In this document: piece after piece, positions 1 through 64,000 of the stretch
Layout of the letters: every line of letters begins with the position of its first letter
Numbering within the stretch: the first letter of the stretch is position 1
Notes under the pieces: model-generated
Database searches by the model: none
Told to the model about the DNA's origin: nothing
The model's input: the letters and a program-made list of their open reading frames with translations, nothing else
Position numbers and translations under genes: made by a program
Source: Ranitomeya imitator
Lineage: Eukaryota
Assembly (NCBI RefSeq): GCF_032444005.1
Contig: NC_091284.1
Span: 624,464,001 to 624,528,000 of the forward strand
Length of the DNA: 64,000 nucleotides
Reading direction: 5' to 3'

Positions 1-1159
1 CATGTGGCTGTGTTTTATTCTGGTAAATATTATCAAAATAACTGGTTATTTTTAAAGTTTGGAGTGCATTCACATTTATGTATTTGAATCTAAGCTTTCC
101 CTTCATATCTGCTCTACTGTACACATACGCTAGGCTACAGGGAATAAAAATGCTAAAATTCTTTCAATCTGTCTTATATTCCTTTACTGCTGTATAGTTC
201 TATTGTAATATTAGTAATTTAATGTCAAATTTTCCTTGGTGACTTCAGTTATGCCTCTAAATCTATCCCTAGGTTGTCTCCAGGAGCATGAAGTATAGAA
301 ATCTAAAATGATTGGTAAAGACAAACAAGTGAATGTGATCTTTCTTGTGACATTTGCGCATTTTATTCTATTTTTGCTCTTAGACATTAACTAAAACTCC
401 TATATTCACAACTGAAATTATATATCCAGACATAAAAACGTAACGTTTTTCTTCTGAGCAATGAGGGAAGGTAACTATAATTTTGAAAACTATGGATGTG
501 TCTTGTTTGTAAGCACATTCATATTCATTATTAGCGATGATTATCAAAAAAATAGTCTGCATGCATAACAAATTATATCAGTAAAATGATAACTTATTAA
601 ATAAATAACTTTTTAGTCAACATTAGAGATAGTCAAATTTATTACAGCAAATTACTCTGATTGAATATTTTTTCTCAGAAAATGTATTTTTAAATTTGCT
701 CCTTCCGAATTCAACAAAATGGCAGGCAGCCAGCAGATGATTTGCAGAACTGTAAAGAGCCATCGGAAGTTAAAAAACAAAAAATAACATAGCTCCTAGG
801 TCCCTATTCTAACCACCCCCACTGATCACTGTGTGTGATCTGCAGCTTTTCTTTCCATCATCACGTGAGTCATCTTCAGTGTCTTCATGCTAGGCTAGGT
901 CTTCCAGCCATGACCTCTTTTGGAGATCACAGCTCTTCATAAGATTAAGATATACATTGTCACATTGCATCATCACCATGTGTGCTGCATTGGCATGACA
1001 CACAGTAACTTCCGAAGCATGGTCCTAGAGCTCAATAATTAACATTTAATAAGTGGATACTAACTATTTGAATTTCTGGAAAAACCTGCACAATTTGGCA
1101 AGTATAAATTTTGTCAGGTCTCCTCAGTTCAAAACATTACTTTTAAAACCCTTTTCAAA

Positions 1160-1692
1160 ACCTTATTCAAATCCCTTACTATGGCATACAAAGCCATCCA
1201 CAACCTTTCTCCTCCATACATCTGTGACATGGTCTCCCGGTACTTACCCACAAGCAAACTTCGATCCTCTCAAGATCTCATTCTATACTCCCTCTTATCT
1301 CTTCTTCCCACAACCTCATGCAAGACTTCTCCTGTGCTTCCCCCATACTCTGGAACTCTCTACCCCAACACATCAGACTCTCGCCTACCACAGAAACCTT
1401 CAAAAGGAACATGAAGCCCCAACTCTTCCAACAAGCCTACACTCTGCAGTGATTCTTAGTCTGCTGAACCACCACACTACCAGTTCTACCCTCTCCTAGT
1501 GTATCATCACCCATCTCCTGTAGACTGTGAGCCCTCGCTGGCAGGGTCCTCCCTCCTTCTGTACTTGTGTGTGCCTTGTATTAAATAGCTCATGTTTATT
1601 GTGCTTGTCTATATTTGCCCCTATTCACATGTAAAGCACCATAGAATAAATGGCGCTATATACATGTATAATAAATAATTATAATGATAATA
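1160..1692 (+). mobile_element. L2 (CR1/L2 clade) LINE, 3' fragment with 3' UTR and (AAT)n tail
   Basis: Translation MAYKAIHNLSPPYICDMVSRYLPTSKLRSSQDL resembles the L2 ORF2 C-terminus. It is followed by a 3' end TGTAAAGCACCATAGAATAAATGGCGCTATAT and an AAT-rich tail. Start is approximate. Confidence 0.75.
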
Positions 1693-2800
1693 ATTTTATT
1701 TATATAGCGCCAACATATTCCGCAGCACTTTACAAATTATAGAGGGGACTTGTACAGACAATAGACATTACAGCATAACAGAAATCACAGTTCAAAATAA
1801 ATATAAAGAGGAATGAGGGCCCTGCTCGCAAGCTTACAAACTGAGGAAAAGGGGAGACACGAGAGGTGGATGGTAACAATTGCTTTAGTTATTCGGACCA
1901 GCCATAGTGTAAGGCTCAGGTGTTCATGTAAAGCTGCATGAACCAGTTCACTGCCTAAGTATGTAGCAGTACAGACACAGAAGCTATTAACTGTATAAAG
2001 TGTATGAGAACATGGTGCAAAGAACTTGATTATGGTTTAAGTTTTTTTCTTTTGAATGGGACACACAGGGATAGTTAGGTTAATGTGTTGAGGCGGTAGG
2101 CCAATCTGAACAAATGAGTTTTTAGGGCATGTGGGGATTGGGGAATCGTATAAACCTTGGTAGGGCATTCCAAAGAATTGGCGCAGCACGTGTAAAATCT
2201 TGGAGATGGGAGTAGGAGGTTCTGATTATTGAGGATGCTAACCTGAGGTCATTAGCAGAGCGGAGGGCACGGGTAGGGTGGTAGACTAAGACCAGAGAGG
2301 AGATGTAGGGTGGTTCTGAGCCATGGAGCGCTTTGTGGATGAGGGTAGTAGTTTTGTACTGGATTCTGGAGTGGATGGGTAGTCAGTGTAATGACTGGCA
2401 CAAGGTTGAAGCATCGGTGTAACTGTTGGTAAAGAATATGATCCTGGCAGCAGCATTCAGGACAGATTGGAGTGGGGAGAGTTTGGTAAGAGGGAGGCCG
2501 ATTAGTGGGGAGTTACAATAGTCCAGATGAGAATGAATAAGTGAAACAGTAAGAGTTTTTGCAGAGTCGAAAGTAAGAAAAGGGCGAATTCTTGAAATGT
2601 TTTTGAGATGCAGATAAGAAGAGCGAGCCAGTAATCGGATGTGGGGGGTGAATGAAAGCTCGGAATCAATTATGACCCCAAGGCAGCGGTCATGTTGCTT
2701 TGAAGTAATGGTGGAACTGCACACGGAGATGGCAATGTCAGGAAAAGGTAGGTTCGTAGAGGGAGAAAACACGAGGAGTTCAGTTTTTGACAGGTTCAGT
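1693..2800 (-). mobile_element. L2 LINE, 5'-truncated copy, tail-to-tail with the upstream L2
   Basis: The minus strand reads LNLSKTELLVFSP...RCLGVIIDSELSFTPHI...IHSHLDYCNS...LQSVLNAAARII (ORF 2383-2772), the L2 post-RT region. The 3' end on the minus strand is TGTAAAGTGCTGCGGAATATGTTGGCGCTATATAAATAAAA. Confidence 0.85.
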
Positions 2801-5800
2801 CAATAATAATAATAAAAATATAACATATTGTTATAAAATTGTACACAGTATATCATTGTATACAGAAGTGCAAAAACACACAACACCTACAATAAACAGG
2901 ACAGGACAGATAAAGGGGCCTTCTGTTCCACCGGACAGCTTCTACATGGACAAATTACTTGATCCCACTGATAACCATGAAGAAAAAAATAATCAATGTG
3001 TCTGAAACTAATGAGAGCAAACAAATAGGCCAGCGACTCTGACTTCACCTTGTTAATGGATACCCAGAGGCAGCAATGTGATTGCCAGAACTTATCTTTG
3101 TGAAGGCCTATAAGACTATATACTTGCACAGACTAGATTAAAACAGTTACTAAAAATCATGTAACTATGATATCCCTGCCAATACCATCTGCATTATTTG
3201 TACTTCTTGCCTAACTTTCAGCCCTCTCAAAGTTAAACATTACTTACAGTTAAATGCAGTGCAGGGCCATTTACATTGTAATGAGTTGATCGTGCTATGC
3301 AAATTGAGTATAAATAAATGGTAAGCCAAATGAATGTTTGTGGTGCGTCTATCATTTATTTTATGATGTTAGGTAGGATCTGCTTTTTTGCTCTCTTTAG
3401 CTGTTCAGCAACAGTGACATTTTGGTCAATTAGCTTTGTCAGGCCCATTGGTGAATATTTCTGATACTCCAATGCCTGTATATTGATATATTTTGGGAAA
3501 TATATTTATTCATATAGTAGTTTCTGAGAAGCAGGCTACATTATCCAGGCTTTTATTGTTTTAACCTTTGAGGTTGTGCATCTTCACTTTTTTTTCTCAT
3601 GATACCAAATGAATGATGATAAATTAGAGTCCATTGCCCCGATTCACAAAGACAGGCCTTTTTCCCTCTGGTTTTGATGATGAGGAGGGTTGGATTCGGG
3701 GCACCCATTTCATTAATAGGCGCACATCTCTTAGTTAATTAGGTGAGGCATGAATTAACATGAGCCTCTGTGTGCGCCTTGCCACAAAACTGACTTATGT
3801 CAGGGACTAGCACAAGATTTGCGTTGCTAGAAATGCTGCTGCTCATCATGAATTTGTCATGTGTCGGTCGTCATGTCCTATCATGCTCCAACTCTACCCA
3901 CTCTCTCCGAGCTGTGTGATTTTGGCATGAAAATGCAAAATGTCACAAACACAGCCGGGTGTTGCTCAAAAATTTTGAAATTATGAAGCTTCACCTGCCA
4001 TTTTGCTTATGTTTGAAAAAGGCCGCTTGCTGGCCGAAATGTTGCTTTTATGATGCATTTTGGATGAATAAAAGAAATGTAATCATATTTCTGATGTCGT
4101 GTAAACATTTTGTCTCTGAATTTGCTGGTAACTTAGTGGGAAGTTTCCCCAAGGAATCACGGAACCTGTGGAGTGGTGCAAAGTGAACTACCATTACGGA
4201 CAATGTAATTTTCTAGCAGCAGCACAGTCAACCACAAACATCCATCTCATTTAGTCCTCAGTATTTTAGGCTGAGCAATTGGTAAGAGGCAAGGTTTCAA
4301 TTACCAAAAAAAACATTCTAACATGCCATTTTATGTATTTATTCAAATAGCAAGGTGGATCCCAAAAGAGTATATCTGGAATTTAGGCTGAACTGATCGC
4401 TCTTTTGTCCCTATAGTAATACAATTTGATAATTGTGATGGGAATCACAAATACAGTTGTGCTCATGAAGCTTTGAGGCCCCTATGCACATTAGATAGCT
4501 ATTGGCTGAACTATTGTTCACCTGACATATCTCTCTGACTGCTCATTCATAAGAACACTGTGCTGAGTGTTTGTGGGTACCTTATGGAATTCACTACCAG
4601 AATCCTCTGGTAACAGCTTATCTCCATGACAAATAAAAGTATTGGCTGCTAAAATTCGTCAGGTCAGATTATTCTCTCACCCAACATCATCTGTTGAAGA
4701 GAATACGAAGACTACCATACTCAATATAGTGACGGCTTTTCCTGCCGATATTGTTGTGCTCGGTGGCCTATTAAATAATGTATATGTGTAAATTTTGAGA
4801 GAATTTCTTAATGAAACTAAAGCCTCATATTGGCATGACATGTAGTTCTGCTAAGTTTTCTTACAAATAATAGGGAATTCTTTGTGTTGCTGGTGAACAC
4901 TTTTGCAAATGTGACAAGAAAAAGCAGAGCAATATTAATGAATAAAAGAAACTGCTGACATCTGTAATACAATATTCAGCTATTTTTGTAACATACAATT
5001 TGATATTTTTTCACCATTTTTTACAGTTTAGATTGAACATCACCCTTTTTGATTCGCTTGTTTATAGTCGGGGTATTGCAATTTAGCGCCATGTTTAACT
5101 CTTTGTGTACAGTTTTCACTACACAACAGAAAAATCATATTCTCCAATGGCACCAGGGATAATATTGTCCAATTGTACAAGACAGATCAAGTTAAGATTT
5201 CATGAGAAAGCACTGTGCTAATTTACAGAGGATCTGTCAGAGCTACTAGCACTGACATGTCTGTTTTAGTTAATACTTACATTTCCCAGTTGCATTCTGT
5301 TTTATAGAATTAATTTGCCATTGACAATCTGCTGTAACCAATTCTTTTGTCATTATAATGCTTGTATATATACGAGACTCATTTACTGCTGATAGTTTCA
5401 GGCTATGTAGGTACTAGGAGCATAGCTACAATAAATGCAGGGTTTGCAATTGCACCCGGGCCCTAGAGCCTAGGGGACCCCAAAAGTCAAATTGGCCTAT
5501 ATAAAACAAGCAAAGGCATTAAAGAATTGCAAAAATTGGGGGCCAAGTTGTATCTTTTGCATTTGAGTTCATGAGCTTCAAGTTAAGCCACTGCTAGGTA
5601 CATATTCTATTGACAAAGAAAATAGAAATTACCAGTAGTCAACTTATTCATACATTTCCAATAGTAACAATAGAAGAATGAGGATATGAACAGTTTCAAC
5701 AAAAATTTCTCTAAAGTTGTTTTTTTATAGGGAGCATTTTTATGTAGAAAAAGAAACATTTCCAGAGAGCTCCAGGTTCTCTTCTACTGGTCCCATGTGC

Positions 5801-6885
5801 AGAACCATAGATGTACTAGGTGAGGATGATGAAGGCACAGAAGTATGCTACAGCTGACACAACAATTATCAGTGACACTGACATCACTTTATGTGACTGT
5901 GGCATTAAAGTAGTGAGAAATAAAGTTAGGGCTTCCTGTATGCTGCTATCAGCATTGCTGCCCAGCCATGGCAAAGGAAGTGCCTAATAGGTGATCTGTC
6001 CATGTTACCCCAACAAACATAAGACAATGCAATGTCGGATCATTGCAGCTCATTATTTGAACAAATCCCATAATATAACTTAAAAAAAATAATAAAAAGC
6101 TAAACAATTCAAAATCCCTTTTTTCTTCTGACATAGCTTTTTATTGGAGAAAATAGAATGGTATTAGAATAATACATCAAGGAAACAACAATTCCTAGTA
6201 ATCAATTTTTTGTTACTTTTCCAAGAGGACTAATAAAGGGGTGCACCATGGCAGGTTGTATCAAAAGTGGAGATCACTATTTACTAAAATGGACAAATCA
6301 GGAGTGGCGAAATGTCATCTTTAAACTGAATCTCACTGAAAATACTGTAAATGCTGCCTGAACCAAGGGCAGCATGAATCAGACTCTGTATGTGTTATTG
6401 AAACCATGTGTGTTTTACTTTGAAACACTGTGGCAGTCTGGATAAAACGTGCTATAAAAAGCAAGCTGGGGATTATGTTTCTTGGATGTCTAGATTTATA
6501 GGTATCTCCAATGTGTGTATAGGGAGAGACCTATCAGCGATAGGGAGGGAGGTGGTAAGAAGCTGCCAAGGATCGGAATACGACTAGTCATCAGTGACAC
6601 ACAGACCTGGATTCACCAAAGTGTTTATACCAGAAATTGAGTGTGAAACATTTCAAAAAGTTGTAAAATGTTTGCACAACACAAAACTACACAAAAATGT
6701 CACTTTTGGCATTTTCACACCAGTTTTAGACAGCTCAAGGTAGAACGAGTACAGAACGTTCGCAGATGGAGCATGGTGACATCTTTCATGATGAGTTGTG
6801 GTGAACTTTACGCTAAAAAACTTACTTTGTTCACTCCAGTAATTTTTCTATGAAGCATGAAGAATATTAAAATGAATGTTTTTAA

Positions 6886-7213
6886 AGGGAACCTGTCACC
6901 TGAATTTGGCTGGACCAGTTTTTGGTCATATGGGCGGAGTTTTCGGGTGTTTGATTCACCCTTTCCTTACCCGCTGGCTGCATGCTGGCCGCAATATTGG
7001 ATTGAAGTTCATTCTATGTCCTCCGTAGTACATGCCTGCGCAAGGCAATCTTGCCTTGCACAGGTGTGTACTACGGAGGACACAGCATGAACTTCAATCC
7101 AATATTGCGGCCAGCATGCATCCAGCGGGTAAGGAAAGGGTGAATCAAACACCCAAAAACTCTGCCCATATGACCAAAAACTGGTCCCGTCAAATTCAGG
7201 TGACAGGTTCCCT
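6886..7213. mobile_element. Kolobok/T2-family MITE, 328-bp near-perfect palindrome
   Basis: TTAA on both sides (6882-6885, 7214-7217). Termini are AGGGAACCTGTCA...TGACAGGTTCCCT, and the arms are complementary almost to the centre (~7050). Confidence 0.85.
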
Positions 7214-8888
7214 TTAAAAGTAGCTATTTGTATACTGACAGTGTAAGCCATGTATCTTTATATGTTTAATCATTAATACTTTAGCAATACTGGAATAGCA
7301 CGTAGAAACAATTATGCCCTTATTATCTAAAATATTTTCATGTTTAACTAAATTCCAACTCACAAGTTAACAGTTGTGTTCATTCCAAATCATGCAGTCA
7401 TAATTGCCAATTAGAATTTAATTTTAAGAAGAGGATACATTAATCAAATATGCACAAAATTTAAGTTTGGCTTTAACATTATGATCAGCTCATTAATTAT
7501 GGGGGGGGGATGAGAAAAAATTTCAGAGTCAGCCAAAAAAAAGTGCGTTTCGTTAGTCTGCTCAGCGTCATTTCAGAATTCAGTTATCAAGGTGATGTGG
7601 GTGATGCTTTGTGGCTTCATTGAATCTGCAGTCATTAAAGTTATTGCAGGACAGACGGGTACAGTTAGAATTTTTCATTTTGCTTGAGCAAGGAAAATGT
7701 CTGGAGAAATGATGCATTTCAGGTACTCTGAAACCTGTCAGCGTTTGAGAGGTTATTAACTTCAGCTGCTTTTCTGCCTTTTAGACTCAGATGCAGATTT
7801 GTCACACATTTCCCAGAGGTTCCTGTGTGCAATTAGCCATTGGATTTACTGAATAATTACTTAATTTATCATAGAAAATGTTCTTACATTTTGTGTATTT
7901 GAAATGCTACAAAAAAGACAGATCAGCAGAAGCATTAAAATAGAATTTACTGAATATACCTGAATCCTTCCCAAAAAATGATAAACCTCCTATGCAGCCA
8001 TCAGCGCTCATTTGCAGAAGCACAGCATGTAGACATAGATGGCTGAAACTAAATGTCACTTACTGACCTTGATATTGTATTTAACTATATACTACTTTAT
8101 ATCTTAAACCGATCTAGTCAATATTCATATGAGTATGATTTATACAGCTTGATGAAACCTATACTGAATTCACTCTACTATACCATGAAGTAATGAAAGG
8201 TCTAGACAAAATTTAAATCCATGCGGTTTTTCTGAATAAATTTGATTTGTAGAAAAGTTATTATTATTTTAAGTTGAACAATTTTTTTTAAATCCTTATA
8301 TCCACTATACTATTGTGCTTTCCGGCTCCTCTTCTACTCAATGCAACCCATCCAGTCCTCACCGCATATTCAGATCCCCGCCACTCATGCTGAAGGGTTC
8401 TGCACAAGGATATAGACAGATATAGTCATGATATGCACCATAACCTTCTATGTGTATGGGCAGGACTCTTCTGGGTCTCATGAATATCTAAAATCCCAAC
8501 TTAGCATGAGAATTAAGCGAACTGCTTAGGTGAAATGGTTACTGGTGTGTAGCAGAATTCAGCTGGGAGATTAGTATAATTTTTTTTAACCATTTAATAG
8601 CCCTTTGTGGTTCAGAAAAATGGTGGCATGAAATCTGCGTGGAAGAGATTTACAAAACGAGTTAGCATCCTGGTTGAATACAGAGTTTTTCAAGTCCACT
8701 TAAATTTTAACACAAATCTCCAATGCCAACATAAAGTTTCATAAACTAAGTGCCCAGAAAATGCCTCCAATAATCATATAACACCCAAATAATGGTGTTG
8801 TTTCATGTCCGCATGCACTTATAGTACACACATACGGTGCCAAAATACTACTACCTCCAGACCAACTCAAGATATAGTGACTATAGAA

Positions 8889-9073
8889 TAGTGTTCCCCA
8901 ACTCCGGTCCTTAAGAGCCACCAACAGGTCATGTTTTGAGGATTTCCTTAGTATTGCACAGGTCATTGAATGCTTGCCTGTCAGGTGATGCAATTATCAC
9001 CTGTGCAATAATAAGGATATCCTGAAAACATGACCTGTTGGTGGCTCTTGAGGACCAGACTTGGGGAATACTG
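8889..9073. mobile_element. hAT (Charlie/Buster-like) MITE, 185 bp
   Basis: 8-bp TSD CTATAGAA (8881-8888, 9074-9081). TIR TAGTGTTCCCCAA / TTGGGGAATACTG; palindromic body. Confidence 0.85.
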
Positions 9074-9294
9074 CTATAGAACTACAACAGCAATAGTCCT
9101 CATACCAAAGCCACACATACTCCCCAGGGGCTTAAATTCTAGTCTATATAGTCATTTAAAATTCTTTGTATTCCCCTATCATGCCCCCAAACAGAAACGT
9201 AAGCAGCATTACCAAGGAATCATTTTTCCATTATATACCACTAGATGGTGGCCCGATTCTAACGCATCGGGTATTCTAGAATATGCATGTCCAC

Positions 9295-10042
9295 TGTTGT
9301 GAATTCTGTGGCTGAGTTCACTTCTGTGGTCACAAGTGGTATTGCAGTCTCTGGGCTTCCTCCCTCAGGTGTTTTGGTGAGCTCGTTGGCTGCCTTGCTA
9401 TTTAGCTCCACCTGAGTCTGTCTTCCTTGCTCCTTGTCAATGTTCCAGTGTTGGATCTGAGCTACTGCATCTTTCCTTGGGCCTGCTGCTCTGCTAGATA
9501 AGTGCTTCTAGTTTGTTTTCTGTTTTTTCTGTCCAGCTTGTTATTATCTTTTGCTGGAAGCTCTGAGAAGCAAAGGGGTGCACCGCCGTGCTGTTAGTTC
9601 GGCACGGTGGGTCTTTTTGCCCCTTTGCGTGGTTTTCGTTTTAGGGTTTTTTGTAGACTGCATAGTTCTCTTTGCTATCCTCGCTCTGTCTAGAATATCG
9701 GGCCTCACTTTGCTGAATCTATTTCGTTCCTACGTTTGTCTTTTCATCTTGCTAACAGTCATTATATGTGGGGGCTGCCTATTCCTTTGGGGTATTTCTC
9801 TGAGGTAAGTCAGGCTTGTATTTCTATCTTCAGGCTAGTCAGCTCCTCAGGCAGTGCCGAGTTGCATAGGTAGTTGATAGGCGCAATCCACTGCTGCTTC
9901 CAGTTGTGTGAGGATAGATCAGGTACTGCAGTCTACAGAGATTCCACGTCTCAGAGCTCGTCCTATTGTTTTGGGTTATTGCCAGATCTCTGTATGTGCG
10001 CTGATTACTGCACGCTGTGTTGCCTGATTGCCAGCCATAACA
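9295..10042 (+). repeat. 5' LTR of family 1 element (748 bp)
   Basis: TGTTGTGAATTC...CCATAACA, repeated at 14235-14982 with one visible substitution (CCTACGTTT vs CCTACATTT). Confidence 0.97.
9399..9437 (+). promoter_or_regulatory. LTR TATA-like box (TATTTA 9399-9404) and predicted transcript 5' end / self-primer GCTCCTTGT (9429-9437)
   Basis: TATTTA lies 30 nt upstream of GCTCCTTGT, which is the reverse complement of ACAAGGAGC at 10045-10053. The TSS is inferred, not mapped. Confidence 0.65.
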
Positions 10043-10044
10043 GT

Positions 10045-10053
10045 ACAAGGAGC
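10045..10053 (+). promoter_or_regulatory. Putative self-priming primer-binding site (non-tRNA PBS)
   Basis: ACAAGGAGC starts 2 nt after the LTR-terminal CA. There is no TGG (tRNA CCA complement). It has 9/9 complementarity to 9429-9437. Confidence 0.65.
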
Positions 10054-10173
10054 CATTCAATGATTTCCAATAGAGGGAAAAAAGAAATCCTGACATCATT
10101 TTTTTTTCTTAGCTCTGTCTTCAGTCTTTTTTTTCCCCTAGACATTAGAGTGCTTCAGGACACAGCTGTGGAC

Positions 10174-13100
10174 ATGGATATTCAGGCTCTGTGCTCCTCA
10201 ATGGATAATCTCGTTGTAAATGTACAAAAGATTCAAGATACTATTGATCAGAAATCGATGCTAGAACCAAGAATTCCGATTCCTGATTTGTTTTTTGGTG
10301 ACAGAACTAAGTTCCTGAGCTTCAGAAATAATTGTAAGCTATTTTTGGCCTTGAAACCTCATTCTTCTGGTAATCCTATTCAACAGGTTTTGATTATTAT
10401 TTCTTTTTTGCGCGGCGACCCACAGGACTGGGCGTTTTCTCTTGCACCAGGAGATTCTGCATTGAGTAATGTTGATGCATTTTTCCAGGCGCTGGGATTG
10501 CTTTACGATGAGCCTAATTCAGTGGATCAAGCTGAGAAAAATCTGCTGGCTTTATGCCAGGGTCAGGATGATGTAGAAGTATATTGTCAGAAATTTAGAA
10601 AATGGTCAGTACTCACTCTGTGGAATGAATCTGCACTAGCGGCTTTGTTCAGAAAGGGTCTCTCTGAAGCTCTTAAGGATGTAATGGTGGGATTTCCTAT
10701 GCCTGCTGGTTTGAATGAGTCTATGTCCTTGGCCATTCAGATCGGTCGTCGCTTGCGCGAGCGTAAATCTGTGCACCATCTGGCGGTATTGTCTGAGAGT
10801 AAGCCTGAGCCTATGCAGTGCGACAGGACTATGACTAAAGTAGAACGGCACGAACACAGACGTCTGAACAGACTGTGTTTCTATTGTGGTGATTCTACTC
10901 ATGCTATTTCTAATTGTCCTAAACGCACTAGGCGGTTCGATAGCTCTGCCGTTATTGGTACTGTACAGTCCAAATTCCTTTTGTCCATTACCTTAATGTG
11001 CTCTTTGTCATCATATTCTGTCATGGCGTTTGTGGATTCAGGCGCTGCCCTGAATCTGATGGATTTGGATTATGCTAAACGTTGTGGATTTTTCTTGGAG
11101 CCTTTGCGGTGTCCTATTCCGTTGAGAGGAATTGATGCTACACCTCTGGCCAAGAATAAGCCTCAGTACTGGGCCCAGCTGACCATGTGCATGGCTCCTG
11201 CACATCAGGAGGTTATTCGCTTTTTGGTGCTGCATGGTTTGCATGATGTGGTCGTGTTGGGGTTGCCATGGCTACAAACCCATAATCCAGTATTGGATTG
11301 GAACTCTATGTCGGTGACCAGCTGGGGTTGTCAGGGAGTACATGGTGATGTTCCATTTTTGTCTATTTCGTCATCCATTCCTTCTGACATCCCAGAGTTC
11401 TTGTCGGACTTTCAGGATGTATTTGAAGAGTCCAAGTCTGATGCCCTTCCTCCGCATAGGAATTGTGATTGTGCTATCGATTTGATTCCTGGTAGTAAAT
11501 TCCCTAAGGGTCGTTTATTTAATTTGTCCGTACCTGAACACACCGCTATGCGCAGTTATGTGAAGGAGTCCCTGGAGAAGGGACATATTCGCCCATCGTC
11601 GTCACCATTGGGAGCAGGGTTCTTTTTTGTAGCCAAGAAGGATGGTTCGCTAAGACCGTGTATTGATTACCGCCTTCTTAATAAGATCACTGTTAAGTTT
11701 CAGTATCCCTTGCCATTGATTTCTGACTTGTTTGCTCGGATTAAGGGGGCTAGTTGGTTTACTAAGATTGATCTTCGTGGTGCGTATAATCTGGTGAGAA
11801 TCAGGCAGGGAGATGAATGGAAAACGGCATTTAATACGCCCGAGGGTCATTTTGAGTATCTGGTGATGCCGTTCGGACTTGCCAATGCTCCATCTGTTTT
11901 TCAGTCTTTTATGCATGACATTTTCCGTGAGTATCTGGATAAATTCTTGATTGTTTACTTGGATGACATTTTGATCTTCTCAGATGATTGGGAGTCTCAT
12001 GTGAAGCAAGTCAGAATGGTTTTCCAGGTACTGCGTGCTAATTCCTTGTTCGTGAAGGGATCAAAGTGTCTCTTCGGTGTGCAGAAAGTTTCATTTTTGG
12101 GGTTCATCTTTTCCCCTTCTACTATCGAGATGGATCCGGTTAAGGTTCAGGCCATCCAGGATTGGACTCAGCTGACATCTCTAAAAAGTTTGCAGAAATT
12201 CCTGGGCTTTGCTAATTTTTATCGTCGCTTCATCTGTAATTTTTCTAGCATTGCCAGACCATTGACCGATTTGACCAAGAAGGGTGCTGATTTGGTTAAT
12301 TGGTCTTCTGCTGCCGTGGAAGCTTTTCAGGAGTTGAAGCGTCGTTTTTGCTGTGCCCCTGTGTTGTGTCAACCTGATGTTTCTCTTCCGTTCCAGGTCG
12401 AGGTTGATGCTTCTGAGATTGGTGCAGGGGCGGTTTTGTCACAGAGAGGTTCTGGTTGCTCAGTGTTCAAACCATGTGCTTTCTTTTCCAGGAAATTTTC
12501 TGCTGCTGAGCGTAATTATGATGTGGGCAACCGAGAGTTGCTGGCCATGAAGTGGGCATTTGAGGAGTGGCGTCATTGGCTTGAGGGTGCTAAGCATCGC
12601 GTGGTGGTTTTGACTGATCATAAGAACCTTACTTATCTTGAGTCTGCCAAGCGCTTGAATCCTAGACAGGCCCGTTGGTCGTTATTTTTTGCTCGTTTTG
12701 ATTTTGTGATTTCATACCTTCCGGGCTCTAAAAATGTGAAGGCGGATGCTCTGTCTAGGAGTTTTGTGCCCGACTCTCCGGGGTTATCTGAGCCGGCGAG
12801 TATCCTCAAGGAAGGAGTCATTGTGTCTGCCATCTCCCCTGATTTGCGGAGAGTGTTGCAGAAATTTCAGGCTAATAAACCTGATCGTTGTCCGGCCGAG
12901 AAACTGTTCGTCCCTGATAGGTGGACTAGTAAAGTTATCTCTGAACTTCATTGTTCGGTGCTGGCCGGTCATCCAGGAATCTTTGGTACCAGGGAGTTGG
13001 TTGCTAGATCCTTCTGGTGGCCATCTCTGTCACGGGATGTGCGTGCTTTTGTGCAGTCCTGTGGAATTTGTGCTAGGGCTAAGCCCTGCTGTTCACGTGC

Positions 13101-14355
13101 CAGTGGGTTGCTTTTGCCCTTGCCGGTCCCGAAGAGGCCTTGGACACATATTTCGATGGATTTCATTTCTGACCTTCCCGTTTCTCAAAAGATGTCTGTC
13201 ATTTGGGTGGTCTGTGATCGCTTTTCTAAAATGGTCCATCTGGTGCCCTTGGTTAAATTGCCTTCCTCCTCTGATTTGGTGCCTTTGTTCTTCCAGCATG
13301 TGGTTCGTTTACATGGCATTCCTGAGAATATTGTTTCTGACAGAGGTTCCCAGTTTGTCTCGAGGTTCTGGCGAGCCTTTTGTGGTAGGATGGGCATTGA
13401 CCTATCTTTTTCCTCGGCCTTCCATCCTCAGACTAATGGCCAGACCGAACGAACCAATCAGACCTTGGAAACATATCTGAGATGTTTTGTTTCCGCTGAC
13501 CAGGATGATTGGGTGTCATTTTTGCCGTTGGCTGAGTTCGCCCTTAATAATCGGGCCAGCTCGGCTACCTTGGTCTCTCCATTTTTCTGCAATTCTGGGT
13601 TCCATCCTCGTTTCTCTTCAGGACAGGTTGAGTCTTCGGACTGTCCTGGTGTGGATTATGTGGTGGACAGGTTGCAGCAGATCTGGACTCAGGTAGTGGA
13701 CAATTTGACCTTGTCCCAGGAGAAGGCTCAGCTTTTCGCTAATCGCAGACGCCGTGTGGGACCCCGACTTCGTGTTGGGGATCTGGTTTGGTTATCTTCT
13801 CGTCATATACCTATGAAGGTTTCCTCTCCTAAATTTAAACCTCGTTTTATTGGTCCGTATAGGATTTCTGAGATTCTCAATCCGGTGTCTTTTCGTCTGA
13901 CCCTCCCAGACTCCTTTTCCATACATAATGTATTCCATAGGTCGTTGTTGAGGAGATACGTGGCACCTATGGTTCCATCTGTGGAGCCTCCTGCCCCTGT
14001 TTTGGTGGAGGGGGAATTGGAGTATATTGTGGAGAAGATTTTGGATTCTCGTGTCTCTAGACGGAAACTCCAGTATCTGGTCAAATGGAAGGGTTATGCT
14101 CAGGAAGATAATTCCTGGGTTTTTGCCTCTGATGTCCATGCCCCAGATCTTGTTCGTGCCTTTCATGTGGCTCATCCTGGTCGGCCTGGGGGTTCTGGTG
14201 AGGGTTCGGTGACCCCTCCTCAAGGGGGGGGTACTGTTGTGAATTCTGTGGCTGAGTTCACTTCTGTGGTCACAAGTGGTATTGCAGTCTCTGGGCTTCC
14301 TCCCTCAGGTGTTTTGGTGAGCTCGTTGGCTGCCTTGCTATTTAGCTCCACCTGA
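10174..14355 (+). CDS. Gag-Pol polyprotein (Gag, CCHC knuckle, aspartic protease, RT, RNase H, integrase, chromodomain)
   Basis: CFYCGDSTHAISNC zinc knuckle; FVDSGA protease; RPCIDYR...YLDD RT; DAS...TDHKNL RNase H; H..GHPG..C..C and SDRGSQF integrase; EYIVEKILDSR...YLVKWKGY chromodomain. ATG 10174 (MDIQAL) is chosen as the likely start. The reading frame is open from 9874 and ends 121 nt inside the 3' LTR. Confidence 0.95.
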   Translation: MDIQALCSSMDNLVVNVQKIQDTIDQKSMLEPRIPIPDLFFGDRTKFLSFRNNCKLFLALKPHSSGNPIQQVLIIISFLRGDPQDWAFSLAPGDSALSNVDAFFQALGLLYDEPNSVDQAEKNLLALCQGQDDVEVYCQKFRKWSVLTLWNESALAALFRKGLSEALKDVMVGFPMPAGLNESMSLAIQIGRRLRERKSVHHLAVLSESKPEPMQCDRTMTKVERHEHRRLNRLCFYCGDSTHAISNCPKRTRRFDSSAVIGTVQSKFLLSITLMCSLSSYSVMAFVDSGAALNLMDLDYAKRCGFFLEPLRCPIPLRGIDATPLAKNKPQYWAQLTMCMAPAHQEVIRFLVLHGLHDVVVLGLPWLQTHNPVLDWNSMSVTSWGCQGVHGDVPFLSISSSIPSDIPEFLSDFQDVFEESKSDALPPHRNCDCAIDLIPGSKFPKGRLFNLSVPEHTAMRSYVKESLEKGHIRPSSSPLGAGFFFVAKKDGSLRPCIDYRLLNKITVKFQYPLPLISDLFARIKGASWFTKIDLRGAYNLVRIRQGDEWKTAFNTPEGHFEYLVMPFGLANAPSVFQSFMHDIFREYLDKFLIVYLDDILIFSDDWESHVKQVRMVFQVLRANSLFVKGSKCLFGVQKVSFLGFIFSPSTIEMDPVKVQAIQDWTQLTSLKSLQKFLGFANFYRRFICNFSSIARPLTDLTKKGADLVNWSSAAVEAFQELKRRFCCAPVLCQPDVSLPFQVEVDASEIGAGAVLSQRGSGCSVFKPCAFFSRKFSAAERNYDVGNRELLAMKWAFEEWRHWLEGAKHRVVVLTDHKNLTYLESAKRLNPRQARWSLFFARFDFVISYLPGSKNVKADALSRSFVPDSPGLSEPASILKEGVIVSAISPDLRRVLQKFQANKPDRCPAEKLFVPDRWTSKVISELHCSVLAGHPGIFGTRELVARSFWWPSLSRDVRAFVQSCGICARAKPCCSRASGLLLPLPVPKRPWTHISMDFISDLPVSQKMSVIWVVCDRFSKMVHLVPLVKLPSSSDLVPLFFQHVVRLHGIPENIVSDRGSQFVSRFWRAFCGRMGIDLSFSSAFHPQTNGQTERTNQTLETYLRCFVSADQDDWVSFLPLAEFALNNRASSATLVSPFFCNSGFHPRFSSGQVESSDCPGVDYVVDRLQQIWTQVVDNLTLSQEKAQLFANRRRRVGPRLRVGDLVWLSSRHIPMKVSSPKFKPRFIGPYRISEILNPVSFRLTLPDSFSIHNVFHRSLLRRYVAPMVPSVEPPAPVLVEGELEYIVEKILDSRVSRRKLQYLVKWKGYAQEDNSWVFASDVHAPDLVRAFHVAHPGRPGGSGEGSVTPPQGGGTVVNSVAEFTSVVTSGIAVSGLPPSGVLVSSLAALLFSST
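14222..14231 (+). promoter_or_regulatory. Polypurine tract of family 1 element
   Basis: AAGGGGGGGG, then TAC, then the 3' LTR TG at 14235. Confidence 0.85.
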
Positions 14356-14982
14356 GTCTGTCTTCCTTGCTCCTTGTCAATGTTCCAGTGTTGGATCTGA
14401 GCTACTGCATCTTTCCTTGGGCCTGCTGCTCTGCTAGATAAGTGCTTCTAGTTTGTTTTCTGTTTTTTCTGTCCAGCTTGTTATTATCTTTTGCTGGAAG
14501 CTCTGAGAAGCAAAGGGGTGCACCGCCGTGCTGTTAGTTCGGCACGGTGGGTCTTTTTGCCCCTTTGCGTGGTTTTCGTTTTAGGGTTTTTTGTAGACTG
14601 CATAGTTCTCTTTGCTATCCTCGCTCTGTCTAGAATATCGGGCCTCACTTTGCTGAATCTATTTCGTTCCTACATTTGTCTTTTCATCTTGCTAACAGTC
14701 ATTATATGTGGGGGCTGCCTATTCCTTTGGGGTATTTCTCTGAGGTAAGTCAGGCTTGTATTTCTATCTTCAGGCTAGTCAGCTCCTCAGGCAGTGCCGA
14801 GTTGCATAGGTAGTTGATAGGCGCAATCCACTGCTGCTTCCAGTTGTGTGAGGATAGATCAGGTACTGCAGTCTACAGAGATTCCACGTCTCAGAGCTCG
14901 TCCTATTGTTTTGGGTTATTGCCAGATCTCTGTATGTGCGCTGATTACTGCACGCTGTGTTGCCTGATTGCCAGCCATAACA
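14235..14982 (+). repeat. 3' LTR of family 1 element (748 bp)
   Basis: Direct repeat of 9295-10042. Confidence 0.97.
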
Positions 14983-14988
14983 GTCCAC

Positions 14989-15545
14989 GTAGTATATTGC
15001 ACAGGCCATGTAGTATATTGCCCAGTGACGTAGTATATTGGCCAGTCACGTAGCATATTGGCCAGTCACGTAGTATATTGCCCAGCCACGTAGTATATTG
15101 CCCGATCACGTAGTATATTGCCCAGCCACATAGTATATTGCCCAGTGACGTAGTATATTGCCCAGCCACATAGTATATAGCAGAGCCACATAGTACGGTA
15201 TATTGGCCAGTCATGTAGTATATTGCCCAGCCACAAAGTATATAGCAGAGCCACGTAGAATATTGCCCAGTCACGTAGTATATTGCACAGCCCACGTAGT
15301 ATATTGCCCAGCGACATAGTATATTGCCCAGCCACGTAGTATATTGCCCAGTCACGTAGTATATTGCCCAGCCACGTAGTATATTGCACAGCGACGGAGC
15401 ATATTGTCCAGCCACGTAGTATATTGCCCAGTAACATAGTATATTGCCCAGCCACGTAGTATATTGCCCAGGCACGTAGTATATTGCCCAGCCACATAGT
15501 ATATTGCCCAGCGACGGAGTATACAGCACAGAGCCACGTAGTATA
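14989..15545. repeat. Helitron-borne minisatellite, 20-bp unit GTAGTATATTGCCCAGCCAC (~27 units)
   Basis: Tandem units are visible directly, with variants (CCAGTCAC, CCAGTGAC, AGAGCCAC) and no unique spacers. Confidence 0.95.
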
Positions 15546-16757
15546 GAGACTTAAAAAAAATAAACATATACTCACCTTCCGAAGGCCCGTTGAAGTCCTG
15601 CTATACTCACCATCCGCTGCCTTTCCCGCTCCATTGCAAGCGGCAGCTTCCGGTCCCAGGGCTGGTATGAGCAGGACCTGTGATGACGTCGCGGTCACAT
15701 GACCGTGACATCATGGCAGATCCTTGTCGCACACCAGCCCTGGGACCGGAAGCTGCCACTTGCAACGGAGCAGTCACGGGAGCGTCATAAGGAGCAAGAA
15801 TGGCAGCGGATGGTGAGTATAGCAGGTTTTTTTTTTTTTTACTATTTTTAACATGACATATTTTTACTATTGATGCTGCATAGGCAGCATCAATAGTAAA
15901 TAGTTGGGAACACACAGGGTTAATAGCAGCGGTAACGGAGTGCATTACACGGCGGGCCATTACCGCTGCCATTAACCCTGTGTGAGCGGTGAGTGGAGGC
16001 GATTATGGAGTGGGCGCCAGGCAGTGAGTGCAAGGGAGTAAGGGAAGAACTAATGGGACTGTGCCTGTTGCTGATTGGTTGTGGCAGCCATGATAGGCAG
16101 CTGCCAAGACCAATTAGCGACGTGGGATTTCCGTTACGGAAGTTGAGGACAGACAGACAGAAGTACCCCTTAAGTACACCTTAGACAATTATATATATAT
16201 AGATACCATATTATAGCATACATTTTTTTCTTTCAAGCTCATTATGATTGTAGGATAAAAAATAACTTTGCTCAATATGTATCTATATAATTTTAAAAGC
16301 ATACATGGGCTCATAGATTTTAAGTAACCTAACATTCAGTATGAATGAGTCATAACTGATTAAGGGATTGTCCGGCTTTTCCATTTAAATTCTAAATTTC
16401 CACCCATCCCACACCATCCGCTTCCCTCAAAAAAGGTGATGATTATAATCATGTACTAATTCTGTGATGTTGTCTTTTCTGTGGAACATTGAATAGATTC
16501 TTATCAAAATCAGTGGAATTCCCACTGTTTATAATGGAAGTTTGTGTCTGCAGTTTCATCAGATAAAGAGTTCCTATTTTTTACAAAGAGGTGTCTCTTG
16601 CTTATTTTTTATCACGATATTGTCAGAAAAAAAGGGAGTTAATGGTATGTAAAACAAATTTAGAAAGGGGAAAACGATATTCACTGCGAATTGGACTAAT
16701 GAAAATTAGAATCTACTGAAATGGACAAATACATTATATAATATAATATCCAACATA

Positions 16758-18020
16758 CATTCAGTGGGAAAGTATTCCGACCCCTTTGAATTTTTCACTC
16801 TTTGTTTCATTGCAGCCATTTGGTAAATTCAAACAAGTTCTTTTTTCACATTAATGTACACTCTGCACCCTATCTTGACTGAAAACAAAACAGAAATGTA
16901 GAAACTTTTGCAAATTTAATAAAAAACAAAAACTGAAATATCACATGGTCATAAGTATTCATACCCTTTGCTCAGACACTCAGATTTAAGTCACATGCTG
17001 TCCATTTCCTTGTGATCCTCCTTGAAAAGGTTCTACTCCTTCATTGGAGTCCAGCTGTGTTTAATTAAGCTGATAAGACTTGATTTGGAAAGGCACACAC
17101 CTGTCTATATAAGACCTTACTTCTCACAGTGCATGTCAGACCAAATGAGAATCATGAAGTCACAGGAACTGGCCAAGGAGCTCAGAGACAGGATTGTGGC
17201 AAGACTCAGATCTGGCCAAGGTAACAACAGAATTTCTGCAGTACTCAAGGTTCCTAAGAGCACAGTTGTATCCATAATCCTTAAATGGGAGAAGTTTGGA
17301 ACAACCAGAAGTCCACCTAGACCTGGCTGTCCAGTCAAACTGAGCAATTGTGGGAGAAGAGCCTTGGTGAGAGAGGTAAAGAAAAAACCCAAGATCACTG
17401 TGGCTGAGCTCCAGAGAAGCAGTAGGGAGATGGGAGAAAGTTCCACAAAGTCAACTATCACTGCAGCCCTCCATCAGTCAGGACTTTATTGCAGAGTGGC
17501 CTCCCATATTATGAGGAAAAAGATTCTCTGGTCTGATGAGATGAAGATAGACCTTTTGGTGATAATTCTAAGTGGTATGTGGGGAGAAAACCAGGCACTG
17601 CTCATCACCTGCCCAATACAATGCCAACAATGAATCACGGTGGTGGCAGCATCATGCTATGGTGGTGTTTTGCATCTGCAGGGACAGGATGACTGGTTGT
17701 CATTGAAGGAAACATGAATGCCACCAAATACAGAGATATCCTGGAAGAAAACCTCTCCCAGATTGCCCTGGACCTCAGGCTTGGCCGAAAGTTCACGTTC
17801 CAACAAGACAATGACCTTAAGCACACAACTTAAATAACAAAGGAGTGGTTTCAGAACAACTTTGTGACCACTCTTGACTGGCCCAGCCAGAGCCTTGAAC
17901 TAAACTCAATTGAGCACCTCTGTAAAGACCTGAAAATGGCTGTCCACCAACGTTCACGGAACTGGAGAGGATCTGCAAGGAAGAATGGCAGAGGATCCCC
18001 AAATCCAGGCATGAAAAAGG
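16758..18020 (+). mobile_element. Decayed Tc1 (DD34E, IR/DR Sleeping Beauty-like) element, right end missing
   Basis: The left IR resembles the copy at 47250. Transposase remnants include MKSQELAKELRDRIVARLRSGQG, ILWSDE and QQDNDLKHT...WPSQSLELNSIE (34 residues between D and E after frame correction). Frameshifts and an internal deletion are present. Confidence 0.85.
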
Positions 18021-18570
18021 CACTTTTTGAAGGAACTTAAAAGGGAGCTTGTTCCAAACATGTTGGAGAATAAGCCACAAATCTGTGGTTATAGGCTTGT
18101 GCAAATCTATATGTTTCATCATGTAATTCCAGAAAGACTCAATGATGTTGAGATCAGGGCTCTGTAGAGACCATACCATCACTTCCAGGACTCCTTCTTG
18201 TCCTTGTGTTGAAATACTGATATTGGCTGTATCTATGCAATTGACATTGGGTGTATCTGTATATTTGGTCCCATTGTCCTGCTGCAGAATACATTTGGAG
18301 TACATTAGGTGCCTACGGGATGGTACTGCAAGATACCTGTATTTGACTGTATTTCTCAGCATTTGATATCTAATATAGTTTTGAATTCAAAGGGCTGTAA
18401 CACCAAATATTGATTTGATTTAGTTTTCTGTTGTGTGTATTCTCTTAGAAGTTTGTTAATTGATAAAATCACAATATTACAAATAATAACATAAACTGAG
18501 GACTTTTTTATGCATTCTTACTTTGCAGTATTTTTTTTCAGTCTTGTCTAAAACTGTTGCACAAAAGTTC
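18020..18570. mobile_element. Fragments of a second Tc1-like family (DD38E/Intruder-like): catalytic segment on minus strand, 3' end on plus strand
   Basis: The minus strand ~18030-18300 reads ILQQDNG...EGVLEVMVWSLQSPDLNIIESFWNYM. The plus strand ~18378-18568 reads VLNSKGCNTKY-stop, then a TIR-like CTAAAACTGTTGCACA. Family assignment is from motif recall only. Confidence 0.5.
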
Positions 18571-19775
18571 AAGCTGTAATAACATCAACAATAGTGTTGT
18601 AATATTATTTATTATTATATTTATAATTTATAATGATTGGTACATGACTTTTTTTAAAGATGCAACTAATTTAAAAAATGACTCCAACTGCTACTTTAAA
18701 ATTAAAATTAAATGTTTTGACAGCAAAAGGGCAAAATGTTAATTTTTTGTGACCCCAATGACTTTATTATCTCTCTTTATCACTAAACATTTTTTTATTT
18801 CAAGAATGTTGAGGATGAGCTGAAGACGCAAAAGGCAACAGTGCCAATATATTGATAGTTTTTAGCTATGTGGCATAGCTATACTTTGCAGTCATGTTGC
18901 TGTATTATATTTGGAATTCTACAGGTTTCTCAAAAGTCAGTCAATAAATTCTCAAAATGGCTAAACAAATAGGTATATATTTAGGCAATAATATTCAAAA
19001 TAAACCAGCTAGAGAAAAGTTCTGTAGAAGTAGAAACCATGAAAATATAAACAATATTTCCTATCGTAATATAGTGTCTGTTCCTTAAAACGTATTAGGA
19101 AAAAATAAAAACAGTATGCAATCACATTTTATCATGGATGGTCACAGTTCTCTTGCTCAGCTTAAATATTTGGAAATAGAAAATAGAAAATGTCATTTTG
19201 TGAAGAGCAGAAGATATATGTGGCACAAATTGATTTCACAAAGGGGGATTTTCAGCTATGAGTTATGGGAAAAAATGTGATATTTAGTTTTAAAAAATTG
19301 TTACACCATGGAACTATTGTAGTTTTGTTATTTGTTGTTTAAACCATTTCTTTAAAAAAAGGAAGAAAAAATTATTGAGAGGTTTGAGATATATATTTTT
19401 CACTTTAATAATGGCATTTGTATTTGTATTATAGATTTTGTGTGCTTTCCAAATGTTTAACAATAAATGCACTAATATTTAAAAAAAAAAATATTTCACA
19501 AAACTTTTTATCAGACTATGTAAAAATATCATATTTCAGCTACTGTCTAATGTAGAATTTTTCCTTTAAAAAACATTGCTTTTAGGGAAGAATATCTCCA
19601 TAAATTCACCATATGAAGGCACCGCACATTTGACTTGTATGGAGGTGCATAAATTGAATGCCTCTGTTAAAGGTAATTGATCTCATTTTAATTACCAAGT
19701 AAGAAAGGGTTTATGGTGGTTAAAGCTCAATATTTCTTACATGCCTGCATATTGCCACAAGCAGTAAAACAATGA

Positions 19776-19897
19776 GGTTATGTTCACATGTCTGTGATTC
19801 ATTTCCGTTTGTACCATTTAAATCAGAAAAAATGAACATACAAATGAAAATCAAAAACAAACACACAGAAAAAATAAACAGACGTGTGAACAGAGCC
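19776..19897. mobile_element. Short decayed PIF/Harbinger-like MITE
   Basis: Imperfect TIRs GGTTATGTTCACA / TGTGAACAGAGCC followed by TAA. Confidence 0.35.
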
Positions 19898-20029
19898 TAA
19901 AGACAGACATACACATTGGTTGGCTACTGGCCAAATGATGCTTCAGATGATCGTTCATCCGATAACCATCTATACTCTGTGTATTAGTCTCTAATACACA
20001 GGAATGCTTGTTCGGCTGAAATATACAGC

Positions 20030-20240
20030 ATAATGCATCCTATGTGATGTATACAGCAGAGCAATCTCAGTGTCTCCTATGGGATGCATATACAGGAGTC
20101 TCATTGTATCCTAGGTGTGATATATATTCAGAAATATCAGTGTATGCTATGTGATGAATAAAGAAGTCTCAGTGTATGATATGAGGTGTATACAGCAGTT
20201 TCTCGGTGTATCCTATTTGATGTATACAGCAGTTTCATTG
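20030..20240. repeat. Degenerate minisatellite (CAGTGTATCCTATGTGATGTATACAGCAG-like units)
   Basis: Repeated CAGTGT.TCCTA.GTGATGTATA motifs. Confidence 0.5.
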
Positions 20241-20338
20241 AATCATATGTAGATGAGTGGAAATATGGATCTGATGCCTTGCTGACAATGTTCCACCAAG
20301 TGATGAGAGGAAAATAAAGTGTCTTTAAAAGTGGTCAT

Positions 20339-20816
20339 TAGGCTTGAGCGAAACGGATCGGACAAATTCAAAAGTCGCCGACTTTTGGCAAAGTCAGGTT
20401 TCATGAAACCCGACCCGACCCTAGTGTGGAATCGGCCATGCGGTCGGCGATCTTCACGCCAAAGTCGCGTTTCGTATGATGCGTTTGGCGCCATTTTTTC
20501 AGCCAATGAAGGAACGTGGGCAGAGTGATGACATAGGTCTTAGGGGCGTGGACGCCTATCGCCATCTTGTCGCTTGTGCGCTGTAGCGATTTGCAATGTG
20601 TAACATCAGCTTTTCTGTTCAGGGACGGAGGGGAGGGAGAGAGAGAGAGAGAAAAAAAAAGATAGATATCCTATTGACTTTGCATTGGGTTTCGTGTTTC
20701 GGTCGATCCCCGACTTTTCGCCATAATCGACCGATTTCACTCGACTCGACTTTTGAGATAGTCGGGTTTCGCGAAACCCGACTCGACCCTAAAAAAGTAA
20801 AAGTCGCTCAACCCTA
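20339..20816. mobile_element. Non-autonomous hAT element, 478 bp
   Basis: 8-bp TSD GTGGTCAT (20331-20338, 20817-20824). TIR TAGGCTTGAGCGA / TCGCTCAACCCTA. Confidence 0.9.
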
Positions 20817-20969
20817 GTGGTCATCATTAGTCAACACGTTTTGAAGCATAAAACACTTCATCATGACAAGCACTTTGCTAAAGTACATCATACAAAGAGC
20901 CGGTATAAGTTTTCCCACCTTGACATGTATTGAAATATGCATCTGTGCTAAAAATAACTGACTGCTGGG

Positions 20970-21869
20970 CTCAGTTTTTTTCAAAACTTAAAAAATGACG
21001 CCATTTTCAGAGACCTGTAGCGTCTCCATTTTTTGTGATCTGGGGCTGGGAGAGGGCTTACTTTTTGAGTGCTGAGCTCACATTTTTATTGATGCAATTT
21101 TGGTGTAGCTACAATGTTTCTATAGCCCGTTATTCCATTTTATTGTAATGTAGCAGTGACTAAAAAAAACATAATTCTCGCACTTTTAATTTTTTTCACA
21201 TTATGTCATTTAGAATTCTGGTTAATTCTTTTTTTATGTTGATAGATTGGGTGATTCTGAAAGCGGCAATACCAAATATGTGCACATTTGATTTTTTTAT
21301 TGTTTCATTTTGAGTTGGGCGAAATGGGGGTGATTTGAACTTTTATATTTTTTTATATTTTTGAAAACATTTTTCATTTACTTTTTGAATGCTTCAATAG
21401 TCTCCATGGAAAAATAGCAGCTGCAGTATTTTGATCGCCTCTGCTACACTCAGGTGATGATCAGATCGCCTGTATGTAGCAGAAATGCTCATTTACTATG
21501 AGCGCCAAGAATGCGGTGGCATTCATAGCAATCTGGCAGTGACATCCACAAAGGTCAGCTGCAGACCACTGGTTGTCATGCCGAACCATCAATGACCCAC
21601 GATCATTTGACAGGGTCAATGATGGGTGGAGACAGTTTCGTTCTTCCAGTGAGCACGAGTTAAATGCCGCTGTCAGAGATTGACAGCAGCATTAAACTAG
21701 TTAACAGCTGCAGGTGGATCACAATTCCACCTGCAGCTGTTGCTGGCATTTGTCAGCTGTATAGATCTGCTCTCGTGTGCCCGGAAAGGTGCTGGCTCAT
21801 CGCCGGATCTGGCATCAAACAGGGTGATTCCGACATGTGTAAATTATTACGGCACATGTCAGAAAGGAG
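20970..21869. mobile_element. piggyBac-type non-autonomous element, right-end fragment
   Basis: Colinear with the right part of 45549-46761. Ends AAAGGAG then TTAA (21870-21873). Left boundary is approximate. Confidence 0.65.
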
Positions 21870-21959
21870 TTAAGTAAGCAGACAGCAAAAATAGATATCA
21901 GACAAAATATATAGTTTAAGAAATGAGAAGCTCTAAATATTTTTTTGTGTTGTCTAGAT

Positions 21960-22130
21960 CAGATTGTCTTAACTCCAGGCCTCAAGGACTCCCAACAGGT
22001 CATGTTTTTAGGGTTTCTTTTGGTATTGCACAGCTGAGGTTATTATTATCAGGCCATAAGAAATTGTCACTGGCTCTCTCTATTGCATTTTCTATTGGGA
22101 GAACTTAAGAACTGGAATTGAGAAACATTG
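21960..22130. mobile_element. Decayed hAT MITE related to 8889-9073
   Basis: TSD GTCTAGAT / GTCTAGAA. Shares CCAACAGGTCATGTTTT with the 8889 copy. Confidence 0.7.
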
Positions 22131-22849
22131 GTCTAGAACTCTAGATCATAGTTTTGCATATCTAATCCAGAATTTTTGCCCACTTTGAAACACAAAAAAA
22201 AAGCTTGAAATATGCAAATAATCATAATGTGCTAGGTTGTGTCATCTACAGAAAGTAGTCATTGGGAGTACGCATAAACAACATTTATCATCTTTTCACA
22301 GGTTAATAAATGCATGATTGCTGTGACATCCAATGAAAGCAAAAGTAGAATGTCACCATAACTCCGATAATTGCCTATGGACTGTTTGGAAAAATGATCC
22401 TTCTTTTCAGTTACATTTGTCAGTCTCTTATTGCATGGGGCGGTGGTTGCAAATGTTGTTTCACAGATGGAAAAATAATAATATTTTCCACATCATATCC
22501 TAGGCTACTCATAATGTAAGTTAAAAGCATTCTTTCATGTACTTTATTTCCATTAAATTGACTGCCAGATCACCTATGTAGGCTGGAACTGCCAGGCCTA
22601 GAAAGAATTAGATTACAATTTCAAATCAAGAGATATTTTGCCTTGTAAATGTGGATGAAAAGATGAAAATACCATAATAATATTATAAAAATAAAATTAT
22701 AAAAGCAAAACAAACACAACTAAAGTCAAGGAAAAGGGTCAGCTTTTATTGTAGTGGCTAATAAACAATGGGATCTGTATATTGAGAAAAAATTATACTG
22801 TGGCACTAAATTGACTAAAGGTAACCCAAAAAATGAAAAAGGTGTCCAC

Positions 22850-24026
22850 TAGTGTTGAGCATTCCGATACCGCAAGTATCGGGTATCGGCCGATACTTGC
22901 GGTATCGGAATTCCGATACCGAGATCCGATACTTTTGTGGTATCGGGTATCGGTATCGGATACATAGAGATGTGTAAAATAAAGAATTAAAATAAAAAAT
23001 ATTGATATATTTACCTCTCCGGCGGCCCCTGGACTCAGCGCGGGTAACCGGCAGGCTTCGTTGTTCAAAATCAGCGCTTTTAGGACCTGAGAATCACGTC
23101 CCGGCTTCTGATTGGTCGCGGGCCGCCCATGTGACCGCCACGCGACCAATCACAAGCCGCGACGTCACCGCAAGCTATTAGCGCGCTCATTTTTGAAAAA
23201 TGAGCGCGTTAATGACTTTCAAAGACGTAGCGGCTTGTGATTGGTCGCGGCCACGCGACCAATCACAAGCCGCGACGTCACCGCAAGCTATTAACGCGCT
23301 CATTTTTAAAAATGAGCGCGTTAATGGCTTTCAAAGACGTAGCGGCTTTGATAGTCATTAACGCGCTCATTTTTAAAAATGAGCGCGTTAATAGCTTGCG
23401 GTGACGTCGCGGCTTGTGATTGGTCGCGGCCACGCGACCAATCACAAGCCGCTACGTCTTTGAAAGCCATTAACGCGCTCATTTTTAAAAATGAGCGCGT
23501 TAATAGCTTGCGGTGACGTCGCGGCTTGTGATTGGTCGCGTGGCCGCGACCAATCACAAGCCGCTACGTCTTTGAAAGTCATTAACGCGCTCATTTTTCA
23601 AAAATGAGCACGCTAATAGCTGGCGGTGACGTCGCGGCTTGTGATTGGTCGCGTGGCGGTCACATGGGCGGCCCGCGACCAATCAGAAGCCGGGACGTGA
23701 TTCTCAGGTCCTAAAAGCGCTGATTTTGAACAAAGAAGCCTGCCGGTTACCCGTGCTGAGTTCAGGGGCCGCCGGAGAGGTAAATATATCAATATTTTTT
23801 ATTTTAATTCTTTATTTTACACATCCCTATGGATCCCAGGGCCTGAAGGAGAGTTTCCTCTCCTTCAGACCCTGGGAACCATGAGAATACCTTCCGATAC
23901 TTGATGTCCCATTGACTTGTATTGGTATCGGATATCGGTATCGGCGATATCCGATATTTTTCGGGTATCGGCCGATACTATCCGATACCGATACTTTCAA
24001 GTATCGGACGGTATCGCTCAACACTA
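22850..24026. mobile_element. Non-autonomous hAT element, 1177 bp, with a large internal palindrome
   Basis: 8-bp TSD GTGTCCAC (22842-22849, 24027-24034). TIR TAGTGTTGAGC. Subterminal CCGATAC/GTATCGG repeats; inverted repeat ~22968-23823. Confidence 0.92.
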
Positions 24027-24777
24027 GTGTCCACTAAATATATTCAAATTCTTATTTTCAGTTCTGTTAAAAGGCTAGTGTCACGTATGTATGTATATGT
24101 CTGAGCAGTTAATTTTTGTAATGGAAATGTTGCATTCTCCACACTGCTGACTATATTTAACCTGCTGATCAAGAATGACTTTTAGTTCAGAGAGCTTTGT
24201 ATTTGCATGCCTTTATAAAACATTGAATGATTGCCCGGCTCATAATAATGATAGGATACATTAATCCCACGCTGAAGGCAGCGTCAAAATTTGATTATGG
24301 AGCATTTATTCTCATTTGACTTTAACTTTTCATGTTTGCATAAGTTTCTGTATTAAATGAGATGTTAAACAAATCATTTGTTATTCTCAACCTGTACTCT
24401 GAATTACCAGTTTCACACCTGTAGGTCCTAAATTTAAAGGCAATCTATCAAGCTTAATAGTTAAAATTGTGTGAATGTCTGTGTGTCAGAAAATAATGCA
24501 ACTCATTTACATTCTCAATTAAAAATATACATTCTATCTATCTGACTGTCTATCTATATATGTATTTCTATTAGTTTATCAATTCTGTATCAGACCAATT
24601 TGTGTAGAGTAAAATAGTTATTGAATAAAAAAAAGTTTTCTTGCAATGTACAAAATGATATGAGGTCTTTGCGGTAAGGTTTCTCCTTATGGAGAGTGAC
24701 ATACCAGCTCTGGCTTGTCAAGGTAAGGAGGCTTATTCGCCGTGCAATGCTCCTCTGGGAAATTTTGTATGCAAATT

Positions 24778-24868
24778 CAGAGAAAAAGAGGACTTGAGCT
24801 CTATAGCGCCACCTGTTGGAAGTAGCGAACAGGTGGCAATATAGAATTCAAGTCCTCTTTTTCTCAGA
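24778..24868. repeat. Short inverted repeat containing a CTCF-like motif
   Basis: Arms 24778-24817 and 24828-24868 are complementary. AGCGCCACCTGTTGG (24805-24819) reads CCAACAGGTGGCGCT on the minus strand, matching the CTCF core consensus. Confidence 0.5.
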
Positions 24869-26630
24869 AGAGGCAATTTGCAAAAAGGTATGGTCACATA
24901 TTTCAGATTAGACTATATCAGATCGAAAATGTGTTCTACAAGAGAAATGTCCAGGGAAGCGTGTAAGGCACCAGTGCCAACTTTGTGGTGCACATACCTT
25001 TAAAACCCTGGCGTGCAGAGCAATATGCCGTGTGTCACATATAAAAGTGGTGCTGACATTAGTGTTCCAAATATTGCATCCAAGGAAATTGAAGAAAAGT
25101 AACACTCACCAGGTAGGCGATTCAAGAGTTGTTTAGTTCCAGTACATTGGACAAAGATCTGACTGAGAGAAGGGCAGGGATTGTGCTAGGGAAGGAAGGA
25201 GAATGGTGGCTGTTTTGCAAACCTGCGCTTCAATGGGTCAACTCAAAACCCATTGAACCCATTGAAGTGCAGCTGTGAAAAACGGCCATCGTTTTCGATC
25301 CTTCCCTTGCACACTCCCTGCCCTTTGCTCAGTCAGATCCTGGTCCATTGTACTGGAAATAAAGGACTCTTGAATTGCATGGTGAGTGCTACTCTTCTTC
25401 AATTTTCTTGGATGCAGTATTCTAGTGATTGTTATTTGGATTTGTACTCTGGATACGTCAAGGACACAAATAGTAATGTAAACCTTTGCCAATAAGCAGG
25501 TCACATCAGTGATCCAAAAGAATGTTGAACATACTGGAGTAAGCCAATGTGTTAGAAAACTCAGATTTGAAGAAGATTTGAATGAGCACTGAACCACCCC
25601 TTCCTGCATGCAGGTCCTTGTACTTTATTCTGACAGTGAAATAACAGGTGGTCTCTGCCACATAATGTTATGTAGCAATCCTTATTTTTCCCTGTTATGG
25701 TATGCCATGTGTTCCAGCATAAGTGCAGACACACTTGCGTTATATATTGGCCCTTTAAATAGAAGCTATCCTGAGAAAGTGACCTATTGTTTAAATCAAG
25801 TTTTTGTGCTAAATGTATTTAAAAATGTGATATTTTTCCATATCACAATCTATATTAAAAATGAATAATGATAACCTTGTAATTTTCATACTGACCTCTG
25901 AGACTTTTATAGACTCTAACTTCCTATTGTTTCCGAGGAAAAAACACATGTAAATATCAACAATGGTCAGACTTTTTTGTAATGAAGCATCTAATGAGCC
26001 TTTGCAAATGTCACTGTTAAGGGTCAGCTATAATATTACCTTTTACAAATGGTGCATCCTGTGCTATCAGTTGTGTCTAGAGGTGTTATCTGTCATTGTA
26101 ATCCTGGCTCTGCTGATAAGGAGCCTTGCTGTAAACTATTTATGAAAGGATAATTCATCTGTGTCTATGAAACCTCAAAGGCTGATGGGTATATTGCAAG
26201 ATTGCTTATTTAGATATTAATACAGATTGTGGTATGAAAAACATTGCAAAACATATTTTTAAGATACATGTAACACAAAAACCCACTCTCCATTTGGTTT
26301 CCGATGATGGATTCTGTATAAGAAACCAATCAGCACCATCCCATACTTTTGTGTTACCCTCTTCCCCTCCACTATTTTATAGTATCTTTTTCCCAACTAT
26401 CAGTGACAATGTTTGTAGTACTGAACCGTTTGCTAAATAGTCTATAGCATTTGAATTCAATGCTACTTTGTTTTCTCTAGAATATTGCCTTCTGTTATCA
26501 TGCTTATTGTTTGAAAACTTAATACAAAATATTTAAAAAGTAATAATGAGACCATCAAACAAATGTATTTTGCCAGTAATTTAACCTTATGTACAATTTT
26601 ATGCACTTATGTTAGTTGTCTGTTTTATTA

Positions 26631-27362
26631 AGGTACCTTCACACTCAGTGATGCTGCAGCGATACCGACAACGATGTCGATCGCTGCAGCGTCGCTGTTT
26701 GGTCGCTGGAGAGCTGTCACACAGACAGCTCTCCAGCGACCAACGATGCCGGTAACCAGGGTAAACATCGGGTTACTAAGCGCAGGGCCGCGCTTAGTAA
26801 CCTGATGTTTACAATGGTTACCATCGTAAAAGTAAAAAAAACAAACGCTACATACTTACCTTCCGCTGTCTGTCCCCGGCGCTGTGCTTTCCTGCACTGA
26901 CTGTGAGCACAGCGGCCGGAAAGCAGAGCGGTGACGTCACCGCTGTGCTCTGCTTTCCGGCTGGCCGACGCTGACACAGGATGCAGGAGGAGTGCAGAGA
27001 AGCACAGCGCCGGGGACAGACAGCGGAAGGTAAGTATGTAGTGTTTGTTTTTTTTACTTTTACGATGGTAGCCAGGGTAAACATCGGGTTACTAAGCGCG
27101 GCCCTGCGCTTAGTAACCCGATGTTTACCCTGGTTACCAGTGAACACATCGCTGAATCGGCGTCACACACGCCGATTCAGCGATGTCTGCAGGAGATCCA
27201 GCGACGAAACAAAGTTCTGGAGTTTCTGCAGCGACCAACGACATCACAGCAGGATCCTGATCGCTGCTGCGTGTCAAACACAACGATATCGCTAGCCAGG
27301 ACGCTGCAACGTCACGGATCGCTAGCGATATCATTGTGAAGTTGTTTAGTGTGAAGGTACCT
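26631..27362. mobile_element. PIF/Harbinger-type MITE, copy 1 (732 bp)
   Basis: 3-bp TSD TTA/TTA. TIR AGGTACCTTCACAC; palindromic body. Confidence 0.85.
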
Positions 27363-29565
27363 TTAGAGCTGTTAATCTTTGTGAGCATTGTGCTCCATAG
27401 CCTCTGTTTCAGGTAGGGCTTAGATGATAAGAGGATTTTTGTTCATGTGGAGGTTAGATAAGGGGAGTCAATTAGTGATACTGAGTGCCAGCTACAATTT
27501 GCTGTTGGAAGCATTGCAGCACAGGCATTCTCCATCTTGTTCTGAAATCAAGAAGAGTGTCCTTGGATGGAGTTTTCCCTGCTGAAGAAAGTAAGTTTAC
27601 TGGATGTAGCAGATGCGAGTTTTTAGATGCAGCATGTAGCAGAGCTCAAAAGCTAACACCACAGCTCTCTATGTACATTGTCTATTGACAGTGAGATGCT
27701 TATCAGAGGAAGGGGCGTGGTTAAACCACAGCTCACAGGAGCAGTAGTCAAGACAGCGATAATCTCCTAGTTATAAAACCTTTGTTATAAGTAAACAGCA
27801 CACAGCCAAAAAAGTGACATATTGTTGAATTCAGTGTCTTAGCTGCTACCTCATGCTATCCTCAAATTACCCTGCTAATAGTTTCACTTTCAGGACATTA
27901 TAATGCACAATGGACCTACTATGGACACATGTTTGATCTGGGCAAGTAAAAAGCAATATGCTGGTGGCAATGCAGGGGTTTGCTGATCACTTTATGATTG
28001 TAGAGGACATCTTGGACAACTACAACAATGTATTTCCTAGTCAAGAAAATGATCTATATCACTAATTGTTCCAGCCTGCCTGCATCAACTAAGTGTATTG
28101 ATTTACTCGATGACTTGCATGTAAGTTATACTGAGGACTAGCAAATGAGTTATTCTGTCTATTGTACCATGATACTTGCTCTGAATTGGTTCCTGTTGAT
28201 GGCTACCACCTGCTGTGAATTGTACTGATGTGCAACCACTAAGTTCCATATCACAATACTAAGTTTAGCCACTAATTTGAAAGCTGTAATAGTTGTCTTG
28301 TGCTGAGCAAACCTTGTTCCAATTAAATATTGGCGTGTCTGCATGAGTCACTACAATACCATCAAGTGGGGAGCCATATTACAATTCATAGGTCACATGC
28401 AAAAAAATGACCCACTGAATGTATTCTTGATCAAATCCTAAATTTTTATTCTGCATCAAACTATATTTTCTTCATAGAAAGAAAAGATTCTTTAAAATGT
28501 AAAATTATAACTGCTAAAATACAAGTTTTAAAACTTAAAAATGGATTTTTCAGTACTGTATATTATGTTCAAAGATGTGTATTTCACATTTTTCATACTC
28601 ACAAGAGCTTTTTTAATTTTGCTTGTTGCTAAGGATTGGGTAAAATATAGTTTAAAGATTTATGCAATGTGACCTTCGATCCAGAACACCAACAGACATT
28701 GAATGCTCTTTTTCTTATTAATGCATATCAAACTAATCCATTGTACGCAAACCAATGTTATGCATATTCATTACAGAAATCCCATTTCACATCAGAGTAA
28801 AGGATCAACAATTCAGTTTGTATTCAAAGTAGTGTGTGTTGGATAGAAGAAACAAAAACAATAATCCTTTACTTACACACTAGGATTAAAAGGTAAAATG
28901 TTAAACTGGATGCATGGCATAGTGAATGAAATTTACAAAGTTATTCACAAAAAAACTTTGAACAAATTAATTGAAACCAGTAACATTGTCATCTGTAGTT
29001 TGAAACAAACTGACAATCTTAACCTCTTAACGACCGCCAATATGCCTTTTAATGGCGGCAGTTAGATGTTACTAATGCCTCAGCTCTGCTTTTTAACGGT
29101 GCTGAGAAATATGTGTATAGCACCCCCCAGCATCAGAATTTCTCTGGGGTCTAGGCTACTGGAGGTAGCTCAGACCCCAGAGAACATGATTCGGATTGGT
29201 TTTTACCAACTCCAGTGTTGTGATCGCTGTTTTTAAGGGAATAATGGCGAGCGCAAAAAAATAAAAAATCTGATTTTCCATTTAATTTCTCTCTCCTCTG
29301 ATGGGATCACACATCAGAGGAAAGAGAAATTGGGTCCCCTGATCCCCCCTGGTAAGTCCAATGTTCCTGCATCCCCCAGTGAAGTCCCCATGCCAATGGT
29401 GTCTTCTTACAGGAGGAAAATGGCTGGAGCATGCGCAGTGCTCCCGCCAAGATCTGCCGGCCCACACCTGGCAATAATAGGAAATTTTTCTCATTGGTTC
29501 ATTTTGATCACTGTGATAGACTCTATCACAGTGATCAAAATAAAAAAATAGTAAATAAAACCCCC

Positions 29566-30528
29566 TGTTAGGACTGGCGGAACGCACCAAGAGAGATGAT
29601 ATAGATGCGTTCGCAGTCCGGGGTCCACCGTGCAGGTGAAACCTGCTGCTAGGAAATGACAGACTATATGGCGGTATCCAAAAGTATACACGCGTGGGTT
29701 AAACCTCACCCAGCGTGAAGAAAGCGATCCTGTTGCGTCACAGGACCGCGGTACCGCACATAGAGCGCGAGCAAGTGGTCAGCGAACTTAACCCCAACAG
29801 GGATTGTAGTCCGATTAGACCCTTGCTGGCACTACACCGCTACAGGGTGTGTAAGGAAATATATAATTATAGCACCGAAGTGCGAACTGTGCCGTGCTGG
29901 CAGGTACCACTAAGCACCCAGACGTGGGTCAGGAAGCGCACACTGGCGCGTGGCACCGCACTGGCGGTCACAGCAATAGACGCTGATACGTGTGTGACAC
30001 GTTGAGTGATTAGTCGGGCGCTAGATAGCAGCCATACACCATACGCGAACAGTCATACAATAGGGTAGGGGTATTTAATGAACGACTTGCACTCACAACA
30101 AACACACGTATTCAATTGTACACTAGCGCATGGCCGTGCGGTCATGCGCAGTTTATATAGTTGCAGGACAGGAAGTGGCCACAGAAACTTTGCCCTTCCA
30201 AGACCTGCCAAGAGGACCAATAGAATGCGCTGCAGAGTCTGAGCACATGACCCTCGATCTCCAACGGGAGATCTTGCCCTGGGCATGCTCAGTGTGCGCA
30301 GACAAGGACTTAGTCCCAGAGAAGTCCACTCGCTGCTGACCAGCACTGACTTTAATGGCAGTAGCTGAAGAAGCAGCAGTAACTCTCTGAACAGAGTGAG
30401 ACCGAGCAAGACGCTGGGATCGACGTCCCTGCTGAGCAGGCTCCACCGTGGCTGGATAGGAATGGGGGACCGCAGCGGAGACGGCTCGAGATTCCCCCTG
30501 TGCAGAAGCGGGAACTCGAGACCTAACA
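29566..30528 (-). repeat. 3' LTR of family 2 element (963 bp)
   Basis: TGTTAGG...CCTAACA, repeated at 34697-35584 with about 7 visible substitutions plus a 75-bp indel. Confidence 0.95.
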
Positions 30529-33500
30529 TTACCCCCCCTCCTAGGGCCCCCCCCTCCTTGGGCCTCGCTACGCTCGAAGGCAGCAATGAGCTGTGGGGCC
30601 CGAATGTTTTCAGCAGGCTCCCATGACCTGTTCTCTGGACCATAACCCTTCCAATCCACCAGATAGAACTTTTTGCCGTGTACCACCTTACACCCCAAAA
30701 TAGCGTTCACCTCGTAATCGTCCGTAGACGAACCCAATGTCCCGGCAGATGACTCGGAAAACCGGGACATGTATACGGGTTTCAAGAGGGACACATGAAA
30801 GGTGTCGGTGATACCCAAGCATGGAGGAAGAGCCAGGCGGTAGACCACAGGATTAACCTGTTCGAGAACCTTGAAGGGACCCAAGTAGCGAGGAGCAAAC
30901 TTAGTGGACTCAACTCGCAGCCTGATGTTACGGGCGAAGAGCCACACCAAGTCGCCAGGAGCAAAGGTCGGAGCGGGGCGCCGATGAACATCGGCGGAGA
31001 ACCTCATTCTCTCCTTGGAAGCCTGAATGGCATCCTGAGTGCGATCCCAAATGTCCCGTGCCTCCACAGCCCAGTCTGCCACCCTGGAATCGGCGGAAGA
31101 CACGGGCATAGGCGCAGGTACCCGCGGATGCTGACCATAGTTAAGGAGGAATGGAGTCTGTCCAGTGGAGTCAGCTACAGCATTGTTAAGAGCAAACTCC
31201 GCCCACGGTAGCAAAGATGCCCAGTCATCTTGCTTAGCAGAGACAAAATGTCGCAGGTATGTGACCAAGGTCTGGTTGGCTCTCTCCACCAACCCATTCG
31301 TCTCGGGATGATATGCCGAAGAGAGATTCAACTCGATACTGAGAAGGCGACAAAGCTCTCTCCAGAACCGAGATGCAAACTGGGGACCCCGGTCACTGAC
31401 AATTTTGTCTGGCATAGCGTGAAGACGGAAGATGTGTTTAACAAACAATGCTGCCAAGGCCCGTGCAGAAGGTAGCCGAGGAAGCGGCACCAAATGCACC
31501 ATTTTAGAAAAATGGTCGGTGATAACCCATATGACAGTACAGCCACGTGACTTGGGCAAACCCACCACAAAGTCCATCCCGACCATCTCCCAGGGCCTGT
31601 CTGCCACAGGCAGGGGGTATAACAACCCAGCTGGCCGTTGACGGAGAGACTTATTTTTGGCACAAGAGACACATGCCCGAACGTAGTCTCCTACGTCACG
31701 AACCATATGTGGCCACCAATACATTCTCGCCAACAACTCAGATGTCCTCTTTGCCCCAAAGTGTCCACCCACTCTGGACGAATGAACCCACGAGAGAACC
31801 TCCGGACGCAAATTGATGGGAACAAAAGTCTTGCCCGGAGGCACAGACTCAAGCGAAACCGGAGCTACGGTTCTCAGACTCTCTGGAGGGACAATGAGCC
31901 GAGGCTCGTCCTCCTCCTCCACAGTTGACACCAGGGAGCGAGAGAGAGCGTCAGCACGAATGTTCTTCTCCCCAGCGAGATAATGTAGAGTGAAGTGGAA
32001 CCGGGAGAAAAACAAGGACCATCTGGCCTGACGAGAATTCAGCCGCTGGGCTGTCTGTAAATAGACCAAATTCTTGTGGTCCGTGAAGACTTGGAATGGG
32101 AACTGAGCACCCTCCAAGAGATGTCTCCATTCCAAAAAGGCCAACTTCATTGCCAGCAGCTCCCTATCCCCGATGGAGTAATTTCTCTCCGCTGGTGAGA
32201 AGGTCTTTGAGAAGAAGAAGCATGGATGCTTCCGACCTTGAGCATCCTTTTGATAGAGGACTGCTCCTGCACCAACGGATGAGGCATCCACCTCCATTAG
32301 GAATGGCTTATCCACATCAGGATGATGTAAGATGGGAGCGCTAGCAAAGTGGGACTTAATAGAAGTGAAGGCCTTGGAGACCTCTTCGGACCACAATTTA
32401 GGATTCGCTCCCTTCTTGGTGAGGGATACCAAGGGAGCTACCAGGGTTGAGAAGTGGGGGATGAACTGACGATAGTAATTTATGAACCCCATAAAGCGCT
32501 GCACCGCTTTCAGAGAATGGGCTTCCTGCCAGTCCATCACTGCCTGTAGTTTGGCAGGATCCATAGCCAATCCCTGGGCCGAGATGATGTAGCCCAGGAA
32601 AGGTAAAGACTCCTGCTCAAACATACACTTCTCCAACTTGGCATAGAGGGAGTTTGCCCGTAGGAGGTCGAAGACTTTGCAAACATCTCTCCGGTGGGAG
32701 TCAATATCTGGAGAGTAGATGAGAATATCATCCAGATAGACTACGACCGAGGTGGAAAGCATATCCCGGAAGATATCGTTCACAAAGTCTTGGAAAATGG
32801 CTGGGGCATTACAGAGCCCGAAGGGCATCACCAGATATTCATAGTGCCCATCCCTGGTGTTAAAGGCCGTCTTCCATTCGTCCCCCTCACGGATGCGAAT
32901 CAGGTTGTAAGCACCCCGCAGATCTAATTTAGTAAATACCCTTGCTCCCCGAAGTCTATCGAATAACTCAGATATCAAGGGCAAAGGATACTTATTCTTA
33001 ACGGTGATGGCGTTAAGACCCCTGTAGTCTATGCATGGGCGCAATTCCCCATTCTTCTTCTGCACGAAAAAGAACCCTGCCCCAGCAGGTGACACTGACT
33101 TCCTAATGAATCCTCTTGCCAGATTTTCCTGGATGTACTGTGACATTGCCTCCGTCTCCGGGAGAGATAGCGGATAAACTCGACCCCGGGGAGGCTCAGC
33201 ACCAGGCAAGAGATCAATAGGACAGTCATAGGGGCGATGAGGCGGAAGGACCTCCGCCGCCTTTTTGGAGAACACGTCTGCATAAGACCAATACTGCTTG
33301 GGGAGAGAGGATAGATCTGCGGGTACCTCAGTAGTAGCAACCTGAACGCACTCCCTCTGACACCTACCCCCACAAGATTCACCCCAACCCAGAATTCTGC
33401 CTGAGGACCACACGATATGAGGAGAGTGGTACCGTAGCCAAGGTATTCCCAACAGGACCTCATCAATTCCTTCCGGAATGACGAGCAGAGAAATTATCTC

Positions 33501-34538
33501 CTGATGAGATGGCGACATGGACAGAGTAAAAGGGATGGTCTGGTGTGTTATCTGTGAGGGCAATGTCGACCCATTCACCACTCGCACCGTTACTGGTTGA
33601 GCAAGCATTACCAGGGGTATTGCGTGACGTTGGGCGAAGGCAGAAGACATAAAATTGCCCTCCGCCCCAGAATCCACGCAGAGCTCTACCGAGTGGGAGA
33701 ATGAGCCAATAGTAATTGTCCCCTTAAAGGACAACTTAGAGGCAAACGTCGCCGTGTCTAGTGTACCTCCACCTACTACCACTAGACGCTGACGTTTCCT
33801 CGACCGCTGAGGACATCTGGTGGCTAGATGTCCTGACTGCTGGCAAACATGACAGACCCTGAGTGCACAAGCGGTCCGGGACTTAGATCCTGCTTGTGAC
33901 ACTTCCCTGGCCTCATGTGGCTCAGGAACCAGGACCGGAGATTCCAGAGGTTTGGCGAAAGTAGGAGCCAGCCGAAACCTCTGCCTACACTGGGCTCGCT
34001 CTAACCTCCGCTCGTTAAAACGGAGGTCAATTCGAGTGGAGACAGTTATTAACTCCTCCAGTGTGGCAGGAATCTCCCTAGTGGCCAGAGCGTCCTTTAC
34101 GTGGTCAGCCAAGCCCCTCCAAAATATGGGGATAAGAGCTTTATCCGACCAATCCAGCTCAGATGCTAAGGTGCGGAATTGGACGGCAAAATGGCTGACC
34201 AAGGACTCACCCTGAGTTAATGCCAGCAATTGGAGCGCAGTATCATGGGTGACTTGAGGTCCTAAAAAGACCTGTTTCAGGGCGCTCAGAAACAGCGGAG
34301 CACTCTGCACCACATGATCGCCACGCTCCCACAGCGGCGTAGCCCATTCCAACGCCCTGTCCGACAATAGAGACAGAATAAATCCCACCTTAGCCCGCTC
34401 TGTGGGAAAACGTGCAGCCAGGAGCTCGAGGTGAATAGAGCACTGACTCACAAATCCCCTACAAAACTTGCTATCACCAGAAAATTTTTCTTTCAGCGGG
34501 AGGCGAGATAATGTCGGAACAGGGGTGGCAATGGACAT
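30153..34538 (-). CDS. Gag-Pol polyprotein of family 2 (CCHC, protease, RT, RNase H, integrase, chromodomain); probable N-terminal frameshift
   Basis: CHVCQQSGHLATRC; VDSGA; YLDD; TDHKNL; GGHFG..C..C; SDRGPQF; YEVNAILGCK...YLVDWKGY. The frame is open from 34619 with the first in-frame ATG at 34538. The ATG at 34668 is out of frame with it. The ORF runs 376 nt into the 3' LTR. Confidence 0.9.
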   Translation of the reverse strand: MSIATPVPTLSRLPLKEKFSGDSKFCRGFVSQCSIHLELLAARFPTERAKVGFILSLLSDRALEWATPLWERGDHVVQSAPLFLSALKQVFLGPQVTHDTALQLLALTQGESLVSHFAVQFRTLASELDWSDKALIPIFWRGLADHVKDALATREIPATLEELITVSTRIDLRFNERRLERAQCRQRFRLAPTFAKPLESPVLVPEPHEAREVSQAGSKSRTACALRVCHVCQQSGHLATRCPQRSRKRQRLVVVGGGTLDTATFASKLSFKGTITIGSFSHSVELCVDSGAEGNFMSSAFAQRHAIPLVMLAQPVTVRVVNGSTLPSQITHQTIPFTLSMSPSHQEIISLLVIPEGIDEVLLGIPWLRYHSPHIVWSSGRILGWGESCGGRCQRECVQVATTEVPADLSSLPKQYWSYADVFSKKAAEVLPPHRPYDCPIDLLPGAEPPRGRVYPLSLPETEAMSQYIQENLARGFIRKSVSPAGAGFFFVQKKNGELRPCIDYRGLNAITVKNKYPLPLISELFDRLRGARVFTKLDLRGAYNLIRIREGDEWKTAFNTRDGHYEYLVMPFGLCNAPAIFQDFVNDIFRDMLSTSVVVYLDDILIYSPDIDSHRRDVCKVFDLLRANSLYAKLEKCMFEQESLPFLGYIISAQGLAMDPAKLQAVMDWQEAHSLKAVQRFMGFINYYRQFIPHFSTLVAPLVSLTKKGANPKLWSEEVSKAFTSIKSHFASAPILHHPDVDKPFLMEVDASSVGAGAVLYQKDAQGRKHPCFFFSKTFSPAERNYSIGDRELLAMKLAFLEWRHLLEGAQFPFQVFTDHKNLVYLQTAQRLNSRQARWSLFFSRFHFTLHYLAGEKNIRADALSRSLVSTVEEEDEPRLIVPPESLRTVAPVSLESVPPGKTFVPINLRPEVLSWVHSSRVGGHFGAKRTSELLARMYWWPHMVRDVGDYVRACVSCAKNKSLRQRPAGLLYPLPVADRPWEMVGMDFVVGLPKSRGCTVIWVITDHFSKMVHLVPLPRLPSARALAALFVKHIFRLHAMPDKIVSDRGPQFASRFWRELCRLLSIELNLSSAYHPETNGLVERANQTLVTYLRHFVSAKQDDWASLLPWAEFALNNAVADSTGQTPFLLNYGQHPRVPAPMPVSSADSRVADWAVEARDIWDRTQDAIQASKERMRFSADVHRRPAPTFAPGDLVWLFARNIRLRVESTKFAPRYLGPFKVLEQVNPVVYRLALPPCLGITDTFHVSLLKPVYMSRFSESSAGTLGSSTDDYEVNAILGCKVVHGKKFYLVDWKGYGPENRSWEPAENIRAPQLIAAFERSEAQGGGGPRRGGNVRSRVPASAQGESRAVSAAVPHSYPATVEPAQQGRRSQRLARSHSVQRVTAASSATAIKVSAGQQRVDFSGTKSLSAHTEHAQGKISRWRSRVMCSDSAAHSIGPLGRSWKGKVSVATSCPATI
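30531..30553 (-). promoter_or_regulatory. Polypurine tract of family 2 element
   Basis: The minus strand reads GGGGGGCCCTAGGAGGGGGGG-TAA-TGTTAGG. Confidence 0.8.
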
Positions 34539-34684
34539 AGTAGCTGCAGCCACGCTGGCAGCCTGTACAGCTACTGCAGTAACATCCACAGCTGAAGTCG
34601 CGCTCTCGAGAGCCGCCAACCTACCCTCCAGCTGCTGGATATACCGCAGATTGCTGTTTGTCTGTCATCACTAGCCAGACCCTG

Positions 34685-34695
34685 GCGCTAGAGTA
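34685..34695 (-). promoter_or_regulatory. Putative self-priming PBS of family 2
   Basis: Minus strand TACTCTAGCGC, 1 nt after the LTR-terminal CA, with no TGG. It has 10/11 complementarity to GCGCTAGTGTA (35185-35175). Confidence 0.65.
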
Positions 34696-34696
34696 A

Positions 34697-35584
34697 TGTT
34701 ACTGTTAGGAAATGACAGACTATATGGCGGTATCCAAAAGTATACACGCGTGGGTTAAACCTCACCCAGCATGAAGAAAGCGATCCTGTTGCGTCACAGG
34801 ACCGCGGTACCGCACATAGAGCGCGAGCAAGTGGTCAGCGAACTTAACCCCAACAGGGATTGTAGTCCGATTAGACCCTTGCTGGCACTACACCGCTACA
34901 GGGTGTGTAAGGAAATATATAATTATAGCACCGAAGTGCGAACTGTGCCGTGCTGGCAGGTACCACTAAGCACCCAGACGTGGGTCAGGAAGCGCACACT
35001 GGCGCGTGGCACCGCACTGGCGGTCACAGCAATAGACGCTGATACGTGTGTGACACGTTGAGTGATTAGTCGGGCGCTAGATAGCAGCCATACACCATAC
35101 GCGAACAGTCATACAATAGGGTAGGGGTATTTAATGAACGACTTGCACTCACAACAAACACACGTATTCAATTGTACACTAGCGCATGGCCGTGCGGTCA
35201 TGCGCAGTTTATATAGTTGCAGGACAGGAAGTGGCCACAGAAACTTTGCCCTTCCAAGACCTGCCAAGAGGACCAATAGAATGCGCTGCAGAGTCTGAGC
35301 ACATGACCCTCGATCTCCAACGGGAGATCTTGCCCTGGGCATGCTCAGTGTGCGCAGACAAGGACTTAGTCCCAGAGAAGTCCACTCGCTGCTGACCAGC
35401 ACTGACTTTAATGGCAGGAGCTGAAGAAGCAGCAGTAACTCTCTGAACAGAGTGAGACCGAGCAAGACGCTGGGATCGACGTCCCTGCTGAGCAGGCTGC
35501 ACTGCGGCTGGATAGGAATGGGGGATCGCAGCGGAGACGGCTCGAGATTCCCCCTGTGCAGAAGCGGGAACTCGAGACCTAACA
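34697..35584 (-). repeat. 5' LTR of family 2 element (888 bp; 75-bp deletion in U5)
   Basis: Matches 29566-30528 except that the equivalent of 29571-29645 is absent. Confidence 0.93.
35175..35215 (-). promoter_or_regulatory. LTR TATA box (TATATAAA 35215-35208) and predicted transcript 5' end / self-primer GCGCTAGTGTA (35185-35175)
   Basis: The TATA-to-primer spacing is 30 nt, the same as in family 1 and in the LTR at 55997 (TATAAAA 56393, GCACTAGTATA 56423). Confidence 0.7.
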
Positions 35585-36587
35585 CCCCCCTTTATCACCC
35601 CCTTAGTTAGGTAAAAATAATAAAATAAAAAAAAATTATTTATTTTCATTTTTCCATTAGGGTAGAGTTGGGCTAAAGTTCAGGTTGGGCTAAAGATATG
35701 GTTAGGGTTGGGCCTAGTGTTAGGGTTCTAAAAAAAGACAGAAAGAATGGACTAAAACAGGCTCGCACAACCCCAAAATGTAGAAAAAATGAACACGTTT
35801 ATTGAATCACCACAACATGATCTAAAAACACTTAAAAACTCACAACAAGTGTGTACAAAACACCCCCATAACACAATAAAGTATCTATACAAAGAAGAGC
35901 AGATCTGCATGCACATCTACTGGTCTTAGGGTTTTGAGATGATTTAAGTATGGAGACAAGATGATACCACCTGTCAGAGGAGGTGTTTGAAGCTGGGTTA
36001 TGACACTGTCTTGGGAGTGATTTATAGGAGAATACTGAATGAGGGTATTGTAGGAACCCTTGGATCTTTGTATACTGCTTTGCGGTGATTTATTTTTGTG
36101 GAAAAGCTTTGGTTACCATTATGCCTGTAATGGGGGCTTTGGTTGCCACTATTTTGAGGGGGACGTGAGCTCAAGGTGGCTCATGACCCTCTCTCAAGGC
36201 TGGATGTGGCTTGCGACCCTTTCTCAGAGCTGACTGTGGCTCTCAAGGCCAGAAACGTTGGGGACCTCTGCCTTATAATGTCCTAACAAAGAATAAATTA
36301 TGTTTCCAAAATTGTGCTGATGTAAAGTTGATATGTGGGAAATGTTATTTATTAGCTATTTTGTGTGACACCGCTATCTGATTTAAGGGTACAAAAATAA
36401 AAAGTATGAAAATTGCATAATTTTCTAAATGTTAGCCACATTTCTGTTTATTTTCATAAATAAATGCAAGTTATATCGAAGAAATTTTACCACCAACATG
36501 AAGTGCAATATGTCAAAAAAAGAAAATCTCAGAATCAGTGGGATCCATTGAAGCATTCTAGAGCTATGACTTCATAAAGTGACAGTG

Positions 36588-37266
36588 TAATTCACCAAAA
36601 ATGCCCCAGAATCAATATATCCCTACACTTGGGAAATAAAGACCACCAATAAATACATATAAATCACATCTTTGAAGATTAGAATAAAGGTAATCCCAAA
36701 CAAGGTGGTACTTTTGTAATAAAACAGATTTTATTTGTAACAATTAAAATTACTTATAACAAAAAGGTGCTCGAACCAAAAAAGAGGGACATAACAGCCA
36801 TAAAGAGACATTCCCTATATTGCTAAAGCACAACCAAACAAAGTGACTTTCCATGTGCCCTATATACGTTACCAGGCTAAGATGTTACTGAGGGGAACAA
36901 AAAGGTGGATTTGCCTAATACTAATATCCATCATAGAAGTGGCACAGCAATGCCTAATTTCTAACACCCTGTGGTGCGAATATCCCCCCACTACTAATGC
37001 CAAGCCACTAATAAAGGTAATTATGGTAAATACAAGTATTACCTATAGTGCGCTGTGTGGAGTCTCCTCGGCGTCCCTCTGCCTCGACGCGCGTTTCGCC
37101 TGATGCTTCTTCGGGAGGCCTCTTTATAGCAGTTATGTCCCTCTTTTTTGGTTCGAGCACCTTTTTGTTATGAGTAATTTTAATTGTTACAAATAAAATC
37201 TGTTTTATTACAAAAGTACCACCTTGTTTGGGATTACCTTTATTCTAATCTCCAAAGATGTGATTT
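36588..37266 (-). mobile_element. Penelope-like element fragment with inverted terminal segment
   Basis: 14-bp TSD ATAAAGTGACAGTG (36574-36587, 37267-37280). 36661-36808 is the inverted copy of ~37120-37266 (4 differences seen). Contains a hammerhead motif. No RT/EN coding sequence. Confidence 0.65.
37081..37119 (-). ncRNA. Minimal type I hammerhead ribozyme motif (Penelope-associated)
   Basis: The minus strand reads GCCUC-CCGAAGA-AGCAUCAGGC-GAAAC-GCGC-GUC-GAGGC. This gives stem I GCCUC/GAGGC, a CUGANGA-like core (U4C variant), a tiny stem II, GAAA, a palindromic stem III ACGCGCGU and a GUC cleavage triplet. Confidence 0.7.
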
Positions 37267-37864
37267 ATAAAGTGACAGTGGTCAGAATTGTAAAAATTGG
37301 TTTGGTCATTAAGTACCAAAATGGCTCTGTCACTAAGGGGTTAAAGTGGTTTTAACACAATGTATGCAATGTTACCTAAACACAGAGTAGTTAATAAATG
37401 TTGTATTGATTTAGCCTTTATAGTAGAAACCCCCACAATCATTATAGCAAATACCTCAAACTTCTGTTTTCTTATTACTGCACAACTTTGATAGTCAAGC
37501 ATGCACGTTAGCCCTGACAAAAACAGTTGAGTACATTGTTTCAACAAAGTTTGACATCACAATGTCATCAAATTTGACCATAGCTCCTAATTACTGGGCT
37601 CAGTGGTTATGCCAACACAACACAAGATGCTGAACCCAATGATTGACTGCAGCATTGAAAGGTGGTGTCCATGTTATGCTTCTGAAGAAGCTTATCAGCA
37701 AAACTGGATAAGCAATGCATATGAAAAGCTAATGTCTGGTAGGATAAGTAAAATCTCTATTTTTTGTACAGAAAGGAGCAGTTTGTATTCAAGTTCAGTA
37801 ATAAAAAAATTGGCCTATAATGTTTTGATGACCTGATTTTCATTCTTAATAAAATTGTGATGTA

Positions 37865-38870
<1,006 letters not shown>

Positions 38871-38879
38871 TCCTTGACA

Positions 38880-40800
38880 TTTCTCAGTAAAATTATACCA
38901 TACATTTTTTGTGCAATTTCTCCTGAGTACGCCAATACCCCATATACTGTCTGGGAGAATGGCAGGGCTCAGAAGGGAAGGAGCACTGTTATGAATAGGT
39001 AATTCAGAACCACAATGGACCTTGAAGTTCAGAGCACACAAAGTGACCTGACAATAAGCAAAAAACATAGGACGAGCTCTGAGACGTGGGAACTCTGCTG
39101 ACCGCAATCCCTAATCCTATCACACCACACTAGAGGTAGCCGTGGATTGCGCCTAACGTTCCCTATGCAACTCGGCACAGCCTGAGAAACTAGCTAGGCC
39201 TGAAGATAGAAAAATAAGCCTACCTTGCCTCAGAGAAATTCCCCAAAGGAAAAGGCAGCCCCCCACATATAATGACTGTGAGTTAAGATGAAAATACAAA
39301 CACAGAGATGAAATAGATTTAGCAAAGCGAGGCCCGACTTACTGAATAGACCGAGGATAGGAAAGATAGCTTTGCGGTCAACACAAAAACCTACAAACAA
39401 CCACGCAGAGGGGCAAAAAGACCCTCCGCACCGACTAACGGTACGGAGGTGCTCCCTCTGCGCCTCAGAGCTTCCAGCAAGCAAGAAAAACAAAGAAAAG
39501 CAAGCTGGACAGAAAATATAGCAACAAAAGTAACACAAGCAGAACTTAGCTTATGCTGAGCAGACAGGCCACAGGAACGATGCAGGAGGAAGCAAAACCA
39601 ATACTAGAACATAGACTGGAGGCCAGGATCAAAGCACTAGGCGGAGTTAAATAGAGCAGCACCGAACGACTTAACCTTATCACCTGAGGAAGGAAACTCA
39701 GAAGCCGCAGTACCACTTGTGACCACAAGAGGGAGCTTGATCACAGAATTCACAACAGAGCACCATTTGACTTTTGGAATTCAAAAATTGTCTGGAATCG
39801 ATAGCCGACACCATGTTGCTTTGGAGAGCCCCTGAAGTGTTTAAACAAAGGAAAAACCCCACACGTGACACCATTTTGGAAACTAGACCATTCAAGGTAT
39901 TTATCTAGATGTGTTATGAGCACCTCGAACCCACAGGAGTTTCACAGAATTTTATAAAGTTGAGCCGAGAAAATTGAAAGACAATTTTTTCCCACAAAAA
40001 TGCTATTTTAGTCTTAATTTTTTTGTTTCCACGAGGGTAAAAAGAAAATTAACACCACTGTCAATTGTGAAATTTTTCCTGAGCATGCCAAGACCAATAT
40101 ATGGTCAGAATCTACCCTTCAGCTACAGTGCAAAGCTCAGAAGGAAATGAGCACCATATTGGAGAGCAGATTTTGCTGGAATAGTTTGTGGGTGACTAGT
40201 CACATTGTCAGACTCCTAGAGATGCCAGAACAGCAGACCCCCCCCCCCATAAGTGACCTAATTTTACAATTTCCTCCCCTGAACGAATTATTCTAGTGGT
40301 ACAGCAAACATACCAACACCACAGCTGTTCCATACAATTTTATACCGTTTAATGGAGAAGAATAAATAATTATATTTTTACCACTAAAATGTCGTTTTAA
40401 CACCAGATTTTACATTTTTACATAGGAAAATAGGTAGATAGGTAAATGGTTTCTACACACATAGATGAATTCCCAGAGCAGTGTCATTTCCCAAATGGGG
40501 TCACTTCACTGGGATTCTGCTGTTCTGGCATTTTTCAGAGATGCTAAGTGCCAGAATAGCAGAATCCTCCCTGAATTGATCAAATTTTGTACATGACAAC
40601 CCCCTTAGAATTCATCTATGGGTGTAGTTACCATTTTCACTCCATGGATGATATACAGAAACAATCACACAGTGGAAGTTTTAGAGCAAAAATTGCAAAT
40701 ATGCCATTATAATGCTCAATATATTGTGCCCAATTTGGGTCTCCAGAAAAATCCTATTCCCTCAGGAAATTGTTAAGCGAGCTCTACTCCAATGTGCCAT
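38880..40800. repeat. Internal segments of a large piggyBac-type non-autonomous repeat (host of the solo LTR)
   Basis: Repeated GGGCTCAGAAGGGAAGGAGCACCAT / AGCTCAGAAGGAAATGAGCACCAT modules. Termini are not identified. Confidence 0.45.
38987..39757 (-). mobile_element. Solo LTR, diverged family 1 subfamily (771 bp)
   Basis: The minus strand begins TGTTGTGAATTCTGTG (as at 9295) and ends CATAACA. It shares GCTAACAGTCATTATATGTGGGGG-like and AGTTGCATAGG blocks with the family 1 LTR. GAGCAC is duplicated at 38981-38986 and 39758-39763. Confidence 0.92.
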
Positions 40801-41279
40801 TCACTAAATAAACCAAATGCTTGAATGAGAAAATGGCATAAATTAATACAGTTTAATGACGTGGTTCTGTGTGGAATATTTTAAAGCAGTCAGTGAGGCG
40901 TAAGGCTGGTAATGATTGGTATTGTGGGCAATTAGAGCGGTTATCATGCCTCATTTTTTTCTTTGTACAAACACTACATCAACTCTGGGGGTTCATTCTT
41001 GATTATGTTGTGGGAATGAATGCAATAAAACGCCTTCAGTTAGTTTTTTTACATCTTCAGATTCTAATGGATAAGTGAGGCCAACATTTTCAAAAGCAAG
41101 ATTTCAGTGACCTGTTCCTGATGGAAAGTATCTGTATTCCCTGTTTTTTTGTATAACACAAAATAATTGTATGTGGCCACCTGAAACAAATAAATGACTA
41201 ACTTTTTATACCAGATATATAATTTTCTTTATTCCTGGCATGTCTGTAGAACCTGAAATGTAAGGTACACACCCCCATG

Positions 41280-42080
41280 TAATTGTTGTAATTAATGACT
41301 GACACGGGTTATTTGCTTTGGAGCAGTGGATCCTAGTTCTGTGGTGGCCTTTGTGGCATTTATATGGATCAAGCTGATGATTAAAATATCCTTATTATCC
41401 TTGTACTTAAGGGCAAGCAGCTGTCCATTGTAAACAGTCCCAGAATGCCCCTTTTGAAACTTTTTGTTTACCAATGATTGTGGAAACCCCTGATGGTTTT
41501 ACAAATGGTCCCATAAGCCTATATGCTGTGCTCAAAAAGACCTTCAAATAGGGAAATGCTGGTGTAGTAATTGTGTAGCTTTTTAAAAAATGGACTTAAC
41601 AGATTAGCTCCCAAACTATTTTTCCATCTGCTCCCAGATAAGTAGGGCATCCTGATGGGTTTGGTTGGCCATCTTTCCTCTCGCACATTTTATACAGATT
41701 TATTCTGAACCTTGCCCTCTTAGGTGGAATAAACTGCTTGAGGTGCAATCATCCTTTGAATTTTACAAGGCACTCATCAATAGAAATGCTTTTGTGTTAG
41801 GGTATATGGCCTTAAGAACTTTTCTGTCAAGTCTCGATGATGGGTCAGACTTTATATAGTCTGCATGTTCTGGGATAGTTCTGGGGTATTTCTGGGTTGG
41901 CATTAACTATTGTTAAAATGTCAAAGTCTCATGGACATTTCATAGCAGGTCTTAGGAAGAACAACTGAAAACATAGGAGTGGCTTGAACAGGGTGGTTGG
42001 ACCATTAGCACCGAATGCTGTTTTTTTTTAACAAGCACCATTGCAAATGTAAGTCCTAAAAGTGAGATCATGGAGACATT
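41280..42080 (-). pseudogene. piggyBac transposase remnant
   Basis: Minus-strand fragments FSVVLPKTCYEMSMRL.HFNN...RLYKV, NYYTSISLF, GFPQSLVNKKFQKG and LLALKYKDNKDILIISLIH match the piggyBac transposase pattern. Many stops and frameshifts. Confidence 0.7.
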
Positions 42081-42769
42081 TCTCATTTAGCACTCTTTGC
42101 CCCTCTTGTACTGGTCCTTGTGTTTGAGGATGGACCGGAATCATTACTCATTTCTGCAAAGTTCTATAATAAACAAACTACTGTATATACTCGAGTATAA
42201 GCCGAGATTTTCAGCCCATTTTTTTAGGCTGAAGGTGCCCCTCTCAGCTTATACTCGAGTCAATCCCAGGGGGTCGGCGGGGGAGCAGCGGCTGTCACAT
42301 CATACTCTCCCTCCCAGTGCGGTCCCTGGCAGCCTCACCGATGTGATGGTCTCTGGGCACCGGCAGCTCTCCTGTGTTCAGCGGTCACATGATACCGCTC
42401 ATTAAAGTAATGAATATAGAAGTGACTCCACTCCCATAGGGAGTGACCGCTGAACTCAGGAACAAGCTGCCGGAGCCAGAGACCATCGCATTGGAGAAGC
42501 TGCCAGGGACTGCGCTGGGAGGGTGAGTATGACAAAGAAAGGTGAGCATTGCGATATTTACCTGTCCCCATTCCACCGCTGGGCTCCATCTTCCGCATCC
42601 ACTGGCTGTGATGTTCTGGTCAGAGGGCTTGATGACGTGGCTAGTGCACGCCCTCTGCCTAAACAGTCGCTGCAGAGACCCAGAACACACAGCGGTGCGT
42701 AGCGGTGGAACGGGGACAGGTGAATATCGCAAGTGCCAGTGTCCCTGCCTGCACAGGACAAGTCGCAGC

Positions 42770-43165
42770 ATATGGGGCATAATACTCTATGGAACATCTT
42801 ATGGGGCCATAATCAACCTTTGTGCAGAATGTTATGGGGCACAATTTCTATGGAGCATTTTATGGGGACATAATTAACCTTTATGCAGCATTGTATGGGG
42901 CAAATGTTTCTATGGAGCATCTACTGGGGCCATAATCAACCTTTATGCAGCATTATGTGGGACACATTTCTATGGAGCATATTATGGGGCTATAATCAAC
43001 CTTTATGCAGCATTGCATTGGCAAAATGTTTATATTTAGCATTTTATGGGGCCACAATCAACCTTTGTGCAGCATTATATGGGGCATATTTTTGTATGGA
43101 GCATCTTATGGGGCCCATCATAAACTTTATGGAGCATTATATGGGGTATATTTTGTATGGAGCAT
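42770..43165. repeat. Minisatellite (~30/60-bp ATGGAGCAT.TTATGGGG / AATCAACCTTTATGCAGCAT units) inside the Tc2-like element
   Basis: Tandem units are visible directly. Confidence 0.85.
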
Positions 43166-43305
43166 TAAAAAGAGCTACTGATTCAATATGGATTTTCAAA
43201 AACACTTATCCTACTGATGTCTCAATTAATTTTACTTTTATTGGTTTCTATTTTTATTTTTGAAATTTACCAGTAGCTGCTACATTTCCCACCCTAGGCT
43301 TATAC

Positions 43306-43413
43306 TTATATTTGTCTATATTTTCCCCCTTTTTACATGTAAATAGCCATGGAATAAATGGTGCTATAAAAATGTATAATAGTAATATTATTAATGATAA
43401 TAATAATAATATT
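43306..43413 (+). mobile_element. Very short L2 3'-tail insertion
   Basis: TTGTCTATATT...CATGTAAATAGCCATGGAATAAATGGTGCTATA plus an (AAT)n tail, similar to 1605-1692. It splits the host motif CTTATACT|CGAGTC. Confidence 0.7.
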
Positions 43414-45548
43414 CGAGTCATTAAGTTTTTGCATTTCTTGTGGCAAAATTAGGTGTCTCGGCTCATACTCGGGTCAGATTATTCTCGAGAATATATGGTA
43501 ATTGACGTGACGAATTGACGTGACTAATTGACGTGACTAGCTGACATGACTAAATGATTTGACTAATTCACATGACTAGTTAATGTAAATAATTGACGTG
43601 GCTACTTATAAATTATTGGTAAAACAATTTCCATCAAGCCTAACCCTAACTTTAAGTCTAACCCTAAACCTAGTTATAATCCTAACCAGAATGTTAAGCA
43701 TTACCCTAACTTTAAGCTGTTGCCTTGTCTGTTCTGTTTACTGTATGAAAAGACTGCAGACTGACACAGCTGTTGCAAGCAGCACTTGTCCCACAGTTTC
43801 TCCTCTGATCTTGCACTGACAAAAAATCACAGGAGAAAACAGTGTTTTATGAAACAAATCAGGCGGAAATGTCTGTTGTGATAACAAGCATTCTCAGTAA
43901 TTGCTATCATTGGCTGGCATGACACTGACGTCATCAGGACCTGAACAATAAGATCTGGATGAGGTCAGTGGTCATAGCAAGCATTGTTCTCTGCAGTATT
44001 ATACTATGTTTGACATATGTCTCACTTTGCAGACATCAATAATGTCACTGGCCATCTTTATCACCAGATTTACCATCAAAGAGATCAGAACTTGCAGTGA
44101 CATGTGGTTAATATAGATGAGCGATCTTTTTAAGGTTCGGTTAAGCTAGGATTGGTGAACTTCTCTTTGTTCACCAAACAGTTCACCAAACTTATCCAAA
44201 CCCAATGGGAATAAACCAAATGCATAGAAAAGAACTTTGCAGGCCCAAAAGCTGGCAAAACAACTCAAATAAAAGGCAAATGCCAGGAAAAGTGGCATTA
44301 ATTCACCCAGAGTACAAATAGTATAATTGTGCAGCATGGAGGCATGGGAAAGGACCTTGGACATAGCTTAGACCAGCATTTCTACCTCAAACATTGCTCA
44401 CTAACAGGTGGATAAGTTACAGGCGGAGGCCCAGTGCACTGACAGCCCTGCCAAATTCAGGCAACACACATGAAGGAGATGCAACTTGGAGTACAAACAT
44501 TTCCAAAAATCAGGGGCAGAAACCAGGAAAAGTGGCATCAATTGCCCCACAGTAGAAATTTTATAAAGGCACAGCAGTCAGACATGGGCCAAGCATGAGA
44601 AAGGGTCTGGGCCAGCATTTTCAGCTTTGGATTTAATTTAAAAGTAAGGGATGGTAATGAACCTGTGTCAGCTCGTTGTGATGGAGGCCCTGATACCTTA
44701 TGCAACAACTAAAACTGCTTTTCTTCTCAGCCACACTAATGTGGCACAAATAACAGCTTTGTAGACATCTATTGTTAGAAACATTTAAATATAGTAACAC
44801 AGTAGTTGACTGAAAGTAAGTGCATACCTGCCATTCTGGGAGCCCTACTGCTACAAGCAACACACAAGAAGCCGCAATGTAATCTCCTCATCTTCCTGCT
44901 CCACTCCTGAGACACTCAGCTGCATGCCTCTGGGTTCACACCAAGTGGGATCTACAACCTCATTGTCATCCTCTCTGTTCTCCCACTACTCAGCCTGAGA
45001 GTCACTCTCTTTCTCTTCCTTCCCTGAAAGCACACCACAGTTCTCAAGTGTCGCAGATATGAGTCTCAGTAGGATCACCTAAACGCAGTGGTTAATGTCA
45101 GTTGATGAAGGTCTGAATACTGCATAGACCCCAATTCGTCCTGCACTGGATCCAACTCAGTTCAGCGATTGGAGAGTTGTGACACAAGAGGAAATGGGGG
45201 TAATGGGGTGCCACCGCTGATGACTGCACAGTGTGTGATGTTAAGGTGCAGGAAGAGGGGGAGAGGCCACTTGATGCAGCCCTTGCAATCCACTGAGACA
45301 CATGCTTTTCTTGCCCTCATCTATAAGGTGTATAACTGTGCAGCTGCAACAGAAAGGTAGTCAAGTAGCCCATCCAGTAACAGCAGTTGACAGTTGACTT
45401 TTGATAGGACAAGCTGTTGTTTGTTCAGTAGAGCTAACAGTAACATTACCAACTACCCTAAGTACAACTCTAACACCAAGAATATTCTCATTCCCACATG
45501 ACCTCACTTTTTCCAACTCATGTTGGATGCACCCTTCCTCTCTTTTAA

Positions 45549-46761
45549 TCCCTTAATGACCAGGGATATTTCAGTTTTTTTATTTCCTTTTTTTCCTACC
45601 CTTCTTCCCAGAGTCATAACTTTATTTCTCCTTTCAATATTGTCATGTGAGAATTTCTTTTTGCAGGACAAATTGTACTTTTGAATGACACCATTAGAGA
45701 AAAAAATCCAAGTGCGGTGAATTTGCAAAAAAAGTGCATTTCCACAGTTTTTTTTTTCTTTTTTTTTACAATGTTCACTAAATGCTAAAATTGGCCTGCC
45801 ACTGTGATTGTTCATGTCATTACGAGTTCACAGATGCCAAACACGTTTAGGTTCTATTTTATGTAAGTGATGAAAAAAAATCCCAAATTTGTAAAAAGCA
45901 AAAATGGCACAATTTTCCAAAATCTGGTGTGTCTCCGCTTTTTGACGGCCGAGTGAGGGCTTATTTTTTGTGCACCGACCTAACATTTTTATTGATACAA
46001 TTTTCATGTAGATACAATGTTTTGAAATTGCCCGTTATTGCATTTTATTGCAATGTAGCGGCGAAAAACAAAATGTAATTCTGGCATTTTGAATTTTTTT
46101 CTCATTATGCCATTTAGCGATTTGGTTAATGCGTTCTTTGTATTGATAGATTGGGCGATTCTAAACGCGGTAATACCAAATATGTAGAAATTAGATTTTT
46201 TATTGTTTTATTGTGAATGGAGTGAAAGGGGGTTGATTTGACCTTTTATATTTTTTTTAATATTTTTTAATTTTTTTTTACTTTTTGCATGCTTCAATAG
46301 TCTCCGTGAGTGACTAGAAGATGAAAAACTTTGATCCCCTCTTCTACACACAAGCGATGAACAGATCGCCTGTGTGAAGCAGAAATGTTCACCAGTTATG
46401 AGCGCCAACCACAGGGCAGCGCTCATTGCAATCTGGCAATGGCAACCATAGTGGTCTGCTGCAGACTTCTGGTTGTCATGCTGACCCATCTGTGACCCAC
46501 GATTATGTGATGGGGTCACCGATGGACGGGATTGGTGACTTGCTTCCTGTAAGCTGCAGTTAAATGCCACTGTCAGATTGACATTTAACTAATTAACAGC
46601 TGCGGATGGATCACGATTCCACCAGTGACTGTTATGGGCATATGTCAGCTGTGTAGATCAGCTCTCATGTGCCCAGAAAGTTGTGGGCTCAGCATCGGAG
46701 TTGGTACCAAACAGGGGGAGTCCAACATGGGAGTACTATTACACCATATGTTGGAAAGGGG
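45549..46761. mobile_element. piggyBac-type non-autonomous element, 1213 bp
   Basis: TTAA at 45545-45548 and 46762-46765. Termini TCCCTTAATGACC...GGAAAGGGG. Confidence 0.8.
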
Positions 46762-46859
46762 TTAACCAGCTGTTACAAAACCCTAGTCCCAAACCTGTCA
46801 GTCACCTGTCACTAAATTAACAATAAGTAGTTATTTCCTGAGATAGTGTGGCTGAAATC

Positions 46860-47247
46860 AGTTCAACAGATTTATATGCTAAAATGTGAACTAGTGGCTG
46901 GACCACACAGTTTGCACAATGATTTAGATGCTGAGATGTGGACTGGTGGCTGGACCACAGGATTATCACAAAAGATTAATATGCTGAAATGAGGGCTGGT
47001 GGCGGGGCTCACACAATTAGCAAAAGGATTCAATGTTGAAATGTGGACTGGTGGCGGGACCACACAATTAGCACAAAGGATTGATATGCTGAAATGTGGA
47101 CTGGTGGTTGGACCACACAATTAGCACAAAAGATTTATATGCTGAAGTGTTGACCTGTCATTGTACCACAGAATCAGCAGCACTGTGGATTTATGCGCTA
47201 AAGTTGCAACTGGTCACTGTACCACAGAATCAGCAGCACTATAGATT
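46860..47247. repeat. Minisatellite (~60-bp GATTTATATGCTGAAATGTGGACTGGTGG units), resumes at 48557-48680
   Basis: Tandem degenerate units, interrupted by the Tc1 insertion. Confidence 0.75.
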
Positions 47248-47249
47248 TA

Positions 47250-48556
47250 CAGTGGGCACGGAAAGTATTCATACCTCTTTAAATTTTTCACTCTTTGTTT
47301 CATTGCAGCCATTTGGTATATTCCAAAAAGTTCATTTTTTTTCTCATTAATGTACACTCTGCACCCCATCTTGACAGAAAAAAACAGAAATGTAGTAATT
47401 TTTGCAAATTTATTAAAGAAAAACTGAAATATCACATGGTCATAAGTATTCAGACACTCAAATACTCAATTGGGTTTAGGTCAGGGCTCTGGCTGGGCCA
47501 GTCAAGAGTGGTCACAGAGTTGTTCTGAAGCCACTCCTTTGTTATTTTAGCTGTGTGCTTAGTGTCATTTACTTGTTGGAAGGTGACCCTTCAGCCAAGT
47601 ATGAGGTCCAGAGCACTCTGGAAGACGTTTTCATCAAGGATATCTCTGTACTTGGCCACATTCATGTTTCCTTAAATTATAACCATGTTTCACTACTAGG
47701 GTTGTAATGGGCAGGTGATGAGCAGTGCCTGGTTTTCTCCACACATACCGCTTAGAATTTTCACTAAAAAGGTCTATCTTTGTCTCATCTGACCAGTGAA
47801 CTTTATTTATCATAGTCTGGGTGGGCTTTTATATGTATTGCCACTGGGGAGAGGCTTCCGTCTGGCCACTTTGCCATAAAGTGATATGTGACTTTGTGAT
47901 ATGTGATATGTGATATGTGACTTTGTGCAACTTTCTCTCTTCTCCCTAAAGCATCTCTGGAGCTCAGCACCAGTGATCTTGAGGTTCTTCTTTACCTCTT
48001 TCTCCAAGGCTCTTCTCCCACGATTGCTCAGTTTGGCTGGTCAACCAGGTCTAGGAAGACTTTTGGTGGTCCCAAACTTCTTCCATTTAAGGAATATGGA
48101 GGCCACTGTGCACTTAGGAACTGTGAATACTGCAGAAATTCTTTTGTAACCTTGGTCAGATCTGTGCCTTGCCACAATACTGTCTCTGAGCTCCTTGGCA
48201 ATTTCCTTTGACCTCATGATTTTCATTTGGTCTGACATGCACTGTGAGCTGTAAGGTCTTATATAGACAGGTGTGTGCCTTTCCAAATCAAGTCCTATCA
48301 GTTTAATTTAACACAGCATGTGACTTAAATATGAGTGTCTGAGCAAAGAGTCTGAATACTTATGACCATGTGATATTTCATTTTTTCTTTTTTATTAAAT
48401 TTGCAAAAATTTCTACATGTCTGTTGTTTTCAGTCAGCATGGGGTGCAGAGTTTACATTAAAGTGAAAAAAATGAACTTTTTTGAATTTACCAAATGGCT
48501 GCAATGAAACAAAGAGTGAAAATTTAAAAGGGTCTGAATACTTTCCGTACCCACTG
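47250..48556 (-). mobile_element. Tc1 (IR/DR Sleeping Beauty-like) internally deleted element, 1307 bp, both ends present
   Basis: TA TSD (47248-47249, 48557-48558). Long IRs begin CAGTGGG.ACGGAAAGTATTCA. The minus-strand remnant reads MRSKEIAKELRDSIVARHRSDQGYKRISAVF. Same family as 16758. Confidence 0.9.
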
Positions 48557-50404
48557 TATATGCTGAAGTGGTGACTGTTTGCTGTATCACAGAATCAGCA
48601 ATACTATGGATTTATATGCTGAAGTGGCAACTTGTGGCTGCACCACCGAATTAGCACTCCAGATTTATAAGGTGGATTTGACACAGGATCCTATCCATCT
48701 GAACTAGCTGAGAATAAACTGCCTAGCTAACTATCTGACTACTTGCAGCAGCAGCAGCAACCTCAATATTCTGCTAGACTCACAAAATGGTGCTGAAGCC
48801 ACTTGTCTGTTTTTTATGGAGAAGCGCATCTGTCTTCAGCGTCCAATGACACAAGCTGGAAACTCCCCTCATCAAACACATACCCTCTGCTTATCATACA
48901 GCACCGCTATCCTAGCCAAAGTCCTAACAAAAGCATAAGTGGAAACTCGATTATTTACCGAACTTTGGCTGATTTTTTGCCGATTTTGAGAAAAATGTTC
49001 AGGAATCTGAACACAAATCTGAATGTGAAAAGTTTGTGCTGAATTTGATATTTCAATAACCTCTATTGGTTTGCACATGCTACTTATCACCTTACTGGCT
49101 TTTGGTTATTAATCCACTTTTCAGTCTTGCATTGTGTTATACTTTAGATGTAGAAGTATTGCATTAGATATATTTCTTTTTTTATTCCCAATTTTTTTCC
49201 ATTTATAGTTTTTAAAGATAATTAAAAGTGTGCATAATAAATATAGTACAGTAAATATCAGATTGTCCTTGAAAAAGATGTCAGATATTAATCATTCTGT
49301 ATAGGAATTTTGGATGAAATCCACAAAATGAAAAGTGATATTGCCCATTAATCTTTGATTGATGAACATTCTTTTTGAATACAAATGTATAATGGAAAAT
49401 GCAAAAGGAAAGGAAAAAAAGTGACCTAGCTGATAAAAACATGAATTATGGCAGTGTTGAAGACTGGAATGCTTGATTGTATTTTAATATCAGCACCATG
49501 TAACTTTACAATGCTCATATTTCAACAGATTTATAAAAATCGGTATGACACATTGAACACTTCCATTCTAATCTTTATCTATTTCTGTTGATGTGTGTTC
49601 TATAATTGGGGCATTAAACATAACATTTGTTAAAATTAATATGATTATTTCTCTACAGTATACCCTCAACATTTTGGGTTCTTTAAGGAACTTTGTTTGA
49701 AATGTAAGTTTGAATGTGTTTTGTGGTTTAGAAAATATTATAGAAACTAACGTTACATAGATGCCTTAAAATTGTCACAATTTAGCACCTCATGTCCCCA
49801 ATGATGGAATTTGCATAATTGGTCTTGTTAATCCAAAAAAGTGAGCTTGGTAAATAGTTCAAAACCAAGGATGCTGTCAGCATGTATTTTTCTGAATTTC
49901 AAATGCATCAGATTTTTTAAAGGTATGATATCTAGAAATACTATTTTCCTGCAAATATAGGGCTAAACTGCAGGAAAATAGCATTTAAATCCTGCTGAGT
50001 CAAAATACTGGAGTAGTGGCTGCAGGGGGAAAATTACATTTTATTCTCCTTGCATCTGCTTGCTTCCATGAATTGAGCAGTGCACAGCGCTGCTACAGTC
50101 ACCACTTTATGTACCAGTGCCTGGTATTTTGATCAACAATTTGCTCTGCAGTGTATGTGTACAGCTTGGGTGTGCCGAGAAGACCATCAATCAAAATTCC
50201 TGGAAGTGATTGCTGCCACTCTTACCATAGTGAAATAACCATTTTCGGCACCACCCCGATGAAAGGAAGCGATTGCGTGCAGAGAGATTAAAGCTAAATT
50301 AGGATTTATATGTTATTCACATGCAGGAAAATGGTGCTTCTCAATGTGACAGGGTCCCATTAAGCGGTATGCACCTTTAAATAAATCAGAGGCAACTCTC
50401 CTAA

Positions 50405-51364
50405 CCCCTTAATGACCACCAATATGTCTTTTAACTGACCTGAGATATAAGAGAATAGCCTCCCCATACAGATGACAATCCAGCATATGTCGGTTGTACA
50501 CTATAGCTGACAACTTGCTGTACCAGCCACGATCAGTATTTGCACCATCTAAATCTGTTTAACCCCTTAGATGCTGCTGTCAATAGTTACTACATCATTA
50601 TAAATGGTTAACAGAGTGTGGGGGCTTCTTCTTTGTCACAATTTGTGCCCTCAGATCATGATTTTGTTGTCCTGATGTTTGCAATGGCAATTCATGACCA
50701 AATAGTGGCCTTAAAGTCTGACGGCTGTAGTAATCTGTTTAGAAGTTAGCAACATTTAGGTAGTAAAAATACACATTTTCATTTCTATCATACCACTTTG
50801 CATTAATTCCTGTAAAGCACCTGAAGGGTTAATAAACTACCTGACAACAGTTTTCAATATGTTTAGGGGTGCTGTTTTTAAAATGGTATCACGTTTGTGG
50901 GTTTCCCAATATATGGGACCCCTAAAGTCACTTCAAACATGGATAAGTCCCTAAAAAAATAAATTTTGTAAATTTCTTTGAAAAAATGAAAAATTGCTGC
51001 TACATTTTTAAACCTCCTAAAATGCTAACAAAATAAAATAACATTTTACAAATGGTGCTGATGTAAAGCAGACATGTGGGAAATGTTATTTATTAATGGT
51101 TTGCTGTTGTATGACTATCTGGATTAAAGGGATAATCATTCAAATTTAGAAAATTGCTAATTTTTTAACATTTTTCTCAAATTTTTGATATTTTTTTATA
51201 AATAAACACAAAAAAGTTGAACAAAATTTACCATTATCATAAAGTATAATGTGTCACAAAAAAACAATCTCAAAATCACTGGGATTTGTTGAAGCATTGC
51301 AGAGTTATTACCACATAAAGTGACACTGGCCAGATTTCAAAAGTTTGGCTCGGTCACTAAGGGG
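50405..51364. mobile_element. piggyBac-type non-autonomous element, 960 bp, at a CTAA target
   Basis: CCCCTTAATGACC...GTCACTAAGGGG, flanked by CTAA at 50401-50404 and 51365-51368. Confidence 0.8.
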
Positions 51365-53042
51365 CTAAACTGACTCTATGGGCATTCAGTCTTTTCCTGA
51401 GTCATCTCCTGCTTCTAAATCTCAGAGAGTATGCTAGAAATTAAAATATGCTATGTGCACATACCCTTAGAGAGCATTGACATGCCCCCTGTATACTAAA
51501 AAAATTTGCATGTGACTTCAAAACTTAATTGCTATGGTCTGGAACAATGGCTGACTGCAAAGCAGGTATTGTTTTTAATTGTTATCTTAGGAGCCAAGCA
51601 GTAAAATACATCTGAACATCTAGAATAAAGCAGTTTTCAAAGGGAAAAACACATATCTATTTCTTTTGTAATAGTGTTAACTCTTTTGTTATAATCAAAG
51701 AGCTGGGAAAATTTTTGGATGGAGTAAATCATGTGAGGGTAGATGTCAGAGGTAGTGCGTTCAGGTTACTTCTACAGAGGTACCCGCAGATCTTTCCTCT
51801 CTCCCCAAGCACTATTGATCCTATGCGGACGTGTTCTCCAAAAGGGCTGCGGAGACACTTCCTCCTCACTGCCCCTATGACTGTCCTATTGATCTGTTGC
51901 CTGGTGCTGAGCCTCCCCAGGGTCGAGTCTATCCGTTATCTCTCCCGGATATGGAGGCAATGTCCCAGTACATTCAAGAGAATCTGGCAAGAGGATTCAT
52001 TAGGAAGTCAGTGTCACCTGCAGGGGCTGGCTTCTTCTTCGTGCAGAAGAAAAATGGAGAACTACGTCCATGCATAGACTACAGGGGTCTTAACGCCATC
52101 ACCGTTAAGAATAAATACCCACTACCTCTGATATCTGAGCTTTTCGATAGGCTATGGGGAGCAAGGGTATTTACTAAATTAGATCTGAGGGGTGCTTACA
52201 ACCTGATTCGCATCCGTGAGGGGGACGAATGGAAGACGGCTTTTAACACCAGGGATGTTCACTATGAATATCTGGTGATGCCCTTCCGGCTCTGTAATGC
52301 CCCAGCCATTGTTCAAGACTTTGTGAACGACATCTTCCGGGAGATGCTCACCACCTCGTTCGTAGTCTATGTGGATGATATTCTCATCTACTCTCCAGAT
52401 ATTGACACCTCATTGGAGAGATGTTGGCAAAATTTTTGGCCTCTTACGGGCAAACTCCCTCTATGCCAAGTTGGAGAAGTGTGTGTTTGAGCAGGAGTCC
52501 TTGCCTTTCCTTGGCTATATCATCTCTGCCCAGGGATTGGCTATGGATCCTGCCAAACTACAGGCTGTGATGGACTGGCAAGAACCCCATTCTCTTAAAG
52601 CGGTGCAGTGCTTTATGGGGTTAATTCATTACTATCACCAGTTCATTCCACACTTCTCAACTTTGGTAGCTCCCTTGGTTGCCCTCATCAGGAAGGGAGC
52701 CAGTCCCAAGTTGTGGTCGGAGGAGGTCTCCAAGGCCTTTCTCTTGATCAAGTCACACTTCGCTAGCACTCCCATCCTACATTGCCCCGATGTAGATAAG
52801 CCATTTATTATGGAGGTGGATGCCTCATCCGTTGGTGCTGTAGCAGTCCTCTTCCAAAAGGATGCTCAAGGTTAGAAGTTTCCTTGTTTCTCCTCCAAGA
52901 CCTTTTCACCAGCGGAGAGGAATTATTCAATCAGGAAAAGGGAGTTGCTAGCCATGAAGTTGGCTTTCTCAGAGTGGAGACACCACTTGAAGGGAGCTCG
53001 CATTCCCTTCCAAGTGTTCACAGACCACAAGAACTTGGTGTA

Positions 53043-54549
53043 CAGTCATGGCCAAAAGTTTTGAGTGTTTGTCTGATGTTTATATCACATGCAGAAATAT
53101 AATTGCAATCATATTATGAGTACCAATAGGTTATATTGACAGTTAGAATGAGTTAATGCAGCAAGTCAATATTTGCAGTGTTGACCCTTCTTCTTCAAGA
53201 CCTCTGCAATTCTCCCTGGCATGCTCTCAATCAACTTCTGGACCAAATCCTGACTGATAGCAGTCCATTCTTGCATAATCAATGCTTGCATTTTGCCAGA
53301 ATTTGTTGGTTTTTGTTTGTCCACCCGTCTCTTGATGATTGACCACAAGTTCTCAATGGGATTAAGATCTGGGGAGTTTCCAGGCCATGGACCCAAAATC
53401 TCTATGTTTTGTTCCATGAGCCATTTAGTTATCACCTTTGCTTTATGGCAAGGTGCTCCATCATGCTGGAAAAGGCATTGTTGGGCGCCAAACTGCTCTT
53501 GGACGGTTGGGAGAAGTTGCTCTTGGAGGACATTCTGGTACCATTCTTTATTCATGGCTGTGTTTCTAGGCAAGACTGTGAGTGAGCTGATTCCCTTGGC
53601 TGAGAAGCAACCCCACACATGAATGGTTTCAGGATGCTTTACAGTTGGCATGAGACAAGACTGGTGGTATTGCTCCCCTCTTCTCCGAATAAGCTGTTTT
53701 CCAGATGTCCCAAACAATCGAAAAGGGGATTCATCAGAGAAAATGACTTTGCCCCAGTCCTCAGCAGTCCACTCCCTGTACCTTTTGCAGAATATCAGTA
53801 GGTCCCTGATGTTTTTTCTGGAGAGAAGTGGCTTCTTTGCTGCCCTCCTTGAAACCAGGCCTTGCTCAAAGAGTCTCCGCCTCACAGTGTGTGCAGAAGC
53901 ACTCACACCAGCCTGCTGCCATTCCTGAGCAAGCTCAGCACTGCTGGTTGCCCGATCCCACAGTTGAAACAGTTTTAAGATACGGTCCTGGCGCTTGCTG
54001 GTCTTTCTTGGGCGCCCTGGAGCATTTTTGACAACAATGGAAGCTCTCTCTTTGAAGTTCTTGATGATGCGATAGATTGTTGACTGAGGTGCAATCTTTG
54101 TAGCTGCGATACTCTTCCCTGTTAGGCCATTTTTGTGCAGTGTAATGATGGCTGCACGTGTTTCTTTAGCGATAACCATGGTTAACTGAAGAGAAACAAT
54201 GATACCAAGCACCAGCCTCCTTTTAAAGTGTCCAGTGATGTCATTCTTACTTAATCATGACTGATCGCCAGCCCTGTCCTCATCAACACCCACACCTGTG
54301 TTAATGGATCAATCACTAAAACGATGTTAGCTGCTCCTTTTAAGGCAGGACTGCAATGATGTTGAAATGTGTTTTGGGGGTTAAAGTTCATTTTCTGGGC
54401 AAATATTGACTTTGCAAGTACAGTAATTGCTGTTAAGCTGATCACTCTGACATTCAGGAGTATATGCAAATTGCCATTAGAAAAAATGAAGCAGTAGACT
54501 TTGGAAAAATTAATATTTGTCTTATTCTCAAAATTTTTGTCCATGACTG
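53043..54549 (-). mobile_element. Tc1/mariner DD35E (Traveler-like) transposon, full length, 1507 bp
   Basis: TA TSD (53041-53042, 54550-54551) restores host pol KNLVY|LQMAQRLNS. 23-bp TIR CAGTCATGGCCAAAAGTTTTGAG with 2 mismatches between ends. Confidence 0.93.
53166..54179 (-). CDS. DD35E transposase, 337 aa, uninterrupted ORF
   Basis: ATG at 54179. Paired-like HTH region, GRPRK, VIFSDES (D1), FQHDGAPCH (D2), [12 protein letters not shown] (E), with exactly 35 residues between D2 and E. Confidence 0.92.
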   Translation of the reverse strand: MVIAKETRAAIITLHKNGLTGKSIAATKIAPQSTIYRIIKNFKERASIVVKNAPGRPRKTSKRQDRILKLFQLWDRATSSAELAQEWQQAGVSASAHTVRRRLFEQGLVSRRAAKKPLLSRKNIRDLLIFCKRYREWTAEDWGKVIFSDESPFRLFGTSGKQLIRRRGEQYHQSCLMPTVKHPETIHVWGCFSAKGISSLTVLPRNTAMNKEWYQNVLQEQLLPTVQEQFGAQQCLFQHDGAPCHKAKVITKWLMEQNIEILGPWPGNSPDLNPIENLWSIIKRRVDKQKPTNSGKMQALIMQEWTAISQDLVQKLIESMPGRIAEVLKKKGQHCKY

Positions 54550-55996
54550 TACTTACAGATGGCCCAGCGGCTGAATTCTCGCCAGACTAGATGGTCCCTG
54601 TTCTTCTCCCGGTTCCATTTTACTCTCCATTTTCTCTCCGGGGAGAAGAACATTCATGCCAACACTCTCTCTCTCGCTGTGTAGTGTCATCTGAGGAGGA
54701 GGAAGAGCCTTGGCTTATTGTCCCTTCTGAGAGCCTGAGAACTGTAGCTCCGGTTTCGCTAGAGTCTGTTCCCCCAGGCAAGACTTTTGTTCCATCTAAT
54801 TTATGACTGGAGGTTCTCTCTTGGGCTCACTCATCCAGGGTGGGTGGATATTTTGGGACCAAGAGGACATCTGAGCTTTTGGCGAGGACGTACTGGTGGC
54901 CGCATATGGCCTGTGACGTCAGGAACTCTATTCGGGCGTGTGTTCTGTGCCAAGAATCGGTCTCCTCGGCATCGGCCTGCTGGGCAACTTTACCCCCTGC
55001 CGGTGGCAGACAGGCCCTGGGAGATGGTTGGGATGGACGTTGTGGTGGGCTTACCTAAGTCTCGTAACTGCACCGTTATCTGGGTTGTCACCGATCATTT
55101 CTCTAAGATGGTGCACTTGGTGCCGCTTCCACGGTTACCTTCTGCATGGGCCTTGGCGGCGTTGTTCATTAAACATTTACCGTTTTCATGGCATACCTGA
55201 TAAAATAGCCAGTGACCGGGGTCCCTGGTTTGCGTCTCGGTTTTGGAGAGATCTCTGTCGTTTACTCAGCATAGAACTAAATCTCTCCTCTGCATATCAT
55301 CCCAAGACGAATGGGTTGGTAGAGAGAGCAAACCACACTCTGGTGACACATTTGCAACATTTTGTCTCTGCTAGGCAGGATGATTGGGCATCTTTGCTAC
55401 CTTGGGCAGAATTTGCTCTTAACAATGCCGTAGCCGATTCCACTGGGCAGACTCCTTTTCTCATTATTTACGGCCAGCATCTGTGTGTCCCTGTGCCCAT
55501 GCCTGTCATCCACTGATTCCAGGGTGGCAGACTGGGCAGTGGAGGCACGTGATATCTGGGACCACACACAGGATGCCATCCGGGCCTCCAAGGAGAGAAT
55601 GAGGGTTTCGGCTGATACACACCGGCGCCCCGCTCCAACCTTTGCTCCTGGCGACTTAGTGTGGCTCTCCGCCCGTAACATCAGGCTGCGAGTTGAGTCC
55701 ACTAAGTTTGCGCCTCACTACATTGGCCCATTCAAGGTTCTGGAACAGGTCAACCCTGTGGTCTACCGTTTGGCTATTCCTCTGCCGGGACATCGGGTTC
55801 GTCCACGGATGAGTACGAGGTGAATGCTATCGTGGGGTGCAAGGTAGTACGTGGCAAAATATACTATCTGGTGGACTGGAAGGGCCACGGCCCTGAGGAC
55901 AGAACCTGGGAACCTGTAGAGCACATTCTGGCTCCGCTGCTCATTGCAGCCTTTGATCATAGCAAGGCCCGGGGGGGCCCTAGGAGGGGGGGGTAA

Positions 55997-56901
55997 TGTT
56001 AGGAGTCGAGTTCCCGCTGCTGCACAGGGGGAATCTCAAACCATGTCTGCTGCGGTCTCTCATTCTGCATCAGCCGCAGTGGAGCCTGCTCAGCGGAGAC
56101 GTCGGTCCCAGCATCTTGCTCAATCTCACTCTGTGCAAAGGGTTACTGCTACTTTTCCTGCTTCTGCCACTGAAGCCAGTGCTGGGCAGCGGCGAGCAGA
56201 CGCTTTTGGGACTAAGTCCTGATTTTCCCCTTCTGAGCATGCACAGGGCAAGATCTCCCATTGGAGATCGAGGGGCACATGCTCAGATACTGCAGCAGAT
56301 CCCATTGGTCCTCCAGGAAGGTCCTGAAGGTGCTCAACTTCTGTGGCAGCCTCCCATTGGTCTTTCTGGGAAGGCCCTGTACATGCTGCAGCTATAAAAG
56401 GTTTGCATGGCCGCGCGGCCATGCACTAGTATACAATTTTAATTGTGTGTGTGTTGATGAGTGCAAGTCATTCCTTAATAAAACCATCCCTTGGGTATGA
56501 CTGTTCGCATAAGGTGTATGGCTGCTATCTAGCACCCGGCTGAACTCACAGCGTTAACACATGAAACAGTGTCTACTGCTGTGACCGCCAGTATGGTGCC
56601 ACATGCCATTAGAGTGCTTCTTTAGCCCAAGGCTGGGTGGTTAGTGGCGTCCGCCAGTACTGCACAGCTCGCACTCTCGTGCTATTTAATTATTTGCTTT
56701 GTGCAGTACTGTGGCCCTGTGATGCAACAGGGTTCGCTTCTTTCACACAGGGTGAAGCTAACCCGTGTGAATCCTCATTGTGCCGCCATATAGTCCATCA
56801 TTGCTTAGCAGCAGGTACCATCTCTGCACGGTGGACCCCGGGCTGTGAACGCACCTTATTCCTTTTCTCTAATTATTTGGTGCGTTCCGCTAGCCCTAAC
56901 A
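55997..56901 (+). repeat. 3' LTR of decayed family 2 copy (905 bp)
   Basis: TGTTAGGAGTCGAG...GCCCTAACA, homologous to the reverse complement of 29566-30528. TATAAAA at 56393. Confidence 0.92.
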
Positions 56902-56914
56902 TAAGGAAATAATC

Positions 56915-57700
56915 TCCCCCATCCTGGCCCTCTTGTTTCTCATTCCTGGCTCTATCCATATGTTCTCCCATCCTGCCCTCATGAGTATCCATTCTTCCCA
57001 TGTGATGTCCCATCCTGCCCCATATGATCTCCTCATCCTGCCCCATCTGTCTCCATTCTGACCCATCTGTCCCATCCTCCCCCGTCTGTCTCCATAATGC
57101 CCCATGATCCTGCCCCATTTGTCCCATGATCCTACCCATCTGTCCCATGATCCTGCCTCATCTGTCCCATGATCCTGCCCCATCTGTCTCTATCGTATCC
57201 ATCCTGCCCATGATCCTGCACCATGTGTCTCCATCCTGCCCCATCTGTCTTCATCCTGCCCCATGGTGCTGCACCATGTGTCTCAATCCTGCCCCATCTG
57301 TCTCCATCCTGCCCCATGATCCTGCACCATGTGTCTGCATCCTGCACCATATCTCCATCCTGCCCCATGATCTTGCACCATGTGTCTCCATCCTGCTCCA
57401 TCTGTGTCTCCATCCTGCCCCATGATCCTGCACCATGTGTCTCCATCGTGCCCCATCTGTCTTCATCCTGCCCCATGGTGCTGTACCATGTGTCTCCATC
57501 CTGCCCCATCTGTCTCCATCCTGCCCCATGATCCTGCACCGTGTGTCTGCATCCTGCACCATTTCTCCATCCTGCCCCATGATCTTGCACCATGTGTCTT
57601 CATCCTGCCCCATCTGTGTCTCCATCCTGCCCCATGATCCTGCACCATGTGTCTCCATCCTGCCCCATGATCCTGCAGCATGTCTCTCCATCCTGCACAA
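56915..57700. repeat. Minisatellite of CCATCCTGCCCCAT / GATCCTGCACCATGTGTCT units with a 212-bp higher-order repeat
   Basis: Tandem units; the same block order recurs at 57209, 57421 and 57633. Confidence 0.9.
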
Positions 57701-60238
57701 TGTCACATAGTAATAGAGTTTATCTGAACCTGAGTCTCGGACGCAGGTTGAGTTACTACACCAACAGAATCCTGTCGCTGGGGCCCGGTGAGCAGAAGAG
57801 AGGGGGCCCGATGCAGGCCAACTCTGTTCAGTGGGCCCCATATGCCAGTCAGGGGAGTAATGCCTTGATGGTGGCCCTGGTGATAATTCTCTCATGCAAG
57901 AGAATTGGTTCAATCATGCTACTGACACTTGGCTCAAACTCTCATCTGAGTGTCATCTTAGTGTGATCTGATTCTCTTGGATGAAAGAATTCGAGCACAT
58001 TGAGAAAACAGATAACTTAATTTCTCCATCTTCTCCATTGTCTGAGGCTGTGGATGTCGGACTGCACTTAGATGACAGCTGAATGCAGTCCGATGATTCA
58101 CATGCAGCCATAGACTGGAGTGGGTGCGTGTGAGCTGAATTTCGGAGTCACTCAAGTCACAGCATACTGCAGATTATTTTATTTTGTTACGGACCAAATT
58201 GGTCTGTGGAAAAAAATCACAGATCTGTGCTGCTCCTTAGTACAACATTGGACCGAGTGCTGTCCAATAAAACATCACTTAGCCCTCAGCCATGTTATAC
58301 GCCAGTGTGAATGAGGTAAGACCCTTTATTCTTCCTGCAGATCTTCTCCAATTAGCCTCTCATGCTGGAGTCCAGCCTCAATTACTTTTTTTTTGCAATA
58401 CTGTTAATTTTTCGCATACTTCTACATATAATGTACTTGTGATATGTGTACTATACATATATAGTGTGTTTCTGTTACATGACATTTCTGGAAGGTGAAT
58501 CTATTTGCCAGCTCTAAATCCTGATGCACAGTGCCCTGCTGACACCCTGCCTCCCTCCAGAGAAGGATGAGGCTGCTGTGCCCTTCTGCCCCCTGACATG
58601 ACATAGAGGCTCAATTCTGAAGACTGAAGTTTTTCAGAGCAGTGTGTAGAGTAAATGACACCTGTGGGAGTCTTGAGAGGGGGCTGAAGTGTTCTGTCAG
58701 GGGGCAGATTGGACTCAGCAGCCTTATGCTTCTCTGCAGGAGGTGAGGGTGAGGGGTCACTGGCACACACCGTGCTGTGCTCTTATCAGGACCTATAGCT
58801 GACACATAGACAGTAGTGAGGACATAGCAGCATCCTTGGTGAGCCGGCTGCTGTGCTGATAGTATGGCTAATGCAGTGACTGAGCACACAAGCCGACTCA
58901 CTGACCATGTTTCTGCTGCAGTGTGGACTGGAGCTTGTCAGGACACCATGCAGCAGCACAGGCTCAGGTGCTCACCCGGCGGGGACTGCTCTGCCCCTGC
59001 TGTTCTGTGATGAGTGACTGGGGATAATACTGCAGGAGCCCGTGCTCAGCAGGGATTGAATGGCGGAAAGTCCCACCCTCCTGTGACTTGGCATTGGCTG
59101 CCTCTCCCAGCTGTCTGTCACATTGATGCTCCTCCTACTGCTCCCTCCACACACCACTCCTGTTTATGAAAACCCTGACATCAGGTCCCTCCAGCTCATG
59201 GGCCCCATGTACCAGTAATGGTAATAATGCCCTGATGGCAGCCCTGGCTGTTCTCAATAGCACTTTGTTATGCTATTGGCATCCTGATTCTTGCCATGTA
59301 TATGAACCTTTTGGGCCCTATTATAAAAGTAAAAAAAGTTTTGACTATCAAATGTAGTTACATAAAAATAAAAGCATAAAATATGGAAGGAATAAAGATT
59401 CGTACGGAAGGCTTAAAAGGCATTCTATTCAGTGTATAAGTATACAGTATAATTTTCTTGTTATTATCAAGTATATTATCATGAACTTGTATTGGACATC
59501 ATTCCAGATAAATGTATAATTCTAATCTCATTAAGTTAATTTTTATTGTAGTAAAATATGTCTCAAATATTGTTTTAATATTTGAGATACACAGTAGATG
59601 TGTAGTAAGGCTACATTATCTCTGTTGTCGCCGAGCCTCTTTTACTTTGCTATTTTCTTCTTTACTCAGTTCTATTGGTAAGGTCATAAAACACCCTTGA
59701 ATGTTAGCAGAAGTGTTTCACATGGTTTATATTGATTTATTTTGAATCTACCAACATTAATCGAATTTCAGGATTTGGCATTGTTTTTTTTTTTCTTTTA
59801 TTTGTTAGGTCAAAGAATAGTTTCCTTCATCCTCCTCCAAGTGTCCATGAGCTGTCTAACAATGTCAATAGCTAAATCAAGTTTGACAGTAAATCAATAG
59901 GAAATTTGAGAAGATTTTATGGGTCTTATTTAATACTGTGTTTCTTTAGATAATAATCAAGTATGATAGGCTTAGGCATGCATCAGAACATTGATACTAG
60001 TATTTGGAAGTTTGGGGGTTTTCAGTGAATCTGTTAATTTATATGTTATACATACTAACTCATTGTAACATATTCCAGGGGACATCTCACAGAATAACTA
60101 AGCAATATGAATATATGATTGTATTTAACTATGATTTTTATGTTCACGTTTACTTCAAATATATATTTGTTAGTTTGTGTAAAAGTTAATTATGTCCTCG
60201 CTGCCAGTAAGCCATCTGGCCCTTCTCTTTGAGACTAA

Positions 60239-60966
60239 AGGTACCGTCACACTTAGCGACGCTGCAGCGATACCGACAACGATCCAGATCGCTGCAGCGT
60301 CGCTGTTTGGTCGCTGGAGAGCTGTCACACAGACAGCTCTCCAGCGACCAACGATCCCGAGGTCCCCGGTAACCAGGGTAAACATCGGGTAACTAAGCGC
60401 AGGGCCGCGCTTAGTAACCCGATGTTTACCCTGGTTACCAGCGTAAAAAAACAAACAGTGCATACTTACATTCAGCTGTCTGTCCCTTGCCGTCTGGTTC
60501 CTGCACTGACTGCTGGCCGTAAAGTGAAAGTGAAAGCACAGCACAGCGGTGAATCACACAGCGGTGACTCACCGCTGTGGCTGTGCTCTGCTTTCACTTT
60601 CCGGCCAGCAGTCAGTGCAGGAACCAGATGGCAAGGGACAGACAGCTGAATGTAAGTATGTACTGTTTGTTTTTTTACGCTGGTAACCAGGGTAAACATC
60701 GGGTTACTAAGCGCGGCCCTGCGCTTAGTTACCCGATGTTTACCCTGGTTACCAGTGAAGACATCGCTGAATCGGTGTCACACACGCCGATTCAGCGATG
60801 TCTACGGGGAGTCCAGCCACGAAATAAAGTTCTGGACTTTCTTCCCCGACCAGCGATCTCCCAGCAGGGGCCTGATCGCTGCTGCCTGTCACACTGGACG
60901 ATATCGCTAGCGAGGACGCTGCAACGTCACGGATCGCTAGCGATATCGTCTAGTGTGACAGTACCT
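60239..60966. mobile_element. PIF/Harbinger-type MITE, copy 2 (728 bp)
   Basis: TSD TAA/TAA. TIR AGGTACCGTCACAC. Same arms as 26631. Confidence 0.88.
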
Positions 60967-62440
60967 TAACATTGTCAATACAGCTTTAATATTAACATAT
61001 GGATTGCAGACTATCACATGGAAGTTACTTAGACCCTTTTTCATGGGGTTGTCAGCTCGTAAATCCATAATGCTAAGTTCACGCTGTCATTTGTAATTCT
61101 GTGCTTCTGCTCTATCATAGGAAGAAAAGAACAAATTAATACAGTGCTATATCAGAGATGGGACTCAAATTGTCAACACAATATTCCCTGCAACATGTGA
61201 TACAAGATCATTTCCAATGCTCTTCTCAAATGTTATTCCTTTTGTCACTTTAAAGTGTCATCCTTAGTACTTCCCTCAAGTTTTATCCACAAAGTCCCCC
61301 AAGTGTCTTCCCTAGCACTCTCCAAGTGTCATTCCAAGGGTCATCTTAAGTATCATCCACAACTTGCCCTTCAACTGTCAGCATCAATGCAAACCTGAGT
61401 GCTAGTTAAGGTACCCTTCACCAAGTATCATCTCCATTGTCCCCAATGTTCCTTTTGGGTGTAAACTACAGTACAGTATCTCATAGTCAAACACCGATAT
61501 CCCATCTGTGTTTACTCGGTGCTGCATTAATTTTCTCCACCAATGAACTTTAGGCTCTTGTAAGCTGCTAACCACCCTTATTTAGACTACCATGTAGAAA
61601 ACACAGAGTTTAAGTGTCATAAAAAAGATTTTTTGTGAATATACAGTATATATATTTTAAAAGAAGAATAAAATACAAATAGAATACCAAAGACTGCAAA
61701 GCTCAAATGCAGGAGATCCTAACCAATATTAAACCACGGTGAGCCTAAATGTTTGTCTTTACACATGGGTATACATGGATTATGATAGCCTATTAAAGTG
61801 CATTAGGAATAAAGTGCTGCAATTTGCACACATGCTAAGGGATATGATAAAGTGCAAGGTGAAAACTTACATATGCAGACCGGGTGTTAACGATGGATGT
61901 CCTGCCGCCACAAAGCTCATTTCATAGTGTTACTTCCTCAGGAAGTGTGTGATAGGGAGGGAGATCAAAGTTTAAGTATAGCAGGCTGGCCAATCAAAAT
62001 GTATGTGTACGGAGGTGTGTGCATGAGTTGATCCGGTTAGAGATTGCTAACACAGCTGGGAATGAGTGACGAGTCCCAAAATTGCGGCGCATGCACGACG
62101 TGGATGAATTGATGAATAGGGGCGCTTCAGTTTGCGGTCCGGTGGAACACAAGCCCAGGAGTGCAGTCATGACGATGGCAAATGTGCAGATACTACAATG
62201 TGACACTACCTGAAGTGCCAGTGAGACGTACACAAGAAATGCATGTGGGGACAGCACTCAGGATGCCGGTATGTGCAATGTAGAGGTCAGTCTACTGTTA
62301 AAAAATGCTGCATTGAATGTGTCAAAATGTGGATTCTACCTTTCCTTAAATGAATAAATAAGCTGAACATGCAGTAGTTTGTGAATAACTGGAGAAACCC
62401 TAAGCAAAAAGAGAAAGAATATGAACATGTATAAAGACAG

Positions 62441-62605
62441 TGTTATGCGTCAGGATTCTCCCGCTGTGTAGGATAGATCTCAAGAATCATCTGGTGCTGT
62501 GGTCTCCCATTCTGGTCCAGCTGCTGGGATTGCTGCTCAGCACAGACATCGGTCCCAGTGTCCTGTTCAGGCTCATGGTATACATTTGGTTACTAATGCT
62601 TCTCC
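62441..62605 (+). repeat. Old LTR 5' (U3) fragment related to family 2
   Basis: TGTTA start; GCTGTGGTCTCCCATTCTG and GCTCAGCACAGACATCGGTCCCAG align with 55997-56160. Confidence 0.6.
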
Positions 62606-62662
62606 ACCCAAGTCTATCATAACCAATGATATGCAGGTGCAGCCTTGCACTCTGGAGTCTAA

Positions 62663-63389
62663 AGGCCCCTTCACATTGAGCGACGCTGCAGCGATACCGA
62701 CAACGATCCGGATCGCTGCAGCGTCGCTGTTTGGTCGCTGGAGAGCTGTCACACAGACCGCTCTCCAGCGACCAACGATGCCGGTAACCAGGGTAAACAT
62801 CGGGTAACTAAGCGCAGGGCCGCGCTTAGTAACCCGATGTTTACCCTGGTTACCATGCTAAAAGTAAAAAAAAAACAAACACTAGATACTTACCTACCGC
62901 TGTCTGTCCTCCAGCGCTGCGCTCTGCTTCTCTGCACTCCTCCTGTACTGTCTGGGAGCCGGAAAGCAGAGCGGTGACGTCACCGCTCTGCTTTCCGGCT
63001 CACAGCCAGTACAGGAGGAGAGCAGAGCACAGCGCTGGAGGACAGACAGCGGTAGGTAAGTATGTAGTGTTTGTTTTTTTTTACTTTTAGCATGGTAACC
63101 AGGGTAAACATCGGGTTACTAAGCGCGGCCCTGCGCTTAGTTACCCGATGTTTACCCTGGTTACCAGTGAAGACATCGCTGGATCGGTGTCACACACGCC
63201 GATCCAGCGATGTCTTCAGGGAGTCCAGCGACGAAATAAAGTTCTGGACTTTATTCAGCGACCAACGATCTCCCAGCAGGGGCCTGATCGTTGGTCGCTG
63301 TCACACATAACGATTTCATTAACGATATCGTTGCTACGTCACAAATAGCAACGATATCGTTAACAATATCGTTATGTGTGAAGGTACCT
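62663..63389. mobile_element. PIF/Harbinger-type MITE, copy 3 (727 bp)
   Basis: TSD TAA/TAA. Termini AGGCCCCTTCACA / TGTGAAGGTACCT. Same arms as 26631 and 60239. Confidence 0.88.
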
Positions 63390-64000
63390 TAAGTCCAGAG
63401 ATCACCTAACTGAATTGTTCTCTTGGCTTACATCTGCCTCATTCTGTTTTTCTATTACATACTGTACATTTGCTGTACTGACTTATATCATATTTATATA
63501 TGCTAGTCATGAAAACTATCTGAAACATTTGTTTTTAAGGTTTTTTTAAGGGGCTTTTTTCTTGTACTGTTTAGTCTCACTGTGTAATTTTTTTTTGTAA
63601 TAAAGGTTATATTTTGATTAACTGCTAAATTATTTCCACTTATATTTGATATATTCCAAGTGGCGATATTTGGTCTGAACCTGATATTTATAGTGGTTAC
63701 CTCACATGATATTATAATTATTGTTGTATTATGGGTCTGCAAATCCTTTTCATTGCATTAATAGCAGGGCTTAACTAGTCTGTTTCTAATCATGTGATAC
63801 CATGGACTTCATGGAAAGAGATAAGATTGCTTCTTTAACATAGATGCATTATAATTGTATGGTGTATTTTGCTGCTATCTGTAGCAACACAGAGGTGCAG
63901 TTCAAAACTGTTTGTATTTTCAGATTTCTTTATTTTTATATACAGTTGAATTAATTTATTATTACATAGATTGGTGTTTTTAGCTCGGTGGTTAATATCA

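Follow-up and report, generated by a model that had tools for sequence, protein, structure and literature searches.

This study provided evidence that a young family of Ty3/Gypsy chromoviruses in the frog Ranitomeya imitator, here called family A, very probably primes its minus-strand DNA with the predicted first 9 nt of its own RNA, in the manner of Tf1. Judging from the genomic copies, the primer-binding site (PBS) of these elements is complementary to a site in their own LTR, and it is the pairing rather than the sequence that appears to be conserved. The self-priming reading had been put forward in a preliminary description of the 64,000-nt stretch of DNA analysed here (the window), and it is supported by covariation, in 9 of 9 elements of subfamily B and in 80 of 91 elements of a wider sample.

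Structure, age and copy number of the element

The positions of the features in the window are given in Table 1.

Table 1. Features of the window (position 1 is its first nucleotide)
Feature	Position	Strand	Remarks
Left target-site duplication (TSD) GTCCAC, 6 bp	9289-9294		right copy 14983-14988
Family A element, Ty3/Gypsy chromovirus	9295-14982	+	single ORF, LTR pair, 6-bp TSD
5' LTR, family A, 748 nt, TG...CA	9295-10042	+	ends ...CATAACA
TATA-like box TATTTAG	9399-9405	+	
Predicted self-primer GCTCCTTGT	9429-9437	+	putative first 9 nt of RNA
Predicted U5 hairpin	10014-10044	+	pairs LTR end and GT spacer, abuts PBS
2-nt spacer GT	10043-10044	+	mirrors AC before 3' LTR
Primer-binding site ACAAGGAGC	10045-10053	+	same in 30/30 near-identical copies
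C after PBS	10054	+	non-complementary to LTR base preceding primer
gag-pol ORF, single	10174-14355	+	frame open from 9874; another in-frame ATG at 10060
Polypurine tract AAGGGGGGGG plus TAC	14222-14234	+	ahead of 3' LTR
3' LTR, family A	14235-14982	+	
Family C chromovirus	29566-35584	-	5-bp TSD; LTR unrelated to that of family A
Family C TATATAA	35215-35209	-	
Family C primer site GCGCTAGTGT	35185-35176	-	
Family C PBS	34694-34685	-	one mismatch in window copy
Solo LTR, subfamily B, 771 nt	38987-39757	-	6-bp TSD GTGCTC; primer site GCCTCCAGT 39623-39615

The family A element shows the gag-PR-RT-RH-IN order and the C-terminal chromodomain of the chromoviruses. Its 1,493-aa stop-to-stop frame contains a CCHC gag, protease, RT, RNase H, integrase and chromodomain, the RNase H domain being present and uninterrupted, and a profile search of the protein returned RVT_1, RT_RNaseH, Integrase_H2C2, rve, SH3_Tf2-1 and Chromo above the cut-off. 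The solved RT nearest to that of family A is the Ty3 enzyme. The closest proteins come from Ranitomeya imitator (up to 99% identical), which agrees with the frog origin assumed in the preliminary description, and the best protein matches are from frog, fish, salamander and a smut fungus, with the fish and other-frog relatives at ~40-45% identity.

Family A is young. The LTR pair of the window element has 1 difference over 748 sites, and the best 40 genomic matches to the element are each ~100% identical; the earlier view of the element as young and ORF-intact is thus borne out, the 1,493-aa frame being uninterrupted. Searching the genome with a pattern of LTR end plus leader, in which the PBS was left free, gave 51,619 matches compared with 19 for the control, and the copy number of family A and its kin is put at about 50,000. 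The TSDs are 6 bp long in family A and subfamily B, often with G first and C last, and 5 bp long in family C of the same genome. The GT spacer between LTR and PBS is likely taken off by integrase.

Several other repeats lie in the window. A degraded relative of family C (51600-56900, plus strand) is broken by a Tc1/mariner-like transposase frame (53166-54254, minus strand), and related Tc1-like DNA transposon remnants are found in opposite orientation at 16767-18386 and 47260-48430. Tandem repeats occupy 14985-15600 (unit of ~20 nt), 42765-43166 (~61 nt) and 57006-57703 (20/13 nt), and the first of these arrays forms the right flank of the family A element.

Covariation of the primer site and the PBS

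In the window copy the PBS is the exact complement of the LTR site 30 nt from TATTTA (9399). The complementarity extends over exactly 9 nt, with mismatches at either side, and GCTCCTTGT occurs within the window only at this site and, in the 3' LTR, at 14369. The GT spacer, the PBS, its complement and TATTTA all lie where the preliminary description had placed them, and TGG, sought in the 30 nt downstream of the family A 5' LTR, was absent, as it had also reported. A single-copy match of this kind is suggestive only, because among 20,000 dinucleotide shuffles of the LTR, with PBS offsets of 0-5 allowed, a 9-mer complement was present anywhere in the LTR in 1,148 cases, and at 20 to 40 nt from the TATA box in 41.

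The solo LTR at 38987 had been noted to carry a variant primer site, which was confirmed as GCCTCCAGT on the minus strand, and a PBS reading ACTGGAGGC had been predicted for its full-length relatives. Fetching 30 loci with this LTR yielded 9 ordinary 5' LTRs of subfamily B, and all 9 read GT-ACTGGAGGCC, in support of the prediction. For the wider sample, the first 100 of the 51,619 junctions were taken, all on contig C1 and not picked by PBS sequence, and the LTR site was located by a flanking anchor and the TATA box, independently of the PBS. The site could be anchored in 91 of the 100, and 4 of the 9 unanchored elements have the complement together with a variant TATA box. A perfect complement between PBS and primer site was found in 80 of the 91 anchored elements, representing nine sequence types, and the remaining 11 pairs were imperfect; covariation across copies, as anticipated in the preliminary description, thus holds in this sample. 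The primer site lies at TATA+30 in 88 of the 91. When PBSs were permuted among the elements 10,000 times, exact pairs numbered 19.9 on average and 34 at most.

Two explanations were rejected. A chance origin of the pairing is contradicted by the observed 80 of 91 against the permutation maximum, and by the rarity of such matches near the TATA box in the shuffles; LTR ends offset by 2 nt are contradicted by the TSDs, which fix TG...CA as the ends.

Because related elements have types in common, changes were also placed on a tree of 89 elements built from the LTR downstream of the primer site, with L211 and L329 omitted for indels beside the anchor. For primer columns 3-8, the LTR site required 14 changes, the PBS 16, and both jointly 16; therefore each LTR change coincides with a PBS change. 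Unmatched changes fall in columns 1, 2, 5, 7 and 9.

Comparison with the 3' LTR was sought for 16 elements, of which L221, L239, L289 and L296 had this LTR outside the fetched stretch and 2 stretches held a different LTR. Both LTRs carry the variant in 4 of the 5 rare matched variants checked (L218, L293, L300 and L323). In the fifth, L340 (with L440, G000:C1:11063581-11069731), the 5' LTR and the PBS share a complementary variant that is missing from the 3' LTR, a pattern for which the self-priming model does not account. In L211 and L337, which appeared mismatched, the 3' LTR is intact. In L239 and L289 the PBS mismatches the element's own LTR site, one of them being of a sister subfamily's type. 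Separately, L234, L314 and L326 (3 of 91, at two places in the tree) have A instead of C in the PBS opposite primer base 1, possibly through an RT error at the template end.

A contiguous sample of 1.06 Mb contained further types; two of these replace a Watson-Crick pair with G-U, while a third type lacks a good match; altogether the genome contains more than ten PBS types. The same geometry was found in family C, the LTR of which does not align with that of family A and the RT of which is ~64% identical. In family C a 10-nt exact pair with the primer site at TATATAA+30 is present in 12 of 13 5' junctions, the exception being the window copy, which also has a 75-nt deletion in its 5' LTR. The pairing format is 9 nt with a 2-nt spacer in family A and 10 nt in family C.

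Predicted folding of the leader RNA

Folding of the 662-nt leader predicted the primer-PBS helix with a pairing probability of 0.98, and in 14 of 16 relatives the probability was above 0.8. The U5 hairpin is predicted to be strong in family A and only partly conserved in the relatives, where it exceeds 0.7 in 27 of 91 (mean 0.57 vs 0.32 for shuffled sequences). Three approaches gave no support for the third (post-PBS) duplex of the Tf1 pretzel, with -11.7 kcal/mol for the own pairing compared with -11.8 kcal/mol for swapped sequences and a mean z of -0.14.

Fold-back insertions

In a subfamily B locus (L059), the first case observed, the PBS runs on directly into an inverted copy of U3. Such fold-back junctions number at least 132, against 0 in the controls: subfamily B accounts for 71, three other subfamilies together for 41, family A for 19 and family C for 1. 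These figures include at least two loci twice. In the 40 loci examined, the inversion reaches the first base of the LTR. What follows the inverted U3 is an exact 6-bp TSD at once in 9 (solo-type units), GTA (complementary to the TAC that precedes U3) in 25, and other sequence in 6; beyond GTA, the sequence is usually internal or reversed U5. Ten longer units were fetched, and all 7 that could be scored have exact 6-bp TSDs. In one of these, L350, a PBS copy and an inverted U3 come after the 3' LTR of a complete element, with matching TSDs.

The units take several further forms. In L351, L354, L360, L363, L365, L369, L426, L063 and L066 the inverted U3 is followed by a reversed U5 end, the join being GT or GTA, and in L351 and L369 an end falls exactly at CA-GT. 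Double fold-backs, seen in L405/L406 and L428/L429, are short units with a PBS-inverted-U3 arm at either end, and L065, L066, L069 and L070 are fold-back units within or adjoining other copies of the same family. L047 and L115 are tandem elements with one common LTR (PPT-LTR-PBS), and they resemble tandems that Tf1 is described as forming independently of integrase (PMC11042837).

An origin of the fold-backs as assembly or post-insertion artefacts was rejected, as they occur on ten contigs with distinct TSDs. The fold-back units were formed before insertion, because the TSDs are clean at the CA ends. Most simply, these units would have arisen when plus-strand strong-stop DNA ending with a primer copy annealed to its own U3/R border prior to insertion. 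In about half of Tf1 cDNA, the 3' end is described as retaining the PBS copy in single-stranded form (PMC11042837), and the family A fold-backs resemble Tf1 in this respect. This weakness for folding back is confined to elements whose primer matches their own LTR.

The extra C and its probable origin from the RNA cap

Of 91 ordinary elements, 90 have C directly behind the PBS, and the LTR base preceding the primer site (position -1) is T in 66. In the family A fold-backs, one extra C follows the primer copy in 19 of 19, the element's own LTR has T at -1 in 18, and no purely LTR-templated junction was found among them; C and CA both fit as the extra base or bases. The 41 junctions of the other subfamilies comprise CT (20), CA (13) and no C (8). 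Ten of the 11 CA junctions fetched come from types with G at -1 and are hence uninformative, and among the informative junctions of these subfamilies the extra C is missing from 8 of 28. It is also missing from the sole family C fold-back. The LTR arm of the 12 CT matches fetched has T in 3 and G in 7 (6 loci, one of them a mirror image) and could not be scored in 2, and at about 5-6 loci the C is matched by G in the own LTR. None of 30 ordinary LTRs of these types, a sample to which some elements contribute both of theirs, had that G at -1, and the G-arm loci are older, with an arm divergence of 1.6% vs 0.5%. From these data we infer that the G arms, and some of the C-less junctions, would be products of later repair.

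Copying of the cap is fairly likely to be the best explanation for the extra C, because RTs of the MMLV type are able to write a C opposite the cap (PMC6885630), and it would place the RNA start at G9429. The spacing from the TATA box and the fold-back junctions point to the same RNA 5' end. We also lean, somewhat less firmly, towards the wider reading that the cap templates a base in every cycle, such that a capped 9-nt self-primer would write the PBS together with the invariant C, and the fold-backs would be the cost. If this is true, the fold-back junctions would give single-nucleotide positions for the RNA start and the cDNA ends, and the exact length of the primer, with genome sequence as the only data needed.

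A tentative alternative, clearly the less probable one, is that the C is non-templated, or read from the element's own PBS+1 after strand transfer, and that the inversions are switches at the 9-nt inverted microhomology. Tf1 RT is described as putting non-templated bases on most cDNA ends (PMC11042837), CA also follows the ordinary PBS in family A, and junctions without the C do exist in other subfamilies and in family C. Free switching within a perfect 9-nt match should, however, mostly leave no C, whereas family A has 0 such junctions against 19. Moreover, junctions read CT where the ordinary PBS precedes CC or CA (20 of 41), which indicates that only one base was added, and the clean TSDs at the CA ends show that the units pre-date insertion. 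This alternative bears on the cap step and not on self-priming.

Primers from other sources

An element-derived primer might instead be supplied in trans, in the form of capped short transcripts or cleaved 5' ends that stem from other copies, from solo LTRs or from a co-packaged RNA, and not be released from the molecule that it primes. The covariation and the extra C would fit such a primer equally well, and the mismatch of L239 and L289 with their own LTR site, with a sister type in one of them, would also be consistent with it. These discordant elements are likewise compatible with ordinary recombination. Folding gives the intramolecular helix a probability of 0.98, and in the description of Tf1 the element cuts the RNA that is its own (PMC7175516); we consider supply in trans unlikely.

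Concerning host tRNAs, the PBS of subfamily B, TGGAGGCC(C), which begins 4 nt past the LTR, matches the 3' end of tRNA-Thr(TGT) plus CCA over 8-9 nt. The preliminary description had reported the lack of a TGG-type PBS in the window element, and family A indeed has no TGG; it had overlooked that the PBS it predicted for subfamily B has both TGG and the Thr match. A PBS of the tRNA-primed kind would start with TGG and match a tRNA over at least 12 nt, and neither family A nor subfamily B shows this. Genome-wide, 0 LTR junctions extend the Thr match into the next bases of the tRNA. TGG is absent from 7 of the 9 exact PBS types, and all nine follow the LTR site. The 71 fold-backs of subfamily B pass from the PBS directly into the inverted U3 (a passage that the search pattern demands), and a priming position 2 nt from the LTR, as opposed to 4 nt, agrees with the junctions that end at CA-GT. 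Priming by tRNA-Thr(TGT) in subfamily B and by tRNA fragments in the others is therefore very improbable.

The tRNA family search scored 63 of ~204,780 candidates, and every one of 30 fetched loci proved to be Lys(TTT); the T-loop pattern search was at background (63 vs 105 in the control), and true Thr(TGT) genes were present in 3 of 9 loci tested. Fragments of tRNA are excluded only indirectly, by a PBS that appears to track the LTR site through many types. When L371, L387 and L388 are set beside subfamily B, the Thr(TGT)-like primer site may be either chance or a trace of earlier tRNA priming. A tRNA-Lys(TTT) tandem array with a period of ~1,008 bp was also observed (G000:C4:660779745-661262960).

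Proposed mechanism

Self-priming in family A would proceed in five steps. First, Pol II would start at G9429. Second, nucleotides 1-9 would pair with the PBS ~615 nt downstream, a step that is predicted by folding and supported by covariation. Third, by analogy with Tf1, the RNase H of the RT would cleave after nt 9, and the RT would extend the primer via the GT spacer into U5. Fourth, as the fold-backs suggest, the plus-strand strong-stop would copy the attached primer and add a C, likely opposite the m7G cap. Matched changes in primer and PBS would be expected, because each cycle would rewrite the PBS from the primer. Being complementary to the U3/R border on its own strand, the PBS copy could fold back, and in the fifth step, the product of which is present in the genome and the origin of which is proposed here, the folded-back copy would extend through U3 to ...CA-GTA. 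Such molecules would then have two fates, namely insertion with a U3 end at each side, or a jump into the internal region.

Comparison with known elements and significance

Tf1 is known to prime with the first 11 bases of its own RNA after RNase H cleavage (PMC7175516). Family A shares with Tf1 and Tf2 of S. pombe, and with Tj1, Tosmo1-3 and Tcry1, the Ty3/Gypsy chromovirus type and a PBS that complements the LTR site at the presumed RNA start, and it has a single ORF as do Tf1 and Tf2 (PMC7175516, PMC10085805, PMC4600332). It differs in several points: the pairing comprises 9 nt in family A and 11 nt in Tf1; 2 nt separate LTR and PBS, whereas the Tf1 PBS is described as flanking the LTR directly (PMC11042837); a CCHC gag is present, which is missing from the fission-yeast elements; the TSD is 6 bp, compared with 5 bp in Tosmo; and the host is a vertebrate with ~50,000 copies. 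With its 9-nt primer, 2-nt spacer and 6-bp TSD, family A is not Tf1 in the narrow sense of an 11-nt primer and a PBS abutting the LTR.

The literature describes self-priming, together with a three-duplex leader, as a shared trait of the Tf1/sushi group that extends to its vertebrate members (PMC10085805, PMC4600332, PMC6317226), and the same three papers cite Butler et al. 2001 for the vertebrate proposal. Like sushi-ichi of Takifugu and other vertebrate Tf1/sushi elements, for which self-priming and a pretzel leader have been proposed from sequence, family A is a vertebrate chromovirus, and its features make it a likely member of this group. The non-yeast members mostly use a -1 frameshift according to PMC10085805, whereas family A has one open frame. 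To the vertebrate proposal, family A adds population-scale covariation and fold-back insertions. With tRNA-primed Ty3/Gypsy elements and plant chromoviruses it has in common the domain order, the PPT, the TG...CA ends and short spacers; unlike the tRNA-primed Ty3/Gypsy elements, most subfamilies here have a PBS without TGG, and the PBS tracks the LTR site.

Studies of Tf1 cDNA ends discuss added nucleotides, so that some of the present findings may already have been published. In a literature search that did not include the primary Tf1 papers or Butler et al. 2001, no report was found of population-scale primer/PBS covariation in vertebrates, of insertions of the LTR-PBS-inverted-U3 type, or of self-primed elements with a base derived from the cap. 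In the literature consulted, self-priming is demonstrated in fission yeast, and for vertebrates it is proposed from sequence only.

The genome of R. imitator provides a natural compensatory-change experiment, with ~50,000 copies and a range of PBS types that exceeds ten, and more than a hundred by-products, preserved as insertions, show where reverse-transcription intermediates ended. Single-base predictions follow, namely an RNA start at 9429, a 9-nt capped primer and a plus-strand end at the PBS plus C. The LTR-PBS-inverted-U3 units offer an assay for self-priming that can be applied to any genome from its sequence. Finally, the family is large enough to affect genome size in these frogs.

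What the first reader, a model, noticed from the sequence alone, without database searches (positions are those of the whole stretch)
34685..35215. Independent second family shows the same self-priming geometry
Seen: the family 2 LTR is not visibly similar to family 1, yet on the minus strand TATATAAA (35215) is followed exactly 30 nt later by GCGCTAGTGTA (35185-35175). This pairs 10/11 with TACTCTAGCGC just inside the 5' LTR (34695-34685). The diverged LTR at 55997 keeps the same 30-nt spacing (TATAAAA 56393, GCACTAGTATA 56423). The same architecture with a different primer sequence in two families argues strongly against chance.
Basis: partly seen in the sequence, partly recalled or inferred. 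Interest (0 to 1): 0.78.

Follow-up and report, generated by a model that had tools for sequence, protein, structure and literature searches.

The report
Self-priming frog gypsy retrotransposon (Tf1/sushi type)
A frog gypsy-type retrotransposon carries, instead of a tRNA primer site, a short site that pairs with the predicted first 11 bases of its own RNA; this is the self-priming trick already known from fission-yeast Tf1 and its vertebrate "sushi" relatives, so it confirms a known mechanism and does not reveal a new one.

Summary
On the minus strand, TATATAAA (35215-35208) is followed 30 nt later by GCGCTAGTGTA (35185-35175). This pairs 10/11 with TACTCTAGCGC (34695-34685) next to the 5' LTR, and it is the best such match in the whole LTR.

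The element is a chromovirus with a gag-PR-RT-RH-IN-chromodomain polyprotein. Its closest relatives are copies in the poison frog Ranitomeya imitator.

Those copies have the same geometry, with 10/11 to 11/11 pairing. Two duplex positions changed on both sides relative to the window copy. A third frog family, an Ascaphus element and a Takifugu sushi-like element show the same layout with unrelated primer sequences.

Families 1 and 2 sit in one vertebrate chromovirus clade, so they are not independent inventions. Self-priming is already published for the Tf1/sushi group, vertebrates included. This scan reached the same verdict elsewhere in this genome (s1-288117).

New detail:
- The true family 2 LTR is 963 nt, and the 5-bp GGGGG target duplication confirms its ends.
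- The window's 5' LTR lost 75-81 nt of U5, including a conserved hairpin.
- The apparent 7-nt gap before the primer site is probably 1 nt.
- The native gag start codon is out of frame.

Verdict: new member of a known kind, low interest.

The parts
34697..35584 (-). Family 2 5' LTR (TGTTAGG...TAACA). It is 888 nt on the preferred reading; the alternative end is 34703. It carries a 75-81 nt internal deletion near the U5 end relative to its own 3' LTR.
   Evidence: LTR pair at offset 5056. The deletion shows up against the 3' LTR and the R. imitator copies.
35208..35215 (-). TATA box (TATATAAA), part of a TATA-to-primer block that is conserved across copies
35175..35185 (-). Predicted transcription start and 11-nt self-primer, GCGCTAGTGTA (start of R)
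   Evidence: It lies 30 nt after the TATA box and is the best complement to the post-LTR sequence in the whole LTR. The start site itself is inferred, not mapped.
34685..34695 (-). Primer-binding site TACTCTAGCGC. It pairs 10/11 with the self-primer, with a mismatch at duplex position 8.
   Evidence: minimum-free-energy fold
34674..34686 (-). Small hairpin GCCAG-GGT-CTGGC immediately 3' of, and overlapping, the end of the primer-binding site. It is conserved in the R. imitator copies.
   Evidence: Folds; alignment
30153..34619 (-). Uninterrupted 1488-codon gag-PR-RT-RNaseH-IN-SH3-chromodomain reading frame. The native ATG (34668-34666) is out of frame because of a 2-nt deletion at about 34649/34648.
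30532..30542 (-). Polypurine tract (AGGAGGGGGGG), 3 nt upstream of the 3' LTR
29566..30528 (-). Family 2 3' LTR, full length (963 nt). It has its own TATA box (30159-30152), a primer copy (30129-30119) and the U5 terminal hairpin (about 29571-29625).
35585..35589 (-). Target-site duplication GGGGG, 5' copy
29561..29565 (-). Target-site duplication GGGGG, 3' copy
51710..56901 (+). Diverged, 5'-truncated family-2-like copy with no 5' LTR and no primer-binding site. An unrelated 1.5-kb insertion interrupts it at 53043-54549. Its 3' LTR is 55997-56901, with TATAAAA at 56393 and GCACTAGTATA at 56423.

Best explanation
The stretch is the 5' LTR and leader of a frog chromovirus. This is a Ty3/gypsy element of the vertebrate Tf1/sushi ('Amn-san-like') lineage. 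It starts reverse transcription with its own RNA instead of a tRNA.

Proposed steps:
1. Transcription starts about 30 nt after the LTR's TATA box.
2. The first ~11 nt of the RNA fold back over the 360-670 nt R-U5 region and pair with the primer-binding site 1 nt past the LTR.
3. By analogy with Tf1, the element's RNase H cuts the RNA after about nt 11.
4. The freed 3' end is extended to make minus-strand strong-stop DNA.

Shown here: the complementarity, its fixed position, co-variation of the two sides, and the phylogenetic placement. Inferred: the start site, the cleavage and the priming.

The particular copy in the window is probably no longer a competent template. Its 5' LTR has lost the U5 hairpin next to the primer site, the site has a mismatch, and the native gag start codon is out of frame.
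For: - Pfam gives gag, PR, RT, RNase H, IN, SH3_Tf2-1 and a chromodomain in one frame. The best solved relative is the Ty3 polyprotein.
- The geometry (28-30 nt after a TATA-like box where one is recognised, none in L005; CA + 0-2 nt) holds in all eight elements: window family 2 (10/11), window family 1 (9 contiguous pairs), R. imitator L001 (11/11), L002 (10/11), L003 (11/11 with the 3' LTR primer, one G:U with the 5' LTR primer), a third R. imitator family in L005 (10/11), Ascaphus L007 (11/11; 0 of 1000 shuffles reach this) and Takifugu L006 (10/11).
- Primer sequences are unrelated between families, yet the pairing is kept.
- Within family 2, duplex positions 9 and 11 changed on both sides.
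- Minimum-free-energy folds of the predicted R-U5-primer-site RNA close the domain by pairing the 5' end with the primer site, in the window copy (z = -4.5) and in L003 (z = -5.5).
- The block from the TATA box to the primer is a conserved island in an otherwise indel-rich LTR alignment.
- The tree puts both window families in one starred vertebrate clade with Takifugu elements.
- The literature states that self-priming is used by the Tf1/sushi group from yeast to vertebrates (PMC6317226, PMC4600332). Amn-san chromoviruses are the most abundant LTR elements in frogs (PMC4131045).
Against: - There is no experimental start-site or cDNA data for these elements. The start site is inferred only from the TATA spacing.
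- Complementarity alone is not rare: 5-10% of shuffled LTRs reach 10/11 somewhere.
- The window copy has a central mismatch.
- No frog tRNA set was available, so priming by an internal tRNA fragment is not formally excluded.
- No labelled Tf1 or sushi-ichi reference sequence was in the tree.
Confidence: 0.85

Rival explanations
1. The 5'-end/leader complementarity is a long-range RNA structure with another role, such as genome circularisation, packaging or translation control. Reverse transcription would then be primed in trans by a tRNA or tRNA fragment.
For: Long-range 5' structures are common in retroelement leaders. The folds show only that the pairing is favourable, not what it does. No frog tRNA collection could be searched, and none of the sequences held contains a tRNA gene.
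Against: No TGG-initiated tRNA-type site lies within 20 nt of the LTR end. The sequence right after the LTR differs completely between families and tracks each family's own predicted 5' end; a site for a fixed host tRNA would not do this. The layout is the one shown experimentally to prime Tf1, as cited in PMC4600332.
Confidence: 0.08
2. It is a chance match between an LTR 11-mer and the leader.
For: In 51 of 1000 dinucleotide shuffles of the window's LTR, a 10/11 match appeared somewhere against offsets 0-10.
Against: The match sits exactly 30 nt after the TATA box and next to the LTR end. The same placement recurs in five lineages with different sequences, with 11/11 in three elements and compensatory changes.
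Confidence: 0.02
3. Family 2 evolved self-priming independently of family 1 (convergence).
For: The LTRs of the two families share no detectable nucleotide similarity, and their primer sequences are unrelated.
Against: The polyproteins are 43% identical end to end. Both families fall in one well-supported vertebrate clade, and every member examined has the same layout, the Takifugu element included. Inheritance from a self-priming ancestor is the simpler account.
Confidence: 0.05

Closest known systems
Tf1 / Tf2 / Tj1 of fission yeasts (self-primed Ty3/gypsy chromoviruses; Levin 1995, 1996; Lin & Levin 1997, 1998; PMC4600332)
   Same: - A gag-pol polyprotein in one frame, with PR-RT-RH-IN and a chromodomain.
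- A primer-binding site next to the 5' LTR that pairs with about the first 11 nt of the transcript.
- A stem-loop in U5 just upstream of the primer site (here seen in the 3' LTR and in relatives).
   Different: The host is a vertebrate. The R-U5 loop closed by the pairing is long (about 360-670 nt). The LTR and primer sequences are unrelated to Tf1's. Nothing has been tested experimentally here.
Vertebrate Tf1/sushi group: sushi-ichi of Fugu, and the Amn-ichi/-ni/-san lineage of fish, amphibians and reptiles (Butler et al. 2001, as cited in PMC6317226; PMC4131045)
   Same: - Same clade in the tree, together with Takifugu elements.
- The LTR termini fit the published Sushi integrase-recognition motifs TGTYANR...CNTNACA (PMC3601003).
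- The gag matches the RTL1-8/LDOC family, found in genes derived from sushi-like elements.
- The same self-priming layout is seen directly in a Takifugu copy.
   Different: These are dendrobatid-frog subfamilies with their own primer/primer-site sequences. The window copy is degraded at its 5' end.
tRNA-primed Ty3/gypsy elements such as Ty3
   Same: Overall polyprotein architecture. The best solved homologue is the Ty3 Gag-Pol.
   Different: No site complementary to a tRNA 3' end (beginning TGG) lies next to the LTR. The site co-varies with the element's own 5' end.

Membership tests
Tf1/sushi-group self-priming chromoviruses (Metaviridae) | Ty3/gypsy domain order PR-RT-RNaseH-IN | tested here: met
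   Pfam hits along the 1488-aa frame are in this order. The Ty3 polyprotein is the best solved match.
Tf1/sushi-group self-priming chromoviruses (Metaviridae) | Chromodomain at the integrase C-terminus | tested here: met
   PF00385 at residues 1302-1350, after SH3_Tf2-1
Tf1/sushi-group self-priming chromoviruses (Metaviridae) | Primer-binding site complementary to about the first 11 nt of the element's own transcript | tested here: met
   10/11 in the window copy; 10-11/11 in three R. imitator copies. The complement lies exactly 30 nt after the TATA box. The 5' end of the transcript is predicted, not mapped.
Tf1/sushi-group self-priming chromoviruses (Metaviridae) | Primer-binding site directly next to the 5' LTR (0-2 nt) | tested here: met
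   1 nt in L001, L002, L003, L005 and L007. 1 nt in the window copy if the LTR ends at 34697; 7 nt if it ends at 34703.
Tf1/sushi-group self-priming chromoviruses (Metaviridae) | Primer and primer-binding site co-vary between copies and families | tested here: met
   Duplex positions 9 and 11 changed on both sides within family 2. The sequences are wholly different but still paired in five lineages.
Tf1/sushi-group self-priming chromoviruses (Metaviridae) | Phylogenetic placement with sushi-like and Tf1-like elements | tested here: inconclusive
   Both window families lie in a starred vertebrate clade with Takifugu elements, with a fungal (Ustilago) chromovirus next outside. No labelled Tf1 or sushi-ichi reference sequence was available.
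Tf1/sushi-group self-priming chromoviruses (Metaviridae) | U5 stem-loop next to the primer site (the U5-IR analogue required in Tf1) | tested here: inconclusive
   A stem of about 16 bp with compensatory pairs is present in the window's 3' LTR and in the R. imitator copies. It is deleted from the window's 5' LTR. Equivalence to the Tf1 structure was not tested.
Tf1/sushi-group self-priming chromoviruses (Metaviridae) | RNase H cleavage after nt ~11 and extension of the freed 5' fragment | not testable with these tools
   Needs cDNA or biochemical data.
tRNA-primed LTR retrotransposons | Site complementary to a tRNA 3' end (TGG...) within a few nt of the 5' LTR | tested here: not met
   No TGG occurs in the first 20 nt after the LTR in any family 2 copy. 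The site varies together with the element's own 5' end. Complementarity to an internal tRNA fragment could not be tested: there are no tRNA genes in the sequences held.

The most novel reading that the evidence does not exclude
The vertebrate branch may use a structurally distinct version of self-priming. In it, a 360-670 nt R-U5 domain is closed by the 5'-end/primer-site duplex and flanked by a conserved U5 terminal hairpin and a small post-site hairpin. The family-specific primer/site pair would then act as an address that keeps co-resident families from priming on each other's RNA. Copies like this one, with an open polyprotein frame but crippled cis elements, might survive as protein donors.
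Probability: 0.12. Interest if true: 0.4.

Novelty: new member of a known kind. Interest (0 to 1): 0.2.

Why it matters
This finding adds dendrobatid-frog chromovirus subfamilies to the list of elements that carry the Tf1/sushi self-priming signature. It also supplies clean natural co-variation between the self-primer and its binding site, which had mostly been argued from single consensus sequences.

In practice, annotation pipelines that look only for tRNA-type sites will mislabel these abundant frog elements as lacking a primer-binding site. The LTR boundaries here also needed the target duplication and sister copies to be set correctly. The finding does not change what is known about how reverse transcription is primed.

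Tried and rejected
- **Compensation in the diverged in-window copy:** impossible. That copy is 5'-truncated at about 51710 and has no primer-binding site.
- **Family-1-like LTR at about 38986-39757 (minus):** a solo or 3' LTR with a different putative primer (GCCTCCAGT) but no adjacent primer site, so it is uninformative.
- **tRNA alternative:** ARAGORN found no tRNA genes in the window or in four loci, so no host tRNA could be compared. Rfam gave no match anywhere in the window.
- **Significance from complementarity alone:** rejected as too weak (p about 0.05-0.1 per element). The argument rests on position and co-variation.
- **The 7-nt gap between LTR and primer site:** first taken at face value, then rejected in favour of a 1-nt gap once the full-length LTR end and the sister copies were seen.
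- **Pseudophryne locus L004:** no usable LTR/primer-site junction, because the tandem array runs off the locus.
- **Primary Tf1 papers** (PMC230564, PMC109269, PMC1369541, PMC1563812): not held. They are cited only through papers that were read.
not built, on purpose.

Full report
**What is at the coordinates.** The window is eukaryotic repeat-rich DNA. A pair of direct repeats 5056 bp apart (29646-30528 and 34702-35584, about 99% identical) flanks a 1488-codon open frame on the minus strand. Pfam finds Retrotrans_gag/Ty3_capsid/RTL1-8, aspartic protease, RVT_1, RT_RNaseH, Integrase_H2C2, rve, SH3_Tf2-1 and a chromodomain, in that order. The best solved relative is the Ty3 Gag-Pol polyprotein.

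Its closest proteins are from the poison frog Ranitomeya imitator (80-92% identity). Ascaphus follows at 53%, and many fish, Takifugu included, at about 45%.

**Checking the observation.**
- TATATAAA at 35215-35208
- GCGCTAGTGTA at 35185-35175, 30 nt after the first T of the TATA box
- TACTCTAGCGC at 34695-34685

Ten of the 11 positions pair; position 8 is a U:U mismatch. The diverged LTR has TATAAAA at 56393 and GCACTAGTATA at 56423, again 30 nt apart.

Complementarity alone is not impressive. In 51 of 1000 dinucleotide-preserving shuffles of the LTR, a 10/11 match appears somewhere. What makes it significant is where it sits, and that the same placement recurs in other elements (below).

**Correcting the anatomy.** I aligned the LTR ends with natural copies fetched from R. 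imitator (L001, L002, L003). The family 2 LTR continues about 80 nt beyond the point where the window's two LTRs stop matching.
- The window's 3' LTR really ends at 29566 (...GTCCTAACA). It is followed by GGGGG, which matches the GGGGG just upstream of the 5' LTR. That gives a 5-bp target-site duplication and fixes the boundaries.
- The 3' LTR is therefore 963 nt, and the 5' LTR has lost 75-81 nt near its U5 end.
- The simplest alignment places the 5' LTR end at 34697 (...TAACA). That leaves one nucleotide before the primer-binding site, as in the R. imitator copies (CA-G-site) and the Ascaphus element (CA-T-site).
- The deleted segment holds a conserved U5 terminal hairpin of about 16 bp, which shows compensatory pair changes among copies.
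- The window copy also has a 2-nt deletion shortly after the start codon used by the R. imitator copies, so the native ATG (34668-34666) is out of frame with the long ORF.

The copy has an open polyprotein frame but is damaged at three places near its 5' end.

**Does the pairing behave like a functional duplex?** Within family 2:
- L001 and L003: primer GCGCTAGTATT, site AATACTAGCGC, 11/11. In L003 the 5' LTR primer has one G:U.
- L002: primer GCGCTAGTATC, site TATACTAGCGC, 10/11.
- Relative to the window copy, duplex position 9 is G-C in the window and A-T in R. imitator. Position 11 is A-T against T-A. Both are changes on both strands that keep the pair.

The block from the TATA box to the primer is a conserved island in an LTR alignment that is otherwise full of substitutions and indels.

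RNA folding of the predicted R-U5-primer-site transcript closes the whole domain by pairing the 5' end with the site. This holds for the window copy (516 nt, z = -4.5) and for L003 (459 nt, z = -5.5).

**Beyond family 2.** The same search on other elements gave the same layout with unrelated sequences:
- Window family 1: TATTTAG at 9399, GCTCCTTGT at 9429-9437, ACAAGGAGC at 10045-10053, 2 nt after the LTR.
- A third R. imitator family (L005, encoding P0005): GCCTTTGCTT paired with AAGCAAAGGC.
- An Ascaphus truei element (L007): GGTTGAGCATA paired with TATGCTCAACC, 11/11, with 0 of 1000 shuffles as good.
- A Takifugu flavidus sushi-like element (L006): GCTTGATCTA paired with TAGATCAAGC.

In each case the complement is the best in the LTR. 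It lies 28-30 nt after a TATA-like box (no such box was recognised in L005) and pairs with sequence 0-2 nt after the LTR's terminal CA.

**How independent are the families?** The two window polyproteins are 43% identical over their length. A maximum-likelihood tree of the RT-IN region puts family 1, family 2, the Ascaphus and Leptobrachium elements and all the fish elements in one supported vertebrate clade. A fungal chromovirus lies next outside. The shared geometry is best explained by descent from a self-priming ancestor, with primer and site co-evolving in each lineage. That is still good evidence against chance, but it is not convergence.

**Mechanism.** The proposed steps are:
1. Transcription starts about 30 nt after the TATA box.
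2. The first ~11 nt of the RNA fold back onto the site just past U5.
3. The element's RNase H cuts after about nt 11.
4. The freed 3' OH primes minus-strand strong-stop synthesis through U5 and R.

The pairing, its position and its co-variation are shown here. The start site, the cleavage and the priming are inferred from Tf1. I could only reach that work through secondary sources: PMC4600332 and PMC6317226, citing Levin 1995/1996, Lin & Levin 1997/1998, Butler et al. 2001 and Atwood-Moore et al. 2006. The primary papers were not held.

If the U5 hairpin is needed, as its Tf1 counterpart is reported to be, then RNA made from this copy's own 5' LTR would be a poor template.

**Rivals.** A trans-acting tRNA primer is unlikely. 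No TGG-initiated site lies near the LTR, and the site tracks each family's own 5' end. I could not compare against frog tRNAs, because the sequences held contain no tRNA genes, and Rfam found nothing in the window. Chance is excluded by the recurrence described above.

**Comparison with what is known, and novelty.** PMC6317226 states that self-primers were previously described in the Tf1/sushi group from yeast and vertebrates. PMC4600332 says the mechanism has been implicated from fungi to vertebrates. PMC4131045 reports that Amn-san chromoviruses are the most abundant LTR elements in frogs. The LTR termini fit the published Sushi motifs TGTYANR...CNTNACA (PMC3601003).

This scan had already reached the same verdict on other DNA of this genome (s1-288117).

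The finding is a sound confirmation: a new member of a known kind, of low surprise. Its useful by-products are the corrected LTR boundaries, the natural compensatory changes, and the recognition that this 'intact' copy is degraded at its 5' end.

Both are listed under referred steps.

Noticed in passing
window 34697-34710 vs 29566-29655: The 5' LTR of the family 2 copy lacks 75-81 nt of U5, including a conserved ~16-bp terminal hairpin, that its own 3' LTR retains. LTRs are identical at integration, so this is a deletion that happened after insertion.
   Followed up: yes
window 34640-34670 (minus strand): There is a 2-nt deletion relative to three R. imitator copies just after the native gag ATG (34668-34666). 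It puts that start codon out of frame with the 1488-codon ORF. The next in-frame ATG is about 44 codons further on.
   Followed up: yes
window 35182-35207 (minus strand): A perfect 7-nt inverted repeat, GCGCATG...CATGCGC, brackets the predicted start site between the TATA box and the primer. It is conserved in all family 2 copies. Its function is unknown.
   Followed up: no
window 53043-54549: A 1.5-kb insertion unrelated to family 2 interrupts the diverged family-2-like copy between positions that are adjacent in the intact element.
   Followed up: no
window ~38986-39757 (minus strand): A solo or 3' LTR about 85% identical to the family 1 LTR. It has the same TATTTA box, but its putative primer is different (GCCTCCAGT against GCTCCTTGT). 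No primer-binding site is attached.
   Followed up: partly
L001 4600-5880 (R. imitator): The 5' LTR of this family 2 copy is scrambled: two segments (about 5027-5383 and 5474-5763) are in inverted orientation, giving two opposed TATA-primer blocks. It recalls the fold-back product noted elsewhere in this genome (s1-274983).
   Followed up: no
L007 6567-17607 (Ascaphus); L004 45520-57365 (Pseudophryne): Tandem LTR-internal-LTR-internal-LTR arrays of chromoviruses that share the middle LTR.
   Followed up: no
window 14926-15601: A tandem array with a 20-bp period, immediately downstream of the family 1 3' LTR.
   Followed up: no
window 22958-23836, 6865-7234, 60363-60758, 36658-37269: Several near-perfect inverted-repeat (MITE-like or foldback) structures are scattered through the window.
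   Followed up: no

Follow-up and report, generated by a model that had tools for sequence, protein, structure and literature searches.

Traveler (TR) elements, the DD35E family described by Zong et al. (2020, PMC7093834), are about 1.5 kb long, are flanked by a TA duplication and encode a transposase (about 338 aa) that carries two HTH motifs as well as a GRPR motif and an NLS. Their terminal repeats span 13-68 bp and end in CAGTC or CAGCC, CAGTC being the hallmark; elements with repeats down to 13 bp were scored as intact, and intact anuran copies measure 1,563-1,565 bp (PMC7093834). The known hosts are patchily distributed over ray-finned fish, four anurans (Nanorana, Rana, Rhinella and Xenopus) and two squamates, and fish-frog identities above 83% have been read as horizontal transfer (PMC7093834). 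The same study retrieved family members by a TBlastN E-value of at most 1e-100 against the Salmo salar TR transposase together with the DD35E signature, used a Kimura divergence below 5% as the yardstick for young elements, and reported that the family is possibly still active in some frogs (PMC7093834). Traveler is the closest sister of DD34E/Tc1; the ends of Sleeping Beauty (SB) read CAGTT (PMC7093834).

One poison-frog genome has been described as abounding in Gypsy-type LTR elements; its Tc1/mariner elements are likewise numerous, with high copy numbers, and most closely resemble sequences of freshwater fish (Rogers et al. 2018, PMC6278860). This likeness was read as horizontal transfer followed by proliferation, and the elements were named by RepBase, e.g. 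Tc1-3_SSa and Mariner-4_DR (PMC6278860).

Here we analyse one Traveler copy of the poison frog Ranitomeya imitator, found within a stretch of 64,000 nt that we refer to as the window. Our best explanation, to which we assign a probability of about 0.88, is that a single Traveler copy entered a TA of an older LTR-retrotransposon pol gene, has been decaying since then without selection, and is most likely non-autonomous.

The element and its insertion site

The element occupies positions 53043-54549 (1,507 bp) and carries its transposase gene on the minus strand. As read from the window sequence, its termini are inverted (CAGTC...GACTG) with a TA on either side. A repeat finder returned arms of 26 nt at 53040-53065 and 54527-54552 with 92% complementarity, which consist of the TA and a 23-nt terminal repeat with two mismatches (53043-53065 and 54527-54549). 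A blastn search with the element found no other Traveler copy within the 64,000-nt window. The parts of the locus are listed below in window order; L001 is a related copy on a metagenome contig, and X1, X2 and X9 are sequencing runs, which were available as assembled contigs only.

51831-53040, plus strand: left flank, a decayed LTR-retrotransposon pol covering reverse transcriptase and RNase H, its frame interrupted by a stop at 52873-52875
53041-53042, no strand: left TA target-site duplication (sequence; 1,509-base skip in paralogous pol contigs)
53043-53065, minus strand: 3' terminal inverted repeat, outer 23 bp only, ending in CAGTC (repeat finder; L001 comparison)
53063-53066, minus strand: junction of a 54-bp deletion that took out some 3' UTR along with the inner half of the 3' repeat (L001 alignment; X1 and X2 contigs)
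53066-53168, minus strand: leftover 3' UTR and TGA stop codon at 53166-53168 (sequence, ORF list, L001 alignment)
53169-54179, minus strand: transposase ORF of 337 aa with HTH domains, GRPR-type motif and DDE domain
53678-53680, minus strand: private in-frame loss of 3 bp here removes one Arg of an RRRR run (X1, X2 and X9 contigs, L001, spacing table)
54180-54501, minus strand: 5' UTR, 4 bp of which are missing at 54261 in this copy alone (run contigs and L001 alignment)
54502-54549, minus strand: 5' terminal repeat arm of about 48 bp, collinear with L001, with mismatches at 54540 and 54534 in its outer 23 bp (54527-54549)
54550-54551, no strand: right TA target-site duplication (read from sequence)
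54550-55516, plus strand: right flank, pol resuming in frame from the TA and then running into stops and frameshifts (translation, ORF list)

The left flank matches the Pfam families RVT_1 (8e-24 in 51831-52487), RT_RNaseH_2 (1.5e-11) and RT_RNaseH (8e-14, both in 52369-53040), while the pieces of the right flank that were tried gave no Pfam match. The two pol flanks were translated separately and never joined: the frame ends with FTDHKNLV just before the left TA and restarts with YLQMAQRLNSRQ from the right TA. Since the pol frame is thus continuous across the site, the element made a clean insertion into a single TA within the sequence that codes for RNase H, and this event is shown by the TA duplication together with the frame continuity. 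Beyond the stop at 52873-52875 pol is broken into short ORFs downstream, and the 40-64 kb part of the window yielded no long terminal repeats.

Contigs from the runs that join 53038 to 54548 skip 1,509 bases, i.e. the element plus one TA. We considered these joints as a possible empty allele and rejected this interpretation: contigs of the LTR family are very abundant in public runs and differ by about 8% from this pol copy, so that paralogous uninterrupted pol copies explain the joints, and in assembled contigs the two are indistinguishable. In run X9, summed contig depth over the flanks (52043-53040 and 54550-55549) was about 4,000-14,000, as against about 400-1,400 over Traveler. The sequence-only reading of this DNA had proposed a clean TA duplication inside an older LTR pol. 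Both parts hold, the first from the TA at 53041-53042 and 54550-54551 and from the paralogous contigs that skip the element with one TA, the second from the RT/RNase H flanks and from the roughly 8% divergence of this LTR copy compared with about 1.3% for the element.

On the minus strand the transposase frame opens with an ATG at 54179, has its last sense codon at 53169 and encodes 337 aa with zero stops, as that reading had claimed. Pfam assigns HTH_Tnp_Tc3_2 (2e-15) and DDE_3 (4.8e-14), with weaker N-terminal matches to HTH_23 and HTH_SB, and the GRPR-type motif appears as PGRPRK at residues 54-59. The catalytic triad is formed by D149 (53733-53735), D240 (53460-53462) and E276 (53352-53354). 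In an alignment with 49 full-length relatives, 35 residues separate D240 from E276; the same D, D, E and the same spacing are found in 35 of the 49, down to about 44% identity. The best match among solved structures is the catalytic domain of Sleeping Beauty SB100X (PDB 5cr4, E 4.3e-42, 227 residues aligned), a DD34E enzyme relative to which our protein has one residue more between the second catalytic D and the E, so the D-D-35-E count made from the sequence alone was correct. The distance from D149 to D240 is 90 residues here and 91 in most relatives, one Arg codon being gone. The residue missing at position 167 is also absent from the Salmo salar protein P0008, so this loss may be tolerated. 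Some relatives are annotated in a longer form of 349 aa that starts with MLGII or MLEII 11 codons upstream (54210-54212). In this copy GTG stands at that upstream position, which leaves the 337-aa form as the only one to begin with ATG.

Several other repeats lie in the window. Positions 57193-57703 hold a C-rich minisatellite with 13- and 20-nt spacing, CATCCTGCCCCATG-like units and a higher-order repeat of about 106/212 nt, and 42765-43166 hold a tandem array of six copies of a unit of about 61-62 nt, whose identity to the reference unit ranges over 60-76%. A pair of blocks, each about 700 bp long (60231-60937 and 62655-63349), are 88-89% identical and stand in direct orientation 2.4 kb apart; within each, an almost perfect hairpin palindrome of about 75 nt (CCGGTAACCAGGGTAAACATCGGGTAAC...) occurs twice. 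These blocks could represent two long terminal repeats that bound a small element, or else a tandem duplication with MITE-like hairpins.

Losses and substitutions in this copy

Scanning of metagenome contigs with the element revealed seven loci from unassigned hosts, including those we call L001 and L002; a scan of viral contigs revealed no relative. The L001 copy (VFQM010029410.1) is 1,568 bp long and flanked by TA; its 338-aa frame is open, and its ends form inverted repeats over about 45-48 bp. It is 94.8% identical to the window copy in the 5' UTR, 96.0% in the coding region and 94.4% in the 3' UTR. Compared with L001, the window copy is missing 54 bp between 53064 and 53065, comprising the inner half of the 3' repeat and neighbouring UTR, together with 3 bp near 53678-53680 and a further 4 bp at 54261; a few minor indels also distinguish the two.

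The same losses appear in comparison with the family majority sequence, which was drawn from the contigs assembled for three DNA runs (of organisms coded A, B and F) and may not represent the window's species. One contig per run spans 53064-54557 with 20 substitutions, and all three contigs carry TCT inserted behind 53678 and TGAT behind 54261; the TCT was found in X1, X2 and X9. The X1 and X2 contigs cease to match at 53064, and the lengths of their unmatched parts fit an insert of 54 letters. The X1 contig (1,627 letters in total) divides into 27 letters of foreign flank, 23 terminal letters, 54 extra letters absent from the window copy, 1,501 aligned letters and 22 letters of a second foreign flank; the summed piece lengths indicate an element of 1,568 bp.

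The element had been taken for full-length, and this view has to be given up, as 54, 3 and 4 bp are absent relative to the 1,568-bp L001 and to the X1 majority contig. The description of its terminal repeats as 23 bp long survives in part: the 23 nt with two mismatches are there, though not as a naturally short repeat. By these alignments, the short repeat is the product of the 54-bp deletion, a remnant of a repeat of about 45-48 bp. There is a general lesson in this locus, that an open frame and matching short ends do not make an element full-length; comparison with sister copies alone exposed the deletion.

The 5' arm (54502-54549) is collinear with the 5' arm of L001 and differs from it at two positions of the terminal 23 bp, 54540 and 54534, whereas the window's own 3' arm is identical to the L001 5' arm across those 23 bp. 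At both sites the 5' arm stands alone against the 3' arm and the two arms of L001, which share one state; polarisation against outgroups covered 54540 alone. The two repeat mismatches noticed earlier thus both belong to the 5' arm.

Divergence from the family majority amounts to about 1.3% (20 substitutions in 1,494 aligned bases). Thirteen of the 20 substitutions were itemised, all of them in the ORF. Eight changes alter amino acids (K52N, R74W, T77A, R97H, R127L, R170Q, G198S and K205R) and three are silent (codons 72, 81 and 168), a ratio close to that of unselected decay. R74W, R97H, R170Q and G198S are CpG-to-TpG or CpG-to-CpA changes, a kind of decay typical of ageing in a methylated vertebrate genome, and at these four sites the Ranitomeya protein P0013 retains the family state. 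At residue 77 the majority contigs agree with a Ranitomeya imitator protein. Among 28 DD35E relatives whose triads are intact, none deviates at R127 or G198, and 24 have R97; R74W and R97H fall in the DNA-binding region. Odd residues had been suspected in the sequences QLWDR, AHTVRRR and RRRGEQY, and this suspicion is borne out: they correspond to R74W, to R97H and to the lost Arg codon with R170Q, respectively, all private and several of them products of CpG decay. Identity to L001 is nearly equal in the UTRs (94-95%) and in the coding region (96%), and in a tree of 36 proteins the query's end branch is 0.061, compared with 0.003-0.02 for its clade neighbours.

Activity, fate and age

By analogy with the family, a transposase dimer would bind the terminal inverted repeats through two paired-like HTH domains, and the DDE triad would cut the element out and join it to a new TA. 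The copy described here inserted at a TA within the RNase H coding region of an LTR retrotransposon that was older and already repeated. What it has lost since then is one Arg codon, 4 bp from the 5' UTR and the 54 bp that include the inner half of its 3' repeat; it also shows the two 5'-arm mismatches and some 20 substitutions relative to the majority. That the reading frame is still open is most simply due to chance.

The opposite reading, that this is a live autonomous Traveler with a working transposase, both ends recognised and the ability to cut and paste itself, draws on the uninterrupted 337-aa frame with its full D-D-35-E triad, GRPR-type motif and both HTH regions, so that residual transposase activity may persist. 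It can also appeal to the TA duplications and matching CAGTC ends, to the low divergence from the majority (about 1.3%) and to the report that the family is possibly active in some frogs (PMC7093834). Moreover, since Traveler repeats of 13 bp were counted as intact (PMC7093834), a 23-bp end might still be recognised. The open frame with its motifs and the short repeats accepted as intact also weigh against our best explanation, as do the residue missing from P0008 as well and the origin of the majority sequence in contigs of coded organisms. Yet an autonomous copy is expected to combine an open ORF and triad, which are present, with two complete and matching repeats, which are not: the inner half of the 3' repeat went with the 54-bp deletion and the 5' arm has two terminal mismatches. 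Neither are the invariant residues of the family retained, with R127L and G198S at sites conserved in 28 of 28 relatives and R97H at a site conserved in 24 of 28, the latter accompanied by R74W in the DNA-binding region. The ratio of changing to silent codons near the neutral expectation and the long end branch in the tree point the same way. We therefore consider a live autonomous element improbable. The earlier suggestion that the copy is possibly functional is not supported, given a 3' repeat cut short, a 5' arm with two mismatches and the change of two invariant residues.

Decay of a non-autonomous copy remains the better account. The truncation of the 3' repeat, the 5' mismatches and the changes at invariant residues make autonomy unlikely, and judging from the sequence this copy is probably not autonomous. 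As the outer 23 bp of both ends survive, it may be mobilised in trans by the transposase of intact sister copies.

A frame that is open despite three deletions elsewhere in the element could also mean that selection keeps it so, the transposase having been domesticated as a host gene. Such a role appears very improbable: both ends and the TA duplication persist, the location is a dead LTR pol without host-gene context, the private changes affect conserved residues and look neutral, and an open frame of 1 kb is expected by chance at a divergence of about 1.3%.

The element had been called young, and in relative terms this is right: at about 1.3% from the majority, as against about 8% for the surrounding LTR element, the copy appears fairly young and much younger than its host LTR copy. 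The 1.3% also falls below the 5% Kimura yardstick for young elements (PMC7093834). With an assumed vertebrate neutral rate of the order of 1e-9 per site per year, the divergence suggests an age of around ten million years, a figure that is several-fold uncertain and inflated by CpG decay.

In the metatranscriptomic RNA run X17 (organism J), contigs in the interval 53035-54560 cover Traveler only, at high depth, and none lies on the flanks. These contigs carry variants of their own, e.g. at 53583, 53898 and 54318. A related Traveler lineage is abundant in the X17 library, as RNA or as carried-over DNA, which has no bearing on the expression of this locus.

Comparison with known systems

A word search with the transposase protein returned 2,517 relatives. 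The closest named ones are as follows:

Ranitomeya imitator protein: 94% identity over 291 aa
Xiphophorus maculatus protein: 88-89% identity, full length
Serrasalmus rhombeus protein: about 90% identity, partial
Carp and salmonid proteins, including Salmo salar P0008: 82-83% identity

P0008, a DD35E protein of 337 aa, matches at 82% identity with E 1.3e-188 and 644 bits, which lies within the retrieval threshold of the Traveler study, although P0008 may differ from the query used there. The structure is that of a Traveler as well, with the 35-residue spacing, TA, CAGTC at both ends, a single ORF of 337 aa and a length of 1,507 bp. In a maximum-likelihood tree confined to 36 proteins taken from the word search, the query falls in a clade with 100/99 support together with two platyfish proteins, two Logan-assembly proteins and L001. 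This clade sits inside a larger one (95/96) with salmonid, Umbra, Hucho and bichir-relative proteins; the sole row with 34-residue spacing (P0120) forms a long branch at the far edge of the tree. From sequence comparison, assignment to the published Traveler (DD35E) family, as originally proposed, is supported by the spacing, the CAGTC ends, the TA, the ORF size, the 82% identity to the Salmo salar DD35E protein and the tree position, and the scores leave little doubt about it.

That this might instead be an ordinary DD34E Tc1 element with one privately gained residue, lying outside the DD35E family, has a negligible probability despite the sister relationship of the two groups and the Sleeping Beauty structure being the top match, since the 35-residue spacing that replaces the 34 of DD34E is common to 35 of 49 full-length relatives down to about 44% identity and hence not private, the score is 644 bits to the Salmo salar DD35E protein against 148 to the SB100X catalytic domain, and the ends read CAGTC as in Traveler, not CAGTT.

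The nearest named relatives outside the frog are from platyfish and piranha, at 89-90% protein identity. The metagenome locus L002 (contig ODBT01001456.1, host likewise unassigned) encodes a protein 95% identical to salmonid proteins, while its DNA is 75-88% identical to the window copy, UTRs included; it is a suggestive hint of horizontal transfer. The same contig holds at L002:5-718 a distant second Tc1-like transposase remnant, on the strand opposite to the L002 Traveler and about 33% identical to Traveler proteins. One may go further and propose that the lineage came to poison frogs by horizontal transfer involving teleosts and still transposes by means of intact 1,568-bp sisters, this copy being a recent deletion derivative that could be moved in trans. 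We offer this wider scenario tentatively and regard it as rather unlikely. If it were true, the lineage would count as a vertebrate Tc1-type element active in nature, in hosts from a group that the Traveler list does not include. Interest in it as a natural transposon of vertebrates would then attach to the intact sister copies.

The single copy matters little on its own: it is an ordinary, slightly damaged member of a known family, a genomic fossil in the making, and adds one more host lineage, a dendrobatid, to it. The patchy fish, frog and squamate range of Traveler with its horizontal transfer, and the presence of fish-like Tc1/mariner elements in poison frogs, were already known.

With Sleeping Beauty and other DD34E Tc1 elements this transposon shares the fold, the domain order and cut-and-paste transposition at TA. 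It differs in having 35 residues rather than 34 between the second D and the E and CAGTC rather than CAGTT at its ends, and the overall similarity of its transposase to Sleeping Beauty is far below that to Traveler proteins. Sleeping Beauty also carries long IR/DR repeats. The poison-frog survey of PMC6278860 offers a parallel of another kind, a Gypsy-rich genome with fish-like Tc1/mariner elements; these bear RepBase names, and the DD35E lineage may be among them. The likeness to Traveler extends to the DD35E triad, the TA, the CAGTC ends, a length of about 1.5 kb and a single ORF, which at about 338 aa includes two HTH motifs and one of GRPR type. This copy departs from the family in being 61 bp shorter through its private deletions (54 + 4 + 3 bp), in the truncation of one repeat arm and in its host, a dendrobatid poison frog that is not among the four anurans of PMC7093834. 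Its full-length relatives of 1,568 bp fit the 1,563-1,565 bp of intact anuran Traveler elements (PMC7093834).
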